From: an uncultured Enterobacterales bacterium
Lineage (GTDB): Bacteria; Myxococcota_A; UBA796; JAFGLY01
Length of the DNA: 64,000 nucleotides
Assembly: GCA_964512185.1 (NCBI GenBank)
Contig: CAZEJJ010000016.1
Location: 64 to 64,063 of the forward strand
Reading direction: 5' to 3'
Position numbers and translations under genes: made by a program. The notes beneath the pieces are model-generated. The model saw only the letters and a list, made by a program, of their open reading frames with translations, was not told the origin of the DNA and searched no databases. The number at the start of each line of letters is the position of its first letter. Positions within the stretch are counted from its first letter, which is position 1. Shown in pieces: positions 1-64,000 of this stretch.

Positions 1-1201
1 CCCCCCCCCCGCCTACCGCCCCCAGGGCCTGCACCAGGTGGCCTTTCCCCTCCAGAAGGGCGCGGACGAGCTGCGCCTGTTCGCCCTGGGGGGCTCCACC
101 ACCCAGGGCATGCCCTTCGACCTGCAGGAGCAGGGCTTCCCGGAGCGCGTCCGCAAGCTGCTGGAGGCGCGCCACCCCGACACCACCTGGAGGATGATCA
201 ACCTGGGCGTGGGCGGGCTGGACTCCCACGAGTTCCCGGACCAGACACGGGAGCTGGCGAAGCTGGACGGCGATGGCCTGCTCATCTACGCGGGCAACAA
301 CGAGCTGGTGGGCGCGCTGGTCCACCAGTGCAGCGAGCCCTTCCGGCAGGGGCTGGAGCGCTGGCTGAACCGGGTGCGCCTGCTGCGCCTGGGGCGCTCC
401 TGGTGGCGCGCCACCCACCCCGACGCGCAGGTGCTGGACGCTCAGACCCTGCAGCGACACCAGACCCAGTGCGCCAGGGAAGAGGTGGCCCGCATCCTGG
501 CCGAAGACCAGCAGCGCGCCCTGCGCGCGGGGCGTCCCCTGTCCGAGCTGGATCCCGAAGGCGAGGCGCCGTGGACACCGCGCTGGCCCCAGCGCACCGA
601 CGCCTTCTACCTGCGGGTGCTCTCCGACTTCCAGCGCAACATGGAGCGGGTCCTGGAGCTGGCGGAAGCCGAGGGGATGCAGGTCTGGCTGGCCCTGCCC
701 CCCCTGAACTACCTGGCGGCCCCCCACTACCCGGCGGCCTCCATGGACCTGCCCGCGGAGGAGCGCGAGCAGCTGCGCCGCCTGCTGGAGCGCGCCGCCA
801 GGTTGCAGGAACACGGCGAGGGAGCACAGGCCGCCCCCCTGCTGGAGCAGGCCCTGGAGCTGGACCCCAGCCACGCGGAGACCTGCTACCGCCTGGGCCT
901 GCTGGAGCTGGAAGCCGGCGACCAGCAACGCGCCCGCAGCCTGCTGCAGCGGGCGGCGGATCGCGACTACGAGGGCAACCGGATCAGCTCCGATCTGACC
1001 GCGGTGCTGCGGCACGTCTGCCAGGAGCACCCCGCGATCCACTGCGTGGACCTGCGCGCCGAATTCGAGCAGCGCTCCCCCGCGGGCGTGCCGCGCGACG
1101 ACCTGTTCGTGGACTTCTGCCATCCCACCTTCGAGGCAGGTGTGGAGACCATCGCCGAGGCCTTCGCCGCGCCCATCAGCGACTGGAAGCAGACGCGCTG
1201 A
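1..1201 (+). CDS. SGNH/GDSL hydrolase-family protein with internal TPR-like repeats (5' end lies outside the window)
   Basis: SGNH blocks FALGGSTTQG, NLGVGGLDS, YAGNNE and DFCHP; TPR-like helices (LLEQALELDPSHAETCYRLGLL) lie between blocks III and V; the frame is open back to the window edge (PPPAYRPQGLHQ). Confidence 0.8.
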   Translation, partial: PPPAYRPQGLHQVAFPLQKGADELRLFALGGSTTQGMPFDLQEQGFPERVRKLLEARHPDTTWRMINLGVGGLDSHEFPDQTRELAKLDGDGLLIYAGNNELVGALVHQCSEPFRQGLERWLNRVRLLRLGRSWWRATHPDAQVLDAQTLQRHQTQCAREEVARILAEDQQRALRAGRPLSELDPEGEAPWTPRWPQRTDAFYLRVLSDFQRNMERVLELAEAEGMQVWLALPPLNYLAAPHYPAASMDLPAEEREQLRRLLERAARLQEHGEGAQAAPLLEQALELDPSHAETCYRLGLLELEAGDQQRARSLLQRAADRDYEGNRISSDLTAVLRHVCQEHPAIHCVDLRAEFEQRSPAGVPRDDLFVDFCHPTFEAGVETIAEAFAAPISDWKQTR

Positions 1202-2906
1202 CCGCGCACCCCGCGTCGTGGGCCACGGTCCAGCCCGCTTCCTGGGCCAGCACGCGGTCGAAGCCCAGGGCACCAAGAGCCTCGGCCGCGCTCTGGGCGT
1301 CGAAGCCCGAGCCCTGGGAGCTGTCCAGCAGCACCAGCTGGCAGCGCGAGCCTCCGGGCCCCGCAGGCCTGGCGGCCGGAACGCCAGCGCCGCTGCGCCA
1401 CGCGGCCAGCCGGCGCTCCAGATCCTGCTGGGGCCCCGGGGGCGCGGGCCGGATGCCCGCCCGGATCTCGAAGTACCCGGACAGGGCCTGGGGCAGGTCG
1501 TCCCGGCGAGCGGGGCCCTCCAGGATCACCAGGGTGGGACTCGGCCGCAACCCGTGCAGGCGACCGAACAGCTCGTCGGAGAAGTAGATGGGCGTGGCGC
1601 TGGCCAGGCAGGACTCGTCCCACCATCGGCGCCCCTCGCGCAGCGACAGGGCACAGGCGCCCACCACCACGGCCGCCAGCACCAAGCGGCCGCCGCGAGA
1701 GGCCGCCCGCCGCCACAAGGTGGCGAACCCCACTCCAGCGAGCGTGGCCGCCAGGAACACCAGCAGCGTGGCCGCCAGGCGGCAGGCGCGCACCCGCCAG
1801 AGCACGGGCAGCTCCCACAGGGCCTGCGCCACCACCAGCGCATGCTCCGCGATCTGCTGCTGGGCCAGCACCAGCGCCAGCGCGCCGCCACCCAGCAGGA
1901 TGCGCTCCACCCGATGCGCGCGGGGCCCGAACACCAGGCCCACCGCTCCCAGCAGGCCCACCAGCCAGCACCAGGCCAGGCCCAGGCCGGGGCCCAGGCC
2001 AGCCCGCACCGCCAGCGGCTGGAAGAAGGAGCGCCCCACGTTGCTGTCCGCGGGATCCATGGCCAGCTGCTGCACCTGCAGCAGGCGCCACTCGGTGAAC
2101 AGCCAGGGCGACAGGATCAGGGCCGCTCCCAGGCCACCCAGGCAGAGTTTGGCCAGCAGGGAAGCCCGCCCGGGCTCCGCAGCGGTGGACGGCCCCAGCG
2201 CCAGCGCCGCCACCAGCCAGCCCAGCAGCACCAGGGCCAAGCCCAGGGTGTAGTACTGGTTGGCCAACACCAGCAGCGCCAGCCCCAGGGCCAGGGCCAC
2301 CACCCAGCCCAGGCGCGGGCTGCTGCGCAGCTGGACGAGCACCAGCAGCAGCAGGGGAACGAAGAAGAACATGCCGTAGTCCAGGCTGCGGCAGTGCAGC
2401 ACCGAGACCCAGAGGGGCGAGAAGGCGAACAGGAAGCCCGCCAGCAGCGCCCCGCCGCGGCTGCCCGACAGGCGCAGCGCCAGCGCCGCCACCGCCAGGC
2501 CGTTGGCCACCCACACCAGCAGCACCAGCAGGTTGTAGGCCCAGATGGACGGCAGCACCAGCTGGCCCAACCAGATCAGGGCCTTGGGGATGGGGTTGAA
2601 GTCCGCCCGCACCGGGTCCAGCGCGGCGCCCCGCAGCGCGTCCACCATGGTGCCCCAGGTGGCGCTCATGGTGGCCGAGAACTCCAGCGCCGAGCGCAGC
2701 TCGTCCAGCTTGTCCACCCCGGAGCAGACCAGCCAGCGGGTGTCCAGGGGATGGGTTCCGAACCAGGGCAGGAAGTCCCACTCGCTCAGCAAGGCGACAC
2801 ACAGGTACAGCCCGGCGGCCAGCAGGAGCGTGCTGGCCCACCAGGCCGCTCCGCCGGCGTGCTCCCGGGTGGTCAAGGGGGGATCCTCGCTGCAAATGTA
2901 TCCCAA
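1176..2906 (-). CDS. Polytopic membrane protein, GT-C/YfhO-like glycosyltransferase candidate
   Basis: About 10-12 hydrophobic segments, an acidic first loop (HPLDTRW), a GALLAGFLFAFSP motif and a soluble C-terminal domain; start uncertain. Confidence 0.55.
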   Translation of the reverse strand: MGYICSEDPPLTTREHAGGAAWWASTLLLAAGLYLCVALLSEWDFLPWFGTHPLDTRWLVCSGVDKLDELRSALEFSATMSATWGTMVDALRGAALDPVRADFNPIPKALIWLGQLVLPSIWAYNLLVLLVWVANGLAVAALALRLSGSRGGALLAGFLFAFSPLWVSVLHCRSLDYGMFFFVPLLLLVLVQLRSSPRLGWVVALALGLALLVLANQYYTLGLALVLLGWLVAALALGPSTAAEPGRASLLAKLCLGGLGAALILSPWLFTEWRLLQVQQLAMDPADSNVGRSFFQPLAVRAGLGPGLGLAWCWLVGLLGAVGLVFGPRAHRVERILLGGGALALVLAQQQIAEHALVVAQALWELPVLWRVRACRLAATLLVFLAATLAGVGFATLWRRAASRGGRLVLAAVVVGACALSLREGRRWWDESCLASATPIYFSDELFGRLHGLRPSPTLVILEGPARRDDLPQALSGYFEIRAGIRPAPPGPQQDLERRLAAWRSGAGVPAARPAGPGGSRCQLVLLDSSQGSGFDAQSAAEALGALGFDRVLAQEAGWTVAHDAGCAVSASASSR

Positions 2907-3013
2907 ACAGGGCCGCGACCGACACGCGCGCCGCCGGTCATGATCGAGCGGCTGTCAGGCCACGACGGGTCGCGATAGCCTGATGCCAAGCCACCCCGCT
3001 CCGAGGCGACACC

Positions 3014-4153
3014 CTGCCCCATCGCTCCCCAGCATCGCGCCCGTCGCTGCGCCGAAAGCTGCTCTTCACCCTGCTGATCAGCGGCGCGCTGCTGCTGGTG
3101 GTGGAGGGCCTGGCGCTGCTGCTGGAGCCTCGCTTCTTCCCGCTGGAGCGCAGCGTGCCGCCGCCAGCACCGGTGGTGAGCGCCGAATTCCCAACCATCC
3201 GCGCGGCCACCGAGCAGCTCCGCGCCGAGCACGCAGACTGGGGCACCAGCGTCCCCCTGGCGGAGGATCCGCAGGTGGGCTGGGCGCTCGCTCCTGGAGC
3301 CACCTTCAACAGCGGCGGGGTGGTGATCCGCAGCGACGAACGGGGCCTGCGCGTCAGCGATCTGCCCAGCTTCCAGCGCGGGGAGCTCCGCCTGCTCAGC
3401 CTGGGCGACTCGTCGGTCTTCGGCGTGGGGGTGCCCGCCGAGGGCGTGTTCCTGTCCATCGCAGCGGATCTGCTCTCCCGCTCCTGGAGCCGGCCGGTGG
3501 CGGCGGTCAACGGCGGTGTGCCGGGGCACAGCTCGGAACAGTCGCTCGCCCTGGCCCGACAGCTCGTGCCCGAGGTGCAGCCCCACTGGCTGGTGGTGGC
3601 CTGCCTGTGGAGCGATGTCTACGGCAAGCAGCACGAGTTCCTGGCGCAGGCCGGCACCTACTTCCCCGCCCTGCGCGGCAGCCTGCGCATGCTGGCCTCC
3701 TACCGCATCGCCCGGCGCCTGCTCGTGTCATGGCTGGAGAGCCGCAAGGTGGGCTGGATGGTGAGCCGCGACGACCTGGGCAGCCTGGACGGCGGGCTGC
3801 CCACGCGGGTCGCGCTGTCCAGCTACGTGCAGAACCTCAGGGCCATAGGGGAGCTGGCCCGCCAGCAGGGCTCCCGCGTGATCTTCGTGCAGCTGCCGGC
3901 TCCCATGGACCTGGACCGCGTGCCCCCGCCGCCCACTGTGCAGCGCTTCAGGGCTGCCATGGCCTCGGTGGCCGACGAGCTGGACGCCCCCTTGCTGGAC
4001 GGCCCCGAGCTCTTCGACCGCTCGGGCGCCACCATCGGCTTCTTCCAGGACAACGTGCATCCCACCAACGAGGGGCACCTACTGCTGGGGGTGGGCCTGG
4101 CCCACACCCTGCTCGAACAGGCGCCCCCGGCCGCTACTCCGCCGGCGCCGTGA
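3014..4153 (+). CDS. Membrane-anchored SGNH/GDSL hydrolase-family protein
   Basis: LGDSSVFG, NGGVPGHSS and DNVHP motifs; the N-terminal anchor RKLLFTLLISGALLLVVEG extends upstream of the GTG at 3098; the only earlier start after the stop at 2981 is CTG (3014 and later). Confidence 0.8.
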   Translation: MPHRSPASRPSLRRKLLFTLLISGALLLVVEGLALLLEPRFFPLERSVPPPAPVVSAEFPTIRAATEQLRAEHADWGTSVPLAEDPQVGWALAPGATFNSGGVVIRSDERGLRVSDLPSFQRGELRLLSLGDSSVFGVGVPAEGVFLSIAADLLSRSWSRPVAAVNGGVPGHSSEQSLALARQLVPEVQPHWLVVACLWSDVYGKQHEFLAQAGTYFPALRGSLRMLASYRIARRLLVSWLESRKVGWMVSRDDLGSLDGGLPTRVALSSYVQNLRAIGELARQQGSRVIFVQLPAPMDLDRVPPPPTVQRFRAAMASVADELDAPLLDGPELFDRSGATIGFFQDNVHPTNEGHLLLGVGLAHTLLEQAPPAATPPAP

Positions 4154-5978
4154 GCTCGTAGACCCAGAATCCCGGCCCGCTGCTCCGAGGCTCGCCGAGC
4201 TGCTCGTCGAGGAAGGCCTTGATCCCGGAGATAGCCCGCTGCTGGGACGGCACGAACCAGGACTCGTCCAGCACCAGCAGGCGGAAGTCATCCTGCACCA
4301 GCTGCTCAAGGCCGGCGGGGATCTGCGCGAGGGAGGCCTCGTCCACAGAGCGCTTGCCCTGGTAGGGCCGCACCAGCTCTGGATCCGCGCGCCACTCCAG
4401 GTAGTACAGGTGGGCGGTGAAGGCGTTGTCGCGCAGGTAGCGCGTGACCCCCTGGTCCACCACGTAGGGCAAGCGCTTGTGGTGCAGGGCCTGGTGGTAG
4501 TAGTACTCCCGCCGCTGGTCGGTCCCTGAGAAACACAGGGGAACCACTATGATCCCATAGTCGTCGGGATCCTCCCCCAGCTGCCGGTAGAAGGAGGGCA
4601 CCGCCGCGTCGGAGCTGGAGATGGGGATGCGCACCGGAGCCAGCGCCAGGGTCTCCGCCAGCACCGCTCCGCCCGCCAGCAGGCAGACCAGCGGCAGCAG
4701 CCCGCGCCAGGGAGCCCAGGCCCGCACGCGATCCAGGAAGAAGCCCGCCAGCACCGCCATGGGCAGCATGGTCACCGCGGTGAGCCGGTAGGGGTGGGAC
4801 ACCAGGCTCAGGTAGGGCGTGCGGGTGAAGACGTAGAAGAAAGGCAGCGCCACGTAGCCTTCACCCTGGGCGACGAAGCGTCCGCCCACCTTGAGCACAG
4901 GCCCCCAGGACAGCACGAAGAAGACCAGGAAGATCACCAACCACAGGAGCCGCTGGCGATGGCGACCCAGCAGCAGCCCCAGCAGAAGCAGGGCCAGGGC
5001 GGCGTACCCCAGGTAGCTCACGTTGGTGTGGTAGGCGTCGGCGCGCAGCCCCGTGGCGCGGGTCAGGAAGAAGGACTGCAGGTCAGCCACGAAGGCGTGC
5101 ACCTTGATCACATCCTCGATGCGGCCCGGCTCCGGCGCCCTGCGGATCAGGGCGTCCGGGGCGCTGTAGCCACCCAGCAGGACCCGCAGGTAGGGCAGCG
5201 CGGGCAAGGCGAAGCAGACACCGGCCGCCGCCAGCGTCGCCAGGTTGCGCCAGCCCAACAGGGCGCGCCGCTCGGCCAGCAGCATCCAGGCCAGGCAGAG
5301 CAGGCTCAGCAGGCCGCAGAACACGCCGTAGTACGCATTGGCGAAGAGGTTGACGAACATCAGCAGCCCCGCGGCCACACCCCAGGCCAGGGAGCGCTCC
5401 CGCAGCGCCCGCAGCAGGGCCAGCAGGTAGAAGGCCATCAGGCCCACCAGGAAGGTCTCGGTCAGCCCGCTCTCGATGGCCCCCACCAGGTGCGGGGAGA
5501 AGCCGAAGATCAGACCGGACACCAGCGCAGGGAGGCTCACCACACTCACCGGGGCTGGCTCCCCCGCCGCCGCGGCAGCGTGACGCAGCAGCGTGCGCAC
5601 CAGCAGGTAGGCGCCCAGCGCCGCCAGCAGCAGGTCCAGCAGCACGGTGAGGTTGTAGCTTGTGGAGAGCGGCAGGATGAGCTGCAGCGGCACGGAGAGC
5701 AGGCCGTTGAGCGGATCGATCAGCAGGAGCGTGCCGCCCTCCGGGTAGTTCACCATGTCGGTGTGCACCGGGAAGCGGCCTTCTCCCAGCAGCGAGGCCT
5801 TCATCCACCACAGTCCCCACAGGTGGAACCAGAGGTCGCCGCGATGGCTGCCGATGACGCGCTGCCCCAGCTGGAGCAGCAGGGGCCAGGTGACCACCAG
5901 CGCCACCGCGCTGTAGATGGCGCCCACCAGGCCCAGCTCGCCCAGAGGCCGCCCCAGCCGCGCCCAGGCTCGGCTCAC
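4134..5978 (-). CDS. Polytopic membrane protein, GT-C/YfhO-like glycosyltransferase candidate
   Basis: GDLWFHLWGLWW and YPEGG first-loop motifs, ALVSGLIFGFSP, many TM segments and a C-terminal soluble domain (YYHQALHHKRL). Confidence 0.65.
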   Translation of the reverse strand: MSRAWARLGRPLGELGLVGAIYSAVALVVTWPLLLQLGQRVIGSHRGDLWFHLWGLWWMKASLLGEGRFPVHTDMVNYPEGGTLLLIDPLNGLLSVPLQLILPLSTSYNLTVLLDLLLAALGAYLLVRTLLRHAAAAAGEPAPVSVVSLPALVSGLIFGFSPHLVGAIESGLTETFLVGLMAFYLLALLRALRERSLAWGVAAGLLMFVNLFANAYYGVFCGLLSLLCLAWMLLAERRALLGWRNLATLAAAGVCFALPALPYLRVLLGGYSAPDALIRRAPEPGRIEDVIKVHAFVADLQSFFLTRATGLRADAYHTNVSYLGYAALALLLLGLLLGRHRQRLLWLVIFLVFFVLSWGPVLKVGGRFVAQGEGYVALPFFYVFTRTPYLSLVSHPYRLTAVTMLPMAVLAGFFLDRVRAWAPWRGLLPLVCLLAGGAVLAETLALAPVRIPISSSDAAVPSFYRQLGEDPDDYGIIVVPLCFSGTDQRREYYYHQALHHKRLPYVVDQGVTRYLRDNAFTAHLYYLEWRADPELVRPYQGKRSVDEASLAQIPAGLEQLVQDDFRLLVLDESWFVPSQQRAISGIKAFLDEQLGEPRSSGPGFWVYELTAPAE

Positions 5979-7573
5979 GGCACGGCCTCGTTGGACGAGG
6001 GGAGCAGCTCGTGCTGCAGGATGGCCCGCGCCAGGTTCTCCGCCATCAGCCGGTAGCCCGCGTCGGTGCAGTGGCCATCGGGCAGCAGCAGCGGCTCACC
6101 CGAACCCTGGGCCTCGAACAGCGCGGCGTGCTCCACGTAGGGCAGCTCCAGCTGCTGGGCCAGCCGCAACAGCGGCAGGCTGGGATCGTTCGGGGCGGGG
6201 TAGCCGTGCACCAGGACCCGCGCCCCGTGCTGCTGGCTCAAGGCCACGAGCGCCTCCAGATCGCTGGCCACCCAGGCGTCCGTGGCGGCGCCCAGCTGCT
6301 CCTGCCGCAACGCCCGGGCGGTGCCCCGGGCCAGGGAGTTGCCAGCTGCCTGGCCCTCCAGCAGGCCCAGCGCCTCCTGGAAGACCGCCGGGGCGCTGGA
6401 GAGCTGGCGGAACTCCGCGTAGCAGCGCGCGTCGTCCGGATCGGCCTCGATGCAGTCGGTCAGGGCAGCGACCACCCGGCGCGGCGAGTGCTCGCGGCTG
6501 CCCACCATGGCCAGGCCCCAGTGGTTGCCGGAGAAGGAGCGATCCGCCTGCACACCCCTGGTGAACCAGCGCTCCGCCGCACCCAGGTCCGGCTGCAGCG
6601 ACAGCTCCCCCAGCGCCGCGTAGGCGTTGGGATCCCCAGGCTCCAGCTCCACGGCGCGCTGCAGGTGGGCCTCGGCCTGCACACGATCTCGCAGGCCCCA
6701 GGCGGCCATGCCCATGCCCCAGTGGTGGCAGGACAGCTCCGGGCGGGCCCGGGCGCCGGCCCGGTAGCGGGCCAGGGCCTGGTCGAAGGCTCCCAGCCGC
6801 AGCAGGGCCGAGCCCTCCACGAACTCGGCGGGTGGTGGGCCCACGCCGCGATCACCGGCGGTGCGATCCCACCAGCGCTGGTAGGCGACCACCGCCGCGG
6901 TGGTGCCGTGCAGGATGCCAGGGTCGATGCCGCCCCGGCGGCGGCGAAGCTCGGCGCGCACCGTGGCCGCCAGGCGCAGCACCCGTACGCGGAAGAGGGC
7001 CTCCCGCAGGCGCACCCGCCAGCTGTCCCCCTCCAGGAAGCGGTGGTAGCCATAGAAATTGCTGAGGTTGGCGGTGCCAGCCAGCAGGATCACGAGATCG
7101 GGCTGCACCACGCCCAGGTACTGGGGCAGGGCCTGCAGCATCATGGTGGTGTTGGCCCCCGCCATGCCGGCGTTCACCACCGCCACGTCCAGACCCAGCT
7201 GTTCGCTGAGCTGCTGCTCCAGCTGGGCGGGATAGTCGCCCCCGGCGGTGGCCCCGATGCCATAGGTCATGGAGTCGCCCACACAGAGCACCACCGCATC
7301 CGCGCCGCCGGTCAGGGCGCCGCGCAGGGAGGCGCTGTCCACCCGCAGCGGCTGGTGCGCGCCGCCCACCACCCAGAGGGTGGCCTCCAGCAGCAGCAGC
7401 AGCAGCAGCAGGCCCAGCGCCAGCGCCGACAGCTTCTCGAGGATGGCGCGCGACCGCTTCACGAGGCGCTCTCGGGAAAAGACCGTGCCCTGGATAACGC
7501 GGCGGGTGGCAGGGTCCGGGTTCCAGCGAGCGGCGGCCGGCACGCCACAGGCGCCCCGTGCTATTGACAGCAT
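5975..7573 (-). CDS. Membrane-anchored SGNH/GDSL protein with TPR-like repeats
   Basis: CVGDSMTYG, NAGMAGANT, AGTAN and PDGHC motifs; TPR-like segment (HLQRAVELEPGDPNAYAALG); poly-Leu TM anchor; true start may be ~100 nt downstream. Confidence 0.8.
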   Translation of the reverse strand: MLSIARGACGVPAAARWNPDPATRRVIQGTVFSRERLVKRSRAILEKLSALALGLLLLLLLLEATLWVVGGAHQPLRVDSASLRGALTGGADAVVLCVGDSMTYGIGATAGGDYPAQLEQQLSEQLGLDVAVVNAGMAGANTTMMLQALPQYLGVVQPDLVILLAGTANLSNFYGYHRFLEGDSWRVRLREALFRVRVLRLAATVRAELRRRRGGIDPGILHGTTAAVVAYQRWWDRTAGDRGVGPPPAEFVEGSALLRLGAFDQALARYRAGARARPELSCHHWGMGMAAWGLRDRVQAEAHLQRAVELEPGDPNAYAALGELSLQPDLGAAERWFTRGVQADRSFSGNHWGLAMVGSREHSPRRVVAALTDCIEADPDDARCYAEFRQLSSAPAVFQEALGLLEGQAAGNSLARGTARALRQEQLGAATDAWVASDLEALVALSQQHGARVLVHGYPAPNDPSLPLLRLAQQLELPYVEHAALFEAQGSGEPLLLPDGHCTDAGYRLMAENLARAILQHELLPSSNEAVP

Positions 7574-7632
7574 GATCCGTGCCCCCTCAGCCGGGGCGTC
7601 CAGCCGGTCCGCGGCGGTCCCAGGAGATTCCC

Positions 7633-8292
7633 ATGCGTTTCGCCCTGTCCCTTTCCCTGTTGCTGGGCGCCTGCACCTCGCCCAGCGCCACCTTCCCGCC
7701 TCCCCCCACCGGCATGGACGGCGAGGCTCCAGCCCCTCCCACAGAGGGGCCAGGCCCTGACCTGGAGATCGGGGACCACGAGTGCATCCCCACCGGCGTG
7801 GCCCAGGAGAACAACCCCTTCGACGAGGGCGAGGGGGTCGAGCTGTCGGGCACCATCCAGTACAGCGGCTCGGCCGAGGGCCAGTACCTGGTCGACCTGA
7901 TGAACGTGGAGATCGCGGACCAGCCCCGGGTGGCCTACAACGTCATCTGCCACCACGGTGGAGAGTTCCAGGTGGAGGTGCCCACGCTGCTGGGCAAGCT
8001 GATCGCGGTGGTCTTCCTGGACACCGACGGCATGGGGCCGGCCAACTCCAAGGCCGCCGGCATCTCCGATCCCTTCCAGGTGGGCACCGACGCCGTCGGC
8101 GACATCCTCATCGAGATCGAGGACGGCGCCGATATGTCCAGGTACATCGGCGCCACCCTGCCGGCAGCCGAGGCGCCGGTAGAAGGTGCCGCGCCCGAGG
8201 CCGAGCCTCCGCACGAAGGCGACGCCCCGCCCGCCGAACCTCCGCCCGAGGGCGAAGCGCCCCCCACCCCAGAGGAGGGCGCGACCCCGTGA
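7633..8292 (+). CDS. Putative lipoprotein with Pro/Glu-rich termini and an uncharacterised central domain
   Basis: AGGAG upstream of ATG 7633; lipobox LLLGAC; acidic central domain containing VFLDTDGMGP. Confidence 0.65.
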   Translation: MRFALSLSLLLGACTSPSATFPPPPTGMDGEAPAPPTEGPGPDLEIGDHECIPTGVAQENNPFDEGEGVELSGTIQYSGSAEGQYLVDLMNVEIADQPRVAYNVICHHGGEFQVEVPTLLGKLIAVVFLDTDGMGPANSKAAGISDPFQVGTDAVGDILIEIEDGADMSRYIGATLPAAEAPVEGAAPEAEPPHEGDAPPAEPPPEGEAPPTPEEGATP

Positions 8293-9644
8293 GCCTCGCG
8301 CTGCCACGGCTCGCGGCCTGCGTCGCGCTCCTGGTGCTGGCCTGCGCACAGGATGACCCGCCACCCGAGCTGGAAGAGCTCTCCGAACGTCCTGGGGGGG
8401 AGATCACCATCATCACCGACCCCAGGGCAGACCAGGAAGGAAAGCACTCCCAGGCCAAGCTGGACGCCGAGGCGGCGGGCAGCCGCGACTCCATCCAGCG
8501 ACCCGCCTATGTCATGGAGCAGATGGGCCTGTCTGCGGGCCAGGTGATCGCCGACGTGGGCTGCGGCGCGGGCTACTTCTCCTTCCACTTCTCCAAGGTG
8601 GTGGGCGACGAAGGCCTGATCTACTGCATCGACTCGGATCCCAACGCGGTGGCCTATGTCAAGCAGCGCCTGGAGCAGACCGGCGTGCGCAACATCCAGC
8701 TGGTCTTCTCGGCCTTCGACGACACCCTGTTGCAGCCGGGCTCCGTCGACATGGCCTTCCTGGCCGACGTGCACTTCTTCCACAACCCGGCCGAGAAGGC
8801 TGTTTCCGAGTACCTGGCGGACTTCGTCGGCTTCTACGGCTCCGTGCACCGCGCCGTCAAGAGCGGCGGCAAGCTGGTGGTCCTGGAGTCCTCCAAGGAA
8901 GCCGCCAACGGCCGCAACGTGGACGAGGACGACATCGCGGGGCAGCTGGCGCCCTTCGGGTTCGAGCTGGTGCTGCGGGAGCGCATCCCCGACCGTCCCC
9001 AGTATTTCCTGATCTTCGAGCGCCTGCCCGCCCCCGAGCCCGAGGTGGACTTCGCGCGCCTGGCCTCGGTGATGGAGGCTCTGTACCCCGGCTCCACATC
9101 CACCATCGACGGGGCCCCGCCGCCGGCCGAGGGCATCGCGCCTCGCTCCTCGGGGGCCGCCGAGCAGGGTTGCAGGCCCACCCCCATGCCCGGGCGCGAG
9201 GGCCCCACGGGCGCCAGCCAGGGCGTGGTGGTCACCGGCAGCTTCTCCGCTCCGGGGGCCCGGGTGCCCGCTGCCGATACCAAGCCCCGCATGATCCTGG
9301 TGGACATCTTCAGCGCCGACACCCCCAGCCCCAACGCCGCATACCACCTGCGCTGCAACACCCTGGGCCCGTTCGAGCTGCTGCTGCCCCGCGAGCTGGG
9401 CGCGGTGCACATCGCGGCCTTCCTGGACGAGCAGGGCGACGGCCCCAGCCTCGACGACGCCGCGGCCATCACCGCCGAGCCGCTGCTGGTTGGCAGCGAG
9501 CCCATCGACGGGGTGCACCTGCTGCTGCAGCCCGAGGCCGGCCTCGATGCCTACCTGCCCGCCAACGCCACCCGCCCCCCGGGTGAGCCTCCCGCGCCGC
9601 CGCCCCCGGTGGTAGGCCCGGCCCCGGTCCCGCCCTCACCGTGA
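8289..9644 (+). CDS. Putative lipoprotein: class I SAM-dependent methyltransferase domain plus a C-terminal domain similar to the upstream lipoprotein
   Basis: GTGA overlap with the upstream stop; lipobox LLVLAC; motif I VIADVGCGAGYFS; VDMAFLADVH; C-terminal AFLDEQGDGP. Confidence 0.75.
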   Translation: MSLALPRLAACVALLVLACAQDDPPPELEELSERPGGEITIITDPRADQEGKHSQAKLDAEAAGSRDSIQRPAYVMEQMGLSAGQVIADVGCGAGYFSFHFSKVVGDEGLIYCIDSDPNAVAYVKQRLEQTGVRNIQLVFSAFDDTLLQPGSVDMAFLADVHFFHNPAEKAVSEYLADFVGFYGSVHRAVKSGGKLVVLESSKEAANGRNVDEDDIAGQLAPFGFELVLRERIPDRPQYFLIFERLPAPEPEVDFARLASVMEALYPGSTSTIDGAPPPAEGIAPRSSGAAEQGCRPTPMPGREGPTGASQGVVVTGSFSAPGARVPAADTKPRMILVDIFSADTPSPNAAYHLRCNTLGPFELLLPRELGAVHIAAFLDEQGDGPSLDDAAAITAEPLLVGSEPIDGVHLLLQPEAGLDAYLPANATRPPGEPPAPPPPVVGPAPVPPSP

Positions 9645-10849
9645 CCGCGCGCATGCACACGGGGCAGCCCTGGCTCAAGCGGCTGGGCCTCAGTCTGGGG
9701 GCCAGCCTGCTGCTGCTGGGGGGCATGGAGCTGACGGCGCGGCTCTTCGGGGGCCCCCTGCCCGAGCTGCCCCGCCACGACTGGATCTCCGGCCAGTTCG
9801 AGGCGGATCCCTACCTCAAGTGGGTGCTCAGCCCGGGGGTCAGCATGGGTGAAGGCGAGCACATCAACGCTCAGGGCATGCGCGACCTGCCCCTGGGCGA
9901 CCGCAAGCCCGAGGGCCAGAAGCGCCTGTTGGTGCTCGGGGATTCCTCGGTCTTCGGCGCCGGGGTGCGCCTGGAGGAGACCTTCGTCCAGCGACTCGAG
10001 GCCAGCCTCAACCCTGCGGAGCTGCCCGCCACCGAGCGCAGCATCCAGGTGCTCAACGGCGGGGTGCCCGGCTACAGCACCTACCAGTGCCTGGAGCGTC
10101 TACGGCGCAGCCTGCCCCTGGGTCTCGACGGCGTGATCCTCTACAACATCAGCGACTCCCAGTCCCCCGAGGGGCTCACCGACGACCTCTGGTTCCGCTG
10201 GGGAGCCCCGGCCCACCTGGCCCTGCGCCACCTGGCCCTGTACCGCTGGCTGCACCAGCAGGTGCTGCGCCGGCAGCGCCCGCGCCAGCAGGCCGAGACG
10301 GTGCCCGACACGCTGCGCGTGCACCTGCGCCACTACCGCCGCAACCTGGCCAGCCTGCGCTCCCTGGCCGCCTCGGCCGACGCGGCGCTGTTCTACGTCG
10401 TGCCGCCCATGCTCACCGACGCCGACGCCACGCCGCCGCCCGGAGCGGGCCTGGTGGGTGGCGCCGACGCTCCACCAGCCATCCGCCACTACCTGCCCGA
10501 CGACGACGCCGAGGCCGAGGCCATCGAAGCGCGCCTGGACTGGCTGGAGGACCAGCACAGCCTGGCGTGCAGCCTCAAGGGCTACCGGGCAGCCCTGGCC
10601 CTGGACGGCTACCGCGCCGGGGTGCCCGTGGTGGACGGGCCGGCGACCTTCAAGCGGGCCTGGAAGCGGACCCCCGAGGCGGAGCTGCCGCTGCTGCTGG
10701 ACCCGGTGCACCCCTCCGCTGAAGGCCACCGCCTGCTGGCCGAGGCCCTGCGGCCGGTCATCGCCTCGTTTCTCCAGGGGTCCGACCAGGGCTGGCAGGA
10801 TCCCGCCGTGGCGCAGCCGGCGGCCCCAGGCCAGGAACAGGAGGGTTAG
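9641..10849 (+). CDS. Membrane-anchored SGNH/GDSL hydrolase-family protein
   Basis: VLGDSSVFG, NGGVPGYST and DPVHP motifs; INAQGMRD pre-block motif; N-terminal TM segment. Confidence 0.8.
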   Translation: MTARMHTGQPWLKRLGLSLGASLLLLGGMELTARLFGGPLPELPRHDWISGQFEADPYLKWVLSPGVSMGEGEHINAQGMRDLPLGDRKPEGQKRLLVLGDSSVFGAGVRLEETFVQRLEASLNPAELPATERSIQVLNGGVPGYSTYQCLERLRRSLPLGLDGVILYNISDSQSPEGLTDDLWFRWGAPAHLALRHLALYRWLHQQVLRRQRPRQQAETVPDTLRVHLRHYRRNLASLRSLAASADAALFYVVPPMLTDADATPPPGAGLVGGADAPPAIRHYLPDDDAEAEAIEARLDWLEDQHSLACSLKGYRAALALDGYRAGVPVVDGPATFKRAWKRTPEAELPLLLDPVHPSAEGHRLLAEALRPVIASFLQGSDQGWQDPAVAQPAAPGQEQEG

Positions 10850-10858
10850 CTCTCGGTC

Positions 10859-11653
10859 ATGGCTCACCCCGCGTTCCGACTGCGGCTGCAGGACCTGGGC
10901 AAGCGCTTCCAGGACGGCGAGGAGCAGGTCCAGGCCTTCAGCGAGATCTCCATGGCGGTGAAGCCGGGCGAGTTCCTGTGCCTGGTGGGGCCCTCCGGCT
11001 GCGGCAAGACCACCCTGCTGCGCTGCATGGCCGCCATCCTGCCCAGCAGCGAAGGCGAGCTGGCGCTGACGCTGGAGCCAGGAGCCCCCGGCGCCGAGAC
11101 CGCCATGGTCTTCCAGGAGCACGGCCTGTTCCCCTGGCTCACCGTGGAGCACAACCTGCGCTTCGTGCTCGAAGAGAGCCCCGTCCCCAAGGCCGAGCAC
11201 CCGGCCATCGTGGACCGGATGCTGGAGCGGGTGGGCCTGGAGCGCTTCAGGCGCTTCTACCCCTACCAGCTCTCGGGCGGCATGAACCAGCGCGTGGCCC
11301 TGGTCAGGGCCTTCTGCGTGCAGCCCCAGCTGCTGTTCATGGACGAGCCCTTCGTCTTCCTGGACTACCAGAACCGCATCATGCTGCAGGACCTGCTGCT
11401 GGAGCTGTGGCAGGAGCGGCGCCAGACCATCGTCTTCGTCACCCACAACATCAACGAGGCCATCGCCCTGGGCGACCGCGTGCTGGTCATGCCCGGCCGC
11501 CCCGGTCCCTTCGTGCGCGAGATCCCCTGCAGCTTCCCGCGGCCGCGCGACGTGGTGGCCCTGCGCCAGGACTCCGAGTACCAGCGCATCGTGGTGGAGG
11601 TCACCCGCCTGCTGCGGCAGGAACAGGCCCGCTCGCGGGAGCGGGCGTCATGA
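10859..11653 (+). CDS. ABC transporter ATP-binding protein, TauB/SsuB/NitT family
   Basis: Walker A GPSGCGKT, signature LSGGMNQR, Walker B LLFMDEPF, H-loop FVTHN. Confidence 0.92.
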   Translation: MAHPAFRLRLQDLGKRFQDGEEQVQAFSEISMAVKPGEFLCLVGPSGCGKTTLLRCMAAILPSSEGELALTLEPGAPGAETAMVFQEHGLFPWLTVEHNLRFVLEESPVPKAEHPAIVDRMLERVGLERFRRFYPYQLSGGMNQRVALVRAFCVQPQLLFMDEPFVFLDYQNRIMLQDLLLELWQERRQTIVFVTHNINEAIALGDRVLVMPGRPGPFVREIPCSFPRPRDVVALRQDSEYQRIVVEVTRLLRQEQARSRERAS

Positions 11654-12420
11654 GCCGCTCCCGAGCCGGCCTGCTGCGCAAGGCGCTGGTCTTCGTGGCC
11701 AGCCCCCTGCTGCTGCTGGCGGCCTGGGAGATCAGCGGCCGCGCTGGGTTGCTGGACATCCGCTTCTTCCCTCTGCCCAGCCGCATCACCGCCTACCTGG
11801 CCTGGCTGCTGGCCGAAGACCACCTGCTGCTGGACATCCTCGCCTCCCTGCGGCGCATCGGGCTGGGGCTGCTGGTGGGCTTCGTGCCAGGCGTGCTGCT
11901 GGGCCTGGCCATGGGCCTGTCCAGCTGGGCCCGCGCCGCGCTGGGCCCGCTGGTGGCCCTGAGCTACCCCATCCCGAAGATCGCCATCCTGCCGCTGCTG
12001 CTCATCATCTTCGGCCTGGGGGAGACCTCCAACGTCATGGTGGTGGCCATCGGTGTGTTCTTCCTGGCGCTGATCAACACCTACGGCGGGGTCAGCCAGA
12101 TCCCCCAGATCCACTTCGACGTGGCCAAGGTCTACCGGGTGCGGCCCCTGCGGCGCCTGAGCCACATCGTGCTCCCCGCCGCCTTCCCCGGCATCTTCAC
12201 CGGCCTGAAGCTGGCAGTGGGCTACGGGCTGATCCTGATCGTCGCGGCTGAGATGGTGGCGGCGGACTCGGGCCTGGGCTTCCGCATCTGGACCTCCTGG
12301 GAGACCTACGTGATCGTGGAGCTCTACGCCTGCCTGGCGGTCATCTCCGGCATCGGCGTGGTGCTGAGCGTTGCCCTGGAGTCCCTGGAGCGCGCGCTGG
12401 CCCACTGGAAGGGGGCCTGA
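11650..12420 (+). CDS. ABC transporter permease, TauC/SsuC family
   Basis: ATGA overlap; SLRRIGLG, YPIPKIAILPL, EAA-like loop, IVAAEMVAADSGLG. Confidence 0.9.
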   Translation: MSRSRAGLLRKALVFVASPLLLLAAWEISGRAGLLDIRFFPLPSRITAYLAWLLAEDHLLLDILASLRRIGLGLLVGFVPGVLLGLAMGLSSWARAALGPLVALSYPIPKIAILPLLLIIFGLGETSNVMVVAIGVFFLALINTYGGVSQIPQIHFDVAKVYRVRPLRRLSHIVLPAAFPGIFTGLKLAVGYGLILIVAAEMVAADSGLGFRIWTSWETYVIVELYACLAVISGIGVVLSVALESLERALAHWKGA

Positions 12421-12480
12421 GGGCGGGGCTCTCCCGCACCTCGTAGGAGATGCGAATATCGCCGAGGGCGAAGGATGAGC

Positions 12481-13554
12481 TCACCGACCGCACCCCTCCA
12501 TGAGCTCGCAGATGTCCAGGAGCATGTTCTTGGCGACGAGGGCTTGCTGGTGCAGGCGCAGCTCCTGACCTGCGGTCAGGGCGACCTCTGAAGGGTAGAT
12601 CCATCCTCGCTCAAAGGATGGGAACGGCGTCGGGACTCCAACAGTGCTCCAGCCCCCCGCGAGGTGGACGAGCCGCGCCTGGTCACAGAGGCCGACGCAC
12701 CTTCGCAGCTTCTTCCTTCCCAGCTCCCGCCTCGCCCCCGGCTTCCCGAGCTCGATGGTGATGAGCGAATGCTGGCCGCCAGGCACCCGGATGTACCAAT
12801 GCCCGTCGGCACAGGGGAGCAGCATCTTCAGGCGGAAGCCTTCCCGCTCAGGTCCCCAGGCAGGGTCAAGCGCGCGCGCGATCCGATCCAGCAGATCCTC
12901 GCGCGGTCGGGCTTCGGCCGTCGGCACCTTGAGGGCAGATCTCCCGCTGTCGGCCAACTCGTCGAGCCTGACCAAGGCCTCGCGGACGAAGAATGGCCGG
13001 GCCAGTAGAGCCTCCCCCGGGGAGGGTACCGCTCCGCGCAGGTCTGCCCAGGTGACCACCACCGATGCTTCGAATCCGCCAGGATCATGCTGATGGTCGA
13101 TGTCCTTGCCGAGATTCGCGGGCTCGGGCTCCGGTCGCAGCAGCACGGTGCAGAAGGCTCGCCGAGTGCCCTCGGCGCCGCGGCGGTACGGGTCGGAGTC
13201 CCGCAGCGCGAGCCGGTACTTGGAGAGCTGACCGGGGCCGAGGGTGCTGCCGGTCTTGCTCTCGATGGCGAGGATGGCGTTCTCTGCGCGGGACTGGATG
13301 GCGAGGTCCAGGTTGCCGGCGTTGCTCAACCAGCCCTCGATGACCACCTCGACATCATCGGCACGCCGCAGCCTGCGAATGGTCTCGTCTGCCTTGTCCT
13401 GACCGCCCGGGGCGCTCAGCACCGCCTCGAACAGGGCCTCGTGTCTGGTCCCTCCACCGTTGAAGCTATCCTGCAGAGAGGCCGCGAGCACCGCCGTGAG
13501 CGCGGGTTCTGTGTGCGCGAAGGGGGCGAGATACCGTGCGATCTGATCGTCCAT
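12481..13554 (-). CDS. PD-(D/E)XK nuclease-family protein
   Basis: NLDLAIQ...LAIESKTGSTLGPGQLSKY resembles the PD-(D/E)XK catalytic motif; codon usage is less GC3-biased than the flanking genes. Confidence 0.6.
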   Translation of the reverse strand: MDDQIARYLAPFAHTEPALTAVLAASLQDSFNGGGTRHEALFEAVLSAPGGQDKADETIRRLRRADDVEVVIEGWLSNAGNLDLAIQSRAENAILAIESKTGSTLGPGQLSKYRLALRDSDPYRRGAEGTRRAFCTVLLRPEPEPANLGKDIDHQHDPGGFEASVVVTWADLRGAVPSPGEALLARPFFVREALVRLDELADSGRSALKVPTAEARPREDLLDRIARALDPAWGPEREGFRLKMLLPCADGHWYIRVPGGQHSLITIELGKPGARRELGRKKLRRCVGLCDQARLVHLAGGWSTVGVPTPFPSFERGWIYPSEVALTAGQELRLHQQALVAKNMLLDICELMEGCGR

Positions 13555-13557
13555 CGT

Positions 13558-13752
13558 CTACCCGCCTATCGCTTCGCGTAGCGGCTGCCAGGCAAGGCCG
13601 GCATCGGTGACCGAGTACTTCTGCCCAGAGCGGACAACGAGGTCGCGGTCGAGCAGGTTCCGAAGCCGGTAGCAGAGGTGTACCAGGAGGAGCCACCCGA
13701 GGCGGAACCCGCTCCCTCCGCACAGGTGCACCGCAACGAACGCCGAGGCGAA
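13558..13752 (-). pseudogene. 3' remnant of a winged-helix-like gene
   Basis: Start-less frame reading YRLRNLLDRDLVVRSGQKYSVTDAGLAW; its TAG lies 3 nt before the nuclease ATG. Confidence 0.35.
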
Positions 13753-13811
13753 TCAGCTCGACCTGGCAGCTTGCTTTCTTGCATTCCGAATGCAAAAACA
13801 CACCCTTGTCG

Positions 13812-14241
13812 CTGCCTGCGCACTACATCCCCCGCTGCCTGGAACCCGTGCTCATGCGCTCCGTGAGCGAGCTCCCCGCCGTGCTGCTCACCGGGCCGCG
13901 CCAGTCCGGCAAGACCACCCTGCTGAGCCGGAGCCATCTTCGAGACCGCTGTGTTCTCCGAGCTGTACAAGACCGCGCTCCACCGGGGCCATGACCCGCG
14001 GCTGTGGTTCTGGCGCACCTCCACCGGCCGCGAGGTGGACCTGCTGGTGGAGCAGGACCAGGGCCTGGTCCCGCTGGAGGTCAAGGCCAGCGCCACAGCC
14101 AAGCCGCGCATGGCAGGAGGCATCCACAGCCTGCGGCGCGACCTGGGCGGGCGGGTGCGACCCGGCTTCGTCGTCTACCTGGGGTGGCGACGGCTCCCGC
14201 TGGGAGGAGGCGTGACAGCCCTGCCCTTCGGTGAGATCTGA
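13812..14241 (+). pseudogene. Internally deleted AAA_14 + DUF4143 ATP-binding protein
   Basis: N-terminal YIPRCLEPVL...LLTGPRQSGKTTLL joins out of frame at ~13929 to C-terminal GAIFETAVFSEL...WFWRTSTGREVDLL...PLEVKAS. Confidence 0.75.
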
Positions 14242-14337
14242 AGAGGCCCATGTCGGCCAGGGCTCCGTGCTGACCCAGCGAATGGACACCTGAAGCCCCG
14301 CTCGCGATAGGCTGGCTCTCCCCCGTCCGAGAGAGCC

Positions 14338-15234
14338 GTGGACGACTTCTCCACCAGCCAGCATCTCATCGGAGGCCTGTTCGCCCTGGGCGCCGGTGCC
14401 TGCTGGGCCAGCGCCTCCATCCTCTTCGGCAAGCTGGGCAGGTCCGTCTCCTCCCTGGCCATGAACTTCGGCAAGGGCCTGGTGGGGTTGGCCTGCCTGG
14501 CCGTGGCCCTGGCCTTCACCGGGTTCAGGGGCACCTCGACGGAGGCCTGGATCTACCTGGGCCTGTCGGGCCTGGTGGGCATCACGCTGGGCGACACCGT
14601 CTTCTTCGACACCCTGCGCCGGCTGGGCCCGCGCCGCACCCTGCTGATGACCACCCTGATCCCCGTGCTGGTGGCCATCCTGTCCTTCGTCCTGCTGGGA
14701 GAACGGCTGGGGGCCCAGGCCTGGCTGGGCGCGGCCATCACCGTGGCCGGGGTGAGCTGGACCATGTGGGAGCGCCTGCCCGAGGGCGAGGACAGCGGCT
14801 CCTGGCGCGCGGGCATCGGCTACGGCCTGATCACCGTGCTTTCCTGCGCCGTCGCGGCCATCCTCTCCAAGGTGGGCGTGGCGGGCACCAAGCCCCTGGA
14901 GGCCACCGGGATCCGCCTGCTGACGGGCACCGCGGGCCTGTTCGCGCTGGGCCTGTTCCGCCGCCAGCTGTGGGCCTGGGTCTCGCCCTTCAGGGAGCCC
15001 AGACTGGCGGGCGCGTTGGTGGCTGCCGCCATCGTGGGCACCTTCGTGGGCATCTGGTTCAGCATGGCCAGCTTCGCCTACACCTCCGCCACCGTGGCCA
15101 CCATCCTCAGCGCCACCGACCCCATCTTCGTGCTGCCCCTGGCGGCCCTGTTCATGGGCGAAAAGCTCCGCCCGCGGCCCGTGCTGGGGGCGTTTGTGGC
15201 CCTGGCAGGCGTGGCGCTGCTGCTGACGCGCTGA
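14338..15234 (+). CDS. DMT/EamA family transporter
   Basis: 10 TM segments in two repeats; GITLGDTVFF and PIFVLPLAALFMGEK motifs. Confidence 0.9.
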   Translation: MDDFSTSQHLIGGLFALGAGACWASASILFGKLGRSVSSLAMNFGKGLVGLACLAVALAFTGFRGTSTEAWIYLGLSGLVGITLGDTVFFDTLRRLGPRRTLLMTTLIPVLVAILSFVLLGERLGAQAWLGAAITVAGVSWTMWERLPEGEDSGSWRAGIGYGLITVLSCAVAAILSKVGVAGTKPLEATGIRLLTGTAGLFALGLFRRQLWAWVSPFREPRLAGALVAAAIVGTFVGIWFSMASFAYTSATVATILSATDPIFVLPLAALFMGEKLRPRPVLGAFVALAGVALLLTR

Positions 15235-15244
15235 ACAAGGGAGC

Positions 15245-16657
15245 TCAGGCCGGCATCAGCTCGTGCAGCAGCTCGGGGAAGGGCAGGTAGCTGCGCTGGG
15301 TGAGCTGCCACAGCGTCTCGTCGGCGAAGAAGCGCCCCCTGGGGGTGAGCCACAGCGCACTTCGGTCCCAGTTCACCAGCCCCAGACCCTGCAGGCGCAG
15401 CAGCTCGGGGCCGAAGTGCTCGTGCACGTCCAGGCCGGTGCGCGCCTTGAAACGCCGCAGCCGCACGCGGTCGTTCTTGAGGGGCAGCAGCAGGCTGCGG
15501 CGGGCCTCGGTCTCGCGATCGCGGAAGATGCCGCGCTCCACCGGCAGGCGCCCGGCCCGCACCTCGCTGCGCCAGCGCTCGATGCGCGCGCCAAAGTTGA
15601 GGGTGAAGGTGCGGTGGTAGTTGGACCAGGCGGACGGGCCGCTGCCCACCACGTCGGCCAGCTCGCAGCAGTAGTCCCACATGAACTCGGTGATGTGCCG
15701 CCGCCCGCGGGAGAAGATGCGGGTGAAGTGCTGGTTGTAGTCGGCTTCTTCGGAGATCAGCTGACCCAGCATCTTCATGAGCCAGACGCGCTGGGTGTCG
15801 GGGCTGGCCCCCGGTTCCTCGCGGTACTCCTCCAGCACATCGCCCTGCACCTCGCCGTAGCGGCGGATGCGCAGCCGGTACAGGTGCCAGGCGTCGGCAC
15901 CCGAGGCCAGGGCGGTGCGCATGGTGCGAACCCAGTCCTCCAGGGTCTGCCCCAGGTAGCCGTAGATGAGGTCGATGGAGACGCTCTCGATGCCCGCCGC
16001 GTGCGCCGCCTCGATGGCCTGCAGGGCCTGCTCGCCGCTGTGGGTGCGCCGCATGCGCTCGAGCACAGGATCTTCGAAGCTCTGCACGCCCATGCTGATG
16101 CGCTGGACCCCGTGATCCACCAGCACCTGGAGGCGCTCGGCTCCCTGGGGCCCCAGCAGGTTGCCGGGCTCGGCCTCGAAGCTGAACTGCCGACAGCCCG
16201 ACAGGTCGAAGCGCTCGCGGAAGGCGCCGATGAGCCGATCCAGCTGCCTGGCGCTGGGCAGCGTGGGCGTGCCCCCCCCGAACAGGCAGGTGCTCACGGG
16301 CTGCCGGCTGCGGCCCAGGCGGGCCAGAGCCAGGTCCATCTCCGCGACGACGGTGTCGATGTAGTCGTCGATCTCGCCGGCGGAGGGATCGATCTCCTTG
16401 ACCCAGTGGCAGTAGCTGCAGCCGCGGGCACAGAAGGGCACGTGCACATAGGCAGCCGTGCGCTGAGGCGGCGGGTCGGGCTCGCTGGCCAGCAGCGCGG
16501 CGGCGTCCACCTCGGGGTACATGGTGATGGGGGGGTAGGCCACCACCGGCAGGTAGTCGTCTCCGTGCGGCAGGACGCCGGCCGCGCGCAGCTCCGCTGG
16601 GCGGTGCTCGGAGAGAGCCCGCTGGGCGCGTTCGATCCACTCGGAAGGGGTCGTCAT
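15245..16657 (-). CDS. HemN-like (coproporphyrinogen III oxidase family) radical SAM protein
   Basis: YVHVPFCARGCSYC (CxxxCxxC), FGGGTPT, RISMGVQSF, IDLIYG. Confidence 0.85.
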   Translation of the reverse strand: MTTPSEWIERAQRALSEHRPAELRAAGVLPHGDDYLPVVAYPPITMYPEVDAAALLASEPDPPPQRTAAYVHVPFCARGCSYCHWVKEIDPSAGEIDDYIDTVVAEMDLALARLGRSRQPVSTCLFGGGTPTLPSARQLDRLIGAFRERFDLSGCRQFSFEAEPGNLLGPQGAERLQVLVDHGVQRISMGVQSFEDPVLERMRRTHSGEQALQAIEAAHAAGIESVSIDLIYGYLGQTLEDWVRTMRTALASGADAWHLYRLRIRRYGEVQGDVLEEYREEPGASPDTQRVWLMKMLGQLISEEADYNQHFTRIFSRGRRHITEFMWDYCCELADVVGSGPSAWSNYHRTFTLNFGARIERWRSEVRAGRLPVERGIFRDRETEARRSLLLPLKNDRVRLRRFKARTGLDVHEHFGPELLRLQGLGLVNWDRSALWLTPRGRFFADETLWQLTQRSYLPFPELLHELMPA

Positions 16658-16774
16658 GCAGGGACCAGCCTCGATCGCCACCCCGGAGGTGGCGGCCCCG
16701 ACCATCTATGCACACCGGGCGGCCTCAGCACACAGGGCCGCGGAACCGCGGCGCGCTGACGCCCCGGCGGACGC

Positions 16775-19366
16775 TCAGGAACCGCCGGCTGCCGGCAGCT
16801 CCCAGACCGCCAGCTCGCCGTCGTCGGCCACCCGCAGCAACCAGCTGTCCAGCAGCTCCTCCGTGGCGGGGACCAGCTCGGGGCCGGGTAGCAGATCCCG
16901 GTAGAGCATGACGTAGCGCAGGCCGGTGCCGCGCAGCGCGGCCACGTCCTGGTCGAGCCCGGCCGAGCCCAGCTGACGGCGGGGGCGATCCGAGCCCGAG
17001 GCCCAGGCCAGCTGGTTCAGGAAGGCGTTGGTCTCGAACCAGAACGAGTTGGTCAGCCTGCCCGGCATGCCGAAGGGTGGGCTGTTCACCAGGCTCATGC
17101 CCGCCTGCGCCGCCTGGATGGACACCAGGGCGTGGGTGGGCTCCGCCAGGGGCAGAGCCAGGGCGGGACCCGGCTCGAGCCGCTGGAGAACCGCGGCAGG
17201 CGGCCAGGGCTCGGCGCGAGGCAGGGCAAAGCGCAAGGCCACCAGCGAGTCCTCTCCCCCCTCAGCGTAGTAGGGCGCAGGGGGCCACTGCCGGAAGTTC
17301 AGGCCCGCGGCTCGCACCGCCAGCAGCCAGCCCAGCAGCAGACAGATCCCCAGCAGGCCCGGTCCCCACAGCCAACCCGCGCGCAGCGCCGGCCAGCGCG
17401 TGCGGAGGCGCTCCACCAGGCCGTGCAGGCCCAGGGCGAGAGGCACGGGCGCGATGCTGGCCGCCAACAACAGGAAACGGTTCACCTGCTTGAGCTGCTC
17501 GAAGCCGGGGATCAGCAGGAAGTCCAGGTAGTAGGGCAGCAGCAGCGCGGCCTCCTGGTCCCCCAGCCGCAGCATGGGCCCCAGGGCGAAGATCAGCAGG
17601 ATCAGCACGTCCAGGCTGGCCAGCACGGCGCGCCGACGAGCGGCCACCAGCAGCAGGCACAGCGCCACCGCCGGCCAGTACCAGGAGCGAGCGGGAAAGT
17701 ACTCGCCGGGTGTGATCAGGTCGCGCAGGGTGATGGAGCGAGCGGTGGCCGAGAGCAGGCGATCCTGTGCGCTGCCCATGGGTGGGTCCTTGCCCCCTCC
17801 CTGCCGGGGATCGTAGGCCTCCAGGAAGGCCTGGGCATCCTCGAGGCGCACCGGGTGCAGCAGGTCGACGCCGCTGTGGATCAGCCGGGTCTGATCCCCC
17901 TGGTAGGGCGTGCCCTCGGTGCCAGCCTGCAGCACGTACAATCCCGGGGCCAGCAGCAGCAGGGCCACCACCGCCACCACCGCGAAGCGCTGCAGCCTGC
18001 GCCAGGGGTGCCGCACGAGCAGGCGCGGCAGCACCAGCAGGGGGCAGGCGGCGGCCAGGTAGAGCCCGTAGTGCACCTGGCCGTAGAACACCGCCGCCAG
18101 CGCGGCCCCGGCCGCCACGGGCCAGCCCCAGCCGGACTCCCGATCGGCCCTGTGCAGGGCGAGGAAGAACAGCGGCACCAGGAACAGGCTGCTGCGATCC
18201 AGGCTCATGGTGTCCAGCTCGTCCAGCAACACCGGCGCCAGGGCGGCGCCCCCCGCCGCCAGCAGGGAGCAGGTGGGGCCAGCGCCCAGGCTCCGGGCCA
18301 GCGCCCAGCAGGTAAAACCCAGCAGGGCCACCGCCAGGCAGACTCCCAGGTTGTGCCCCACCACCGGTCCCGCCAGCCAGGTCAGGGCCGACGGCAGCAG
18401 GTAGCCCAACCATGAAGGACCCGTCACCAGCCAGGTGGAGCCCTCCGGCCAGGAGTAGTCGGGGCAGAGATCCGACAGCCGTGGGAGCGCATGGGCCATG
18501 CAGCCCAGCTGGGCGATGGAGTCCAGCGGATCGGTGAAACCCTCCCCCTCCAGCAGGATCGCGCCGTTGGGATCCCCCAGCACGGCGGAGACGGCCACCG
18601 CTCCCAGAGCCAGGCAGAAGAGGCCGACGCCCGCCAGCTGTCTCGCCGAGGGGAGCCTGGCCCGCTCCCGCCGGAGCACCAGGCCCACCAGCAGCGCCAA
18701 CAACAGCGCCGGCGGCAACAGGCCCCAGCGCACCAGCCGCTGCCGGCTGCCATCGGGCAGGCGCTCGGCCGCCGGCCCGACCACCACCAGGGAGGCGAAG
18801 CTCTGCCCCGGCTCGATGCGCTGCTCGTCGCTGCGAAGCGGGCCGGTGGCCCAGGCGCGCCAGGTACCCTCGGCCAGGGACAGCAGAGCCAGGTTGCCCG
18901 GGGACACTGGAGCCCAGGCGAAGCCGTTCTCCCGGTCCTGGGGCCGCTGGTCACCGCTCTGGTGCTGGTCGGTGCCTGGGCCCCCTTGGCGCCGGGCGGC
19001 CACCCCCGTGGCCTGCTCGGGCAGGATCACCATCACCAGGCGTGGAGAGGAAGAGATGGCGTCCAGCGCGTACTCGCGATCATGGCCAGGCACGTGCTCC
19101 AGGACCCGGTAGTGGCCCGGCGTCAGCCATAGCTCAGCGAGCTCCCCGCGCACCCGGCCCTGCCGGGGGTCCAGGTCCGGCCGCCAGCCGAACTGGCTGC
19201 CCTGCGCGCCATCGGCGGTGAGGAAGCGCGTGAGCTGCTGCCCCTGCTCGTCCTCGATCTCGATGATCGCCACGTGGCCCGCGGCGAGCGGAAAGGACCA
19301 ATCCAGTCGCTCGGCTCCCGCGGGGGAGAGCGCTGCCAGGAGCCACAGCCAGAGGAACCAGGTCAT
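16775..19366 (-). CDS. Large membrane protein: exported N-terminal domain plus GT-C/YfhO-like domain
   Basis: Signal-like N-terminus, ~200-aa soluble domain, then DPLDS/YSWPEG loop, multiple TM segments and a C-terminal soluble domain. Confidence 0.55.
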   Translation of the reverse strand: MTWFLWLWLLAALSPAGAERLDWSFPLAAGHVAIIEIEDEQGQQLTRFLTADGAQGSQFGWRPDLDPRQGRVRGELAELWLTPGHYRVLEHVPGHDREYALDAISSSPRLVMVILPEQATGVAARRQGGPGTDQHQSGDQRPQDRENGFAWAPVSPGNLALLSLAEGTWRAWATGPLRSDEQRIEPGQSFASLVVVGPAAERLPDGSRQRLVRWGLLPPALLLALLVGLVLRRERARLPSARQLAGVGLFCLALGAVAVSAVLGDPNGAILLEGEGFTDPLDSIAQLGCMAHALPRLSDLCPDYSWPEGSTWLVTGPSWLGYLLPSALTWLAGPVVGHNLGVCLAVALLGFTCWALARSLGAGPTCSLLAAGGAALAPVLLDELDTMSLDRSSLFLVPLFFLALHRADRESGWGWPVAAGAALAAVFYGQVHYGLYLAAACPLLVLPRLLVRHPWRRLQRFAVVAVVALLLLAPGLYVLQAGTEGTPYQGDQTRLIHSGVDLLHPVRLEDAQAFLEAYDPRQGGGKDPPMGSAQDRLLSATARSITLRDLITPGEYFPARSWYWPAVALCLLLVAARRRAVLASLDVLILLIFALGPMLRLGDQEAALLLPYYLDFLLIPGFEQLKQVNRFLLLAASIAPVPLALGLHGLVERLRTRWPALRAGWLWGPGLLGICLLLGWLLAVRAAGLNFRQWPPAPYYAEGGEDSLVALRFALPRAEPWPPAAVLQRLEPGPALALPLAEPTHALVSIQAAQAGMSLVNSPPFGMPGRLTNSFWFETNAFLNQLAWASGSDRPRRQLGSAGLDQDVAALRGTGLRYVMLYRDLLPGPELVPATEELLDSWLLRVADDGELAVWELPAAGGS

Positions 19367-19486
19367 GGGGGACAGCTACCTCAGGACCGAGGCCGGGCGC
19401 AAACACGGGGGCCCGAGGCCCGCCCACCGGACCGGGCACAGGCTGCCCCGCCGAGGCTGGCCCCGGAAGCGTTAAGACCGGGGACC

Positions 19487-21946
19487 ATGAATCGCCCCCT
19501 GACGCGTAGCCTGCTGCTGCTGGCCTTTCTCCTGTCGGGCTTCTCCACCCTGACCTACGAGATCGTCTGGGTGAAGCACCTGGTCTATCTCTTCGGCGTC
19601 ACCTACCACGCCATCACCACCGTCGTGACCGTGTTCATGGCGGGCCTGGCCTTCGGGGCGCTGGTCGCGGGGCGCAGCGTGGACCGCTCCCGTCGGCCTC
19701 TGGCCATCTACGCCGGCCTGGAGCTGCTCATCGCGGGCTGCGGGCTGGCATTCCCCGTGGCGCTGGCGGTGGTGAGCCAGGTCTACCACCAGGTCCACGA
19801 TGCCATGCAGGTGGGCTTCTTCACCCACACGTTGGTGCGCTTCACGCTGGCCTGTGCGCTGCTGCTGGTGCCCACCATCGCCATGGGTGCCACGCTGCCA
19901 GCCCTGGCCCGCTTCTTCGTCCTCTCCCGCGAGCAGATCGGGTTCGACATCGGGCGGCTGTATGGCGTCAACACCGTGGGAGCGGCGGCGGGCTGCGCCC
20001 TCACGGGCTTCCTGCTGCTGTACACCCTGGGCCTGCAGATCACCAACCTGCTGGCGGTCTCCCTGAACCTGCTGGCGGCCGGGCTGGCCCTCGCGCTGCA
20101 CCTCTGGGCCCGCCGCAGCGACCGGCCTGCCGCCGAGCCCAGCCCAGCCCCCGCCCGAACCCAGGCAGCAGAGGAGGGGAGCGCGCCCCGCGCCCCCTCC
20201 TGGCTGCTGGCCGCGTTCTTCCTGTCGGGTTTCACGGCGGTCGCCTACGAGCTGCTCTGGACCCGCATCGTCGCCCTGCTGCATCCCAACGCCCACACGC
20301 TGGTCTTCTCCCTGGTGCTCACCTTCTACCTGCTGGGCAACGGCCTGGGCAGCGCCCTGTACGGTCCCCGCCTGCTGGGCCGCCTGGCGCCGCTGCGCCT
20401 GTACGCGGCGGTGCAGCTCGTGGTGGCGGGCCTGGCGGCTCTGTCGGTGCCCGCCATCTTCGAGCTGCGCACCAGGCTGGGATGGCAGTGGTACGAAGCC
20501 TGGGATCCGGCTCGCGACATCCTGGATCTCTACCTCTCCCAGGCGGAGTTCCTGGTCATCGCGGCCGCGGTGGGCCTGCCCGCCCTGCTCTTCGGCCTCA
20601 CCTTCCCACTGGGCAACCGCCTGTACGTGCGGCGCTTCACCCTGCTGGGGAGCGGCGTCGGAGCCGTCTACTTCTTCGGCGCCGTCGGGGGGATCGCCGG
20701 CTCCTTCCTCACCGGCTTCGTGCTCATGCCCCTGCTGGGCGCCAAAGGCTGCATGTTCCTGCTGGCCCTGTTGAACGGCGTGCTCGGGGTCGCCATGCTG
20801 GCCATGGCCTCGAGACACTCCGCGCGTGCGCGCCTGGTGGGCTCACTGGTCGCCGTGGCCGCCCTTGCGGCCCTGCTGTACCGGGGGCACGGCTTCTACC
20901 CCACCTGGATCTTCCTCAACATCCCCACGGCTCACGAGGTGGTGTTCTACAAGGACGGCCGCAGCACCAGCGACGGTGTGGTCTGGGTCCAGCAGGGGGA
21001 GCAGCGGGTGAAGATGCTCTTCGCCAACGGCGAATTCGTCTCCGCCGGCGCGGTGGGGGTCTGGCTGCCCATCGCCCTGCATCCCGACCCCGAGAGGGTC
21101 CTGATCCTGGCCTTCGATACCGGGGCGTCCTCGGGCATGGCCTTGAGAGACCCGCGGGTGCAGGCAGTAGAAGCCGCCGACATCAGCGACGTGCAGGAGG
21201 AGATCGCCGCCCACTTCGTGGAGGCCAACGACGGCGTGATCGCGGACCCCCGCTTCCGGCTGGTGGCCAACGACGGGCGCAACCACCTGCTCACCAGCCG
21301 CAGGCGCTATCCCGTGATCTTCAACGGAGTCGCGGCCTACTCCGGCTATCTGGAGCTCAGCACACGAGAGTTCTTCGAGATCGCCAGAAGCCGGCTGGAA
21401 GACGGCGGCATCTTCGCCCACAAGATCCACCCCCACATGCTCACCCCCGAGGGCCTGCGGCGCGTGGTGGCCACCTTCCTCGAGGTCTTCCCCGACGCCA
21501 GCCTCTGGCAGGCCCGGGTGAGCTCTGTGCTGCTGCTGGTGGGCAGCAACGACGCCCAACCCCCTCGTCTGGACCAGCTGGACTCGAGCCGGCTGGGGCT
21601 GCACGGCCCCAGCTCCGTCGAAGCGGCGGCCTTGTTCTTGACGGACGCCGAGGGCCTGGCCGCCGTGGCGGCTGATGGCCGGATCCTGGTGGACGACCTG
21701 CCGCCACGCCTGGGCGACCTGCTCACCCTCATCGACACCGGCTCGGACTTCCTCGCCAAGAGCCCCCACCAGTCCGCCATGTCCAACTACGAGAGGGAGA
21801 TCAACGGCATCCTCTTCCGCCACGAGAGCCCCCCGGGCGACTTCTTCGATGGCATCACCGACGAAGAGCACGAGCGGATCACCGCCATCCGCGCCCGCAA
21901 CGCCCCCCCGGGCTACGGGCCTGAACCCGCGCCCGGTAGGCGGTAG
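19487..21946 (+). CDS. Fused membrane (MFS-like)/spermidine-synthase-like protein
   Basis: FLLSGFSTLTYEIVWVKHL and IGRLYGVNTVGA repeated twice; C-terminal SAM-binding-like domain with NDGRNHL and STREFFE. Confidence 0.85.
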   Translation: MNRPLTRSLLLLAFLLSGFSTLTYEIVWVKHLVYLFGVTYHAITTVVTVFMAGLAFGALVAGRSVDRSRRPLAIYAGLELLIAGCGLAFPVALAVVSQVYHQVHDAMQVGFFTHTLVRFTLACALLLVPTIAMGATLPALARFFVLSREQIGFDIGRLYGVNTVGAAAGCALTGFLLLYTLGLQITNLLAVSLNLLAAGLALALHLWARRSDRPAAEPSPAPARTQAAEEGSAPRAPSWLLAAFFLSGFTAVAYELLWTRIVALLHPNAHTLVFSLVLTFYLLGNGLGSALYGPRLLGRLAPLRLYAAVQLVVAGLAALSVPAIFELRTRLGWQWYEAWDPARDILDLYLSQAEFLVIAAAVGLPALLFGLTFPLGNRLYVRRFTLLGSGVGAVYFFGAVGGIAGSFLTGFVLMPLLGAKGCMFLLALLNGVLGVAMLAMASRHSARARLVGSLVAVAALAALLYRGHGFYPTWIFLNIPTAHEVVFYKDGRSTSDGVVWVQQGEQRVKMLFANGEFVSAGAVGVWLPIALHPDPERVLILAFDTGASSGMALRDPRVQAVEAADISDVQEEIAAHFVEANDGVIADPRFRLVANDGRNHLLTSRRRYPVIFNGVAAYSGYLELSTREFFEIARSRLEDGGIFAHKIHPHMLTPEGLRRVVATFLEVFPDASLWQARVSSVLLLVGSNDAQPPRLDQLDSSRLGLHGPSSVEAAALFLTDAEGLAAVAADGRILVDDLPPRLGDLLTLIDTGSDFLAKSPHQSAMSNYEREINGILFRHESPPGDFFDGITDEEHERITAIRARNAPPGYGPEPAPGRR

Positions 21947-21955
21947 CCAGGAGCT

Positions 21956-22190
21956 TAGTGCACGCGTTCGGAAGTTCCTGGCCACCCCCACAAGCCGCCC
22001 TCGCGTGCACTATGCGACCGCGCAGCGGTCGCCTGGGGGGCGCGCCGAAGGCGCGGTGGGGGGTGAGGCCCCCCGAAAAAGCCTGGTGCCCGTGTGCCGC
22101 GGAGCGGCATGTACGGTCGCTGGCGACCGTACGGCCGAAGTATCTGGCCGCCCAGCAGGGTGGGCAGATACTCCTGGGCACGGGCTCTAG
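21956..22190. mobile_element. Miniature non-coding repeat element family A, copy 1 (235 bp)
   Basis: Aligns without gaps to 37078-37312 with 8 substitutions counted by eye; bounded by TAG at both ends; several internal hairpins. Confidence 0.85.
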
Positions 22191-22936
22191 AAGATCGGCT
22201 CGGGAAAATCCAGCCCCAGCAGCTCGTAGTCGGTGCGCATGCGCGCCATGAGCGCCTGGCAGGCTGCGGAGTCGAGGTCTCCGGCCTGGGCGGCCTGCTC
22301 GATGTCCTGGGCGCTGGGGGGAGCCACCTTGTCGGCCATGTCCTGCTGCTGCGCCGCGATCTGCAGGCGCTCTGCGGTGACGAGGAGGAAGGCACGGATG
22401 ATGTCGGTGTCGCCGGCCTGCCCGCTGCCGCCCTCGGGCGCTGGGGGTGCCGGACCAGCAGGGCCGGTGCCACACTCTGATGACCTGGAGAGATCCGGAA
22501 AGGGCATGTTGAACTGCTGGTAGCCGGCCTCCAGCTTCTCGAGCACCGGCCTGGCGGAGTCGCTGTCCAGGCTGCCACCCGCCACCGCAGCCTCTAGCTC
22601 GGCTTCGGTGGGCAGGATCAGCTCCGGATCCAGCCCGAAGTCGCGCGCGGCACCCAGCAGGGGCTCGATGGTGGCGTCGAGCACCGCTCGCAGCGAACAG
22701 CTACCTTCCGTGGACGGGCCCGAGCTGGGGCTGGAGCTGCCGCTGGTCGGGGTGCTGGTTGCTGGACTCGAGGATGGGAGGTCGTCGAAGCCAGCCACAG
22801 AGGGCTCACCACCGGCGAAGCCGGGATCCGGTTCCCGCACCCACAGGACCACCAGCATGATGAGGTTCAGCACCAGCAGTGCCGCCAGCGCCCCCAGAAG
22901 CCGAAGCAGCAGGAGGTCGTAGCGGGAGGGGCGCAT
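22187..22936 (-). CDS. Single-TM protein with a tandem-duplicated C-terminal domain; putative anti-sigma factor
   Basis: ATG 11 nt after the ECF stop; TM segment LLGALAALLVLNLIMLVVLWV; Ser/Pro linker; two similar ~65-aa repeats ending FP. Confidence 0.6.
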   Translation of the reverse strand: MRPSRYDLLLLRLLGALAALLVLNLIMLVVLWVREPDPGFAGGEPSVAGFDDLPSSSPATSTPTSGSSSPSSGPSTEGSCSLRAVLDATIEPLLGAARDFGLDPELILPTEAELEAAVAGGSLDSDSARPVLEKLEAGYQQFNMPFPDLSRSSECGTGPAGPAPPAPEGGSGQAGDTDIIRAFLLVTAERLQIAAQQQDMADKVAPPSAQDIEQAAQAGDLDSAACQALMARMRTDYELLGLDFPEPIF

Positions 22937-22946
22937 GCGGTGGGCC

Positions 22947-23510
22947 TCAGGATTCCTGGTGGGGCGGCAGCAGCAGGGGGCGCAGCCGCTGGCGGACACG
23001 GGTGAGCCGCGTGCGTACAGCTCCCGGGGACATGCCCAGCTCTGCGGAGATCTCAGGACCGGTCCAGCCCTCACCCTCCGCGAGGATCAGGACCGCCCTG
23101 TCCAGGGGAGGCAGCTCACGCAGCGCTCGCTCCAGGGCCTCGGACAGCTCCGCCCGAGCGGCTTCGATCTCGGGGCTGGGTGCCTCGGAGGCCAGGGGGG
23201 TCTCGGTGGTGTGCAGCGCCGGATCGTTCTTGCGTCCGCGCCTCATGCGGTAGCAGGCGTTGGTGACCATGCGCACCAGCCAGCCCTCCAGAGAGCCATC
23301 CCCTCGGAAGGATCCCAGGTGGCTGCCTGCGGAGAGCAGGGCGTCCTGAACGGCATCCTGGGCGTCTTCTTCGTTGCGGCAACGGTGGCGTGCCACCGCG
23401 ATGAGCCGCTCACCGAAGCAGCGGGTGATGCGATCCAGGGCCTGCATGTCCTCGGCCTGGACGAGCCTCACGAGGACCTTGCCGTCGCAGATGCTGGTGT
23501 CGGTCGCCAT
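22947..23510 (-). CDS. ECF (sigma-70 family group 4) RNA polymerase sigma factor
   Basis: DAQDAVQDALL, FRGDGSLEGWLVRMVTNAC, region 4 EISAELGMSPGAVRTRLTRVR. Confidence 0.9.
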   Translation of the reverse strand: MATDTSICDGKVLVRLVQAEDMQALDRITRCFGERLIAVARHRCRNEEDAQDAVQDALLSAGSHLGSFRGDGSLEGWLVRMVTNACYRMRRGRKNDPALHTTETPLASEAPSPEIEAARAELSEALERALRELPPLDRAVLILAEGEGWTGPEISAELGMSPGAVRTRLTRVRQRLRPLLLPPHQES

Positions 23511-23590
23511 GTTCCGTGCTCCACCATCCGGCGCCGACGAGGTGCCCACGCAGACGCCTGGGGGCACCCAGAGCATAGCGCCTTGGCTGT

Positions 23591-23995
23591 CTAGTAGTCG
23601 TCCTCGAGCTCCGCGATGGTGCTCTCCTGGAACTCGAGCTCGTCTTCCAGCTCCTCGACGCCGAAGGACTCCTCGTCCTCGTCGGCCCACTGGATCTCCA
23701 GCAGCTTCTCGAGCAATGTCACCAGGTCCTCACCCGAGAAATCCTCCAGATCCTCGTCCTCGATCTCCTCGAGCAGCAGGTCGATGAGCCCGTCCTCGAG
23801 GTCTGCCTCGTTCTCGAGCCAGAAGACGATGTCGCCGGAGCCCTGCTCGAGCTCGCACTCGCTGGCGACTGCCTGGAGCTTGGCCAGCAAGTCCTGAACG
23901 ACGGTGGCGTGGTCGTCACCGTGGGCATCGCTCTCCAGATAGAGGTCCAGCTGCTCCGCGAGCAGGTCCCGGAAATCCTGCGGTAGGTGGATCAT
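23591..23995 (-). CDS. Small, very acidic hypothetical protein (134 aa)
   Basis: 47 D/E against 3 K/R by manual count; coding-like codon bias. Confidence 0.7.
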   Translation of the reverse strand: MIHLPQDFRDLLAEQLDLYLESDAHGDDHATVVQDLLAKLQAVASECELEQGSGDIVFWLENEADLEDGLIDLLLEEIEDEDLEDFSGEDLVTLLEKLLEIQWADEDEESFGVEELEDELEFQESTIAELEDDY

Positions 23996-24116
23996 GCTGT
24001 TCTCCGAGGGGCGAAGAAGTCGCAGCCAACGCGAAAGGGGGAATCGGGCCACTGCATAGCGAAGATTCCCCGGGGGATCAAGCACCGGCGCCAAGCTGCG
24101 TGATAGGGTCGGGGCC

Positions 24117-25349
24117 ATGATCACCACAGACCTGATCCGCGCCCTCCCAAAGACCGACCTCCATGTCCATCTTGACGGCTCCCTACGCCTGGAATCGCTG
24201 ATCGACCTCGCGAAGTCCCGCGGCGTGGTCCTGCCATCGGAGACACCCGAGGGTCTGAACGAGCTGGTCTTCAAGCCCAGCTACGCCAACCTGCCGGAGT
24301 ACCTGGCGGGCTTCGCCTACACCTGCTCGGTGCTGCAGGATCCCGAAGCCCTGGAGCGCAGCGCCTACGAGCTGGCCCAGGACAACATCGCCGAAGGCGT
24401 GCGCTATCTCGAGGTGCGGCTGGCACCGCAGCTGCATGTGAACGAGGCCCTCACCACCGAGCAGGTGCTGGAAGCCGTCGACCGGGGCCTGCGAAGAGCG
24501 GAGCGCGAACACCGCCTCTCACCGGCGGTGTCCGAGCGGGCCGAGCCCCCCTTCAAGTACGGTATCATCGTCTGCGCGCTGCGCATGTTCACGCCGGCCT
24601 TCGGCTGGTACTACCGGCACCTGCACCGGGTCACGAGCGAGATGGAGGAGAAGCGCCGCTTCGGCATCGCCAGCCTGCAGCTGGCCCAGGCAGCCGTGCG
24701 CATGCGGGACGACCGCGGCCTGCCCATCGTGGCCTTCGACCTGGCAGGCCAGGAAGCGGGCTACCCGGCAGTGGACCACGCCGAAGCCTACTCCTACGCC
24801 CACGAGCACTTCCTCAAGAAGACCGTACACGCCGGCGAAGCCTACGGGCCCGAGAGCATCTTCCAGGCCATCACCGCCCTGCACGCCGACCGCATCGGGC
24901 ACGGCTACCACCTGTTCCGTCCCGACCTCATCACCTCCAGGCAGGTGCGTGACCGCGACGGCTACGTCCTGGCCCTGGCGCAGTTCATCGCCGACCGCCG
25001 CATCACCATCGAGGTGTGCATCACCTCCAACCTGCAGACCAACCCCGAGATCGGCACGGTCCGCAACCACGCCCTGCGGCAGATGCTGGACGCCAAGCTC
25101 TCCTGCACCCTCTGCACCGACAACCGGCTGGTCTCCCACACCACGGTCACCAACGAGATCATGCTGGCCCTGGCCGAGCTGAACCTGTCGGCGCAGGCCC
25201 TGCGCGATCTGATCATCTACGGCTTCAAGCGCTCCTTCTACCCCGGCAACTACCGGGAAAAGCGGGAATATGTGCGCCAGGTGGTCAACTACTACGACGG
25301 CATCATGCGCCAGGTGGACGCGGGCTTCCAGCCACCGCCGGGCAGGTAG
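24117..25349 (+). CDS. add: Adenosine deaminase family protein
   Basis: DLHVHLDGS, YLEVRLAP, FDLAGQE, TVHAGEA, RIGHG, CTDN motifs. Confidence 0.9.
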   Translation: MITTDLIRALPKTDLHVHLDGSLRLESLIDLAKSRGVVLPSETPEGLNELVFKPSYANLPEYLAGFAYTCSVLQDPEALERSAYELAQDNIAEGVRYLEVRLAPQLHVNEALTTEQVLEAVDRGLRRAEREHRLSPAVSERAEPPFKYGIIVCALRMFTPAFGWYYRHLHRVTSEMEEKRRFGIASLQLAQAAVRMRDDRGLPIVAFDLAGQEAGYPAVDHAEAYSYAHEHFLKKTVHAGEAYGPESIFQAITALHADRIGHGYHLFRPDLITSRQVRDRDGYVLALAQFIADRRITIEVCITSNLQTNPEIGTVRNHALRQMLDAKLSCTLCTDNRLVSHTTVTNEIMLALAELNLSAQALRDLIIYGFKRSFYPGNYREKREYVRQVVNYYDGIMRQVDAGFQPPPGR

Positions 25350-25357
25350 GTGGCTAG

Positions 25358-26461
25358 CTAGCAGCCCTTCCTGGGCACGAACCAGCGCTTCTCGATCTTG
25401 ACGCCCTTGTTGATGGCGTGATCGAAGAAGGTGGGCAGGTTGCCCGTGGGCACCAGGCCGCCGAGCAGCCGATCGCCCTTGCGGCCACGGCCCTTGTACG
25501 CGAACAGGGTGTTGATGCGGTAGTTGCCGTGCTCGTCGAGCCCTCCCAGCACCTCGGCCACCTGCTCCACCCGCCGGGTGCCATCGGGGAAGCGCGCCAC
25601 CTGCAGCACCAGGTCCACGGCATCCGCCACCTGGCCGCGGATGGCCCGGATGGGGAGATCTTCGCCGGCGAAGAGCACCAGGGTCTCCAGCTTGGCCAGC
25701 GCGCTCATGGCGCTGTTGGCGTGCAGCGTGGTCATGGTGCCGCCGTGGCCGGAGTTGAGGGTGTTCAGCAGATCCAGGGCCTCGCCGCCGCGCACCTCAC
25801 CCACGATGATGCGATCCGGGCGCAGGCGGAGGGTGGAGTGCAGCAGGTCGCGGATGGTGACCAGCCCCCGATCCCGCTCGTCGGGCAGGCGCGCTTCGAG
25901 CTGCACCACGTGGGGCTTGTCGATCATCAGCTCGGCGGTGTCCTCCATGACGACGATGCGCTCGTCATTGGGGATGTAGTGGGCCAGCACCGTGAGCAGC
26001 GTGGTCTTTCCCGAGCCGGTGCCTCCCGACACCAGCAGGTTGCGCTTCATGAGGATGGCCGCGCGCAAGAACACGGTGGCCTCGGGCGAGAGCGTGCCCA
26101 TCTCCACCAGGTCCTTGGGGCTCATCTTGGCGCGCGCGAACTTGCGGATGGCCATGGCCAGGAAGGGGGCCACCGGAGGACCGATGACGTGCACGCGGCT
26201 GCCATCGGGGAGCCGCCCGTCGAAGCGCGGGTTGTGGTGGTCGAAGACCTTGTTGCTGTACTGGGCGATGTTGATGCAGGCGGCGCGCAGCTCGTCCTCG
26301 CCGGAGAAGCAGATGTCTTCCACCTTCTCGAGGCGCCCCCGGACCTCCACGTAGATCTCCGCGGGCCCGTTGACCAGCACCTCGGTGATGCTGTCGTCAT
26401 CGAGCAAGGAGAGGATGGGGCGCAGGTGGTAGTTGACCGTGTTCTCGTAGAGTCCGCTCAC
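25358..26461 (-). CDS. cpaF: CpaF/TadA family secretion ATPase (stand-alone)
   Basis: ITEVLVNGP, DGRLPDGSRV, SGGTGSGKTT, EDTAEL, LRLRPDRIIVGEVRG, TTLHAN. Confidence 0.9.
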   Translation of the reverse strand: MSGLYENTVNYHLRPILSLLDDDSITEVLVNGPAEIYVEVRGRLEKVEDICFSGEDELRAACINIAQYSNKVFDHHNPRFDGRLPDGSRVHVIGPPVAPFLAMAIRKFARAKMSPKDLVEMGTLSPEATVFLRAAILMKRNLLVSGGTGSGKTTLLTVLAHYIPNDERIVVMEDTAELMIDKPHVVQLEARLPDERDRGLVTIRDLLHSTLRLRPDRIIVGEVRGGEALDLLNTLNSGHGGTMTTLHANSAMSALAKLETLVLFAGEDLPIRAIRGQVADAVDLVLQVARFPDGTRRVEQVAEVLGGLDEHGNYRINTLFAYKGRGRKGDRLLGGLVPTGNLPTFFDHAINKGVKIEKRWFVPRKGC

Positions 26462-26463
26462 GC

Positions 26464-28365
26464 TCAGCCCTCCGTGTCCTTCTCAGCGTCCTTGTCGCCG
26501 CCCTTCTTGCCGCGGGAGAACAGGCGGCTGAAGAAGCCAGGGCGGGGCGAGTCCTTGCCGGAGGACTTGCCCCTGCCCCTGCCCCTGCCCTCCTTCTCAC
26601 GCTTGAGCCGAGCCAGCTGGCGCAGGGCGTCCTTGTGCTCGGGATCGAGCTTGAGCACCTTGATGAAGAAGCGCCGCGCCTCCTCGGGATGCCCGCGCTC
26701 CCGCAGCACGCGCCCCAGCAGCAACAGGCCTTCTTTGTGCCGCTGGTTCTTGTTCAGGGCGGCCTGCATCATCTCTACGCCCTCGTCGGCCTTCTCTTCG
26801 TCGCGGCCGTGGGCCATGCGCCACATGCAGTAGCCGTAGTAGATGTGGAACTCGGGCACGTCGAAGTCGGGATGGCTGGAGGCCTGCACCACCACCTGCC
26901 GGAACATGTCGGCAGCCTGCACGATGCGCCCGGAGTGGAACAGGGCGAGGGCGCGATCGAAGAGCTTCTCGATGGCCAGCAGGGCCTGCACCTCTTCCAT
27001 TGCCTCTTCTTCTTCGGTCAGCTTGCCGTGCACCACCCGGTCGATGGTCTGCTGGCGCTGCTCGTCGTCCTTGAGCAGCTCCCAGGCGTGGCGCGCCTTG
27101 TCGAAGGCCTCCTCTGCTCGTTCCTTGAGCTCGGGATCATCGACGGGGAGACGATCTGGATGCAGGGTGCGCGCCAGGCGGAAGTAGGCGTTGCGGAACT
27201 CGGCGACCTCGCTCTCCCAGGGCTGGGCGAGCACCTGGAAGACATCCTCTGCCTGCATGATCCGGTGGATCTCGGCGCGCAGGTTGGCCTCGGCGGTCCC
27301 CATGGTCCAGGAGCTCGAGTCCGCACGCCGCTCCGGGTCTTCCTGGGCGGGCTCTGCAGCTGGGGCGGAGACGCCGAAGCCGCCGGTCCTGCTGAAGGAG
27401 ACCTCGTGCCCATCGACGAGCTCTTCTTCTTCCAGCACCAGGTCGTCGCCGTCGCCGTCGTCGTCGACTTCCGGCGCGGGGTTCTCTTCGGGGGGAGCCT
27501 GGGTTGCGGGGGCGTCTTCCTCAGGCAGCGGCTCGTGACCGAGATCCTCCGAGGCTGGCTCGCTCCCGGCGCTGGCATGGGGAGTGACCGAGGCGGCGAT
27601 GAGGCTGGACAGGTCCTTGGGGACCTCCCGCTCCTCGGGCTCGTCGTCGCGCTGATCCAGGTCAACAGGGGCGGAGACAGGCTCCGCTTCCACTGGATCG
27701 ACCGGATCGACCGGTGCCGGAGCCTGGGCTTCGTCGAGCTCCACGGGTTGGCTCGGGCCCGCCTGGGGCGGGGCGAGGGCGCCGAACATCCAGGCCAGGT
27801 AGAGCGCGGAGGCGAGGCTGCGCGGCTCCCCCGGGCCGAAGCGCACGAGCTCCTCGAGGGGTCGGAAGCCGTCGAGACGCGCCAGCCACTCCCGGTACTC
27901 CACGGGGAGACCGAGCCCGGCCAGGTGGTCCTCTTCCTGGGCCACGCAGCGGGGCTGCTCCATCTGTGCGTCCACCAGCCGTTCCCGCAGGGCGGACTCC
28001 TCGAAGGCCAGCTCCAGGGCCTCGAAGAGGACCACCCAGATGCGGCTGGGGAACTGCCTGCGGGGCTCCGCCGCCTCGCGCCAGATGATCTCGCAGGAAG
28101 GGGCGGTGAGGCAGCCCGCCAGACGAGCCGCGGCGAGGTGCTCGTTGATCAGCTCCGGCGCGGCACCCGGCAGCGTGGCGGTGACCTGGGCGGCCTGCTC
28201 ACGCTTGAGGTTGGAGGTGCTCCCCACCAGCTCACCAGCGCGCAGGTAGAACCGGCGGCGACGCTTGCCGTGCAGCACCTCCAGCGCTCCCGTACCCGCT
28301 TCGTGCACCAGGCGGGCGAGCTGCAGCTCCAGGGGAAGTCGAGGCTTCTGTGCCGTGTGGTCCAA
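26464..28365 (-). CDS. J-domain (DnaJ) and TPR protein with an N-terminal DUF4388-like region
   Basis: AYFRLARTLHPDR (HPD motif), C-terminal TPRs, acidic/Pro-rich linker; TTG 28365 preceded by GGAGG. Confidence 0.75.
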   Translation of the reverse strand: MDHTAQKPRLPLELQLARLVHEAGTGALEVLHGKRRRRFYLRAGELVGSTSNLKREQAAQVTATLPGAAPELINEHLAAARLAGCLTAPSCEIIWREAAEPRRQFPSRIWVVLFEALELAFEESALRERLVDAQMEQPRCVAQEEDHLAGLGLPVEYREWLARLDGFRPLEELVRFGPGEPRSLASALYLAWMFGALAPPQAGPSQPVELDEAQAPAPVDPVDPVEAEPVSAPVDLDQRDDEPEEREVPKDLSSLIAASVTPHASAGSEPASEDLGHEPLPEEDAPATQAPPEENPAPEVDDDGDGDDLVLEEEELVDGHEVSFSRTGGFGVSAPAAEPAQEDPERRADSSSWTMGTAEANLRAEIHRIMQAEDVFQVLAQPWESEVAEFRNAYFRLARTLHPDRLPVDDPELKERAEEAFDKARHAWELLKDDEQRQQTIDRVVHGKLTEEEEAMEEVQALLAIEKLFDRALALFHSGRIVQAADMFRQVVVQASSHPDFDVPEFHIYYGYCMWRMAHGRDEEKADEGVEMMQAALNKNQRHKEGLLLLGRVLRERGHPEEARRFFIKVLKLDPEHKDALRQLARLKREKEGRGRGRGKSSGKDSPRPGFFSRLFSRGKKGGDKDAEKDTEG

Positions 28366-28546
28366 GGCGCCTCCCGGCGGGGTCGGAGCGCCCGGCCGCG
28401 GGTTGGCGGCGGGCAGGGACCCGGGGGAAGCATTATCGCATCGGGGGCCCGATTGATCCTCCGGCAGCCCTGCGCTATCGGAAACCACCAGGGCCGACAC
28501 CCGGTGAAGGCCGGCCCTTCCCGTACCCTCGCTCCCCGGAGCCAGC

Positions 28547-29329
28547 CTGCTTCGCATCGACCACCAGAACCAGCGCGCCGTCGCGCTGGCCCGCTACCTG
28601 GAGCGCCACCTCGATCTGGCGACGCTCCCTCCCGACCTCTGCCTGGTGCTCGGGGGCGACGGCACCATGCTGCGGGCCATCCGCGACCTGGGCAGCGACC
28701 GCACCTACCTGGGCTTGAACTTCGGCCGGGTGGGCTTCTTGATGAACGACGTGGAGTCCCCGGCGCGGATCTGCGAGCTGGTGGCGGCCGGCCGCTACCA
28801 GGTGCACGATCTGCCGCGTCTGGCCCTCAAGGCCTGGCTGGAGCCCACCCAGGGAGCCGACCAGGAGCGGCGTCATCAGGACCGTGCGGTCACGGCGCTG
28901 GCGCTGAACGATGTCTTTGTGGAGCGCACCACCGCCCAGTCCTGCCACCTGCGCGTCACCATCAACGACGCCTCCGTGGTGGATCCCCTGGTGTGTGACG
29001 GCATCATCGTCGCCACCGCGCTGGGCTCAACCGCCTACAGCGTCTCGGCCGGGGGACCCGCCTGCCACGCCCTGCTGCCCACCATCCATGTCACGCCCAT
29101 CTGCGCCTTCTCGCCGCGGCTGATCCCCATCGCCCTGCCGCTGGACTCCCGGATCAAGGTGGAACCCCTCTCGCGCCAGCAGCGCCCGGTGCGCGCTGTC
29201 GCCGACGGCATCGGCTATCCGCGGGTGCGTCGCCTGGAGATCGGCAACTCCGGCCTCGACGCCCGCCTGGCCTTCCTGGAAGGCCACGACTTCATCGCCA
29301 CCTTGTTCCGCAAGATCCTGCTGGGCTGA
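28547..29329 (+). CDS. nadK: NAD(+) kinase
   Basis: LGGDGTML, GLNFGRVGFL, ALNDVFV, DGIIVATALGSTAYSVSAGGP; the start is probably CTG 28547 after GGAG. Confidence 0.9.
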   Translation: MLRIDHQNQRAVALARYLERHLDLATLPPDLCLVLGGDGTMLRAIRDLGSDRTYLGLNFGRVGFLMNDVESPARICELVAAGRYQVHDLPRLALKAWLEPTQGADQERRHQDRAVTALALNDVFVERTTAQSCHLRVTINDASVVDPLVCDGIIVATALGSTAYSVSAGGPACHALLPTIHVTPICAFSPRLIPIALPLDSRIKVEPLSRQQRPVRAVADGIGYPRVRRLEIGNSGLDARLAFLEGHDFIATLFRKILLG

Positions 29330-29341
29330 TCCTCGCGGGGG

Positions 29342-31714
29342 CTACTTCGACGAAGGCCAGAGCCCCTCTGGCAGCTGACCGCGCACCTTCCACACCGCGG
29401 CCCAGCCCAGGGGCAGCAACACGAAGGCGGCCAGGGTCACCGCGGTCAGCCCCACCACCACCAGCAGGCCCAGGGAGCGCACACCCTGGGAGCCCGCGAA
29501 TGACAGAGAGGCGAAGGACACCACCGTGGTAGCGGTGCATAGGGCCGCGGCCCAGCCCGTGGTGGCCAGGGCGTGCCAGATGCGCCCGGGGCCCTCTTCG
29601 GCCAGCCGGTGCAGCAGGTGGATGATGGCGGCCACCCCCAGCCCCAGCAGGATGGGGATGCCCACGATGTTCACGATGGAGAGCTTGATCTGGAAGGCGG
29701 ACAGCGCCCCACCCACCCAGGCCATGCCTGCCAGCAGCACGGCGATGGCCGAGATGGCCCTGCGTGGGCTCTTGAGGTCCACCAGGGTGGCCAGGAACAC
29801 CGCGAGCAGGGCCAGCCCGATGATCCGCGGCGCATCGGACTTCATGATGCGGAACAGGGAGCCCAGGCAGAGGTACTCGCCGGCGACGGTGGCCGGGTCG
29901 TAGCGCTCGTACATGGCGTCTGCCAGCTCGGCGGTCTCGCGCAGATCCCACATGTTGCCGGAGGCCAGCAGCAGCATGCGGTGTACCCCCACGCCACCGC
30001 CCAGGATGTGCACCAGGGCCGGGGGCAGATCTTCCACCGTGAGCGGCTCTATGGGCCCCTCGGTCAAGGGCTGGAGGTTCTGCAGCACGGCCGCCGGCAG
30101 GTAGCGCGCGTTCTCGTGGCGGGTGATCTCACCGATCTCCCGCAGGATGGACAGGCGCTCGCCTTGATCGGTGGGGATGACGGTGTGGATGGACAGGGCC
30201 TGGGCCACCTCGGGCAGCTTGCCAGCGGAGATGTCCTCGGTGACCTCGGCGTAGGCCCGCTCCAGGGTCTCGGCGTCGGGCAAGGTGAGCACCAACGGGG
30301 AGTAGGAATCGCGGGCCAGCGCCTGCTGGGTCTCGTCCAGGTCCTGGAAGGCCATGCCATCGCGGCGTAGCTCCGACAGGTCGTACTGGAAGCCCAGCCT
30401 GGGCACCTGCATGGCCGCCACGCCGGTGACCAGCAGGGCCACCAGGAAGCCCAGGGGCACCAGCCGGTAGGTGGGGGGCAGGCTGGCGCGGCGACGACCC
30501 AGCCGCAGCGCCGCGGAGGTGGTGGCCCGCTCGCGCCACACGATGAGCAGTGGCAACAAGACGAAGACCAGCGCCAGGCAGAACAGCACGCCCACGCCCA
30601 GCAGCAGCCCCAGCTGCGAGAAGCCCTGGAAGCGACCCACCAGCAGCGCCAGGAAGCCGCAGGAGGCGGTGACCGCGGTGGCCAGGCAGGGGCGCCCCAC
30701 CCGATCCCAGGCGCGCACCACCGCTTCTTCCAGCGAGCCTCCCTGGGCTCGCTCCTCCCGGTAGCGATTGAACAGGTGGATGCCGAAGTCGATGCCCATG
30801 CCCAAGAGCACCGCGGACACGAAGGAGGTGAAGGTGTTCAGCGAACCCACCACCACCGCAGCGAAGCCCAGGGTCCAGATGTTGGCCACCACCAGCGGGG
30901 TGAACACCAGCAGCACGGCGCGCCAGTCGCGGAAGCCCAGCGTGATGACCACGAAGACCATCAGCAGCGCACCGGCGCTGGTCCACTTGACGTCCTGGAC
31001 GATGCCTTCGAAGTCCTCGACGTTGTGGCGGTAGCCGCCGCCGATCCACAGCACCTTGAGATCGGGCTCGGGTAGCGTGCTCTCGTCCACCACTCGATGC
31101 ACCTCGGACATCACCCGGCGGGCGAAGTCCATGTCGGTGGCCTGCCCCGTGGGGCGCACGATGAGTCGACTCATGCCCTCGGCGGGGGAGAGGCGGGCCT
31201 TGTAGCTGGCGGTGCGCAGGCGATCGGTGAGCGGACCCAGGGCCATCAAGCGCTGGGCCACGAAGGGGTTCATCACCGCGGGACCCAGGGCGATGGCGCC
31301 CTTGAGCCGGTCGCGGATCTCCGAGAGCTCGGCAGGAGTGAGCTGCATCAGCCCCACCCGCCACACCAGCTCGGTCTCCATCTGGTGGTAGGTGTAGTGG
31401 AACTCCGGCAGGGCCTCGAGGCTGGCACCCAGCTGCTCGAGCCACTGGTGGCGCCCCTCTTCGGTTCCCCCTCCCACCGTGATGGACAGCGTGGTGACGC
31501 CTCCCTCGATGCGGTTCAGCTCCTGCAGCGCGGCGGTGGAAGGCTCGCTGTCGGGCAGCAGGTTGATGGTGTTGCTGTCGACGCTAAGCCGCGAGGCCAG
31601 CACCAGGTTCACGAGGGTGATCAGCACCACCACCACCACCACGAGACGGCGATGCTGGATACTCCACCGGGCGAGCTGCCCGAAGCGGGTCTGGGGCTGG
31701 TATTCGGTCGGCAT
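29342..31714 (-). CDS. MMPL/RND-family membrane transporter (HpnN-like architecture)
   Basis: 1+5 TM / 1+5 TM architecture with two extracytoplasmic loops; GMGIDFGIH in TM4. Confidence 0.85.
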   Translation of the reverse strand: MPTEYQPQTRFGQLARWSIQHRRLVVVVVVLITLVNLVLASRLSVDSNTINLLPDSEPSTAALQELNRIEGGVTTLSITVGGGTEEGRHQWLEQLGASLEALPEFHYTYHQMETELVWRVGLMQLTPAELSEIRDRLKGAIALGPAVMNPFVAQRLMALGPLTDRLRTASYKARLSPAEGMSRLIVRPTGQATDMDFARRVMSEVHRVVDESTLPEPDLKVLWIGGGYRHNVEDFEGIVQDVKWTSAGALLMVFVVITLGFRDWRAVLLVFTPLVVANIWTLGFAAVVVGSLNTFTSFVSAVLLGMGIDFGIHLFNRYREERAQGGSLEEAVVRAWDRVGRPCLATAVTASCGFLALLVGRFQGFSQLGLLLGVGVLFCLALVFVLLPLLIVWRERATTSAALRLGRRRASLPPTYRLVPLGFLVALLVTGVAAMQVPRLGFQYDLSELRRDGMAFQDLDETQQALARDSYSPLVLTLPDAETLERAYAEVTEDISAGKLPEVAQALSIHTVIPTDQGERLSILREIGEITRHENARYLPAAVLQNLQPLTEGPIEPLTVEDLPPALVHILGGGVGVHRMLLLASGNMWDLRETAELADAMYERYDPATVAGEYLCLGSLFRIMKSDAPRIIGLALLAVFLATLVDLKSPRRAISAIAVLLAGMAWVGGALSAFQIKLSIVNIVGIPILLGLGVAAIIHLLHRLAEEGPGRIWHALATTGWAAALCTATTVVSFASLSFAGSQGVRSLGLLVVVGLTAVTLAAFVLLPLGWAAVWKVRGQLPEGLWPSSK

Positions 31715-31786
31715 GGACGACGATTCGGGCCCCCTGTTAGCCCGTCGAGCATGGTTGCGCGAAGTGAGCAGCTGGCCTCTTGCGCC

Positions 31787-31868
31787 TCAAGCCCGACAGC
31801 GGGTTGGCCGATAGGCCTGGTGACGCTCGAGGACGGGAGCGTCAAGAGAGTCTTGTGATATCCGATAG
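31787..31868 (+). promoter_or_regulatory. Two tandem sigma-28-type promoters upstream of the FliA/WhiG gene
   Basis: TCAAG-N15-GCCGATAG (31787-31814) and TCAAG-N14-TCCGATAG (31842-31868). Confidence 0.55.
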
Positions 31869-32061
31869 GGTGCAAACATACCCTGTATGAGGATACGAAT
31901 TTCCTCTTCGGCGGGAGCGCCGCAGGAGGCGACGGACAGCGCAGGTGCTACGGCCAGCTGCGCTTTTTGAGCGGCGGTCCTCGCCACCCTTGGGAGTCTG
32001 GCGTATGCTGGCACGCTGCTTGCTCTGACAGGACCAGAGAACAGCACCAGGGAGCCTGCCC

Positions 32062-32823
32062 ATGATCGCCAGCGACACCCGCCGAAAGGTCAAGTCCCGG
32101 CAGGTCTGGCCGTCGCCCAAAGACAAGTCGGTGGAGACTCGCAACGCCACGATCCTGGCCTACTACCCCCTGGTCCGCACCATCGCCTACCGCATCGCCA
32201 AGCGCATCCCCACCTACCAGGACATCGAGGAGTTCATCAACATCGGGGTTCTGGGTCTGATCGACGCCGTGGAGCGCTATGATCCCGAGCGCGGGGTCCC
32301 CTTCAAGTCCTACGCCGAGATCCGCATCCAGGGCTCCATCGTCGACTCCCTGCGGGCGGCCGACTGGACCCCCCGCAGCGTGCGCCGCAAGGCCAACCGC
32401 ATCGAAGCGGCGCGGGTGAAGCTGCGCCAGAAGCTCAGGCGCGACCCCACCCGCGAGGAGATCGCCAAGGATCTGGACATCGCCCCGGCCGAGTACGACG
32501 CGCTGCGCGACGAGGCGCTCATCCGCAAGGTGGTCTCCGCCAGCCTGCCCGTGGGTCCCGAGTCCAGCACCACCATCGAAGACCAGGTGGTCTCCGGCGA
32601 TCCCGGCATCGAAGACCTGTGGGTGGAGTACGAGGTCAAGCAGGAGGTCATGGACGCCATCCGCCTGCTGCCGCGCAAGGAGCGCATCGCGGTCAGCCTC
32701 TACTACCTCAAGGGCCTCACCCTGCGAGAGATCGGCACCATGCTGGGTGTCACCGAGAGCCGCGCTTGCCAGCTACGCTCCCAGGGGGTCAAGCGCATGC
32801 GGGTCAAGCTGAAGATCGCCTGA
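32062..32823 (+). CDS. fliA: FliA/WhiG family (sigma-28) RNA polymerase sigma factor
   Basis: YYPLVRTIA, GVLGLIDAVERYDP, FKSYAEIRIQGSIVDSLRAADW, LTLREIGTMLGVTESRACQL. Confidence 0.9.
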   Translation: MIASDTRRKVKSRQVWPSPKDKSVETRNATILAYYPLVRTIAYRIAKRIPTYQDIEEFINIGVLGLIDAVERYDPERGVPFKSYAEIRIQGSIVDSLRAADWTPRSVRRKANRIEAARVKLRQKLRRDPTREEIAKDLDIAPAEYDALRDEALIRKVVSASLPVGPESSTTIEDQVVSGDPGIEDLWVEYEVKQEVMDAIRLLPRKERIAVSLYYLKGLTLREIGTMLGVTESRACQLRSQGVKRMRVKLKIA

Positions 32824-32830
32824 GCGGAGA

Positions 32831-34384
32831 TCAGTCCAGCAGGTCCAGCTCGTCCTCGTCCTCCACCAGCCCGTGGCGCGAGGAGCGGCGCTGGGCCGAG
32901 CCGCCGCCCAGGCGCAGCTGCAGGCCCAGCTCCAGGCCCGCGGCCAGGGGGATGAACACCGGGGGCTCCTGCTTGTCGGACAGGTAGCTTGCGGCTTCGT
33001 CATGCACAGAGCGTGCGTCACCCACCAGCAGCATGAGGGGGACCTGCACCACGAGGTCCGCCTCGGGACCCAGCCCCAGCTCCAGCCCCGCCACGCCGCG
33101 GCCCCCCACCAGCACCGGCGCAGCGAAGGTGGGCAGCTCCACGGACAGCTGCGAGAGATCGAGATGCTGCTTCACAGCGGTCCCTTGCCAGAACACCACA
33201 CCACCGCCCAGAATCGGCCGCAGTTCGCGTGCCGGGAAGGGCACCAGCCGCAACCCCGCGCTGGCCAACAGCGTGGCGTTGCCCTTGTCCACCGGCGCGG
33301 CCGGGATCACCACGTCGCCCACGGTCTCCTGCTGAACGAGGGCGCTGTAGCTGCCGTGCACCCGGCCCACACCCGCCTCCAGCTCGAGGGCCGGGCTGAT
33401 CCCGAAGCCCAGGTCGATGGCGTAGCCACCCCCCAGCGCCGAACGCAGCGCCTGCCAGGCGTAGATCTCCACCACCTCGAGCCCCTGATCGGGATCCTGC
33501 GCGAAGCGGGCCTCGTAGCTGCTGTCCACCGGCCCCCAGACGAGCCCCACCCGCGGACGGATGAGCAGCTGGATGATCCGGCCACGGTTGAGCTCCCGCC
33601 AGCTCTGCAGGTCGAGCCCGCTGTTGCGGTAGCGCAGGTAGTCCGCCTCGGACATGCCGAGCCGCTCCCACTCGCTGAGCCCCTCCTCCTGGCGCATGTT
33701 CTCCAGATCGCTGGGGGTGAAGCCCGGCAGCGACAGATCAAGGCCCGTGCTCAGCTCGTGGACCTGCGCCCCACCCCGGGTGGATCCCACCAGCGCCTCG
33801 ATCTCAGCCTCCAGCTCCTGGCGGGCGAGCCTCTCCGCCTCCTCGGCCTCGGGGTCGTCCGCGAAGCGGATGTCCTGCTGCTGACCCACCTCACCCCGCA
33901 GCAGCCGACCCAGCAAGGAGGCCACCTGCTCCAGCAAGGCCGCGTCCTCACCCGGTGGCACCACCAGGCTCAGGCCGACGGCCTCGCGGGACTCCCCCAC
34001 GTCCAGCAGGCTCAGGCTCACCTGCACGTCCCCTTCGCCCACCTCGAGCAAGCCGGTGACCGCGAAGTCGGCCCCGGCGTGCTGGGAGATCACCAGGGCA
34101 CATCCCAGGTGCTCCCCGCGAGGACAGGTCTCCAGGTACAGGTGCACGTCGTAGTCGTACAGCGGCCCCACCTGGTCCAGCGGCAGCAGCTCGAGGCCGT
34201 CCACGCGGGCCAGCTCCACCTCCAGGACTGAAGAGAGCATGGCCGCCAGGCCCGTGCTGTGGGGGGGGGCCGGCCGCAGGCCCGTGACCAGCATGGTGGC
34301 GTCGGCCAGAGCCTTCGCGGGCGCGCCCGCGAAGGCAGCGAGGAAGACCAGGCTGGGTAGGAATCTGCGCAGGTGGGGCCTCAT
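32831..34384 (-). CDS. Exported hypothetical protein, possible C-terminal outer-membrane beta-barrel
   Basis: Signal peptide (LVFLAAFAGAPAKA); alternating-residue C-terminal strands (AAGLELGLQLRLG). Confidence 0.5.
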   Translation of the reverse strand: MRPHLRRFLPSLVFLAAFAGAPAKALADATMLVTGLRPAPPHSTGLAAMLSSVLEVELARVDGLELLPLDQVGPLYDYDVHLYLETCPRGEHLGCALVISQHAGADFAVTGLLEVGEGDVQVSLSLLDVGESREAVGLSLVVPPGEDAALLEQVASLLGRLLRGEVGQQQDIRFADDPEAEEAERLARQELEAEIEALVGSTRGGAQVHELSTGLDLSLPGFTPSDLENMRQEEGLSEWERLGMSEADYLRYRNSGLDLQSWRELNRGRIIQLLIRPRVGLVWGPVDSSYEARFAQDPDQGLEVVEIYAWQALRSALGGGYAIDLGFGISPALELEAGVGRVHGSYSALVQQETVGDVVIPAAPVDKGNATLLASAGLRLVPFPARELRPILGGGVVFWQGTAVKQHLDLSQLSVELPTFAAPVLVGGRGVAGLELGLGPEADLVVQVPLMLLVGDARSVHDEAASYLSDKQEPPVFIPLAAGLELGLQLRLGGGSAQRRSSRHGLVEDEDELDLLD

Positions 34385-34420
34385 GGTCCCCGGATGCTAC
34401 CAGCCCCGGCGCGCTGGAGG

Positions 34421-35842
34421 CTACCTCGCCCGCACCTTGCGCCGCCGGGGCGGCCGCTTGATGGGCTTCGCGCTGGCGGCCTTGCCCTCCAGCACCGCCA
34501 TCGTCTCCACGTGGGGAGTGTGGGGGAACATGTCGTAGGCGCTGCAGCTGGAGAGCTCCAGGCCACAGAGGGCCAGATCGGCGAGATCCCTGGCCAGGCT
34601 GCGCGGATTGCAGGAGAGATAGATGAGCTTCACCGGCTCCAGGGCGCGGATGCCTTCCACCACCGATGGCTCCAGGCCGCGCCGGGGCGGGTTGACCAGC
34701 ACCACCGGCGCCCGACCCCCCAGCCGCTGCCGCACCTCGTCGAGCTTGTCTTCCACACGCCCCGCCATGAACTCGGCGGGGACCTCGTTGAGGGAGGCGT
34801 TGCTCCGCGCACGGATGACCGCGCTGGCGACCTCCTCGACCCCCAGCGCCCAGCCAGCGCGACGCGCAGCGGCCAGGGTGAGCCCACCCACCCCGCAGTA
34901 GAGATCCACCACGGGCCGCTCCGCGGGCAAGTGCTGGACCAGGTCGCGCAGGATGCGCTCCGCCACCCCGGGGTTGGTCTGGAAGAAGTCCCCAGCGCCC
35001 ACCCGCAGCCGCAGCCCGGCCAGGCGTTCTTCGATGTAGGGCTGCCCGTCCAGCTGGCGGGTCCGCACCGAGCCGTCTTCGGCGTGCTCGAAGATGTTGT
35101 TCCCTTCGGAGGCGTTCACGTGCACGTGCACGCCGACCAGCTGCGGCAGCTTGCCCGACAGCTCCTCGGCCAGATCTCGCAGCAGGGGGTTGCGGCGCGC
35201 CGCCACCAGCGTGATCAGCACCCTGCCCGTGGCCCGGCTCTGGCGCATGACCACGTAGCGCAGCAGGCCCCGCTTCTTGCGAGGATCGTAGGGCCAGATG
35301 TCCTTGGTGATCACCAGGTGGGCCACCAGCTTCATGGCCTCCCGCAGCGCCTCGGTGGCCACCAGACAGCCCGGAATGGGGATCACATCGCGAGAGTTTC
35401 GACCGAAGGCCCCCAGCCGGATGTGCCCGCGATCGGAGCTGCCCACCGCCAGCTTGACCAGGTGCCGGTACTCGCGGTCACCATCGGGCCCGGCCACCAC
35501 CTCCCGAGGGGCGAGATCGGGAAGCCCGGCCTGGGAGAAGATCCGCCGCAGCATCCCCAGCCGCTGCTCTGCCTGACCTGCCAGATCCATGTGCATCCAG
35601 GGGCAGCCACCACAGGGTGAGTAGCGGTCGCAGGGGGGATCGATGCGATGGGGGTGGGGCTTGTCCACCGCTCCATCCCAGCGACCCTGGTTCCGGTGCT
35701 GACCGTGATGAAAGACATGCACGTGGCAGCGCTCTCCGACGATGCCCTGCCAGACGGTCAAGGGGGGGCGCTGGTTGTTGCAGATGGGCTCTCCACCGGA
35801 GAGCCAGCCGTCGGGGGTCGCGACGGTGTTCCAATGACCCAT
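34421..35842 (-). CDS. rlmD: 23S rRNA (uracil-5)-methyltransferase RlmD/RumA
   Basis: CDRYSPCGGC Fe-S motif, DFFQTN, VVDLYCGVG, VNPPRRG, YLSCNP, DMFPHTPHVE. Confidence 0.92.
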   Translation of the reverse strand: MGHWNTVATPDGWLSGGEPICNNQRPPLTVWQGIVGERCHVHVFHHGQHRNQGRWDGAVDKPHPHRIDPPCDRYSPCGGCPWMHMDLAGQAEQRLGMLRRIFSQAGLPDLAPREVVAGPDGDREYRHLVKLAVGSSDRGHIRLGAFGRNSRDVIPIPGCLVATEALREAMKLVAHLVITKDIWPYDPRKKRGLLRYVVMRQSRATGRVLITLVAARRNPLLRDLAEELSGKLPQLVGVHVHVNASEGNNIFEHAEDGSVRTRQLDGQPYIEERLAGLRLRVGAGDFFQTNPGVAERILRDLVQHLPAERPVVDLYCGVGGLTLAAARRAGWALGVEEVASAVIRARSNASLNEVPAEFMAGRVEDKLDEVRQRLGGRAPVVLVNPPRRGLEPSVVEGIRALEPVKLIYLSCNPRSLARDLADLALCGLELSSCSAYDMFPHTPHVETMAVLEGKAASAKPIKRPPRRRKVRAR

Positions 35843-36059
35843 GGGAGCCTCTCGCATCGGGGTGAGCCGCTGAAGCCCTTTGCGCCGTCGCGAGCCCGCG
35901 CGCCACTCCCAGGCATCGAACAGCAGGAGTGCGAGCGAGGCCAGGGGTGCCGGATCTGAGGCAGAGAAAGAGACGAGAGCGCGTTTTCCATCTCATTTTT
36001 CCTCCATCTTGGGCGGCAGGTTCCTGCCCACCCCTGGAATTTTCTTCAAGGTGTTGCCC

Positions 36060-36086
36060 TTGACAAAACAAGAGTCATGCTATCCT
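36060..36086 (+). promoter_or_regulatory. Possible sigma-70 promoter for the LysM gene
   Basis: TTGACA at 36060 and extended -10 TGcTATCCT ending 36086; the 15-nt spacer is short. Confidence 0.35.
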
Positions 36087-36165
36087 CCACAATGGCCCTG
36101 CCCCCCGCCCGATCTTCGCCGCGGGGACCCCTCCCCACTGAATCCTGCTCCTGCGGAATGCTGCC

Positions 36166-37080
36166 ATGACCACCCCCGAAGCACTGGTGTACGACGACAG
36201 CTCCTCGGCCGATCCCTCCATCGGCGTCATCGAGACCATCTCCCGCTCCCTCACGGAAGCGGGCGTCGAGCCTACTCCCCTGATCTACGAAGAAGCCCTG
36301 GAGCTGGCCCGCAACGGCCTGCTGGGCGCCTCGCGTGACCGCCTGCGCATGCTGCTCTGCCTCGACCCGGAGAACGGCGACGCGCGGCTGCTGCTGGCCA
36401 AGGTCTTCGTTGGTCAGCAGCGCTGGTCCGACGCCCTGTCCCAGCTGGACGCAGCCCGGGCCCTCGGGGTCCAGGTGCCCTCCTCCCTGCAGGCCAAAGT
36501 GGAGAGCGGGCTGGAGACCGAGCGCAACGCCCTGGAGCTGCAGTCCCAGCGCGCGGCCACCCGCGAGCAGGCCGAGCTCAAGGCCCTGCGCTCCGAGGCG
36601 CGCCGCCTGCGCACCGACAACACCCGCCTGGCGCGCGACCGCAAGCAGCTGCGCGGCCGGATCACCACCTGGTCCGCCTCCACGGCGGTGCTGGCCGGTG
36701 TCAGCCTTGTGCTGCTGGTCTTCCTGTGGCTCGGTCCCAGCGAGACCGACGCGGTGGCCACCAACACCGAGATCGAGCAGGCCCCGCCGGCGGTGGCCCA
36801 GCTGGAGGCCGCCGAGGAGCCCGTGCTGTCCGAGGCCGCGCTCGAGGTAGACCAGCCGGCAGAGGTGCTGGAGATCCTCAGAGAGGAGCCCGCCCCCGGG
36901 ATCGCGCCTCCCACCAGCGGCCCGCGCACCCACGAGGTGGTCAGCGGCGACAGCCTCTACGAGATCGCCCGCGCCTACTACGGCGACGGCAGCAAGTGGA
37001 AGGCCATCAAGGACGCCAACCCCGAGAAGATCGGCCGCCGCAACCGGCTGTCGCTGGGCACCAAGCTGACCATCCCCTAG
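36166..37080 (+). CDS. TPR / coiled-coil / TM / C-terminal LysM protein
   Basis: LysM HEVVSGDSLYEIARAYYGDGSKWKAIKDAN; TPR LLCLDPENGDARLLLAK; one TM segment. Confidence 0.85.
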   Translation: MTTPEALVYDDSSSADPSIGVIETISRSLTEAGVEPTPLIYEEALELARNGLLGASRDRLRMLLCLDPENGDARLLLAKVFVGQQRWSDALSQLDAARALGVQVPSSLQAKVESGLETERNALELQSQRAATREQAELKALRSEARRLRTDNTRLARDRKQLRGRITTWSASTAVLAGVSLVLLVFLWLGPSETDAVATNTEIEQAPPAVAQLEAAEEPVLSEAALEVDQPAEVLEILREEPAPGIAPPTSGPRTHEVVSGDSLYEIARAYYGDGSKWKAIKDANPEKIGRRNRLSLGTKLTIP

Positions 37081-37312
37081 TGCACGCGCTCGGAAGTTCC
37101 CAGCCACCCCCACAAGCCACCCTCGCGTGCACTATGCGACCGCGCAGCGGTCGCCTGGGGGGCGCGCCGAAGGCGCGGTGGGGGGTGAGGCCCCCCGAAA
37201 AAGCCTGGTGCCCGTGTGCCGCGGAGCGGCATGTACGGTCGCTGGCGACCGTACGGCCGAAGTATCTGGCCGTCCAGCAGGGTGGGTAGATACTTCTGGG
37301 CACGGGCGCTAG
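37078..37312. mobile_element. Miniature non-coding repeat element family A, copy 2 (235 bp)
   Basis: Near-identical to 21956-22190, same orientation, flanked by CTAG on both sides. Confidence 0.85.
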
Positions 37313-37340
37313 CGCACAGCGCAGACCGGACGCTGCGCGG

Positions 37341-38657
37341 TCAGTAGCTGATCTTGCCTTCCTTCTTGAGGCGCTTCATGCGCTCGAGCCGGCGCTTGGA
37401 CCCCTTGTGCCTGCTCTCCTTCCAGGCCCGCTTGTAGTAGTCCTCGGCGGTGCTGTACTCCCGCTTGCGGTAGTGGAAGCCCGCCAGCCGGTACAGGCTG
37501 GTGCCCCGGTACTCCGGGATGAGGTCGTAGCTCAGGTACAGGTTCATCTCCTGGATGGCCTGGTCCATGCGCCGGCTGCGTGAGTAGACCAGCGCGCGGT
37601 AGTAGTGCACACGCTCGTTGTCAGGCGCGTCCACGAGGATCTCCTCGCAGATCTCCTCGGACCTGCTGAAGCGCCGCAGGTAGATGTAGATGCGGGCCAG
37701 CACCAGGTTGTTGATCACGTTGTCGGGGTAGGTGCGGTAGCCCCGCAGCGAAGACCCCAGCGCTCGCTTGAGATCCCGCTCTTCGAGGTAGGTGAACACC
37801 AGCGCCAGCGTGGTGGGGGCGCTGACGAAGATGCCGTGGGTCTCCACGTACTTCATCTGGGCGATGCCCTCGGCCCGCTTGTCTTCGAAGTCGGGCAGCA
37901 CCTTGCTGCTCAGGGTGACCACGGATCGCCAGTAGTTGTAGATACCATCGGCCAGCACCAGGTCCGGGAAGTCGGGGGCGGCTTCCTTGGCCCGCTCGAT
38001 GGAGCGCAGGGCCTCGTAGGCCTTGGTGAGGGCTGACACGAAGTTGAGCTTGCGGGTCTCGTGGATGGCGTCCACCCCGATCACGCCGGTGAGCAGAAAG
38101 TTGTCCCAGGCGTCGTTGCCCGGCATGTCCACCGCTTCGTCCACCCTGCTGCGCGCCTCGCGCCACTGCAGCTCCCACTGCTGCTCGTAGTCGAAGTCGA
38201 AGTTCTCGAGCATCAGTGCCTGGTACACCAGACCCCGCCCCACCGGACCGATGGCCGACCTGGGCCACTTGCTGTCCATCAGGCCCCAGTGGTCCATCGC
38301 CCCCTTGTAGTCCCGCAGATAGACCGCCTCGAGCCCCTGCCGTGCGTCGTGCACGAACTCGGGCTCGAGCCCGAGCAGCTCGGCGCCGCGGTACACCACG
38401 TTGGGGTAGGGCCGGTTGGCCATCTCCATCAGGTCCTCGCGGGTGATGGGCGACGAGCTCTCTTCAGGGAGCCCCTCGATGGCTGGCACCGGGTTCCGGG
38501 TGACGGCGCTCTCTCCCAGGTCCTCCCGGGCCTGCTCCTCTTCGCTGGGCTCTCCCTCCGAGCCGCCGGAGCTGCGCGAGGTCTGCGCCCAGGCCTGGTG
38601 GGTGGGCCAGACCAGCAGCAGGCTGGCGGCGAACATGGCTCCTAGGGTGGACCTCAT
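37341..38657 (-). CDS. Exported TPR-repeat protein
   Basis: Signal peptide (LLVWPTHQAWA); TPRs (ILVDAPDNERVHYYRALVY). Confidence 0.75.
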   Translation of the reverse strand: MRSTLGAMFAASLLLVWPTHQAWAQTSRSSGGSEGEPSEEEQAREDLGESAVTRNPVPAIEGLPEESSSPITREDLMEMANRPYPNVVYRGAELLGLEPEFVHDARQGLEAVYLRDYKGAMDHWGLMDSKWPRSAIGPVGRGLVYQALMLENFDFDYEQQWELQWREARSRVDEAVDMPGNDAWDNFLLTGVIGVDAIHETRKLNFVSALTKAYEALRSIERAKEAAPDFPDLVLADGIYNYWRSVVTLSSKVLPDFEDKRAEGIAQMKYVETHGIFVSAPTTLALVFTYLEERDLKRALGSSLRGYRTYPDNVINNLVLARIYIYLRRFSRSEEICEEILVDAPDNERVHYYRALVYSRSRRMDQAIQEMNLYLSYDLIPEYRGTSLYRLAGFHYRKREYSTAEDYYKRAWKESRHKGSKRRLERMKRLKKEGKISY

Positions 38658-39607
38658 GGCGTTCCTCCGTGGAAATGACGCGCCCGCGACAGGGCGGCGT
38701 CCACGATCTCTTCTTCCAGTCGCACACCCATGAAGCGGTTGGCCTCCTGGATGCCGGTGGGGCTGGTCACGTTGATCTCCGTGAGCCGGCCGTCGATGAC
38801 GTCGAGCCCGACGAAGACCATACCCCTGCGCTTCAATTCTGGTCCCACCGCGGCGCAGATGGCGCGATCCCGGTCGTCCAGCTCACAGGGCTCGGCTCGG
38901 GCCCCCACGTGCATGTTGCCGCGGTGATCCTGCTCGCCGGGCACGCGGTTCAGCCAGCCTCTCGGTTCGCCATCCACCAGGATGATGCGCTTGTCACCCT
39001 GGGCGATCCCGGGCAGGTAGCGTTGCACGAGGATGGCCCGCTGGCCTTGTTCTGTGAGCAGCTCCGCCAGGGCGTTCAGGTTCGGATCACCGCGCCCGGT
39101 GAGCACCACCCCGCGGCCCCCACAGCCATCCCAGGGCTTGAGCACGGCACGGCCCATGCGCTCCACTGTGAGGCGCACATGGGCCAGGTCGGAGCTGATC
39201 ACCGTGTCGGGGCAGTGCTCGGGCCAGCGCAGCGCGTAGAGCTTCTCGTTGGCGAGCTTCAGCGCCACCGGATCGTTGATCACGGTGGTGTGCCGGGCAG
39301 CCAGGTCCAGCAGGTAGGTGGTGAACAGGTAGCCCAGATCGTAGGGGGGATCGCGACGCATCCACACCAGGTCACAGTCCGCCAGCGGCAGCTGACGTGG
39401 CTCGAGGGAGCGATGGCCGGGGGCCTGGTCCTGAAGCAGCAGATCCTGGGCGCGGGCCAGCACCCGGCCCTCCTCCAGGAAGAGATCCCTCGCTTCACAC
39501 CAGGACACGGGCCAGCCGCGCCGCCAGCACTCGCGCATGAGCATCCAGGTGGAGTCGGTCTGCAAGTCGATACCCCACACGGGATCCATCACGAACAGGG
39601 AGCGCAT
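38654..39607 (-). CDS. gshB: Glutathione synthetase
   Basis: SLFVMDP, VWMRRDPP, NEKLY, KPWDGCGGRGV, GDKRIILVDG, RGNMHVG, TEINVTSPTG. Confidence 0.92.
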   Translation of the reverse strand: MRSLFVMDPVWGIDLQTDSTWMLMRECWRRGWPVSWCEARDLFLEEGRVLARAQDLLLQDQAPGHRSLEPRQLPLADCDLVWMRRDPPYDLGYLFTTYLLDLAARHTTVINDPVALKLANEKLYALRWPEHCPDTVISSDLAHVRLTVERMGRAVLKPWDGCGGRGVVLTGRGDPNLNALAELLTEQGQRAILVQRYLPGIAQGDKRIILVDGEPRGWLNRVPGEQDHRGNMHVGARAEPCELDDRDRAICAAVGPELKRRGMVFVGLDVIDGRLTEINVTSPTGIQEANRFMGVRLEEEIVDAALSRARHFHGGTP

Positions 39608-39660
39608 CGCTTCTCCGATAGGGGGGCACTCGTCAGGATCTGAAGGGATAGCACACGACA

Positions 39661-41034
39661 CTACTTCCCGATGCAGAAGCGGGAGAAGACCTCGTCCAGC
39701 ACCTCTTCCCGCACGCCGCTGCCGCCCATGGCGTTCAGCCGCGACAGGGCCGCCAGGGTCTCCTCCGCGGCCACCGCCACCCCCGCCTCGCCGAGCAGGG
39801 CCTGGCAGGCCGCCGACAGCCCCTCGGCGGCCGCCAGCAGCAGCTGGCGCTGGCGCTGGCTGGCGATGACCGCGGCGCTCGCTCCAGGCTCTTCGCCAGC
39901 CAGCCCGGCTGCGATGGCTGCGCGCAGTGCGGGCAGACCGCTGCCATCCAGGGCGCAGGTGGACAGCAGCGCCTGGCCTCCGATGCGAGACACCGCGCCG
40001 AGCCGATCGGCGTGGTTTCCCACCACCACTCGGGGCCGGCCCTCGGTCCGCTCCAGCACCCGCTGGCTCTCGTGCAGCTCGGGGAGGTGGGCAGGCAGGA
40101 CCACCACCACCAGGTCCACCTGGCCCATCAGCTCGTCGCGCAGGGACAGCCCTTCGCGCTCGAGCCCGCTCGCATCCAGGTTCTCGCCGGCGGTATCCAT
40201 CAGGCAGATCGGGAGACCCTCCACGTCCACCTGGGCTTCCAGCAGGTCGCGGGTGGTGCCCGGCTCGGCGCTCACCAGGGCTCGGTGCTGATCCAGCAAG
40301 GCGTTGAACAAACTGCTCTTTCCAGCATTGACCGGACCCAGCAGCGCCACCCGCGCACCCTGCACCTGCACCCGGGCTCGCCGGAAGCTGCGGGCCACGC
40401 CCCTCAGCTCCACCTCGAGCTCGCGCAGGCGCGCGGCCAGGGCGCTGTCGTCCTGCACGCCCCCCAGCGGGTCCAGCTGATCGGGGAAGTCCAGCCGGGC
40501 CTCGAGCTCGGCGGCGCAGGCGAGCAGCCGCTCCTCCATGCCCTGCACCCAGGACCCAAGCTTGCCGCGCAGGCCGCTGGCGGCCGCCACCAGGCCCTGG
40601 GGAGAGCGGGCCTCGATGGCCTGCAGCACAGCCTCGGCTCGCAGCAGATCCAACCGACCATTCTGCCAGGCTCGCCTGGTGAATTCGCCGGGGAGGGCCG
40701 GCCGGGCCCCGGCGGCCACGCAGGCCGCCAGCAGCCGCTCCACCAGCAGCGGGTTGCCATGACAGGAGATCTCGGCGCTGTCCTCACCCGTGTAGGAGCG
40801 CGGCCCGGGCATCCAGGTCAGCAGACCCTGGTCCACCGGGCCGCTGGCATCGCGGATCGACACCAGCACCGCACGCCTGGCGGTGGGCAGGCCCCCGGGA
40901 CGGGGGCAGACCTCGGCCAGGATCTGGCCCACAGCGGGCCCCGACAGCCGCACCACCGCGATGGCGCTGCGCCCCCAGGGCGTGGCGCAGGCGACGATGG
41001 TGTCCACGGCCTGGGGGATCCGCTGGCGGATCAC
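39661..41034 (-). CDS. mnmE: tRNA modification GTPase MnmE
   Basis: DTIVACATP, AVVRLSG, YTGEDSAEISCHG, PGEFTRRA, GPVNAGKSSLFNAL, PGTTRD, FSRFCIGK; start approximate. Confidence 0.92.
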   Translation of the reverse strand: MIRQRIPQAVDTIVACATPWGRSAIAVVRLSGPAVGQILAEVCPRPGGLPTARRAVLVSIRDASGPVDQGLLTWMPGPRSYTGEDSAEISCHGNPLLVERLLAACVAAGARPALPGEFTRRAWQNGRLDLLRAEAVLQAIEARSPQGLVAAASGLRGKLGSWVQGMEERLLACAAELEARLDFPDQLDPLGGVQDDSALAARLRELEVELRGVARSFRRARVQVQGARVALLGPVNAGKSSLFNALLDQHRALVSAEPGTTRDLLEAQVDVEGLPICLMDTAGENLDASGLEREGLSLRDELMGQVDLVVVVLPAHLPELHESQRVLERTEGRPRVVVGNHADRLGAVSRIGGQALLSTCALDGSGLPALRAAIAAGLAGEEPGASAAVIASQRQRQLLLAAAEGLSAACQALLGEAGVAVAAEETLAALSRLNAMGGSGVREEVLDEVFSRFCIGK

Positions 41035-41041
41035 CTCGGGA

Positions 41042-42001
41042 TCAAGCCTCGGCAGTGGTTTCCGGCGCCGCTCCACCCCCATCGGGGAGGATGCGCACCT
41101 GCTTGTGGGAGCCATCTCCCACCGACTCGGTGACCACGCCTTCGTAGTCGGCCACCACCATGTGCACGATGCGCCGGGCGTAGCTGTTGAGCTCCTTGCG
41201 GATCAGCTCAGCCTCGCCGGTCTTCTTGACACGTCGGGCCACCCGGTGGGCCAGGCGCTCGATGTCCTGCTGGCGGGTGCGGTCGCGCTTCTCGTCCCTT
41301 CCGCGATCGTCGTCACGGCCACGATCCCGGTCACGCCCACGGTCGCGGTCGCGGTCGCGGTCGCGGTCGCGGCTGCGATGGTCTCCTCGGTCGCGGTCGC
41401 GTCCCCGACCACGGTCGCGGTCTCGATCGCGGCCACGGCCACGATCCCGGTCACGGTCTCGATCGCGGCCACGGCCACGATCCCGGTCACGCCCACGGTC
41501 GCGGTCGCGGTCGCGGTCGCGGTCATCGCGCCGATTGTCCGCCACGTCGATCTTGTAGCTGAAATCGGGGTTGGCCTTGCCCACCACCTCTTGCAGCAGG
41601 GTGTGAACGGCTTCCAGCGTGACACCCCGTCGGCCCACCAGGTGCCCACCACGCTCGGTGATCACCTTGAGCGTGATGGTGCCATCGAGGATCCGGGCCT
41701 GGACCTGGGCCTCGAAGTCCATCTTCTTCAGCAGCTCGGCCAGCCAGGCCCGCGCTGCCTCGGTGGCCTCGATGACGGCCGGATCGCTGGGCCACACGAA
41801 GACCTTGACAGTGTCCATGCCCTGGACGGCGCCGGTCTTGGCGCTCCGGAAATGGGAGATGTCGAGCTTGTGCTCCACCATGGAGGGCTCCAGGTCCAGG
41901 GCCTTGGCGCCCGCATGGATGGCCTCTACCAGGGAGTCACCCTCGCCGGTGACCGCATCGGGGTGGGGCAGTGCTGGGGTGTTGGTCGCTTCTTCCGTCA
42001 T
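41042..42001 (-). CDS. jag: Jag/EloR (KhpB) RNA-binding protein with KH and R3H domains and an Arg-Asp repeat insert
   Basis: GHLVGRRGVTLEAV (KH), LNSYARRIVH (R3H); position between yidC and mnmE. Confidence 0.85.
   Translation of the reverse strand: MTEEATNTPALPHPDAVTGEGDSLVEAIHAGAKALDLEPSMVEHKLDISHFRSAKTGAVQGMDTVKVFVWPSDPAVIEATEAARAWLAELLKKMDFEAQVQARILDGTITLKVITERGGHLVGRRGVTLEAVHTLLQEVVGKANPDFSYKIDVADNRRDDRDRDRDRDRGRDRDRGRGRDRDRDRDRGRGRDRDRDRGRGRDRDRGDHRSRDRDRDRDRDRGRDRDRGRDDDRGRDEKRDRTRQQDIERLAHRVARRVKKTGEAELIRKELNSYARRIVHMVVADYEGVVTESVGDGSHKQVRILPDGGGAAPETTAEA
41275..41540 (-). repeat. (RD)n/RG low-complexity coding repeat within jag
   Basis: Runs of cggtcg and duplicated blocks encoding DRDRDRDRGRDRDRGRG... 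Confidence 0.9.
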
Positions 42002-43794
42002 CGCTTTCTCCTCGCCTTCTTCTTCTTGGATTCCTTGGTACGCTCGACAACCGGAGCCTTCTCCGCCTCTTTGGAGGGCTTCTTCACGATGGGGTCGCCG
42101 TACTTCTTGCGGATGTAGAGCTGCTGCAGGATGGTCAGCACGCTGTTGATGGTGATGTAGAGGCACAGGCCTGAGGGCAGGCTGAACATGATGAAGATGA
42201 AGATGAGCGGCATGAGCCGGAACATCTTCTGCTGCATGGGATCCACGCCGGCCATGGGGGTCATCCACTGCTGACCCAGCATGAGCACGCCCACGAGGAT
42301 GGGCAGCACGGCGAAGGGATCCTGGGCGGAGAGGTCTTGCCAGAGCAGGAACTCGCTGCGGTACAGATCGACGCTGTAGAGCAAGGTGGAGTAGAGCGCG
42401 AACCAGATGGGCATCTGGATGACCATGGGCAGGCAGCCGCTCATGGGGTTGACGCCGTGCTCCTTGAACAGGCGCATCTGCTCCTGGGCCTGCATCTCGC
42501 GATCGTCCTTGTACTTCTCCTTGAGCTCGGTCATGAGCGGCTGGATCTTCTTCATCTCCTGCTGGGAGCGGAAGGACTTCTGCGTGAGCGGGAAGAACAC
42601 GCCCTTGACCAGCAGGGTGAGCACGATGATGGCCAGACCCCAGTTGCCCACGAAGCCGTGCACGCTCACCAGCAGCCAGTAGAGGATCTTGGCGAAGAAG
42701 CCGAAGAAACCGAACTGCACCGATTTTTCGAGATCGTGGCCCAGCTCCTTGAGCTGCGCGTGCCCCTTGGGCCCGGCGTAGAGCATGAACTCCAGCTCGC
42801 GGGATCCCCCGGGCGCCAGGGTCTCGCGGTCGGAGACCAGGAAGACCCCGCCGGCGTCTTCACCCAGGGCGCTCGCGGTGAGCTGACCCCACCCCTGCTC
42901 CAAGGGAACGAGGGCGGTGAGGAAATAGCGGCTGGCGATGCCCAGCCAGGAGACCTGGCCCGGGCGCAGCACGGGACCCTTCTTCAGATCGTCGAGATCG
43001 TCCTCCACCTCGAGATCGCCCACCACCACCGAGGCGGGACGGGCGAAGTTGGAGAAGCGCGTGTACTTGCCCTCGAAGGTGTCGCCCACCCCGACCCACA
43101 GGCGCCCGGACATGGGCTGCTCGGTGGTGTTGGAGAAGCGCACGCTGAAGCGGCCCTGGTAGGGCTCCGGGCCAGCGCGGTAGTGCTTGGTGATCTTGAG
43201 GCCGCTGGGAGCGACGCGCTCGAAGAGGGCCTCGGTGTCGCTGACGGAGACCTGCACGTAGTCGCCGTCCTGGAAGCCGGAGTCCATACCGCCGGCGAGG
43301 CCCAGCGTTGCATCGCTGGTGAGCAATCGCTCCGGCAGGACGCCACCGTTATAGGGCTTCCAGCCGCCCTCAGCCTCGCCCTTGACCTTGGCAAAGAGCC
43401 AGCTGTGCAGGGCATTCACGTCGTAGGGGCCGGGGTGCTGGGGGAGCTGCAGCTGACGGAGCACACCGCCACGGCTGCTCCACTCCGCTGTCCAGTCCGA
43501 GGAGACCAGCGGGTAGGTCTCCTCGGGCAGGCTGCCGGTGGCCACGGCTGCCGGGGCCGCCGGAGGGAGCTCGGGGCTGGCAGCGATCTGGCTCGTGGCG
43601 AGCTCGGTGGGGCCGGTGGACGGGAGGGGCGCTTCGGAGCCGGCCGCCACTTGTTCGCTGGCGCCATCCTGGGGAAGCACCATCTGGTCGGATCCACCCT
43701 GCGGAGCGATCCAGGCGGACCAGAGCCAGAAGACCGCGAGGCTCAGCACGATGGCCAGAATGGCTCTCTTCTCTGTGCCGTCGTTCTCGTTCAC
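41998..43794 (-). CDS. yidC: Membrane protein insertase YidC
   Basis: GNWGLAIIVLTLLVK, QPLMTELKEKY, GVNPMSGCLP, QMPIWFALY, LPSGLCLY. Confidence 0.95.
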   Translation of the reverse strand: MNENDGTEKRAILAIVLSLAVFWLWSAWIAPQGGSDQMVLPQDGASEQVAAGSEAPLPSTGPTELATSQIAASPELPPAAPAAVATGSLPEETYPLVSSDWTAEWSSRGGVLRQLQLPQHPGPYDVNALHSWLFAKVKGEAEGGWKPYNGGVLPERLLTSDATLGLAGGMDSGFQDGDYVQVSVSDTEALFERVAPSGLKITKHYRAGPEPYQGRFSVRFSNTTEQPMSGRLWVGVGDTFEGKYTRFSNFARPASVVVGDLEVEDDLDDLKKGPVLRPGQVSWLGIASRYFLTALVPLEQGWGQLTASALGEDAGGVFLVSDRETLAPGGSRELEFMLYAGPKGHAQLKELGHDLEKSVQFGFFGFFAKILYWLLVSVHGFVGNWGLAIIVLTLLVKGVFFPLTQKSFRSQQEMKKIQPLMTELKEKYKDDREMQAQEQMRLFKEHGVNPMSGCLPMVIQMPIWFALYSTLLYSVDLYRSEFLLWQDLSAQDPFAVLPILVGVLMLGQQWMTPMAGVDPMQQKMFRLMPLIFIFIMFSLPSGLCLYITINSVLTILQQLYIRKKYGDPIVKKPSKEAEKAPVVERTKESKKKKARRKR

Positions 43795-44072
43795 TTGGGA
43801 TCCTCTCCCGCCGGTGCGGTCGATGCGCCTTGCTCGTCCAGCGCTTCTATCGCCCTGGGCGCTGGCGGCACGGGGTCGTAACCGCCTGGATGGAACGGGT
43901 GGCAGCGAAGGATGCGTCGGGCGCCCAGGAAAGTGCCGCGCAGGGCGCCGTGAATATGCAGCGCCTGGAGAGTGTAATCAGAACAGCTCGGATGGAAACG
44001 GCAAACTGGAGGCATCCAGGATCGAGTCAGGATCTGGTAGAGGCGAACCAGCGCCGTGAGGAGCCGCCTCAT
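43791..44072 (-). CDS. yidD: Membrane protein insertion efficiency factor YidD
   Basis: CRFHPSCSDY, RILRCHPFHPGGYDPVP. Confidence 0.95.
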   Translation of the reverse strand: MRRLLTALVRLYQILTRSWMPPVCRFHPSCSDYTLQALHIHGALRGTFLGARRILRCHPFHPGGYDPVPPAPRAIEALDEQGASTAPAGEDPK

Positions 44073-44539
44073 GGCCTCCTCCTGCCGATGCGCTGCAGCG
44101 CCTTCTCCACCTGCTCCTCCAGGCTGCGTGCGTCCGCTCGAGCCGCCGAGGGACGCGCGATGAAGACCAGGTCCCAGCAACCCGCCAGCTCGCGACGGTG
44201 ACGCCGCATGGCCTCTCGCAGCCAGCGCTTGACCCGGTTCCGCACCACCGCGTTGCCCACCTTGCGGCTCACCGCCATGCCGAAGCGGCTCGCGGTGCTG
44301 GTGCCGGGCGCGAAGACCACCACCAGATGCGCGAAGCGCAGCCGCCGGCCCGTGGACTGGACGCGGCGGTAGTCGCGCGATGCGCGGAGCCGGAGGTGTC
44401 GGGGGAAGCCGTGCTGACCCGGAGCTAACGCCCCTTGGACGGTACCGTGACCACCAGACGCTGGCGGCCCTTGGTCCGACGACGGGCGATTATCTTCCGA
44501 CCCCCGGCGGTCCTCATCCTGGCGCGGAAGCCGTGACAA
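44069..44539 (-). CDS. rnpA: Ribonuclease P protein component (start codon problematic)
   Basis: [32 protein letters not shown]; the only in-frame NTG upstream of the core is TTG 44539, inside rpmH. Confidence 0.9.
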
Positions 44540-44583
44540 CGCTTACGCTTGATCCTGCTGGGCTGATAGGTCCTCTTACTCAA
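44425..44583 (-). CDS. rpmH: 50S ribosomal protein L34
   Basis: TTG start; [42 protein letters not shown]. Confidence 0.95.
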
Positions 44584-44909
44584 AGCTGCCTCCCGGGCCC
44601 GCCTCTGGAAGATTGCGGCTGCCGTGTTCGATGGTAGGGCAGCCTGCTGAAAGGGCGCTGCTACCGAGCGGCCGCCGTCATATCCCCGCGCTCGCCCGCG
44701 GTCAAGGCAGGCGCGGATCGACACCCCGCTCGACCGGGCAGGCAGCGCGAGCAGCAGCGCCCCTGAGGTCCACCACCCCTGGAGACACCTTGTCCCCATC
44801 TCCCCTTGCTGCTACCGTGGGCGGACGCCTCAACGAGCCTCCAGTTCCTTCTCCCTCCATCAGCCGACCGAATCCATTACCGTGGTTTCAAGGTTTATAT
44901 TAGGTTCCC

Positions 44910-46301
44910 ATGCAGGATCTCTGGAACCGCGTCCGCGACATCCTCGCCGAGCACATCAGTCCTAGCAATCTCGACGTGTGGCTGAGCGAGGTTCGCATCC
45001 TCAAGGTCCGGGACAGCGAGGTCCTGCTGGAGGTACCCAATCGCTTCCACCGCGACTGGATCATGGACAACTACCAGGACGCGATGAAGAAGGCCTTCAG
45101 CACGGTGCTGGGCGGCAATGTGGGCATCCGTATCAGCCTGCAGGCCGAGGAGAAGCCTGCTCCCATCGCGCCCGCCATCGAGCGCCCGGCGGACAGGCAT
45201 CTCTCCCCCGACCGTGAGCCCGCGAGCGAGACAGCTCCCCTCGGGCCCGCCGGCTCCGACAACGGCCCGCTGGGCTGGCGAGGGCGGCCACACCCAGAGA
45301 AGACCTTCGACAATTTCGTGGTCGGCGCCTGCAACGAATTCGCCCACGGTGCCGCCCAGGCCGTAGCCGACTTCCCAGGGGGACAGTACAACCCCTTGTT
45401 CATGTACGGAGGCACCGGCCTGGGCAAGACCCACCTGCTGCACTCCATCGGCAACCGGATCCTCCACCAGGAGCCCTCTGCGCGCATCTGCTACGTCACC
45501 GCCGAGCAGTTCATGAACGAGATGATCACGGCCATCCGCTACAAGCGCACCCAGGAATTCCGCGAGCGCTACCGCAGCCGCTCCGATGCCCTGCTCATCG
45601 ATGACATCCAGTTTCTTGGCGGCAAGCGAGGCACCCAGGAAGAGTTCTTCCACACCTTCGAGGCCTTGCAGAACGCCGGCCGCCAGATCGTCATGACGGC
45701 CGATATGCTGCCTCGAGACATCGAAGGCCTCGAAGAGCGCCTGCGCACCCGTTTCTCGGGCGGTCTCGAGGTGGACCTGCAGCCCCCCGACCTGGAGACC
45801 ATGCTGGCCATTCTGCACAAGAAGGCCGAAGAGCTGGGCCTGCTGGTGCCCGGCGACGCGGCCCTGTTCATCGCGGGCGGGGTCAGGGGCAACATCCGCG
45901 AGCTCGAAGGCGCGCTCAAGCGGCTGGCGGCCATCACCGCCATGTACGGCGAGCCGATCACCCTCGAGACGACCCGCAAGCGGCTGGCGCACCTGATCGT
46001 ACCCGAAAACCCCATCATCACGCCCGACCAGATCATCAAGACCGTCGCTCGAATGCACAACGTCAAGACAGCCGACGTCCTGGGCCCGTCCCACCAGAAG
46101 CGCCTGGTCCGGCCCCGCCACATCGCCATCTTCCTGATCCGCGAGCGCACCAACCTGTCCTTCCCCGACATCGGACGCGCCGTGGGTGGTCGCGACTCCT
46201 CCACCGTCCAGTACGCCTACCGGCGCATCAAGAAGCTGCGGGAGAAAGATCCGGACATGCAGGCCATCATCGAGCTGCTCGAAAAAAACCTGCATGCCTG
46301 A
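44910..46301 (+). CDS. dnaA: Chromosomal replication initiator DnaA
   Basis: FDNFVVG, YNPLFMYGGTGLGKTHLL, LLIDDIQF, RLRTRFSGGL, NIRELEGAL, domain IV GGRDSSTV. Confidence 0.97.
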   Translation: MQDLWNRVRDILAEHISPSNLDVWLSEVRILKVRDSEVLLEVPNRFHRDWIMDNYQDAMKKAFSTVLGGNVGIRISLQAEEKPAPIAPAIERPADRHLSPDREPASETAPLGPAGSDNGPLGWRGRPHPEKTFDNFVVGACNEFAHGAAQAVADFPGGQYNPLFMYGGTGLGKTHLLHSIGNRILHQEPSARICYVTAEQFMNEMITAIRYKRTQEFRERYRSRSDALLIDDIQFLGGKRGTQEEFFHTFEALQNAGRQIVMTADMLPRDIEGLEERLRTRFSGGLEVDLQPPDLETMLAILHKKAEELGLLVPGDAALFIAGGVRGNIRELEGALKRLAAITAMYGEPITLETTRKRLAHLIVPENPIITPDQIIKTVARMHNVKTADVLGPSHQKRLVRPRHIAIFLIRERTNLSFPDIGRAVGGRDSSTVQYAYRRIKKLREKDPDMQAIIELLEKNLHA

Positions 46302-46662
46302 TCCTGCCCTTCACGGTCCGAGCTGTGGAATTCCCGATGGAATTCCCTGTGGAATGACCGGTGAATTCCCTGTGGACCGACCTGTGGAACACCCAGCCCC
46401 ACCGGCTCCAACCTCAAACCTCCCATGGATCCAGGTCTGTATCGGGAGCCGCTTCCACTGGTTTCCCAGATCAGAGAATACCTTTCAAGCCTGATATCGG
46501 GATTTTCCACTTTTCCATCAGGCATACTGTGTTCTACTAGCAATTGAACAACAGGATCTTCTTCTTATTGAAGTGACGAAGGCTGGCTGCCAGTCCGCTG
46601 CTACCAGTGGCCGCAGGGCCCCCTGCGCGGCTATGAAGCAACGAAACACAGGGAGCGAATCC
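46302..46662. promoter_or_regulatory. Putative oriC (dnaA-dnaN intergenic region) with variant DnaA boxes and an AT-rich segment
   Basis: TGTGGAA-like motifs at 46324, 46336, 46348, 46371 and 46383 (degenerate copy at 46360); reverse-strand TTCCAC/TTCCAT at ~46451-46519; AT-rich ~46524-46572. Confidence 0.75.
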
Positions 46663-47781
46663 ATGGACCTGTACATCACGCAAGAGGAACTCGCGCGCGC
46701 CCTCGGCGCAGTGCAGGGTGTGGTGGAGCGACGCAGCAACCACCAGGTCCTGGCTCACGCGCTGCTCACCGCGCGGGATGGCCAGCTGCAGGTGATGGCC
46801 ACCGACACCGAGCTCACCGTCGTGCACCGCTACCCCGCTGAGGTGGCGGATCATGGCAGCGTCTCGGTCAACGCGGCGCACCTGTTCCAGGTGGCCAGGA
46901 ACCTGCCCGATCGCGCCGTGCATCTGGTGGGCGAAGCCAACCACGCGCTGGTGGTGGACGCCCCTCCGGCCCACTTCCGGCTGGTGGGCCTGCCGCCAGA
47001 CGAGTACCCCCCGCTGCCATCCTTCGAGTCCGCCGCCAGCATGGTGGTCAAGGCCGAAGACCTGCGGCGGATCATCGACCGCACCGTCTTCGCCATCCCA
47101 ACCGACGACCAACGCTATGGCCTCAACGGTGGGCACCTCGAGAGCGTGGAGGACCTCGAGGGCACGCCCGTCGCACGGCTGGTGACCACCGACGGAAGCC
47201 GCCTGTGCTACTCCGGCGCTCCGTTCCAGGGTGAGTTCGGCATGGGTCATCACATGCTGGTACCTCGCAAGGCCCTGCTCGAGGTCCGCCGCATGTTGGA
47301 GCAACCCGAAGCCGAGGTGGCGATCGCCTTCGGCGATCGGGCGGCCACCTTCACCGTGGGCAGCTCCATGCTGCATACCCGCCTGGTGGACGGTGAATTC
47401 CCCGCCTACCGCTCCGTTCTTCCGCAGAACTACCTGCGGCGTGCCGTGGTCAACCGGGGCGCCTTCCGCGACGCTCTGCGGCGCGTGGCCCTCGAGGCCA
47501 TCGACCAGGCCAGCACCATCCGCATGAGCTTCGGGTCCGATGAGGTCCTTGTCACCTCCCGCGGCATCGACCACGGTGAGGCAAAGCACCCGGTAGCCGT
47601 GGCCTTCGAAGGGGAGCCCATCGAGATGGGCTTCAACGTCCGCTACTTCCTCGAGGTGGTCAACTGCCTCGAAGACGACGAGCTGGTGCTGGAGATGGGC
47701 GAGCCCTTGTCGCCTTGCATGGTGCGCTCGCCTTCCGACGAAGCCTCCCTCTTCATCATCATGCCCATCCGGCTCGACTAG
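46663..47781 (+). CDS. dnaN: DNA polymerase III beta sliding clamp
   Basis: MATDTEL, RYGLNG, VTTDGSRL, RLVDGEFPAY, GFNVRYF, IIMPIRL. Confidence 0.95.
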   Translation: MDLYITQEELARALGAVQGVVERRSNHQVLAHALLTARDGQLQVMATDTELTVVHRYPAEVADHGSVSVNAAHLFQVARNLPDRAVHLVGEANHALVVDAPPAHFRLVGLPPDEYPPLPSFESAASMVVKAEDLRRIIDRTVFAIPTDDQRYGLNGGHLESVEDLEGTPVARLVTTDGSRLCYSGAPFQGEFGMGHHMLVPRKALLEVRRMLEQPEAEVAIAFGDRAATFTVGSSMLHTRLVDGEFPAYRSVLPQNYLRRAVVNRGAFRDALRRVALEAIDQASTIRMSFGSDEVLVTSRGIDHGEAKHPVAVAFEGEPIEMGFNVRYFLEVVNCLEDDELVLEMGEPLSPCMVRSPSDEASLFIIMPIRLD

Positions 47782-48006
47782 GAGCCTGTAGTGCATACCT
47801 CATCCGCTGCGCGGCCCGATCCGATGGCGCCTGCGGGCCCGGCTTTCATCGCCCACATTGACGTGCTGAAAGCACGCCTTCAGCCGACGATACTGCGCCG
47901 GACCCCCATCCGCGGTCGCCTCGAGCCGCTCGCCAGGATTCGGCACCGGCGTCACGGATCCCTGCGTTCGCAGGGTCCGCGCCGCCTATGCCCTACAGGC
48001 TCCTAG
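47778..48006. mobile_element. MITE-like element family B with 20-bp terminal inverted repeats
   Basis: Left CTAGGAGCCTGTAGTGCATA and right TATGCCCTACAGGCTCCTAG (19/20 match); the left CTAG contains the dnaN stop codon. Confidence 0.8.
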
Positions 48007-48037
48007 GAGCCCTCCAGCGCTGGGAGCCAGCAGCCGA

Positions 48038-51683
<3,646 letters not shown>

Positions 51684-51693
51684 ACCGCTCCTC

Positions 51694-52659
51694 ATGGTAG
51701 ACCTCGAACGGCTGCTCGCCGCCCGGTTGCTCTTCGTCACGGGCAAGGGGGGGACGGGAAAGACCACCCTGGCGCTGGCCTTCGGTCAGGCCATGGCCGG
51801 CCGCGGACGCAGCGTGATCGTGGTGGAGGTGGACAACCACAGCCCCTCTTTCACCGACTACTACGGCACGGTCCCAGCCTACGAACCCGTGGGGGTGGCT
51901 CCTGGGCTGGCGGTGGCCAACATCACCTGGATGGAAGCCCTGGTGGAGTGGCTGGGGCGCTTCGTGCCGGTGCAGCGCGTGGTGCGGCTCATCCTGGGCA
52001 ACCGCATGGTGAGCATCTTCCTCGACGTCACCCCCGGCTCACGCGAGGTGGTCATCTTCGGCAGGCTGGTGCACCTGCTCGAGAGCTTCGACACCGTCGT
52101 GGTGGACATGCCCGCCTCGGGCCACGCCGTGTCCTTCTTCAAGGTCTTCTTCAAGTCCGCCCACCTGTTCCCTGCCGGGCCGGTGCGTCGCAGCATCGAC
52201 CAGGCCCACGACACCCTCGTGGATCCCGACACCCACGTGGTGCTGGCCTCGCTGCCAGAAGAGATGGTGGTCAACGAGACCATCGAGACCTGGGAGAAGC
52301 TGCGGGAGTTCTCGCCGCGCCTCTCCTTGCCCCTCGTGCTGCTCAACCAGGGCATGGTGCCCAGCATGAGCCAGGCCGAGCGCTCGCTGCTGGAGCGCTT
52401 GGCGGCGGACACCGGCCACGGCTCCGGCCAGGCCACCGATTGTCTCGAGGCCGAGCTCGTCCGGGCGGGTCACTGGGAGGCTGATCGCGAACGTGACACC
52501 GGCCTGGCCATCGCCCGGCTGGGGGAAGAGACGGGCATGGAGCTCCTCGTCGCGCCCCTGATGGGAGCGGCGGGCTCCCCCTCTGCGCGCGTCCAGCGTA
52601 TGCAGGCCCTGCTGTTGCGGGCCGCTGGGCAGCGAGCCCGCCGTGGAGCCAGCTCTTGA
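51694..52659 (+). CDS. ArsA/Get3-family ATPase (first of pair)
   Basis: FVTGKGGTGKTT, VVVDMPASGH, LPEEMVVNET. Confidence 0.85.
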   Translation: MVDLERLLAARLLFVTGKGGTGKTTLALAFGQAMAGRGRSVIVVEVDNHSPSFTDYYGTVPAYEPVGVAPGLAVANITWMEALVEWLGRFVPVQRVVRLILGNRMVSIFLDVTPGSREVVIFGRLVHLLESFDTVVVDMPASGHAVSFFKVFFKSAHLFPAGPVRRSIDQAHDTLVDPDTHVVLASLPEEMVVNETIETWEKLREFSPRLSLPLVLLNQGMVPSMSQAERSLLERLAADTGHGSGQATDCLEAELVRAGHWEADRERDTGLAIARLGEETGMELLVAPLMGAAGSPSARVQRMQALLLRAAGQRARRGASS

Positions 52660-53879
52660 GCTCCACCGAGACCCCCGCCCAGTCCTCCCCCCCGAGGGCA
52701 CCCGCCGGCAGCATCGAGGCCTTGATCCGCGAGCGCGCCATCATCGTCTGTGTGGGCTCTGGGGGTGTGGGCAAGACCACCAGCGCCGCCGCCATCGGCC
52801 TCGAAGCCGCCATGCGCGGACGTCGCGTGCTCGTGCTCACCATCGATCCAGCGCGGCGCCTGGCCAACGCGTTGGGCCTGCCCTCCTTCGGCAACGAAGA
52901 GCGCCGCATCGAGCTTCCAGATGCCGCTCCCGGCGGCGAGCTGCATGCGGTCATGCTGGACACGCGGGCCACCTTCGACGGCGTGGTCAACCGGCTCTCC
53001 CCCGACGACGACACCCGGGAGCGCATCCTCAACAACCGCATCTACCGGGTCATCGCCGACAATTTCGCGGGCAGCCAGGAGTACATGGCCACCGAGCGGC
53101 TCTACGATGTGCACGCCTCGGGGCGCTACGATCTGATCGTGCTCGACACACCTCCGGTCAAGAACGCCCTGGACTTCATCGAGGCGCCCGGTCGCCTGGC
53201 GCGTTTTCTGGACCGGCAGATCATGCGCTGGTTCCTCACCCCCTATGACGAGAAGCGCGTCTTTGGTCGTGTCCTCGTGGGCACTTCGGGGGTGGTCTTC
53301 CGCCTGATCGGGATGATCTTCGGCCGCGAGTTTCTCGACGAGCTGTCCGCCTTCTTCATCGCTTTCCGAGAGCTGATCGACGGCTTTCACCAGCGCCACG
53401 AGGCCGTGCAGGCGCTGTTCGCCGATCCTGGCACCGCCTTCGTCGTGATCTCCGCTCCCAACGACGCCTCGGTAGAGGTGGCCCGCTTCTTCTGTGACGA
53501 GCTGCGGGCACGGGGCCTGCCCCTCGAAGGCTTCGTGGTCAACCAGATCCATCGCTGCTCCGCCGTGGCGCTCTCCGCCCGGGAGCTGATGGGTGCCCGC
53601 GCCGAGCGGCTGGCGCAGGATCTCCCACCTTTCACAGCCGCCTCTCTGCTGGCTCGCCTCGAAGCCGCCCACCGCCGCCTGCGTGCCGTGTCACAGGAAG
53701 AGCAGCCCTTCCTCGAACAGGTCCACGCCCTGGCCGACAGGCCTCCCAGCCAGGAACCAGCGGTGGAGCCCGGCGCCATCTTCGTGCGGGAGGTCCCCCT
53801 GCTCGACCAACCCATCCGCGACATGTCGGGTCTGCTGGCCCTGGATCGGCACCTGTTCTCAAGGCGAGCACAGGGCTGA
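52656..53879 (+). CDS. ArsA/Get3-family ATPase (second of pair)
   Basis: CVGSGGVGKTT, TIDPARRLA, GSQEYMA, VLDTPP; TTGA overlap. Confidence 0.88.
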   Translation: MSSTETPAQSSPPRAPAGSIEALIRERAIIVCVGSGGVGKTTSAAAIGLEAAMRGRRVLVLTIDPARRLANALGLPSFGNEERRIELPDAAPGGELHAVMLDTRATFDGVVNRLSPDDDTRERILNNRIYRVIADNFAGSQEYMATERLYDVHASGRYDLIVLDTPPVKNALDFIEAPGRLARFLDRQIMRWFLTPYDEKRVFGRVLVGTSGVVFRLIGMIFGREFLDELSAFFIAFRELIDGFHQRHEAVQALFADPGTAFVVISAPNDASVEVARFFCDELRARGLPLEGFVVNQIHRCSAVALSARELMGARAERLAQDLPPFTAASLLARLEAAHRRLRAVSQEEQPFLEQVHALADRPPSQEPAVEPGAIFVREVPLLDQPIRDMSGLLALDRHLFSRRAQG

Positions 53880-53888
53880 GGCGCTATC

Positions 53889-54545
53889 ATGGGCCCGATT
53901 CACGGACTTCAGGAGTCGTCAGTGTCAGCTCTCTCCAGCAGGTCGCGACCCTCCCTGTCTGGCTTCATCGCTACGCTCGCGCTGCTGCTGGCGACCGTGC
54001 CGACCCCGGCTGCTGCCCAGGCCCTCGACCCCATGAACCGCGTGCACCTCGGGGTGTCCCTCGTAGAGGGGCCGAGCTCCTTCGGTGTCACGGGTGGGCT
54101 CGACTCCAGGCTCACCAAGCTGGTCTTCGTCGATGCAGGTGGCTTCATCTCGCCCCAGCCTCTGCCCTCCGATGCCCTCGAAAGCGGCACCCCCGAGACC
54201 GAGGCCATGCGCTTGCGCCACGGCATCTTCATCGCTCCTGGTGTTCGCATCCCCCATGTGCAGCCGCGGGCTTTCAGCTTCGATGTCCTGCCCCGGGGCG
54301 GCGCGGCTGCGGTGTGGGTGGCCGACCTGGCCAGCGACGATCAGGACTACCGCTTCTCCAACGAGGTGGCCGGCTTCGTGGGCGGTGATCTCAACCTGCA
54401 GCGCAACCGCCTGGGCCTGCGCTTGAGCTACCGCCTGCTGTTCTTCGCTCCCTTCATCAACGCCGAGCGGGCCAACGTACCCATGAACACCCCCCTGGCC
54501 TCCCTCGAAGCCCAGTACCAGTTCGGGGGCCAGCAGCGCCGATGA
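53889..54545 (+). CDS. Exported hypothetical protein, probable small outer-membrane beta-barrel
   Basis: Signal peptide (LLLATVPTPAAA), amphipathic strands, terminal aromatic strand LEAQYQF. Confidence 0.5.
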   Translation: MGPIHGLQESSVSALSSRSRPSLSGFIATLALLLATVPTPAAAQALDPMNRVHLGVSLVEGPSSFGVTGGLDSRLTKLVFVDAGGFISPQPLPSDALESGTPETEAMRLRHGIFIAPGVRIPHVQPRAFSFDVLPRGGAAAVWVADLASDDQDYRFSNEVAGFVGGDLNLQRNRLGLRLSYRLLFFAPFINAERANVPMNTPLASLEAQYQFGGQQRR

Positions 54546-55864
54546 TCCCCCCTGCCCCCATCTTGGCAGCTCTCCAGCCCTGCAGCCTGCTGCAGGGCTG
54601 GCAGGTGACTGCGGGTCCCCGAGCGGGGCGCTGGCGCACCCTCGCGGCGCGCAGGCTGCCCCTGGCCCTGGCGGCCCTGGGCCTGACCAGCTGCGGCGCC
54701 GAACGGCATGCCGGCTTGCTGCCCACCGTGGTGAGCGTGGTCACCCGCATGGAACCCCGCGGCTACCTGAGCCTGCTGGTGGATCTCAACGCCCCTCGCC
54801 AGCGCCCCACCCTGCGGGTGGCTCCCGGCCTGGTGGCCTACGACGGGCAGAACCTCGTGGAGGTGCAGCCCATCGCCCGCATCGATGAGGATCTGGGTCC
54901 CACCTGGGAGCTGCTGGTGAGTGACCTGCAGAGCGGTGATGAGCGGCTCCTCCCCGTGGCTCGTGGAGCCGAGGTGCACGGAGGGCTGGAGGTGGTGCAC
55001 CTGCTGGAGCGCAGCGTCGTGATGCGCAACCAGGCGGCTGATGGCAGCAGCCAGTGGCGCGAGGTGGATCTGTCCGGAGGGGGTCAGAAGACCCTCGCGG
55101 AGGCAGAAGGCACCAGCCGTTTCGAGTGCTACGGGCCCGACCGGGGCTTCACCATCTACCTGGATGGACAGCGGCTCATGCTGGCGCTGCCCCACGGCAA
55201 CTCCGAAGAAGCGCTGCCCCTGCTGGACCAGGTGGCCGGTGTGGTGTCGGTCAACTGGGTGGCCGAGAGCATGTTCCCCACCTTCGTCGACCAGGCGCTC
55301 GACGGGCGCTTCAAGATGGCGGGCTCCCTCCAGGCCATGGCCCGGGAGTCCACCGTGGACGGCGACCTGCGGGAGTGGGCCCAGGACGTGGCCCTGGGAG
55401 TGGGCTCAGCTGCTCACGTGCAGGAGGGACTGGAGGCCTGGGACAACGAGCGCGATGCCAGCTTCGCGGTGGCCGCGCGGCTCGCTCCCTACGAGCTCTG
55501 CGCTGCTATCCGCGTCCGCGATGACGATCTGCTGCCCGGGCAGGACATCATCGAGGTGGAGACCAACCTCGAGCGCTGGCAGCTGGAGGTCCCCGCCGAG
55601 CCCACAGAGCTGTCGGTGCGCGGATTGCACGCGGCCTTCACCGACCAGGCCAGCTTCGGAGTGGGCGTCGAGCTGTGCCTGCACCCACAGGTGTGGGAGA
55701 CCCGCGATGGCCACGTGCCGTTCAGGGTGATCTACCGGGACGTGGACGAGGACGAGGGCGTCACCATCATCGCGTCAGCACCGGACATCCCCTGGCCCGC
55801 GCTGGCGGGCGTGCGCCTGCCGAGGCGCGGGCGCGAGGGCACGCTGCCACACCGCGACGAGTAG
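54542..55864 (+). CDS. Putative lipoprotein; C-terminal region possibly CBM9/DOMON-like
   Basis: Lipobox LGLTSC; VDGDLREW and AIRVRDDD resemble family-9 CBM-like motifs. Confidence 0.45.
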   Translation: MIPPAPILAALQPCSLLQGWQVTAGPRAGRWRTLAARRLPLALAALGLTSCGAERHAGLLPTVVSVVTRMEPRGYLSLLVDLNAPRQRPTLRVAPGLVAYDGQNLVEVQPIARIDEDLGPTWELLVSDLQSGDERLLPVARGAEVHGGLEVVHLLERSVVMRNQAADGSSQWREVDLSGGGQKTLAEAEGTSRFECYGPDRGFTIYLDGQRLMLALPHGNSEEALPLLDQVAGVVSVNWVAESMFPTFVDQALDGRFKMAGSLQAMARESTVDGDLREWAQDVALGVGSAAHVQEGLEAWDNERDASFAVAARLAPYELCAAIRVRDDDLLPGQDIIEVETNLERWQLEVPAEPTELSVRGLHAAFTDQASFGVGVELCLHPQVWETRDGHVPFRVIYRDVDEDEGVTIIASAPDIPWPALAGVRLPRRGREGTLPHRDE

Positions 55865-55875
55865 GGGGGATCGGG

Positions 55876-56865
55876 TCAGGTGGGGATGGGGCCGTGGGGT
55901 GCCAGCGCCAGGACCAGCACCGCGGCGATGGCGTAGGAGACCACCGTGAGCAGGATGTGCTTGTCGCGCACCAGGATCTCGTCGGGCGCGGCCCCGTCTC
56001 CCCGATCCACCAGGTAGATGTAGCGGAACACGCCGTAGAGCACGAAGGGCATGGTGACCAGCATCCAGGGCGTTGGGGAGCCGAGCACCGTGTACAGCGC
56101 GTAGCTGATGACCGTTCCGCTGGAGGTGATGGACTGGAATTCCCGGATCATGCTCGGGCGGTAGCTGGCCAGGGAGGGCCGCACCTCGGCCAGCTCCTCG
56201 GTGTCGGGATCGTCTCCGTCCGAGATGAGTGCGATCTCACCGCGACGCTTGTTGAAGCCCAGGAACAGCGCCAGGAAGGCGGCACAGAGCAGCAACCAGG
56301 GGCTGATGATCACGTCGATGGCCACCGCGCCCGCCACCGCGCGCCACAGGAAGCCCGCCGTGATCATCATCACGTCCAGGATCACCACGTGCTTGAAGAA
56401 GTAGGAGTAGCTGGTGGTGGTAAGGAAGTAGGCCAGGGTGACCAGCAGGAACTCCCAGCCCAGGGCGCAGGCACAGAGCAGGCCGAGGGCGCCGGCTATG
56501 ACGGCCTCGATGGCGGCGGTACGCACGGGGAGGGCGCCGCTGGCCACCGGCCGCCTGCGCTTGGTGGGGTGGCGGCGATCCGCTTCGCGGTCGTGGATGT
56601 CGTTGAACAGGTAGCCCATGCTGGCCACCAGGCAGAAGGCGGCGAAACCCGCGAGGACCTGACCCCAGGCCACCACGGAGGTGAACTCGTAGGAGAAGAT
56701 CAGGGCCGCGAAGAGCAGGCCGTTCTTGGTCCACTGCTTGGGGCGCAGGGCCTTGACCGCCGGGCCGATGGGCAGGCGGGTGCTCTGCAGGGAGCGATCG
56801 GGTGTGGATGAGACTTCGTTCGTGGTCAAACCAGGGGCCTCTTGTGCTGGGCCAGGGAGCGACAT
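55876..56865 (-). CDS. UbiA-family decaprenyl-phosphate phosphoribosyltransferase (DPPR synthase)-like protein
   Basis: LRPKQWTKN, YLFNDIHDREADRRHPTKRRRPVASG, YSYFFKHVVILDV, LGFNKRRGE, YGVFRY. Confidence 0.88.
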   Translation of the reverse strand: MSLPGPAQEAPGLTTNEVSSTPDRSLQSTRLPIGPAVKALRPKQWTKNGLLFAALIFSYEFTSVVAWGQVLAGFAAFCLVASMGYLFNDIHDREADRRHPTKRRRPVASGALPVRTAAIEAVIAGALGLLCACALGWEFLLVTLAYFLTTTSYSYFFKHVVILDVMMITAGFLWRAVAGAVAIDVIISPWLLLCAAFLALFLGFNKRRGEIALISDGDDPDTEELAEVRPSLASYRPSMIREFQSITSSGTVISYALYTVLGSPTPWMLVTMPFVLYGVFRYIYLVDRGDGAAPDEILVRDKHILLTVVSYAIAAVLVLALAPHGPIPT

Positions 56866-56883
56866 GAGCTTTCCCGAGGGCTG

Positions 56884-58956
56884 CTAGGGTTCTTTGGGTT
56901 CCATCACCTGCTGACCCAGCACCACGGTGCGGGTCTCGCCGGGATCGAGCTGCACCGACAGCTCGATGGACTTCAACTGCTCGTGCTCTACCCGCAGCTG
57001 GTGCTCGCTGCCCGGTTCGAGCTCCAGCTCGTAAGCGGGGCCACCCTGCTGCTCGCGCCCATCCAGGAGCAGGCGTGCCCCTGCGGGGACCGACAGCTGC
57101 AGGGTGCCGGGACCCGAAGGCGCCGGAGCCGCCAGCTCGGGGTCGCTGAGCGCGGAGGAGACCACGAAGCCCACCAGGCAGCCCAGAAGCAGGCCCAGGA
57201 TCAGGGTGAACAGGGCGCCGGCCAGGTAGGCCAGGTGGCTGCGCAGGGGGATGCGCCCGGGCTGGGTCGGCGCGACCGGGGTCTGCACCGGGGCTGCGGG
57301 GACGGGGGCCCTTGTTGAGCGCCGCGGAGGGGGCGCGCTGATGGGTGGAGCCGGGCCCGGGCGCTCCGCAGGGGGTGGGTAGCTGCGCTGGGTGGGTGGG
57401 GCTGGTGGCTGGTGGTAGCGCTCGGCGGCGGGTGGCGGCCTGGGCGCGACCCGGGGAGCTTCTTCGGAGGCAAGGTCCAGATCGTCTATGACGGGCTCAC
57501 CCGCCACGGTGGGGCGTTCCAGATCGGCCCGCGCCAGGGTGGGGCGGTCCAGGAAGGCGGAATCCTGTTCCTCGGCCGTGATCCCGAAGGCGGGGGCCGC
57601 GGCGGGATCTTCCACGGGTTCGGCGGGGAAGCTGTATGCGGGCTTGCGCTTGATCTGTGTGTCCAGCTCCCCCATGTCTCCGCCGTCGAGCAGCGGGTTG
57701 GCGCGGATCAGCGTCGCGGCCTCGGACAGCCCCACCTGGCCGCCGAAGCTGCCGACGGCGTTGGGGTCCGGGATGCGCCGGAGCATGGTGGCGGCTTCGT
57801 GGATGGAGGCCGCGGGGGAGGGCGCCGCCGTGGGGCGTGGAGCCTTCGGCTTGAAGGGCGACACCCGGCTCAGGGGGTTCTCCTTCACCACCGTCGGCAG
57901 GATGTCCTCGTCGAAGTCGTCTATGGGAGGCGGCGCGTTGGCGGCGAGCCCGCCCGTGGGGCGATCCAGCGGACGGGTGGGAGCGTCGGTTCGCTGCGCC
58001 TTGTTCCGCCGGGCCTTCTGTTCGGGGAACAAGCCCTTGAGGAAGGCCGCCAGGGTGGACTGGGTGAAGATGAACTCGGACTCGTGGAAGAAGCGGTCCA
58101 GCTCTTCCTTGAACGCCGTGGGCGTGGGGTAGCGTTCCTTGGGATCCAGGGTGAGGGCCCGCGAGATGACATCGTCCAGCTGGGGTGGGATGTCCATGTT
58201 CACGAAGGAAGCGGGCTCGAAGCTGCTGCTTCGGACCGCTTCGAGCGTGGCCATGTCGGTGTCCTTGCGGAAGGGGTGGTCCCCCACCAGCATCTCGTAG
58301 AAGACGATGCCCAGGCTGAACAGATCGCTCTGTTGGGAGGCGGTGCGGCCGTCAGCCTGCTCGGGGGTGAGGTAGTCGAAGCGGCCCTTGACCACCCCGT
58401 CAACGGTCTCCAGGGCCTTGATGCTGGCCTTGGACATCCCGAAGTCGGTGATCTTCACCTCACCCTGCTTGCTGATCAGGATGTTGGACGGTGAGATGTC
58501 GCGGTGCACGATGTCGAGGGGCACCGGGCGTCCGTCGCGCATCACCTGGCGGTTGTGGGCGTACTCGAGGCCCTTGAGCACCTCGATGCAGATGAAGACC
58601 GCGTGAGGCACCGGCAGGGTGATGCCCTTTTCCAGGCAGCGCTTCATCACCTTGCCCAGGTCGTGCCCGGACACGAATTCCATGGCGATGAAGTAGTGGT
58701 CGTCGATGTTCCCCAGGTCGAGGATCTGCACGATGTTGGCGTGGGACAGCAGGCCCGCCACCTTGGCTTCGTCCACCAGCAGATCGACGAATTCGGGGTT
58801 GCGGGACAGGCCGGGCAGGATCCGCTTGATGGCGAAGGTGCGGTGGAAGCCACCGATGCCATCCAGACGCGCCTTGAAGATCTCCGCCATGCCCCCGGAA
58901 GCGATGCGCTCCAGGATACGGTACTTGCCGAAAGAGGCGGGTGCCGGCTGGGTCAT
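56884..58956 (-). CDS. Membrane Ser/Thr protein kinase with a Pro-rich linker and PEGA-like C-terminus
   Basis: GGMAEIFKA, AIKRIL, HRDISPSN, DFG, YLTPEQ; one TM segment near the C-terminus. Confidence 0.93.
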   Translation of the reverse strand: MTQPAPASFGKYRILERIASGGMAEIFKARLDGIGGFHRTFAIKRILPGLSRNPEFVDLLVDEAKVAGLLSHANIVQILDLGNIDDHYFIAMEFVSGHDLGKVMKRCLEKGITLPVPHAVFICIEVLKGLEYAHNRQVMRDGRPVPLDIVHRDISPSNILISKQGEVKITDFGMSKASIKALETVDGVVKGRFDYLTPEQADGRTASQQSDLFSLGIVFYEMLVGDHPFRKDTDMATLEAVRSSSFEPASFVNMDIPPQLDDVISRALTLDPKERYPTPTAFKEELDRFFHESEFIFTQSTLAAFLKGLFPEQKARRNKAQRTDAPTRPLDRPTGGLAANAPPPIDDFDEDILPTVVKENPLSRVSPFKPKAPRPTAAPSPAASIHEAATMLRRIPDPNAVGSFGGQVGLSEAATLIRANPLLDGGDMGELDTQIKRKPAYSFPAEPVEDPAAAPAFGITAEEQDSAFLDRPTLARADLERPTVAGEPVIDDLDLASEEAPRVAPRPPPAAERYHQPPAPPTQRSYPPPAERPGPAPPISAPPPRRSTRAPVPAAPVQTPVAPTQPGRIPLRSHLAYLAGALFTLILGLLLGCLVGFVVSSALSDPELAAPAPSGPGTLQLSVPAGARLLLDGREQQGGPAYELELEPGSEHQLRVEHEQLKSIELSVQLDPGETRTVVLGQQVMEPKEP

Positions 58957-59138
58957 GGTGTGCTTGCCGCCCTGCGCCCCGGCCAGGAAACGGACCTGGC
59001 CGGGCGAGCGGCAAGCTTAGCGCATTCCTCGACAAGCGGCCGCCATGCGACGGAAAGGTCTCGGCAGCGCTGGGGCAGTGGTGTCGCAGTCCTGGTGAAC
59101 CTGTGCCCCGGTGGTGCCGTGTACCAGGGCATTCTGTC

Positions 59139-59182
59139 TGTGGAAAAAACTATGGAAGAGTGATGGAATCGGCTGTGGAAAG
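59139..59182. promoter_or_regulatory. Second array of oriC-like TGTGGAA boxes upstream of the flp pilins
   Basis: TGTGGAAAA 59139, TATGGAAGA 59151, GATGGAATC 59162, TGTGGAAAG 59174. Confidence 0.5.
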
Positions 59183-59317
59183 TGCCCCCGACCGGCCGAG
59201 AGTGCTATCCCCTGTGGGCTGGGTGGCGAGCGCGTCGGGCCGTGGCGGTGAAAGCGCTGCAGGTTGGCCCGGGTCTTGCTACTCTCAGGTACAGACCCCC
59301 TCCTGGAGGCGTGGCTC

Positions 59318-59515
59318 ATGTTCCCGGCCCGCAGTCGTAAAGGTCAGAGCACCACCGAGTACATGCTCCTGATCGCCGTGATCATCATCGCCATCGTCGC
59401 GGCCGCCTATGTGTTCATCGATCCCTTCCAGGAAGGCGTGCACAACCTGGCACTCGACATCTCTGAGATCCTCGACACCGGCGAGGTCGTTGGCACCGGC
59501 TCAGCCAGGAATTGA
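59318..59515 (+). CDS. Flp family type IVb pilin 1
   Basis: RKGQSTTEYMLLIAVIIIAIV; GGAGG upstream. Confidence 0.85.
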   Translation: MFPARSRKGQSTTEYMLLIAVIIIAIVAAAYVFIDPFQEGVHNLALDISEILDTGEVVGTGSARN

Positions 59516-59517
59516 CC

Positions 59518-59688
59518 ATGCGTCCACTGCTGTCCCGTCGTCGTCGCCAAGGCCAGACCATGGTGGAGTACGTCCTGGTGGTCGCCGTCATCGGAGTGGC
59601 GCTGGCGGTGGGATTCATCGCCTTCGGCGAGACGGCGCGCGGAGTCTTCGACAACGTCCGGCGCACTGTCCAGATGCCCTACCCGTAG
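59518..59688 (+). CDS. Flp family type IVb pilin 2 (56 aa, below the ORF-track cutoff)
   Basis: MRPLLSRRRRQGQTMVEYVLVVAVIGVALAVGFIAFGETARGVFDNVRRTVQMPYP. Confidence 0.85.
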   Translation: MRPLLSRRRRQGQTMVEYVLVVAVIGVALAVGFIAFGETARGVFDNVRRTVQMPYP

Positions 59689-59698
59689 CGGGAGGGGC

Positions 59699-60241
59699 AT
59701 GTCCTTCCTCTCCACCCTCACCCCCGCCGATGCCATGGTGGCGGGCTTGCTGTGCGTGGCGGTGTACACCGACCTGCGCAGCCGCAAGGTGCCCAATGTG
59801 CTCACCTTCGGCACCATGGCGGCGGCGCTGGTGGTGCACCCGGTGGTGGCCTGCTCGCGGGCTGGCCTCGAGGGTCTCTTCCCTGCTGTACTGGTGGTGC
59901 TGGCGGGCATCGGCGTCGCCTTCGTGCCTGGCTTCATCATGTGGAACCTGGGTGGCGCCATGAAGGCTGGCGACGCCAAGCTGCTCATGGCCATGGGCGC
60001 CATCCTGGGCCCCTTCGACGTCCTGCGCGTCTTCCTCACCACACTGCTGGTGGAGATCCCCATCGGCATCGTGCAGCTGGTGCGCGCGGGCAAGCTGCGC
60101 TCCTTCTTCTCCGTGATCAAGGCGGGGGTCACCCGTCGCGATGATGGACCGAAGCCCCTGGTGGCCCCCTTCGCCGGGGTGATCGCCATCGGCTACCTGG
60201 TCTCCCGGATCTTCCCCCAGCTCTTCGGGTTCTGGTCATGA
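59699..60241 (+). CDS. cpaA: Prepilin peptidase CpaA/TadV (A24 family)
   Basis: YTDLRSRKVPN, GAMKAGDAKLLMAMG, PFAGVI. Confidence 0.88.
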   Translation: MSFLSTLTPADAMVAGLLCVAVYTDLRSRKVPNVLTFGTMAAALVVHPVVACSRAGLEGLFPAVLVVLAGIGVAFVPGFIMWNLGGAMKAGDAKLLMAMGAILGPFDVLRVFLTTLLVEIPIGIVQLVRAGKLRSFFSVIKAGVTRRDDGPKPLVAPFAGVIAIGYLVSRIFPQLFGFWS

Positions 60242-60477
60242 CAACGATCTCCAGCCGTCCTTCGCTGCCTCCCCTCACCCTGCTGCGCGCCTCCACGTCC
60301 CGCCGCGGCCAGAGCATGGTGGAGTACGTCCTGGTTGTCTCGGTGCTGGCCATCGCCATGGTGGCGGCGGGCTACGCCTTCCTGGGTCCTTTCTGGGAGG
60401 GCTACGAGGGCATGACTGAGGACGCCGGCACCGTGTTGCAGTCCGGCACTCGCGATGGCTCCAACAACCGGCGCTAG
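60238..60477 (+). CDS. Flp family pilin/pseudopilin 3
   Basis: RRGQSMVEYVLVVSVLAIAMV. Confidence 0.8.
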   Translation: MTTISSRPSLPPLTLLRASTSRRGQSMVEYVLVVSVLAIAMVAAGYAFLGPFWEGYEGMTEDAGTVLQSGTRDGSNNRR

Positions 60478-60728
60478 CACTCCCGCTGGTCGCCTGGGCC
60501 CCCCTGTCAGCTACGAATCGAATTATTGACCGTTCAAGGCATGTTCACAGCCGAAGCGATGACCTCTCTCCCTTGGTGTGAGCCGCCCAGCTCGCGGCGC
60601 GGCTGTCTTATGGTCGCTCGGCTCTGGTATTCTCTGTCGTCGGGCGCGGGCCCTGGTTCCGGTGGCCTCGCCCCTCCGATCCGGCTTCTCAGCCGGAGTC
60701 CTGGAAATTTTGCCCAGCGGGAGGTTCC

Positions 60729-61577
60729 TTGAAGAACCCGCGCGCACTCATCGTTGCCCTGATCGTCGCTATGATCGCCTCGCTAGCCCAGTGGCGCTAC
60801 GTGGCCAAGCGCGAGAAGGAGCTCCTCTGGCAGTCCGAGCCCCTGCCCACCCTGGTGGCGGTGCGCAACATCCCGGCGCACTTCAAGCTCGACGAGACCA
60901 TGGTCCAGGTCATCGATGTGCCCCGAAAGTGGCGCCAGCCCAAGGCCCTGTCCTCTGTCGAGGACATCCTGGGGCAGATCACCGCCGATCCCATCCTCGA
61001 GACCGAGCAGGTGGTGTCCACCAAGCTGGTGCGCGCCGACGATGCCGGGCTGGCCTACTTCGTCCAGAAGAAGCACCGGGCCGTCTCCATCGCGGTAGAC
61101 AGCATCACCGCGGTGGGCGGGCACCTCAAGCCCGGCAACTATGTCGACCTCATCGGCACCTTCGACTTCGGCCAGGGTGACAAGTCCGACATGCGCACCG
61201 TCACGCTGTTCCAGAACGTGCGCGTGCTGGCGGTGGGCGCCGACATCGGCCGGCCCACCTCGGCCACCATCATGACCTCCGCCGATCTGAACGAAGACGG
61301 CGAGGCCCCCGACCTGTTCGGGGCCAAGCGGCGCCAGGCGGTCAAGGCCTCCAACGACGCCCGCACCGTCACCCTGGAGCTCACCCCCAACGAGTCCCAG
61401 AAGCTGATCCTGGCACAAGAGCTGGGCGGCCTGAACCTCAGCCTGCGCTCCCTGTGGGAGGCGGATCGCTTCGTGGAGCTGGAGCACTCCACCATCCACT
61501 CCACCCTCGGGATCCCCCAGCAGGTGCGCTACTCACCCAAGCCGCGCTACCGCCTGATCCAGTCCGGAGGGTTCTAG
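60729..61577 (+). CDS. cpaB: Flp pilus assembly protein CpaB/RcpC
   Basis: SAF-like LVAVRNIP, RAVSIAVD, GGHLKPGNYVD, FQNVRVLAVG, VTLELTP. Confidence 0.9.
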   Translation: MKNPRALIVALIVAMIASLAQWRYVAKREKELLWQSEPLPTLVAVRNIPAHFKLDETMVQVIDVPRKWRQPKALSSVEDILGQITADPILETEQVVSTKLVRADDAGLAYFVQKKHRAVSIAVDSITAVGGHLKPGNYVDLIGTFDFGQGDKSDMRTVTLFQNVRVLAVGADIGRPTSATIMTSADLNEDGEAPDLFGAKRRQAVKASNDARTVTLELTPNESQKLILAQELGGLNLSLRSLWEADRFVELEHSTIHSTLGIPQQVRYSPKPRYRLIQSGGF

Positions 61578-61578
61578 G

Positions 61579-63015
61579 ATGCACCCTCGCCGCCTCCTGC
61601 CCCTGCTCTTTGCACTGCTCGCGCTGCTGTGGCTCCCCCAGCTCGCCCAGGCCGACGAGGACAACATCGGCGACCAGGTCGTGGTGGTCTCCAACCAGAT
61701 CGCCATCGACGTGCCCTACACCTACGGTGACGTCTCCGGCGGCTCCGCCGAGCTCATCCGGGTCATCCCGCTGCGCGACTCCCAGCAGCTGCTGGTGGCT
61801 GGACGCAAGGCCGGCACCACCAACATCATCGTCTACGATACCTCCGGTGTGCGCCGCGACGAGTTCGAGGTCACGGTCATCCCGGCCAACCTCTCCCGCG
61901 TCATGACCAACGTGCGCGAGCTGCTCGACGACGTCGAAGGCCTGCAGTTCAGGGTCATCAACGACCGGGTGTACGTGCAGGGCGAGGTCTCGCTCGACGA
62001 GGATCTACAGCGGGTCAGCGCCCTGGCCGACCGCGAGCCGCTGGTGGTGTCCATGGTGCGGCTGTCGCCGGTCTCCCAGCGACTCCTGGCGGACCTCATC
62101 CAGAAGGAGATCGGCGTGCCCGGCGTACAGGTGCGGCTGGTCTCCGACAAGATCCTGCTCGAGGGCGTGGTGCACTCCGCCACCGCCTCCGATCGGGCCG
62201 AGGCCATCGCCCGCGCCTACTACAACAACGTCATCAACGTGCTGGAGATCCGCGAGGCCGAGCGCATCCCCGGCCGCACCGACACCGTTGTCATCGTGGT
62301 GCACTTCGTGGAGCTCACCAAGAGCCTGGTGGACTCCTGGGGCCTGCAGTGGTCCCCCCTGGCCACCGAGAGCGGGGTGGAGTTCTACTTCCAGGCCCCC
62401 TACGACTCCGCCGAGGGCTGGGGAGACGTCACCGGCTACGCCCAGGCCACCCTGTACGGCCTGCTGCCGCGCCTCGATCGGGCGCGCACCTCCGGCTACG
62501 CCCGGGTCATGGAGAACCCCTCGGTGGCGGTCAAGAGCGCCGACACGGCCACCATCTTCTCGGGGGCCAAGGTGCCCTTCGCCGTCATGGGCCCCAGCGG
62601 GCAGATCACCGTGCAGTACGAAGAGGTGGGCGTCACCCTCGACGTCACCCCCTTCGCCCAGGGCAGCGACGTGGACATCTCCGTGTCGGTCGAAGTGAGC
62701 GCCCTGGGTGAGATCGCGCCCTCCGGCTACCAGATGATCGACACCTCCTCCATCACCACCACCGAGTACTGCAGGGCTGGAGAGAGCATCGTCATCGGTG
62801 GGCTGCAGCGGCTGTCGGATCGCATCGAGTACAACCGCATCCCCGAGGGCACCTCTGAGACGGGAACGCCCGTATTCACTCTCTACAAGAGCAAGGACTA
62901 CAAGAAGTCCAAGAGCCAGTTCCTGGTCTTCGTCACGCCGCAGGTCTACGAGAGCAGCACCCAGGCCAACCGCGATCTGCAGGACAAGTTCAACCTCATC
63001 GAGGTCCGCCAGTAG
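61579..63015 (+). CDS. cpaC: Flp pilus secretin CpaC/RcpA with BON-like domains
   Basis: Signal peptide, VAGRKAGTTNIIV, two BON-like segments, secretin core (ENPSVAVKS, VGVTLDVTP, IVIGGL, LVFVTP). Confidence 0.85.
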   Translation: MHPRRLLPLLFALLALLWLPQLAQADEDNIGDQVVVVSNQIAIDVPYTYGDVSGGSAELIRVIPLRDSQQLLVAGRKAGTTNIIVYDTSGVRRDEFEVTVIPANLSRVMTNVRELLDDVEGLQFRVINDRVYVQGEVSLDEDLQRVSALADREPLVVSMVRLSPVSQRLLADLIQKEIGVPGVQVRLVSDKILLEGVVHSATASDRAEAIARAYYNNVINVLEIREAERIPGRTDTVVIVVHFVELTKSLVDSWGLQWSPLATESGVEFYFQAPYDSAEGWGDVTGYAQATLYGLLPRLDRARTSGYARVMENPSVAVKSADTATIFSGAKVPFAVMGPSGQITVQYEEVGVTLDVTPFAQGSDVDISVSVEVSALGEIAPSGYQMIDTSSITTTEYCRAGESIVIGGLQRLSDRIEYNRIPEGTSETGTPVFTLYKSKDYKKSKSQFLVFVTPQVYESSTQANRDLQDKFNLIEVRQ

Positions 63016-63023
63016 GCGTCACC

Positions 63024-64000
63024 ATGGCCCGCGCTCCCGCACGCATCATCGCAGTGGGCGGCGCCCGCGACGGCGTCGGCAAGAGCAGCTTCGTGGTCAA
63101 CGCAGCCATGTCGCTGCGCAAGGAGACCCAGGCCTCGGTGCTCATCGTGGAGGCGGATCCCGAGGGCGCCGGTGACATCTCTGCCCTGCTGGGCATGAAG
63201 CCCGGCCGCGGCGTGGTGGAGCTGGAGCCCTACCTGGCCAAGCTCGACACCAAGGCCATGTCCCAGCAGATCGGCGTGCACTCCACCGGGGTGGGCTTCC
63301 TGCCGCTGGCGCCGGATCCCGGCACCGCCCGCAAGGTCAATCCCGAAGTGTTCGTGCGGCTGGTGGAGCTGGTCAAGCCCCTGTGCGACTTCGTGGTGGT
63401 GGACTGTGGCGTCGACGCCAACCCCCTGAACGTCACCATGATGGAGCAGTCGTCGGGCATCTTCCTGATGGCCACGCCTGATGTGCTGGTGCTCAACCAC
63501 ACCCGGCGCCTGGTGGAGCGGCTGCAGTCGCTGCACTTCCCTGCTCAGCTCATCAAGGTGATCCTCAACCGCTACGACCTGAACTCCGGCATCCCCCTGG
63601 AGCTGATCACCCAGAAGCTCCAGCGCCCGGTGCTGGTCACCCTCACCCAGGACGACCCCGCCTGCCAGACCGCCCAGCTGCAGGGCCAGCCCTTCGTGGC
63701 CCACCAGCCGCGAGCGCGCATCACGCGCAACTACGACGAGTTCATCATCAAGCTGCTCGAGTCCGGCACCCTGGACGCCATGGGCCAGGTGGAGCGGCCG
63801 CGGGGCATCAGGATCGAGGGTGGGCGCATCATCGGGCTCGACGAGGAGAGCTCGCGCCAGGCAGCGCAGATCGGCCAGTGGATGAAGACCCGCGGCTCCA
63901 AGGCGCGCCGTGGGCGCAAGACCATCGATCCGCGCACCGCCCTCAAGATGGTCATCCACAAGCGCCTGGTCGAGGTCATCGACCTCAAGAAGCTCAACAA
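63024..64000 (+). CDS. CpaE/TadZ-like ATPase continuing into a CpaF/TadA-like N-terminus (truncated by the window end)
   Basis: Manual translation: IIAVGGARDGVGKS, FVVVDCG, MATPDV, ILNRY, then RTALKMVIHKRLVEVIDLKKL, with no stop before 64000. Confidence 0.8.
   Translation, partial: MARAPARIIAVGGARDGVGKSSFVVNAAMSLRKETQASVLIVEADPEGAGDISALLGMKPGRGVVELEPYLAKLDTKAMSQQIGVHSTGVGFLPLAPDPGTARKVNPEVFVRLVELVKPLCDFVVVDCGVDANPLNVTMMEQSSGIFLMATPDVLVLNHTRRLVERLQSLHFPAQLIKVILNRYDLNSGIPLELITQKLQRPVLVTLTQDDPACQTAQLQGQPFVAHQPRARITRNYDEFIIKLLESGTLDAMGQVERPRGIRIEGGRIIGLDEESSRQAAQIGQWMKTRGSKARRGRKTIDPRTALKMVIHKRLVEVIDLKKLN

Follow-up and report, generated by a model that had tools for sequence, protein, structure and literature searches.

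The window, by which we mean the whole stretch of 64,000 nucleotides that was analysed, carries the same hairpin-rich sequence at two loci, each between convergent genes, and the question is what this sequence is and how it came to lie there. The original prediction had taken it for a non-autonomous mobile element or a structured RNA. The two copies, at 21956–22190 and 37078–37312, are each 235 nt long and align without gaps with 8 mismatches, all of which are confined to the outer ∼45 nt on either side. Copy 1 begins with TTAG and ends with CTAG; copy 2 has CTAG at both ends. The alignment thus bears out the length, the 8 differences and the ends that had been described. Copy 1 lies between a fused MFS/spermidine-synthase-like gene (19274–21946, plus strand) and a gene of unknown function (22187–23074, minus strand), and copy 2 between a TPR/LysM gene (36166–37080, plus strand) and a TPR gene (37341–38657, minus strand). 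As predicted for both copies, one terminal TAG is the stop codon of a neighbour: CTA at 22187–22189 is, when reverse-complemented, the stop of the minus-strand gene beside copy 1, and TAG at 37078–37080 is the stop of the LysM gene beside copy 2. The sequence of the window is matched by a 70-kb JGI contig and a 107-kb ENA scaffold, and adjoins the dnaA/dnaN/gyrB region. The chromosomal origin neighbourhood occupies approximately 41000–52000, where mnmE, yidC, yidD and rnpA (minus strand) are followed by dnaA (44910–46301), dnaN and gyrB; both copies have the same orientation and are 8–23 kb to one side of dnaA. The ∼9 kb by which two contigs, L007 and L008, extend beyond the window contained no further copy.

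To estimate the size of the family, public contigs of four marine metagenome runs, X1–X4, were aligned to copy 1. The flank depth was ∼21 in runs X1 and X2, and the depth summed over the element was 2000–4000. Overall, the depth of the element was ∼50–175 times that of the flank, varying by run, which corresponds to as many genome-equivalents; these values derive from the depth of collapsed contigs in metagenomes, and some of the copies could belong to related genomes. The family is therefore present in high copy number in the source metagenomes, and is not limited to the two copies of the original prediction. In run X1, 117 contigs matched the element, and contigs break inside it; the window's own flank contigs stop at 21997 and resume at 22143. 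At least 17 X1 contigs lead from unrelated flanks into the left end, with approximately single-copy depth (9–29), and 12 lead from differing flanks into the right end. Depth dips at the centre because centre variants break contigs. Solo left or right arms, which this dip had suggested, were rejected, as no junctions occur at 22012/13.

Five copies, in unrelated flanks, were available in full sequence: the two in the window and three further copies, referred to by their contigs as L010, L011 and L002. L010 is 96% identical; L011, in which ∼35 nt of the interior are deleted, is 77% identical. L002 comes from a different metagenome project; this modular variant has the left terminus and centre in common and a different left loop and right arm, and its type of element also occurs in run X6. 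The L010 and L011 copies were obtained with a chimeric query of other reading frames, which matched ORFs P0001 (L010:1700–2431) and P0002 (L011:10001–10762). Both are spurious public gene calls read across copies, and neither has GC3 bias. The called ORF in L011 runs on past the element because the terminal CTAG became CTGG there. The 96–97% identity among copies points to a probable recent burst.

Other searches yielded no members of the family. A protein search with the translation of the element's minus-strand frame 0 gave no match, two scans of viral contigs with the end motifs gave none, and in a plasmid BLAST the whole element had no match and the left end had chance matches only (E about 7). 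The sole match of a scan of the genome collection for the GTACGGTCGC..GCGACCGTAC hairpin, L001, was rejected as an unrelated assembly palindrome. In an unrelated JGI metagenome, a 66-nt palindromic unit just upstream of a gene start (L003:156–221) has identical 11-nt termini (TAGTGCACGCG...CGCGTGCACTA) around a different 44-nt core. We did not count it as a member, since by a rough estimate one or two such pattern matches are expected by chance; it could be a chance occurrence or a distant mini-relative. Finally, a run X6 contig that aligns to 37076–37110 shows that a ∼92% identical relative has the left terminus of the family, then a different loop and ...GCGCGTGCACTG-CGGACGCG. This unit, which does not run into the usual centre, could be a shortened or solitary form in the genome of the relative.

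The limits of the element were defined by the points at which family members part. Contigs of the family diverge from copy 1 at 21956–58 and at 22184–22191, which delimits a mobile body of 230 bp on the plus strand (21958–22187, GTGCAC...GGGCTC). The body is flanked by a TA on either side, at 21956–21957 and 22188–22189, the left one being placed by the five-copy alignment, the contig junctions and the empty site described below. The body ends in C22187, and this base and the right TA make up the TAG stop of gene 22187–23074. By alignment, the body of copy 2 is likewise 230 bp long (37080–37309, plus strand), with TA at 37078–37079 and 37310–37311; here, the left TA and G37080, the first base of the body, form the stop of the LysM gene.

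With these limits, the termini proved to be more alike than had been thought. The original prediction described the terminal inverted repeats as weak (8/11). When anchored just after the TA, they extend over ∼30 bp with 20–23 matches of 30. More specifically, the left repeat of copy 1 (21958–21987, plus strand) matches the reverse complement of the right repeat (22158–22187, minus strand) at 20 of 30 positions (p = 1.7e-5). The same comparison of the first and last 30 nt gave 21/30 in copy 2 and 23/30 in a third copy (p ≤ 2e-5 for these three), and over all five copies the matches were 20, 21, 23, 17 and 21, with p from 1e-3 to 7e-8. In these tests, the chance match rate was 0.29 and the body was taken to start just after the TA. 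The inverted repeats are real, ∼30 bp long and imperfect.

One of the loci is unoccupied in a relative whose flanking genes are ∼92% identical and which is represented in two other studies, by runs X5 and X6. Each of these runs contains one contig that connects 21933 with 22188 through 10 letters (GAACGAGCGT), skipping 21934–22187. The empty site reads ...G AAC GAG CGT TAG AAGATC. The plus-strand gene of the relative ends at that TAG, and its minus-strand gene ends with TAA, the reverse complement of the overlapping TTA. The TTAG of the relative thus holds both convergent stops, which indicates that the pre-insertion site was T-TA-G with overlapping stop codons. Compared with this site, the window has the 230-bp body plus one TA, the very stretch that is missing from the relative's contigs. 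In the occupied state, the stop of the minus-strand gene is TAG, made of TA and the element's last base, and an in-frame TAG at 21956–21958, made of TA and the element's first base, stops the plus-strand gene four codons earlier. Insertion may affect the neighbouring genes. The right boundary of the empty site is exact; the left flank has diverged, with 10 nt in the relative versus 22 nt in the window, and the left boundary of copy 1 therefore rests on the multi-copy junctions. At the locus of copy 2, the contig of the relative covers the LysM gene as far as the stop codon, and its next 301 nt resemble neither the element nor the right flank in the window. As the far side is unaligned, this arrangement is consistent with absence of the element and is not a clean empty site.

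Overall, the many copies with different flanks, the inverted repeats, the TA duplication and the empty site of the relative support the first half of the original prediction, that of a non-autonomous mobile element. Its authors had named two copies only, with no empty sites, as the outcome that would speak against it; many copies and an empty site were found. The element is shorter than ∼500 bp and has no coding capacity, carries inverted repeats, is associated with a target duplication, occurs at many unrelated loci and is polymorphic for presence and absence, all of which are features of MITEs.

To characterize the target, we compared the junctions of all copies. In the five-copy alignment, the left junction reads YAG-TGCACGCG and the right one GGGCAC-TRG. 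TA is present on both sides in three of the five copies (copy 1, copy 2 and L002); the flanks are CA/TA in L010 and CA/TG in L011. With the next base outwards included, four copies read C-TA-G and copy 1 reads T-TA-G. At the left junctions of run X1, TA occurs in 11 of 17, with CA and TG in three each; the right junctions of that run comprise eight CTAG, two CTGG and two CTAT, such that TA occurs in 10 of 12. A single CTAA right junction was found in run X4. In all four runs, X1–X4, the left TA is preceded by a consensus C, and a G follows the right TA in 8 of 10 TA junctions. The combination of TTAG and CTAG at copy 1, together with the CTAT and CTAA junctions, indicates a 2-bp duplication of TA with a preference for CTAG. 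A 4-bp duplication fits poorly because copy 1 and the CTAT and CTAA junctions would each need extra mutations. Approximately a third of the junctions have CA or TG in place of TA, which we attribute to probable decay of the TA after insertion.

Together, these data suggest that the sequence is probably a 230-bp non-coding MITE that is moved by a DDE transposase encoded elsewhere and that targets TA, preferably within CTAG, in the manner of the IS630/Tc1-mariner group. Insertion at TA with a 2-bp duplication and the preference for CTAG are both features of that group. The match is based on the ∼30-bp inverted repeats, the 2-bp TA duplication, the bias for CTAG, the many recent copies and the empty site. 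An IS630/Tc1-mariner-type transposase, acting in trans by cut-and-paste, is the most likely agent; its family was assigned from the features of target and duplication alone, because no autonomous element or transposase with matching ends was found in the window or the retrieved loci, and viral contigs and plasmids yielded none either. As the original prediction had noted, the ORFs of the window include no transposase domain. According to the work of Tenzen and Ohtsubo (1991), as it is cited in PMC6811581 and PMC2170065, IS630 of Shigella sonnei inserts at the TA of CTAG and duplicates the TA. ISY100 is excised by double-strand cuts, and transposes by cut-and-paste with TA duplication (PMC2170065). 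The element resembles both in having its target TA inside 5′-CTAG-3′ and a 2-bp TA duplication (PMC6811581, PMC2170065). However, IS630 and ISY100 are autonomous elements of 1.0–1.2 kb with a DDE transposase, whereas the 230-bp element has no coding capacity.

The main rival is a MITE moved by a transposase of the IS5 family (IS427, IS5 or PIF/Harbinger-like), with a CTAG/YTAR target and a duplication of 3–4 bp. A precedent for such an element is MITEPsy1 of Pseudomonas syringae, which is thought to derive from the IS5 family, targets CTAG or YTAA and generates a 4-nt duplication (PMC3189936). The 230-bp element shares its preference for CTAG targets (PMC3189936), and CTAG occurs at both ends of copy 2 and L002 and at most junctions. 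By contrast, MITEPsy1 is 100 bp long with GGAAGG-type ends, and the data for the 230-bp element favour a duplication of 2 bp. The TTAG to the left of copy 1, the CTAG to its right and the TTAG of its empty site are explained by TA duplication without an extra mutation, which a 4-bp duplication would require. In addition, some right junctions are CTAT or CTAA, with TA alone in common, and the inverted repeats are symmetric only when begun right after the TA. An IS5-type transposase is thus an unlikely source of the movement.

Under the IS630/Tc1-mariner reading, the following mechanism can be proposed. The element would be a derivative of a DNA transposon that has retained only the ends recognized by the transposase and a hairpin-rich interior. 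A DDE transposase from elsewhere would bind both ends and excise the element, which would then insert at a TA dinucleotide, preferably in CTAG, where a 2-nt staggered cut would lead to duplication of the TA. As the body begins with G and ends with C, the resulting junctions, (C)TA-G...C-TA(G), would rebuild a TAG stop for a gene ending there on either strand. Finally, since a considerable part of the CTAG sites at which insertion is tolerable would be stop codons, often those of convergent genes, copies would accumulate at such sites.

The composition of the window is in keeping with the last of these steps. CTAG occurs 18 times in the 64 kb versus 183 occurrences expected from base composition and 88 from a Markov model, a depletion of 5–10 times in a genome of 69% GC. 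Three of the 18 sites are element junctions; among the other 15, five are on stop codons, approximately five are intergenic and the remainder lie in ORFs or at their edges. The surviving sites are concentrated at gene ends. TAG is the stop of 15 of the 37 called genes. Four of the five sequenced copies are on a stop codon: both copies in the window, L010 (gene 2428–3852, minus strand) and L002 (an aminotransferase gene, 253–1452, minus strand). Copies are often on stops because CTAG is rare, a third of the free sites are stops and intragenic insertions would be selected away; special recognition of stop codons is not needed as an explanation. The decayed flanks CCAG and CTGG are the products expected if CTAG were converted genome-wide. 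More speculatively, these flank variants may reflect whatever process depletes CTAG throughout the genome.

A bolder proposal is that of a domesticated, stop-codon-seeking family. Its G...C termini at TA/CTAG would let the element colonise overlapping convergent stops and rebuild TAG on both strands, while the conserved central hairpins and co-varying termini would serve the host as a spacer, an insulator or an RNA 3′-end structure. We regard this as doubtful.

The interior of the element bears on any role beyond transposition. All of the interior hairpins listed in the original prediction were found. On the left, CGCGTGCACTA at 22002–22012 (minus strand) is an exact inverted copy of the left terminus and pairs with 21956–21966, closing a 57-nt stem-loop; this helix is invariant in all five copies. 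The central cluster (22014–22081, plus strand) consists of three GC hairpins, at 22014–22032, 22041–22055 and 22058–22074, followed by an A-run, and is the best-conserved region between the two subfamilies. On the right, CTGGTGCCCGTG at 22083–22094 (plus strand) is an internal inverted copy of the right terminus, and its pairing with 22177–22187 closes a 108-nt multi-hairpin arm. This terminus and its internal copy change together in the L002 variant, in two double changes. Within the arm, the subterminal hairpin GAAGTATCTG...CAGATACTCC (22137–22174, plus strand) has a compensatory T-A to C-G change in L010. Two further double changes of this hairpin in L002 were read directly from the five-copy alignment, and are not counted in the covariation statistics because the second alignment gaps the 5′ arm of L002. 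The centre is better conserved than the loops beside the inverted repeats; such a pattern is not usual in MITEs and may point to a further constraint.

These features raise the alternative that the sequence is mainly a structured RNA or a cis-acting 3′-end element, such as a terminator, an insulator or an mRNA stabiliser, that would have spread through duplication or been kept for this role, with mobility being secondary. The copies are in the 3′ regions of convergent genes, the central hairpins are the part best conserved between subfamilies, and the right hairpin and the long right-arm stem contain compensatory changes. Moreover, the element folds strongly compared with shuffled sequences, with z values of −4.9 and −5.2. 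However, these two values are from opposite strands, which fold equally well. Covariation among the five sequences, three of which are nearly identical, was not significant, with 43 and 32 of 500 shuffles reaching the observed values; a selected structure based on covariation was accordingly dropped, five copies being too thin a basis. Rfam 15 had no match in the whole window, and a permissive scan of the element (E ≤ 10) gave chance-level matches only, with E > 1. Neither strand of the element contains a terminator, that is, a hairpin plus U-run (T-run), or a consensus promoter. Three small, uninformative metatranscriptomes of the same study contained no contig on the locus. Finally, transposition alone accounts for the inverted repeats, the TA flanks and the empty site. 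The structured RNA of the original prediction thus gained no positive support, and we consider an element of this kind to be improbable, although an RNA-level function may exist as a secondary role. As for protein, no reading frame of the element has the GC3 bias of the genome (0.67–0.77 versus ∼0.9 in genes), which indicates that the element is non-coding.

Mobilisation as single-stranded DNA by an HUH enzyme (an IS200/IS605 PATE, or REP/BIME with RAYT) or by an IS110-type recombinase, which the original prediction had raised in place of a DDE MITE, is very improbable: the many hairpins, the pairing of the termini with internal inverted copies and the fixed tetranucleotide CTAG at the ends would suit such systems, but the ∼30-bp terminal inverted repeats, the TA on both sides and the palindromic CTAG-type target are hallmarks of DDE cut-and-paste, and no transposase, Y1/HUH or DEDD gene occurs in the window or in any retrieved locus. 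To our knowledge, IS200/IS605, REP/RAYT and IS110 elements have neither inverted repeats nor target duplications. IS200/IS605 PATEs insert 3′ of a fixed tetra- or pentanucleotide, and their left and right cleavage sites differ, whereas the inverted repeats here are symmetric with TA on both sides. REPs are processed by RAYT enzymes of the HUH type; a search of the DNA at hand for a Y1 transposase gave none, and the hairpins of the element all differ in sequence, with no repeated REP units. REPs are repeated palindromes of 20–40 nt with a conserved GTAG head (see PMC2817692). Like REP/BIME sequences, the family is high-copy, extragenic, hairpin-rich and often between convergent genes. Unlike them, it has a single, fixed unit of 230 bp that carries inverted repeats and is flanked by TA, where REP/BIME sequences have neither inverted repeats nor a duplication.

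As an IS630/Tc1-mariner-like MITE, the element belongs to a well-known kind, and constitutes a new family of MITEs, from a marine high-GC bacterium that is uncultured. Its closest parallel is RUP, a pneumococcal MITE attributed to IS630-Spn1 (PMC2229807). Like RUP and other MITEs derived from IS630, the element is short and non-coding, is present at ∼100 copies per genome, has inverted repeats, inserts at TA and is presumably mobilised in trans (PMC2229807). It nevertheless has no sequence similarity to RUP, is 230 bp long versus 107 bp, is very GC-rich with several hairpins, and has an internal inverted copy of each terminus. Furthermore, RUP shares its ends with IS630-Spn1, whereas the 230-bp element is known without a cognate IS. 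Another parallel is provided by the Correia/NEMIS elements of Neisseria, which are also high-copy intergenic MITEs with inverted repeats and a TA target, and whose transcripts can fold into stem-loops (PMC2229807). Correia elements differ in having IHF sites, promoters and RNase III cutting, features that are not known for the 230-bp element, and are unrelated in sequence and host.

The family matters in several respects, none of which changes the current understanding of transposition. As public contigs break inside the element, it explains fragmented assemblies of this marine lineage, and in annotation its repeats flag spurious ORF calls, such as P0001 and P0002. It also provides a natural example of how target specificity and genome composition steer a transposon onto stops and convergent gene ends, with the terminal bases restoring the stops. 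The family may be of use as a strain marker, and the transposase, if found, might be a TA/CTAG-specific tool from a high-GC host.

Several other repeats were noted in and near the window. At L007:18690–18860, ∼6.7–6.9 kb past the right end of the window, two tandem copies of a ∼70-nt unit (CGTACGGTCCACCGCCTGCGGCGGCGGCTTTCGCCCCAATGCTKCGCATTGTCGCT) represent a different repeat family; they lie downstream of two convergent genes, in a gap of 400 nt. For this region, the JGI contig ends at the repeat, which suggests that it is another assembly-breaking repeat. Within the window, 41238–41539 contains an array with an 18-nt period, detected as nine overlapping 128-nt matches. In a related contig, L004, the array region corresponds to a 319-aa minus-strand gene with no Pfam match, and the array probably encodes a hexapeptide tandem repeat. 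The further gene content of the window includes Ser/Thr kinases, many TPR proteins and a Tad pilus; as an impression, this content and the 69% GC may point to a Myxococcota-like host. NCBIfam and Pfam yielded no match specific to a lineage. Two 72%-identical stretches, 59545–59625 and 60301–60381, are parts of small called genes that flank a prepilin peptidase gene (PF01478:Peptidase_A24, as annotated in L007), and would encode small hydrophobic N-termini containing ...GQTMVEYVLVVAVIG.... By their sequence, they look like Flp-type pilin paralogues of a Tad pilus cluster that comprises RcpC, a secretin, a CpaF-like ATPase and TadB/C.

Follow-up and report, generated by a model that had tools for sequence, protein, structure and literature searches.

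A DnaA protein whose recognition motif departs from the usual form, encoded next to a phased array of unusual DnaA boxes, raises the question of whether initiator and origin have together acquired a lineage-specific recognition code. Box recognition is usually regarded as being set by six residues whose conservation extends from E. coli to the Firmicutes. The stretch of DNA that was analysed (64 kb in full; hereafter the window) comes from an uncultured, high-GC bacterium, most likely a member of the Myxococcota as placed by MAG labels that read Deltaproteobacteria or Myxococcota bacterium. In our view the region is probably an ordinary dnaA-dnaN oriC with a relaxed box, served by a DnaA whose domain IV is a new variant, the change at box positions 1–3 stemming mainly from replacement of the arginine at E. 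coli position 399 by histidine.

The dnaA gene (44910..46301, plus strand) encodes a protein of 463 amino acids with DnaA_N, AAA+ and domain IV helix-turn-helix modules. It is a full-length match to the TIGR00362 equivalog (residues 5–461; 486.7 bits, cut-off 343.9) and matches PF11638 (58.9 bits), PF00308 (218.9 bits) and PF08299 (75.4 bits) above threshold. Walker A (GGTGLGKTH), Walker B (LLIDDIQF) and sensor (GNIRELEGAL) motifs are present in the translation, in keeping with the three-module architecture; sequence-specific box binding and ATP-dependent unwinding are predicted functions of this protein.

Because domain IV aligns without gaps to that of E. coli DnaA (1J1V; 83 residues, E=1e-17), its residues can be mapped onto E. 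coli numbering. Base-specific contacts are made there by R399, P423, D433, H434, T435 and H439 (PMC7561715, PMC2533591, PMC5043019); the helix spanning residues 434–451 reads TnCACA, and Arg399 reads TTA, that is box positions 1–3, in the minor groove (PMC5742627). The motif GGRDSSTVQYA on which the original prediction was built is indeed present, at residues 426–436 and the start of the recognition helix (46185..46217, plus strand). Its Ser430 (codon TCC, 46197–46199, plus strand) corresponds to His434, with which the major-groove recognition helix begins, and the D433–H434 dyad, which has been termed 'highly conservative' (PMC5043019), reads Asp-Ser. The exchange of His for Ser is genuine and fixed throughout the clade, but it is not the only one, as had been assumed: His395 (codon CAC, 46092..46094, plus strand) occupies the position of Arg399, the minor-groove reader. 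Judged by the alignment, substitutions thus affect two of the six residues that contact bases in E. coli DnaA, R399 being His and H434 Ser. Compared with 1J1V and its target TTATCCACA, the likeness extends to fold, length, P423, D433, T435 (as Ser) and the box core TCCAC(A), and the equivalents of K401 and R402 are kept in the loop, whereas R399, H434 and H439 are replaced. The last of these is Tyr435 in the window DnaA; Tyr439 is the background underneath the H399/S434 pair and is common to Ser-clade relatives.

Close relatives were retrieved by degenerate DNA patterns for the DnaA motif. Three pattern hits in Nitratireductor (L081, L090, L091) encode no DnaA and were left out as chance matches. 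Ser434 was found in 18 of the best 120 homologues, all of them at least 64% identical. The Ser clade is monophyletic in a neighbour-joining tree, and each of its 18 protein clusters (13 origins) carries H399, S434 and Y439 together. All five proteins of the sister clade have R399 and H434; residue 399 in the other 80 homologues is Arg (55), Lys (21) or Asn (4). The triple H399/S434/Y439 occurs in 31 sequences among 235 DnaAs and always as a unit, and neither intermediate, H399 with H434 or R399 with S434, was present in these 235. In a background sample of diverse DnaAs of ~40% identity, His434 was found in 78 of 78 among the matches listed. Other exceptions to the dyad are a clade with Asn434 and a K-H-H group with His433.

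These data bear on the possibility that the substitutions are neutral or lower the affinity, the box edges being subject to drift and specificity residing in TCCAC and in cooperative phased arrays. We regard this as a conceivable but less likely explanation. In its favour, the substitutions reflect just one evolutionary event. It is at odds with the simultaneous change of two of six base contacts, which have then stayed fixed across ~36% sequence divergence and through switches between serine codon families (TCC, TCG and TCA, plus AGC in L085 and L142), and with the near-invariance of His434 elsewhere. In addition, the R399A variant of E. coli DnaA is binding-defective (PMC5742627).

Beginning 21 bp past the dnaA stop, six direct DnaA boxes of the NNTTCCACA type (46322..46395, minus strand) follow each other with a period of 12/12/12/11/12 bp. 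The 9-mers, all on the minus strand, are AATTCCACA (46324–32), AATTCCATC (46336–44), CATTCCACA (46348–56), GAATTCACC (46360–68), CGGTCCACA (46371–79) and TGTTCCACA (46383–91). An array of ~12-bp period had been predicted, and all six units quoted were recovered from the plus strand at 46322–46395. They had been called non-canonical, which is accurate for positions 1–3 only; the core is canonical, reading TCCACA in four of the six units. A perfect TTATCCACA, said to be lacking near the origin, is absent from the entire 64 kb. Four copies with one mismatch exist in the window, none of them in the dnaA-dnaN intergenic region, and the best window boxes are two to three mismatches away from TTATCCACA. 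The array exceeds what chance would give: over the whole window the heptamer TTCCACA is found 11 times (2.9 expected; 11 was reached in none of 100 shuffles), with three copies within 66 bp at the six-box array, and at least three such boxes per 100 bp are found at only two places in the 64 kb. Twelve related genomes have homologous arrays in the equivalent place, and in 13 related origins 55% of the distances between consecutive units measure 11–12 bp, compared with 5% in shuffles. Position and phasing are the same across clades down to ~40% DnaA identity; since the phased array is common to His-, Ser- and Asn-bearing relatives, it is ancestral. Degenerate units are numerous in the arrays of all clades, an observation that suits the neutral explanation.

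When RDS-bearing DnaAs and their origin motifs were collected, as the original prediction had recommended, the box edges differed from those of relatives and the core did not. TTCCAC is present 31 times in Ser-clade origins (2.0 expected) and in nine of nine origins, and TTCCACA 16 times (0.42 expected). T occupies box position 3 in 54% of the cases in the Ser clade and in 10% in His/Asn relatives, and C occupies position 9 in 41% and 10%, respectively; conversely, T at position 1 amounts to 23% in the Ser clade and 61% in relatives (compared genome by genome, with Mann-Whitney p between 3e-6 and 9e-4; the His sister clade contributes a small sample of three origins and 18 boxes). The Ser-clade box is best read as a relaxed, shorter (N)NTTCCAC(A/C)G, in which the universal core TCCAC is retained, the T1/T2 preference lost, T3 favoured and C tolerated at position 9. 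Position 9 in the six TCCAC boxes of the window is A (four) or T (two) and never C; relaxation at this position is therefore a trend of the clade that is not seen in the perfect-core boxes of the window.

Did the exchange of His434 for Ser alone re-code DnaA for a TTCCACA-core box, and thereby create a lineage-specific initiator code? We consider this improbable. Ser434 does not occur outside the clade in whose origins TTCCAC(A/C) is over-represented and T3 preferred, and to that extent the proposed co-evolution is reflected in the data. However, only one evolutionary transition took place, so that the correlation between residue and box is inseparable from shared descent. A new core 'code' has to be dismissed because TCCAC(A) is the top k-mer also in the His sister clade, in a group with RDH..QYG and in the Asn clade. 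The latter, despite its lack of His434, still has TTGTCCACA-type boxes. Moreover, the altered positions 1–3 belong to the part of the box that is read by Arg399 (PMC5742627), a residue substituted in every member of the clade. T at position 3 does not require Ser434 either, because E. coli DnaA binds the NN(A/T)TCCACA boxes of Bdellovibrio (PMC5124646). The DnaA variant is a modest, natural one and not a new recognition code.

Given that Arg399 reads positions 1–3 in E. coli, the changes there are more naturally ascribed to R399H, which would be their main source, while H434S possibly contributes the relaxation at position 9. Conservation of T1/T2 follows the order R399 > K399 > H399 across clades, which counts against neutrality. 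In favour of drift, box positions 1–3 are described as relaxed and species-variable (PMC5124646), and each clade examined prefers a base of its own at position 3 (A, G, T or mixed), whatever its residue 434. More tentatively, we speculate that the Ser-clade DnaA lost the Arg399 and His434 contacts at once, that it reads only the 6–7 bp core TTCCAC and relies on phased arrays and cooperativity, and that His434 was lost again independently (to Asn) in a neighbouring Tyr439 clade. Since both losses of His434 occurred on a Tyr439 background, this tyrosine may be permissive for changes of the Asp-His dyad. If true, the Ser and Asn clades would be a natural series for dissecting initiator specificity and its co-evolution with origin sequence.

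The surroundings of the array are those of a dnaA-dnaN origin. The gene order yidC-(rnpA/rpmH)-dnaA-dnaN-recF-gyrB, typical of an oriC neighbourhood, is the same in relatives, and the DnaA-box cluster is both enriched and conserved. The β-clamp gene dnaN (46663..47781, plus strand; 372 amino acids; matches to PF00712, PF02767 and PF02768) starts with an ATG at 46663, consistent with relatives. Between array and dnaN lies a box of opposite orientation, GCTTCCACT (46451..46459, plus strand), in a region where relatives also carry TCCAC boxes, and then a co-oriented pair, TTTTCCACT and TTTTCCATC (46503..46519, plus strand), of the kind known from the basal unwinding system. The pair is conserved and adjoins an AT-rich stretch (46480..46575; GC 37–48%, flanks ~68%), by composition a candidate DNA unwinding element; relatives have a comparable AT-rich segment after the box pair. 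When the 13 Ser-clade origins are aligned, most of them keep a (G)ATTTCCCnnTTTCCACC element at the position of the pair, its TCCAC core being degenerate in L142, L144, L083 and L086. Overall, the origin architecture could be aligned and is conserved across 13 genomes. The AT-rich stretch includes CTACTAG (~46533–46539). A regular run of DnaA-trios after the box pair was found in none of the three registers, in the window or in relatives, and a trio assignment was dropped. Rfam and tRNA scans of the window gave no matches.

GC skew, which had been put forward as a means of confirming the origin, did not do so: on the noisy scale of the 64-kb window the cumulative skew falls on to about 54–56 kb without an inflection at dnaA (46 kb), and a second phased array at 59.1 kb is nearer to the minimum than the dnaA-dnaN array, which counts against the origin assignment. 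Because of this lack of an inflection, the origin is assigned from synteny, from the boxes and from the AT-rich dip.

Direct box arrays are known to drive head-to-tail oligomerisation (PMC10316083), and we propose the six-box array as the DnaA oligomerisation region. Its head-to-tail boxes, phased at 11–12 bp, would nucleate a head-to-tail ATP-DnaA oligomer; the oppositely oriented boxes, including the conserved pair, abut the AT-rich stretch where the duplex is expected to open, with dnaN next. E. coli oriC (R1/R5M/tau2/I1/I2 and R4/C1-3/I3) likewise has direct repeats in helical phase, in which degenerate units come after well-matched ones, and further boxes that point the other way (PMC10316083). 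The window array differs in its period of 11–12 bp and in abutting the dnaA stop, and its occupancy and ATP dependence are predicted. The basal unwinding system of Bacillus subtilis (PMC10721633; PDB 8BTG) also belongs to a dnaA-dnaN origin with a conserved co-oriented box pair flanking an AT-rich region, but it has DnaA-trios (3'-GAT-5', middle A conserved) where the window shows only CTACTAG and scattered near-matches.

With regard to box sequence, the Ser-clade boxes depart from that of E. coli by the absence of a T1/T2 preference, by T instead of A at position 3 and by acceptance of C at position 9. A parallel is provided by Bdellovibrio bacteriovorus, whose box, 5'-NN(A/T)TCCACA-3' (PMC5124646), has positions 1 and 2 undefined, T possible at position 3 and the TCCACA core, in an origin adjoining dnaA. 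That box was defined by footprinting, whereas the Ser-clade box is derived from sequence, and the Bdellovibrio work (PMC5124646) reports no acceptance of C at position 9. Mycobacterium and Streptomyces DnaA with the TTGTCCACA box (PDB 3PVP/3PVV; PMC4285127, Table 1) share high GC, Tyr at the His439 position (RDHTTVMYA) and a variable position 3; they differ from the Ser clade in having His434 and boxes with T1/T2. It is the Asn434 clade that has a box of this type. Thermotoga maritima oriC, with its 12-mer boxes, is another lineage-specific departure from TTATCCACA based on a 12-nt unit (PMC4285127, PMC10316083), but its core, AAACCTACCACC, is far more diverged, while that of the window is canonical.

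The general picture of initiation is not altered by this DnaA variant. What it offers is a case in which two of six contact residues were replaced in one clade and the boxes drifted at positions read by one of them. Together with the Asn434 clade and the K/R variation at residue 399, the Ser clade makes up a natural mutant series for the reading of bases by individual residues. Origin-prediction tools use a TTATCCACA-like consensus, and in lineages of this kind a search by consensus will detect too few boxes.

The second phased array (59139..59185, minus strand) consists of four boxes like those of the first, TTTTCCACA, TCTTCCATA, GATTCCATC and CTTTCCACA, with a period of 11–12 bp and is intergenic, upstream of Flp-pilin-like genes. 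Such a location upstream of a pilin operon would also suit a transcription-factor site, and the main array comes directly after the dnaA stop and ahead of the dnaN promoter region; GGAATTCC palindromes are found among the units of the window. One might therefore imagine that the phased TGTGGAA array is no DnaA oligomerisation region and that another protein occupies it, such as a response regulator or nucleoid protein, which controls expression of dnaN or dnaA. We consider this very unlikely, given that what stays constant in the unit is the DnaA-box core GTGGA/TCCAC, that the palindrome is not kept in relatives and that array position and phasing are maintained across clades as distant as those noted above. 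DnaA is itself a known transcription factor, and the second array therefore needs no further protein.

A lineage-specific variant of the DnaA box accompanies an altered DnaA in the window, so that the original prediction, in which a His-to-Ser change had co-evolved with a TTCCACA-core box to give a lineage-specific initiator code, is partly right. The variant is a relaxation at box positions 1–3 and 9 round an unchanged core (TCCAC) and not a new code.

The dnaA–dnaN spacer looks like an ordinary oriC. At about 68–70% GC, the window carries yidC (41998–43794) and, between it and dnaA, rnpA/rpmH, all on the minus strand, together with dnaA (44910–46301), dnaN (46663–47781), recF (48038–49186) and gyrB (49128–51683). 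The dnaA product is full-length (TIGR00362, 486.7 bits; cut-off 343.9), with the DnaA_N, Bac_DnaA and Bac_DnaA_C Pfam domains each above threshold, and GGRDSSTVQYA reads exactly as first described at residues 426–436 of its domain IV (nt 46185–46217). For dnaN, homology with relatives and a full N-terminal Pfam match place the start at ATG 46663; on the same grounds GTG 46573, the start of the mechanical ORF within the AT-rich region, was ruled out. Beginning 21 bases past the dnaA stop, six units in a single orientation and spaced by 12, 12, 12, 11 and 12 bp (46322–46395) read gcTGTGGAATTc, ccGATGGAATTc, ccTGTGGAATGa, ccGGTGAATTc, ccTGTGGACCGa and ccTGTGGAACAc, or, as opposite-strand 9-mers, AATTCCACA, AATTCCATC, CATTCCACA, GAATTCACC, CGGTCCACA and TGTTCCACA. 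Opposite to this array in orientation are a box GCTTCCACT at 46451 and the pair TTTTCCACT/TTTTCCATC at 46503–46519; in the AT-rich stretch at 46480–46575 GC falls to 37–48%. The reported absence of a perfect TTATCCACA holds for the entire 64-kb window.

The noted array of about 12-bp period exceeds chance. The 64 kb hold 11 copies of TTCCACA where 2.9 are expected, a count reached in none of 100 shuffles, and three copies lie inside the 66-bp array. Only two sites of the window have at least three such boxes per 100 bp, namely this array and one at 59139–59185. Across 13 related origins, neighbouring GTGGA-like cores are 11 or 12 bp apart in 55% of cases, compared with 5% in shuffles. GC skew, proposed as a confirmation of the origin, failed to provide it: within the 64-kb window there is no inflection at dnaA, and the cumulative minimum lies at about 54–56 kb. 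The origin is therefore assigned from gene order, the enriched boxes, the local fall in GC content and the conservation of these features across 13 genomes. On the six phased direct boxes as template, ATP-DnaA would assemble head to tail into an oligomer, and the array may be likened to the DnaA-oligomerisation regions of E. coli (PMC10316083). The convergent boxes, with the conserved pair beside the AT-rich stretch, are similar to the pair found in the basal unwinding system of B. subtilis (PMC10721633); no regular DnaA-trio run was readable beside the window's pair. Binding, unwinding and the assignment of residues to bases are inferred.

Of the 120 best homologues of the window DnaA, 18 have RDS[SA]T[VI]QYA, and these are the same set as all those at least 64% identical to the query. 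The next relatives (54–59% identity) have RDH[SA]TIQYA, and RDNSTVQYA is the motif of a separate clade. In E. coli numbering the window's Ser430 corresponds to residue 434, which is His in 78 of 78 DnaAs with a readable motif from 80 diverse genomes; one survey terms the Asp-His dyad highly conservative (PMC5043019). In a neighbour-joining tree the Ser clade is monophyletic and sister to an Arg399/His434/Tyr439 group. The Asn434 clade has a separate origin beside a Lys399/His434/Tyr439 group, and His434 was thus lost twice, each time on a Tyr439 background. Serine is encoded by TCC, TCG or TCA, and by AGC in genomes L085 and L142; its retention across a switch of codon family speaks for selection and against an error of sequencing. 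Public records of four Ser-clade MAGs (L082, L084, L085, L087) bear the label 'uncultured Enterobacterales', which looks wrong given their GC content of about 60–70% and Myxococcota-like DnaA relatives.

A second substitution was overlooked by the original prediction. According to an alignment without gaps to 1J1V, the structure of E. coli domain IV, and column comparison of the 120 homologues, residue 399 is His in 18/18 Ser-clade proteins, Arg in 5/5 of the sister clade, Lys in 17/17 Asn-clade proteins, and Arg (55), Lys (21) or Asn (4) in the remaining 80. The His399/Ser434/Tyr439 triple occurs in 31 of 235 pooled DnaAs (proteins and loci), among which neither His399 without Ser434 nor Ser434 without His399 was found. 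Base-specific contacts are made by R399, P423, D433, H434, T435 and H439 (PMC7561715, PMC2533591, PMC5043019); with Arg399 and His434 both among them, two of six are replaced in the Ser clade. Helix 434–451 reads 5'-TnCACA-3' in the major groove, and Arg399 reads 5'-TTA-3' in the minor groove, R399A being defective in box binding (PMC5742627).

Spacers were compared from 13 Ser-clade genomes (the window, L082–L089, L140, L142, L144, L145), three of the His sister clade (L092–L094; 18 boxes, a small sample), two with RDH..QYG, three other His genomes and 21 of the Asn clade. In each group the most enriched word holds the canonical core: TTCCAC (31 observed/2.0 expected) and TTCCACA (16/0.42) in the Ser clade, as predicted for RDS-type DnaAs, TCCACA (13/1.07) in the His sister clade, ATCCACA (9/0.12) in the RDH..QYG genomes, and TTGTCCA (31/0.87) and TCCACA (45/4.17) in the Asn clade. 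A phased direct array right behind the dnaA stop is likewise present in all groups; hence neither core nor array depends on residue 434, and both are ancestral.

What sets the Ser clade apart is found at the edges of the box. When sites are aligned by their TCCAC and per-genome means compared by Mann-Whitney tests, whose p-values treat genomes as independent, the Ser clade differs from all others in T at position 3 (54% vs 10%, p 3e-6), C at position 9 (41% vs 10%, p 6e-4), T at position 1 (23% vs 61%, p 9e-4) and T at position 2 (36% vs 67%, p 9e-3). Phase alignment of the 12-nt units agrees with these differences, yielding cc[T/G]GTGGA[A][g/a]nc for the Ser clade and ccTGTGGACAAc for the Asn clade. 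In the window's own TCCAC boxes position 9 is A in 4/6, T in 2/6 and C in 0/6, so that the trend there comes from relatives and from the window's degenerate units (TTCCATC, TTCACC). Conservation of T1 and T2 falls from Arg399 (Asn clade; 68% and 89%) over Lys399 (Asn clade; 50% and 63%) to His399 (Ser clade; 24% and 33%), as a reading of the box's 5' part by residue 399 would predict. The positions most changed are those read by Arg399, which speaks against His-to-Ser as the sole driver. The predicted correlation of His-to-Ser with box sequence is borne out at positions 1–3 and 9, with the whole contrast stemming from one evolutionary transition, and causation is therefore inseparable from shared descent. 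A further limit on the claim is that NN(A/T)TCCACA is known from Bdellovibrio and bound by E. coli DnaA, in a study that describes positions 1–3 of the box as relaxed and species-specific (PMC5124646). None of the literature searched describes a His399/Ser434 DnaA. The Ser clade amounts to a naturally occurring double mutant whose cognate sites appear to have shifted; it is of moderate interest for replication specialists, and of practical relevance to consensus-based origin finders.

The Asn clade (L096 and L105–L135, GTDB MAGs; P0038, P0046–P0069 and others), widespread in freshwater and soil, is an independent loss of His434. Its residue 399 is Lys or Arg, and its 17 proteins among the homologues lack one loop residue (Gly430 equivalent). 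Its origins have TTGTCCACA-type boxes, frequent TCCCCA and TCCATA variants, and 11–12 bp arrays. Another natural departure at base-contact residues is the K-H-H-[ST]-T-V group (P0095, P0104, P0109, P0111; L004, L061, L064), with His at Asp433 and Asn at Arg399, whose loci are labelled Acidobacteriota or Pyrinomonadaceae.

The second array (59139–59185) is intergenic and consists of four phased boxes in a single orientation with an 11–12 bp period (TGTGGAAaaaac, TATGGAAgagt, GATGGAAtcggc, TGTGGAAagtgc). It independently supports NNTTCCA(C/T)(A/C) as the box of this organism, and could be a promoter under DnaA control or a site of DnaA titration like datA/DARS. The window's cumulative GC-skew minimum is close by. 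On one side it is flanked by a Ser/Thr protein kinase gene (56884–58956, minus strand), on the other by two Flp/class III-signal pilin-like ORFs and a prepilin peptidase gene (59318–59515, 59518–59688 and 59699–60241). The pilin-like matches are weak and below cut-off (Class_IIIsignal, 22.6 bits against 23.7; Flp_Fap, 20.2 against 32.2), and the A24 peptidase scores 46 bits; together these genes suggest that a tad/flp pilus locus begins here.
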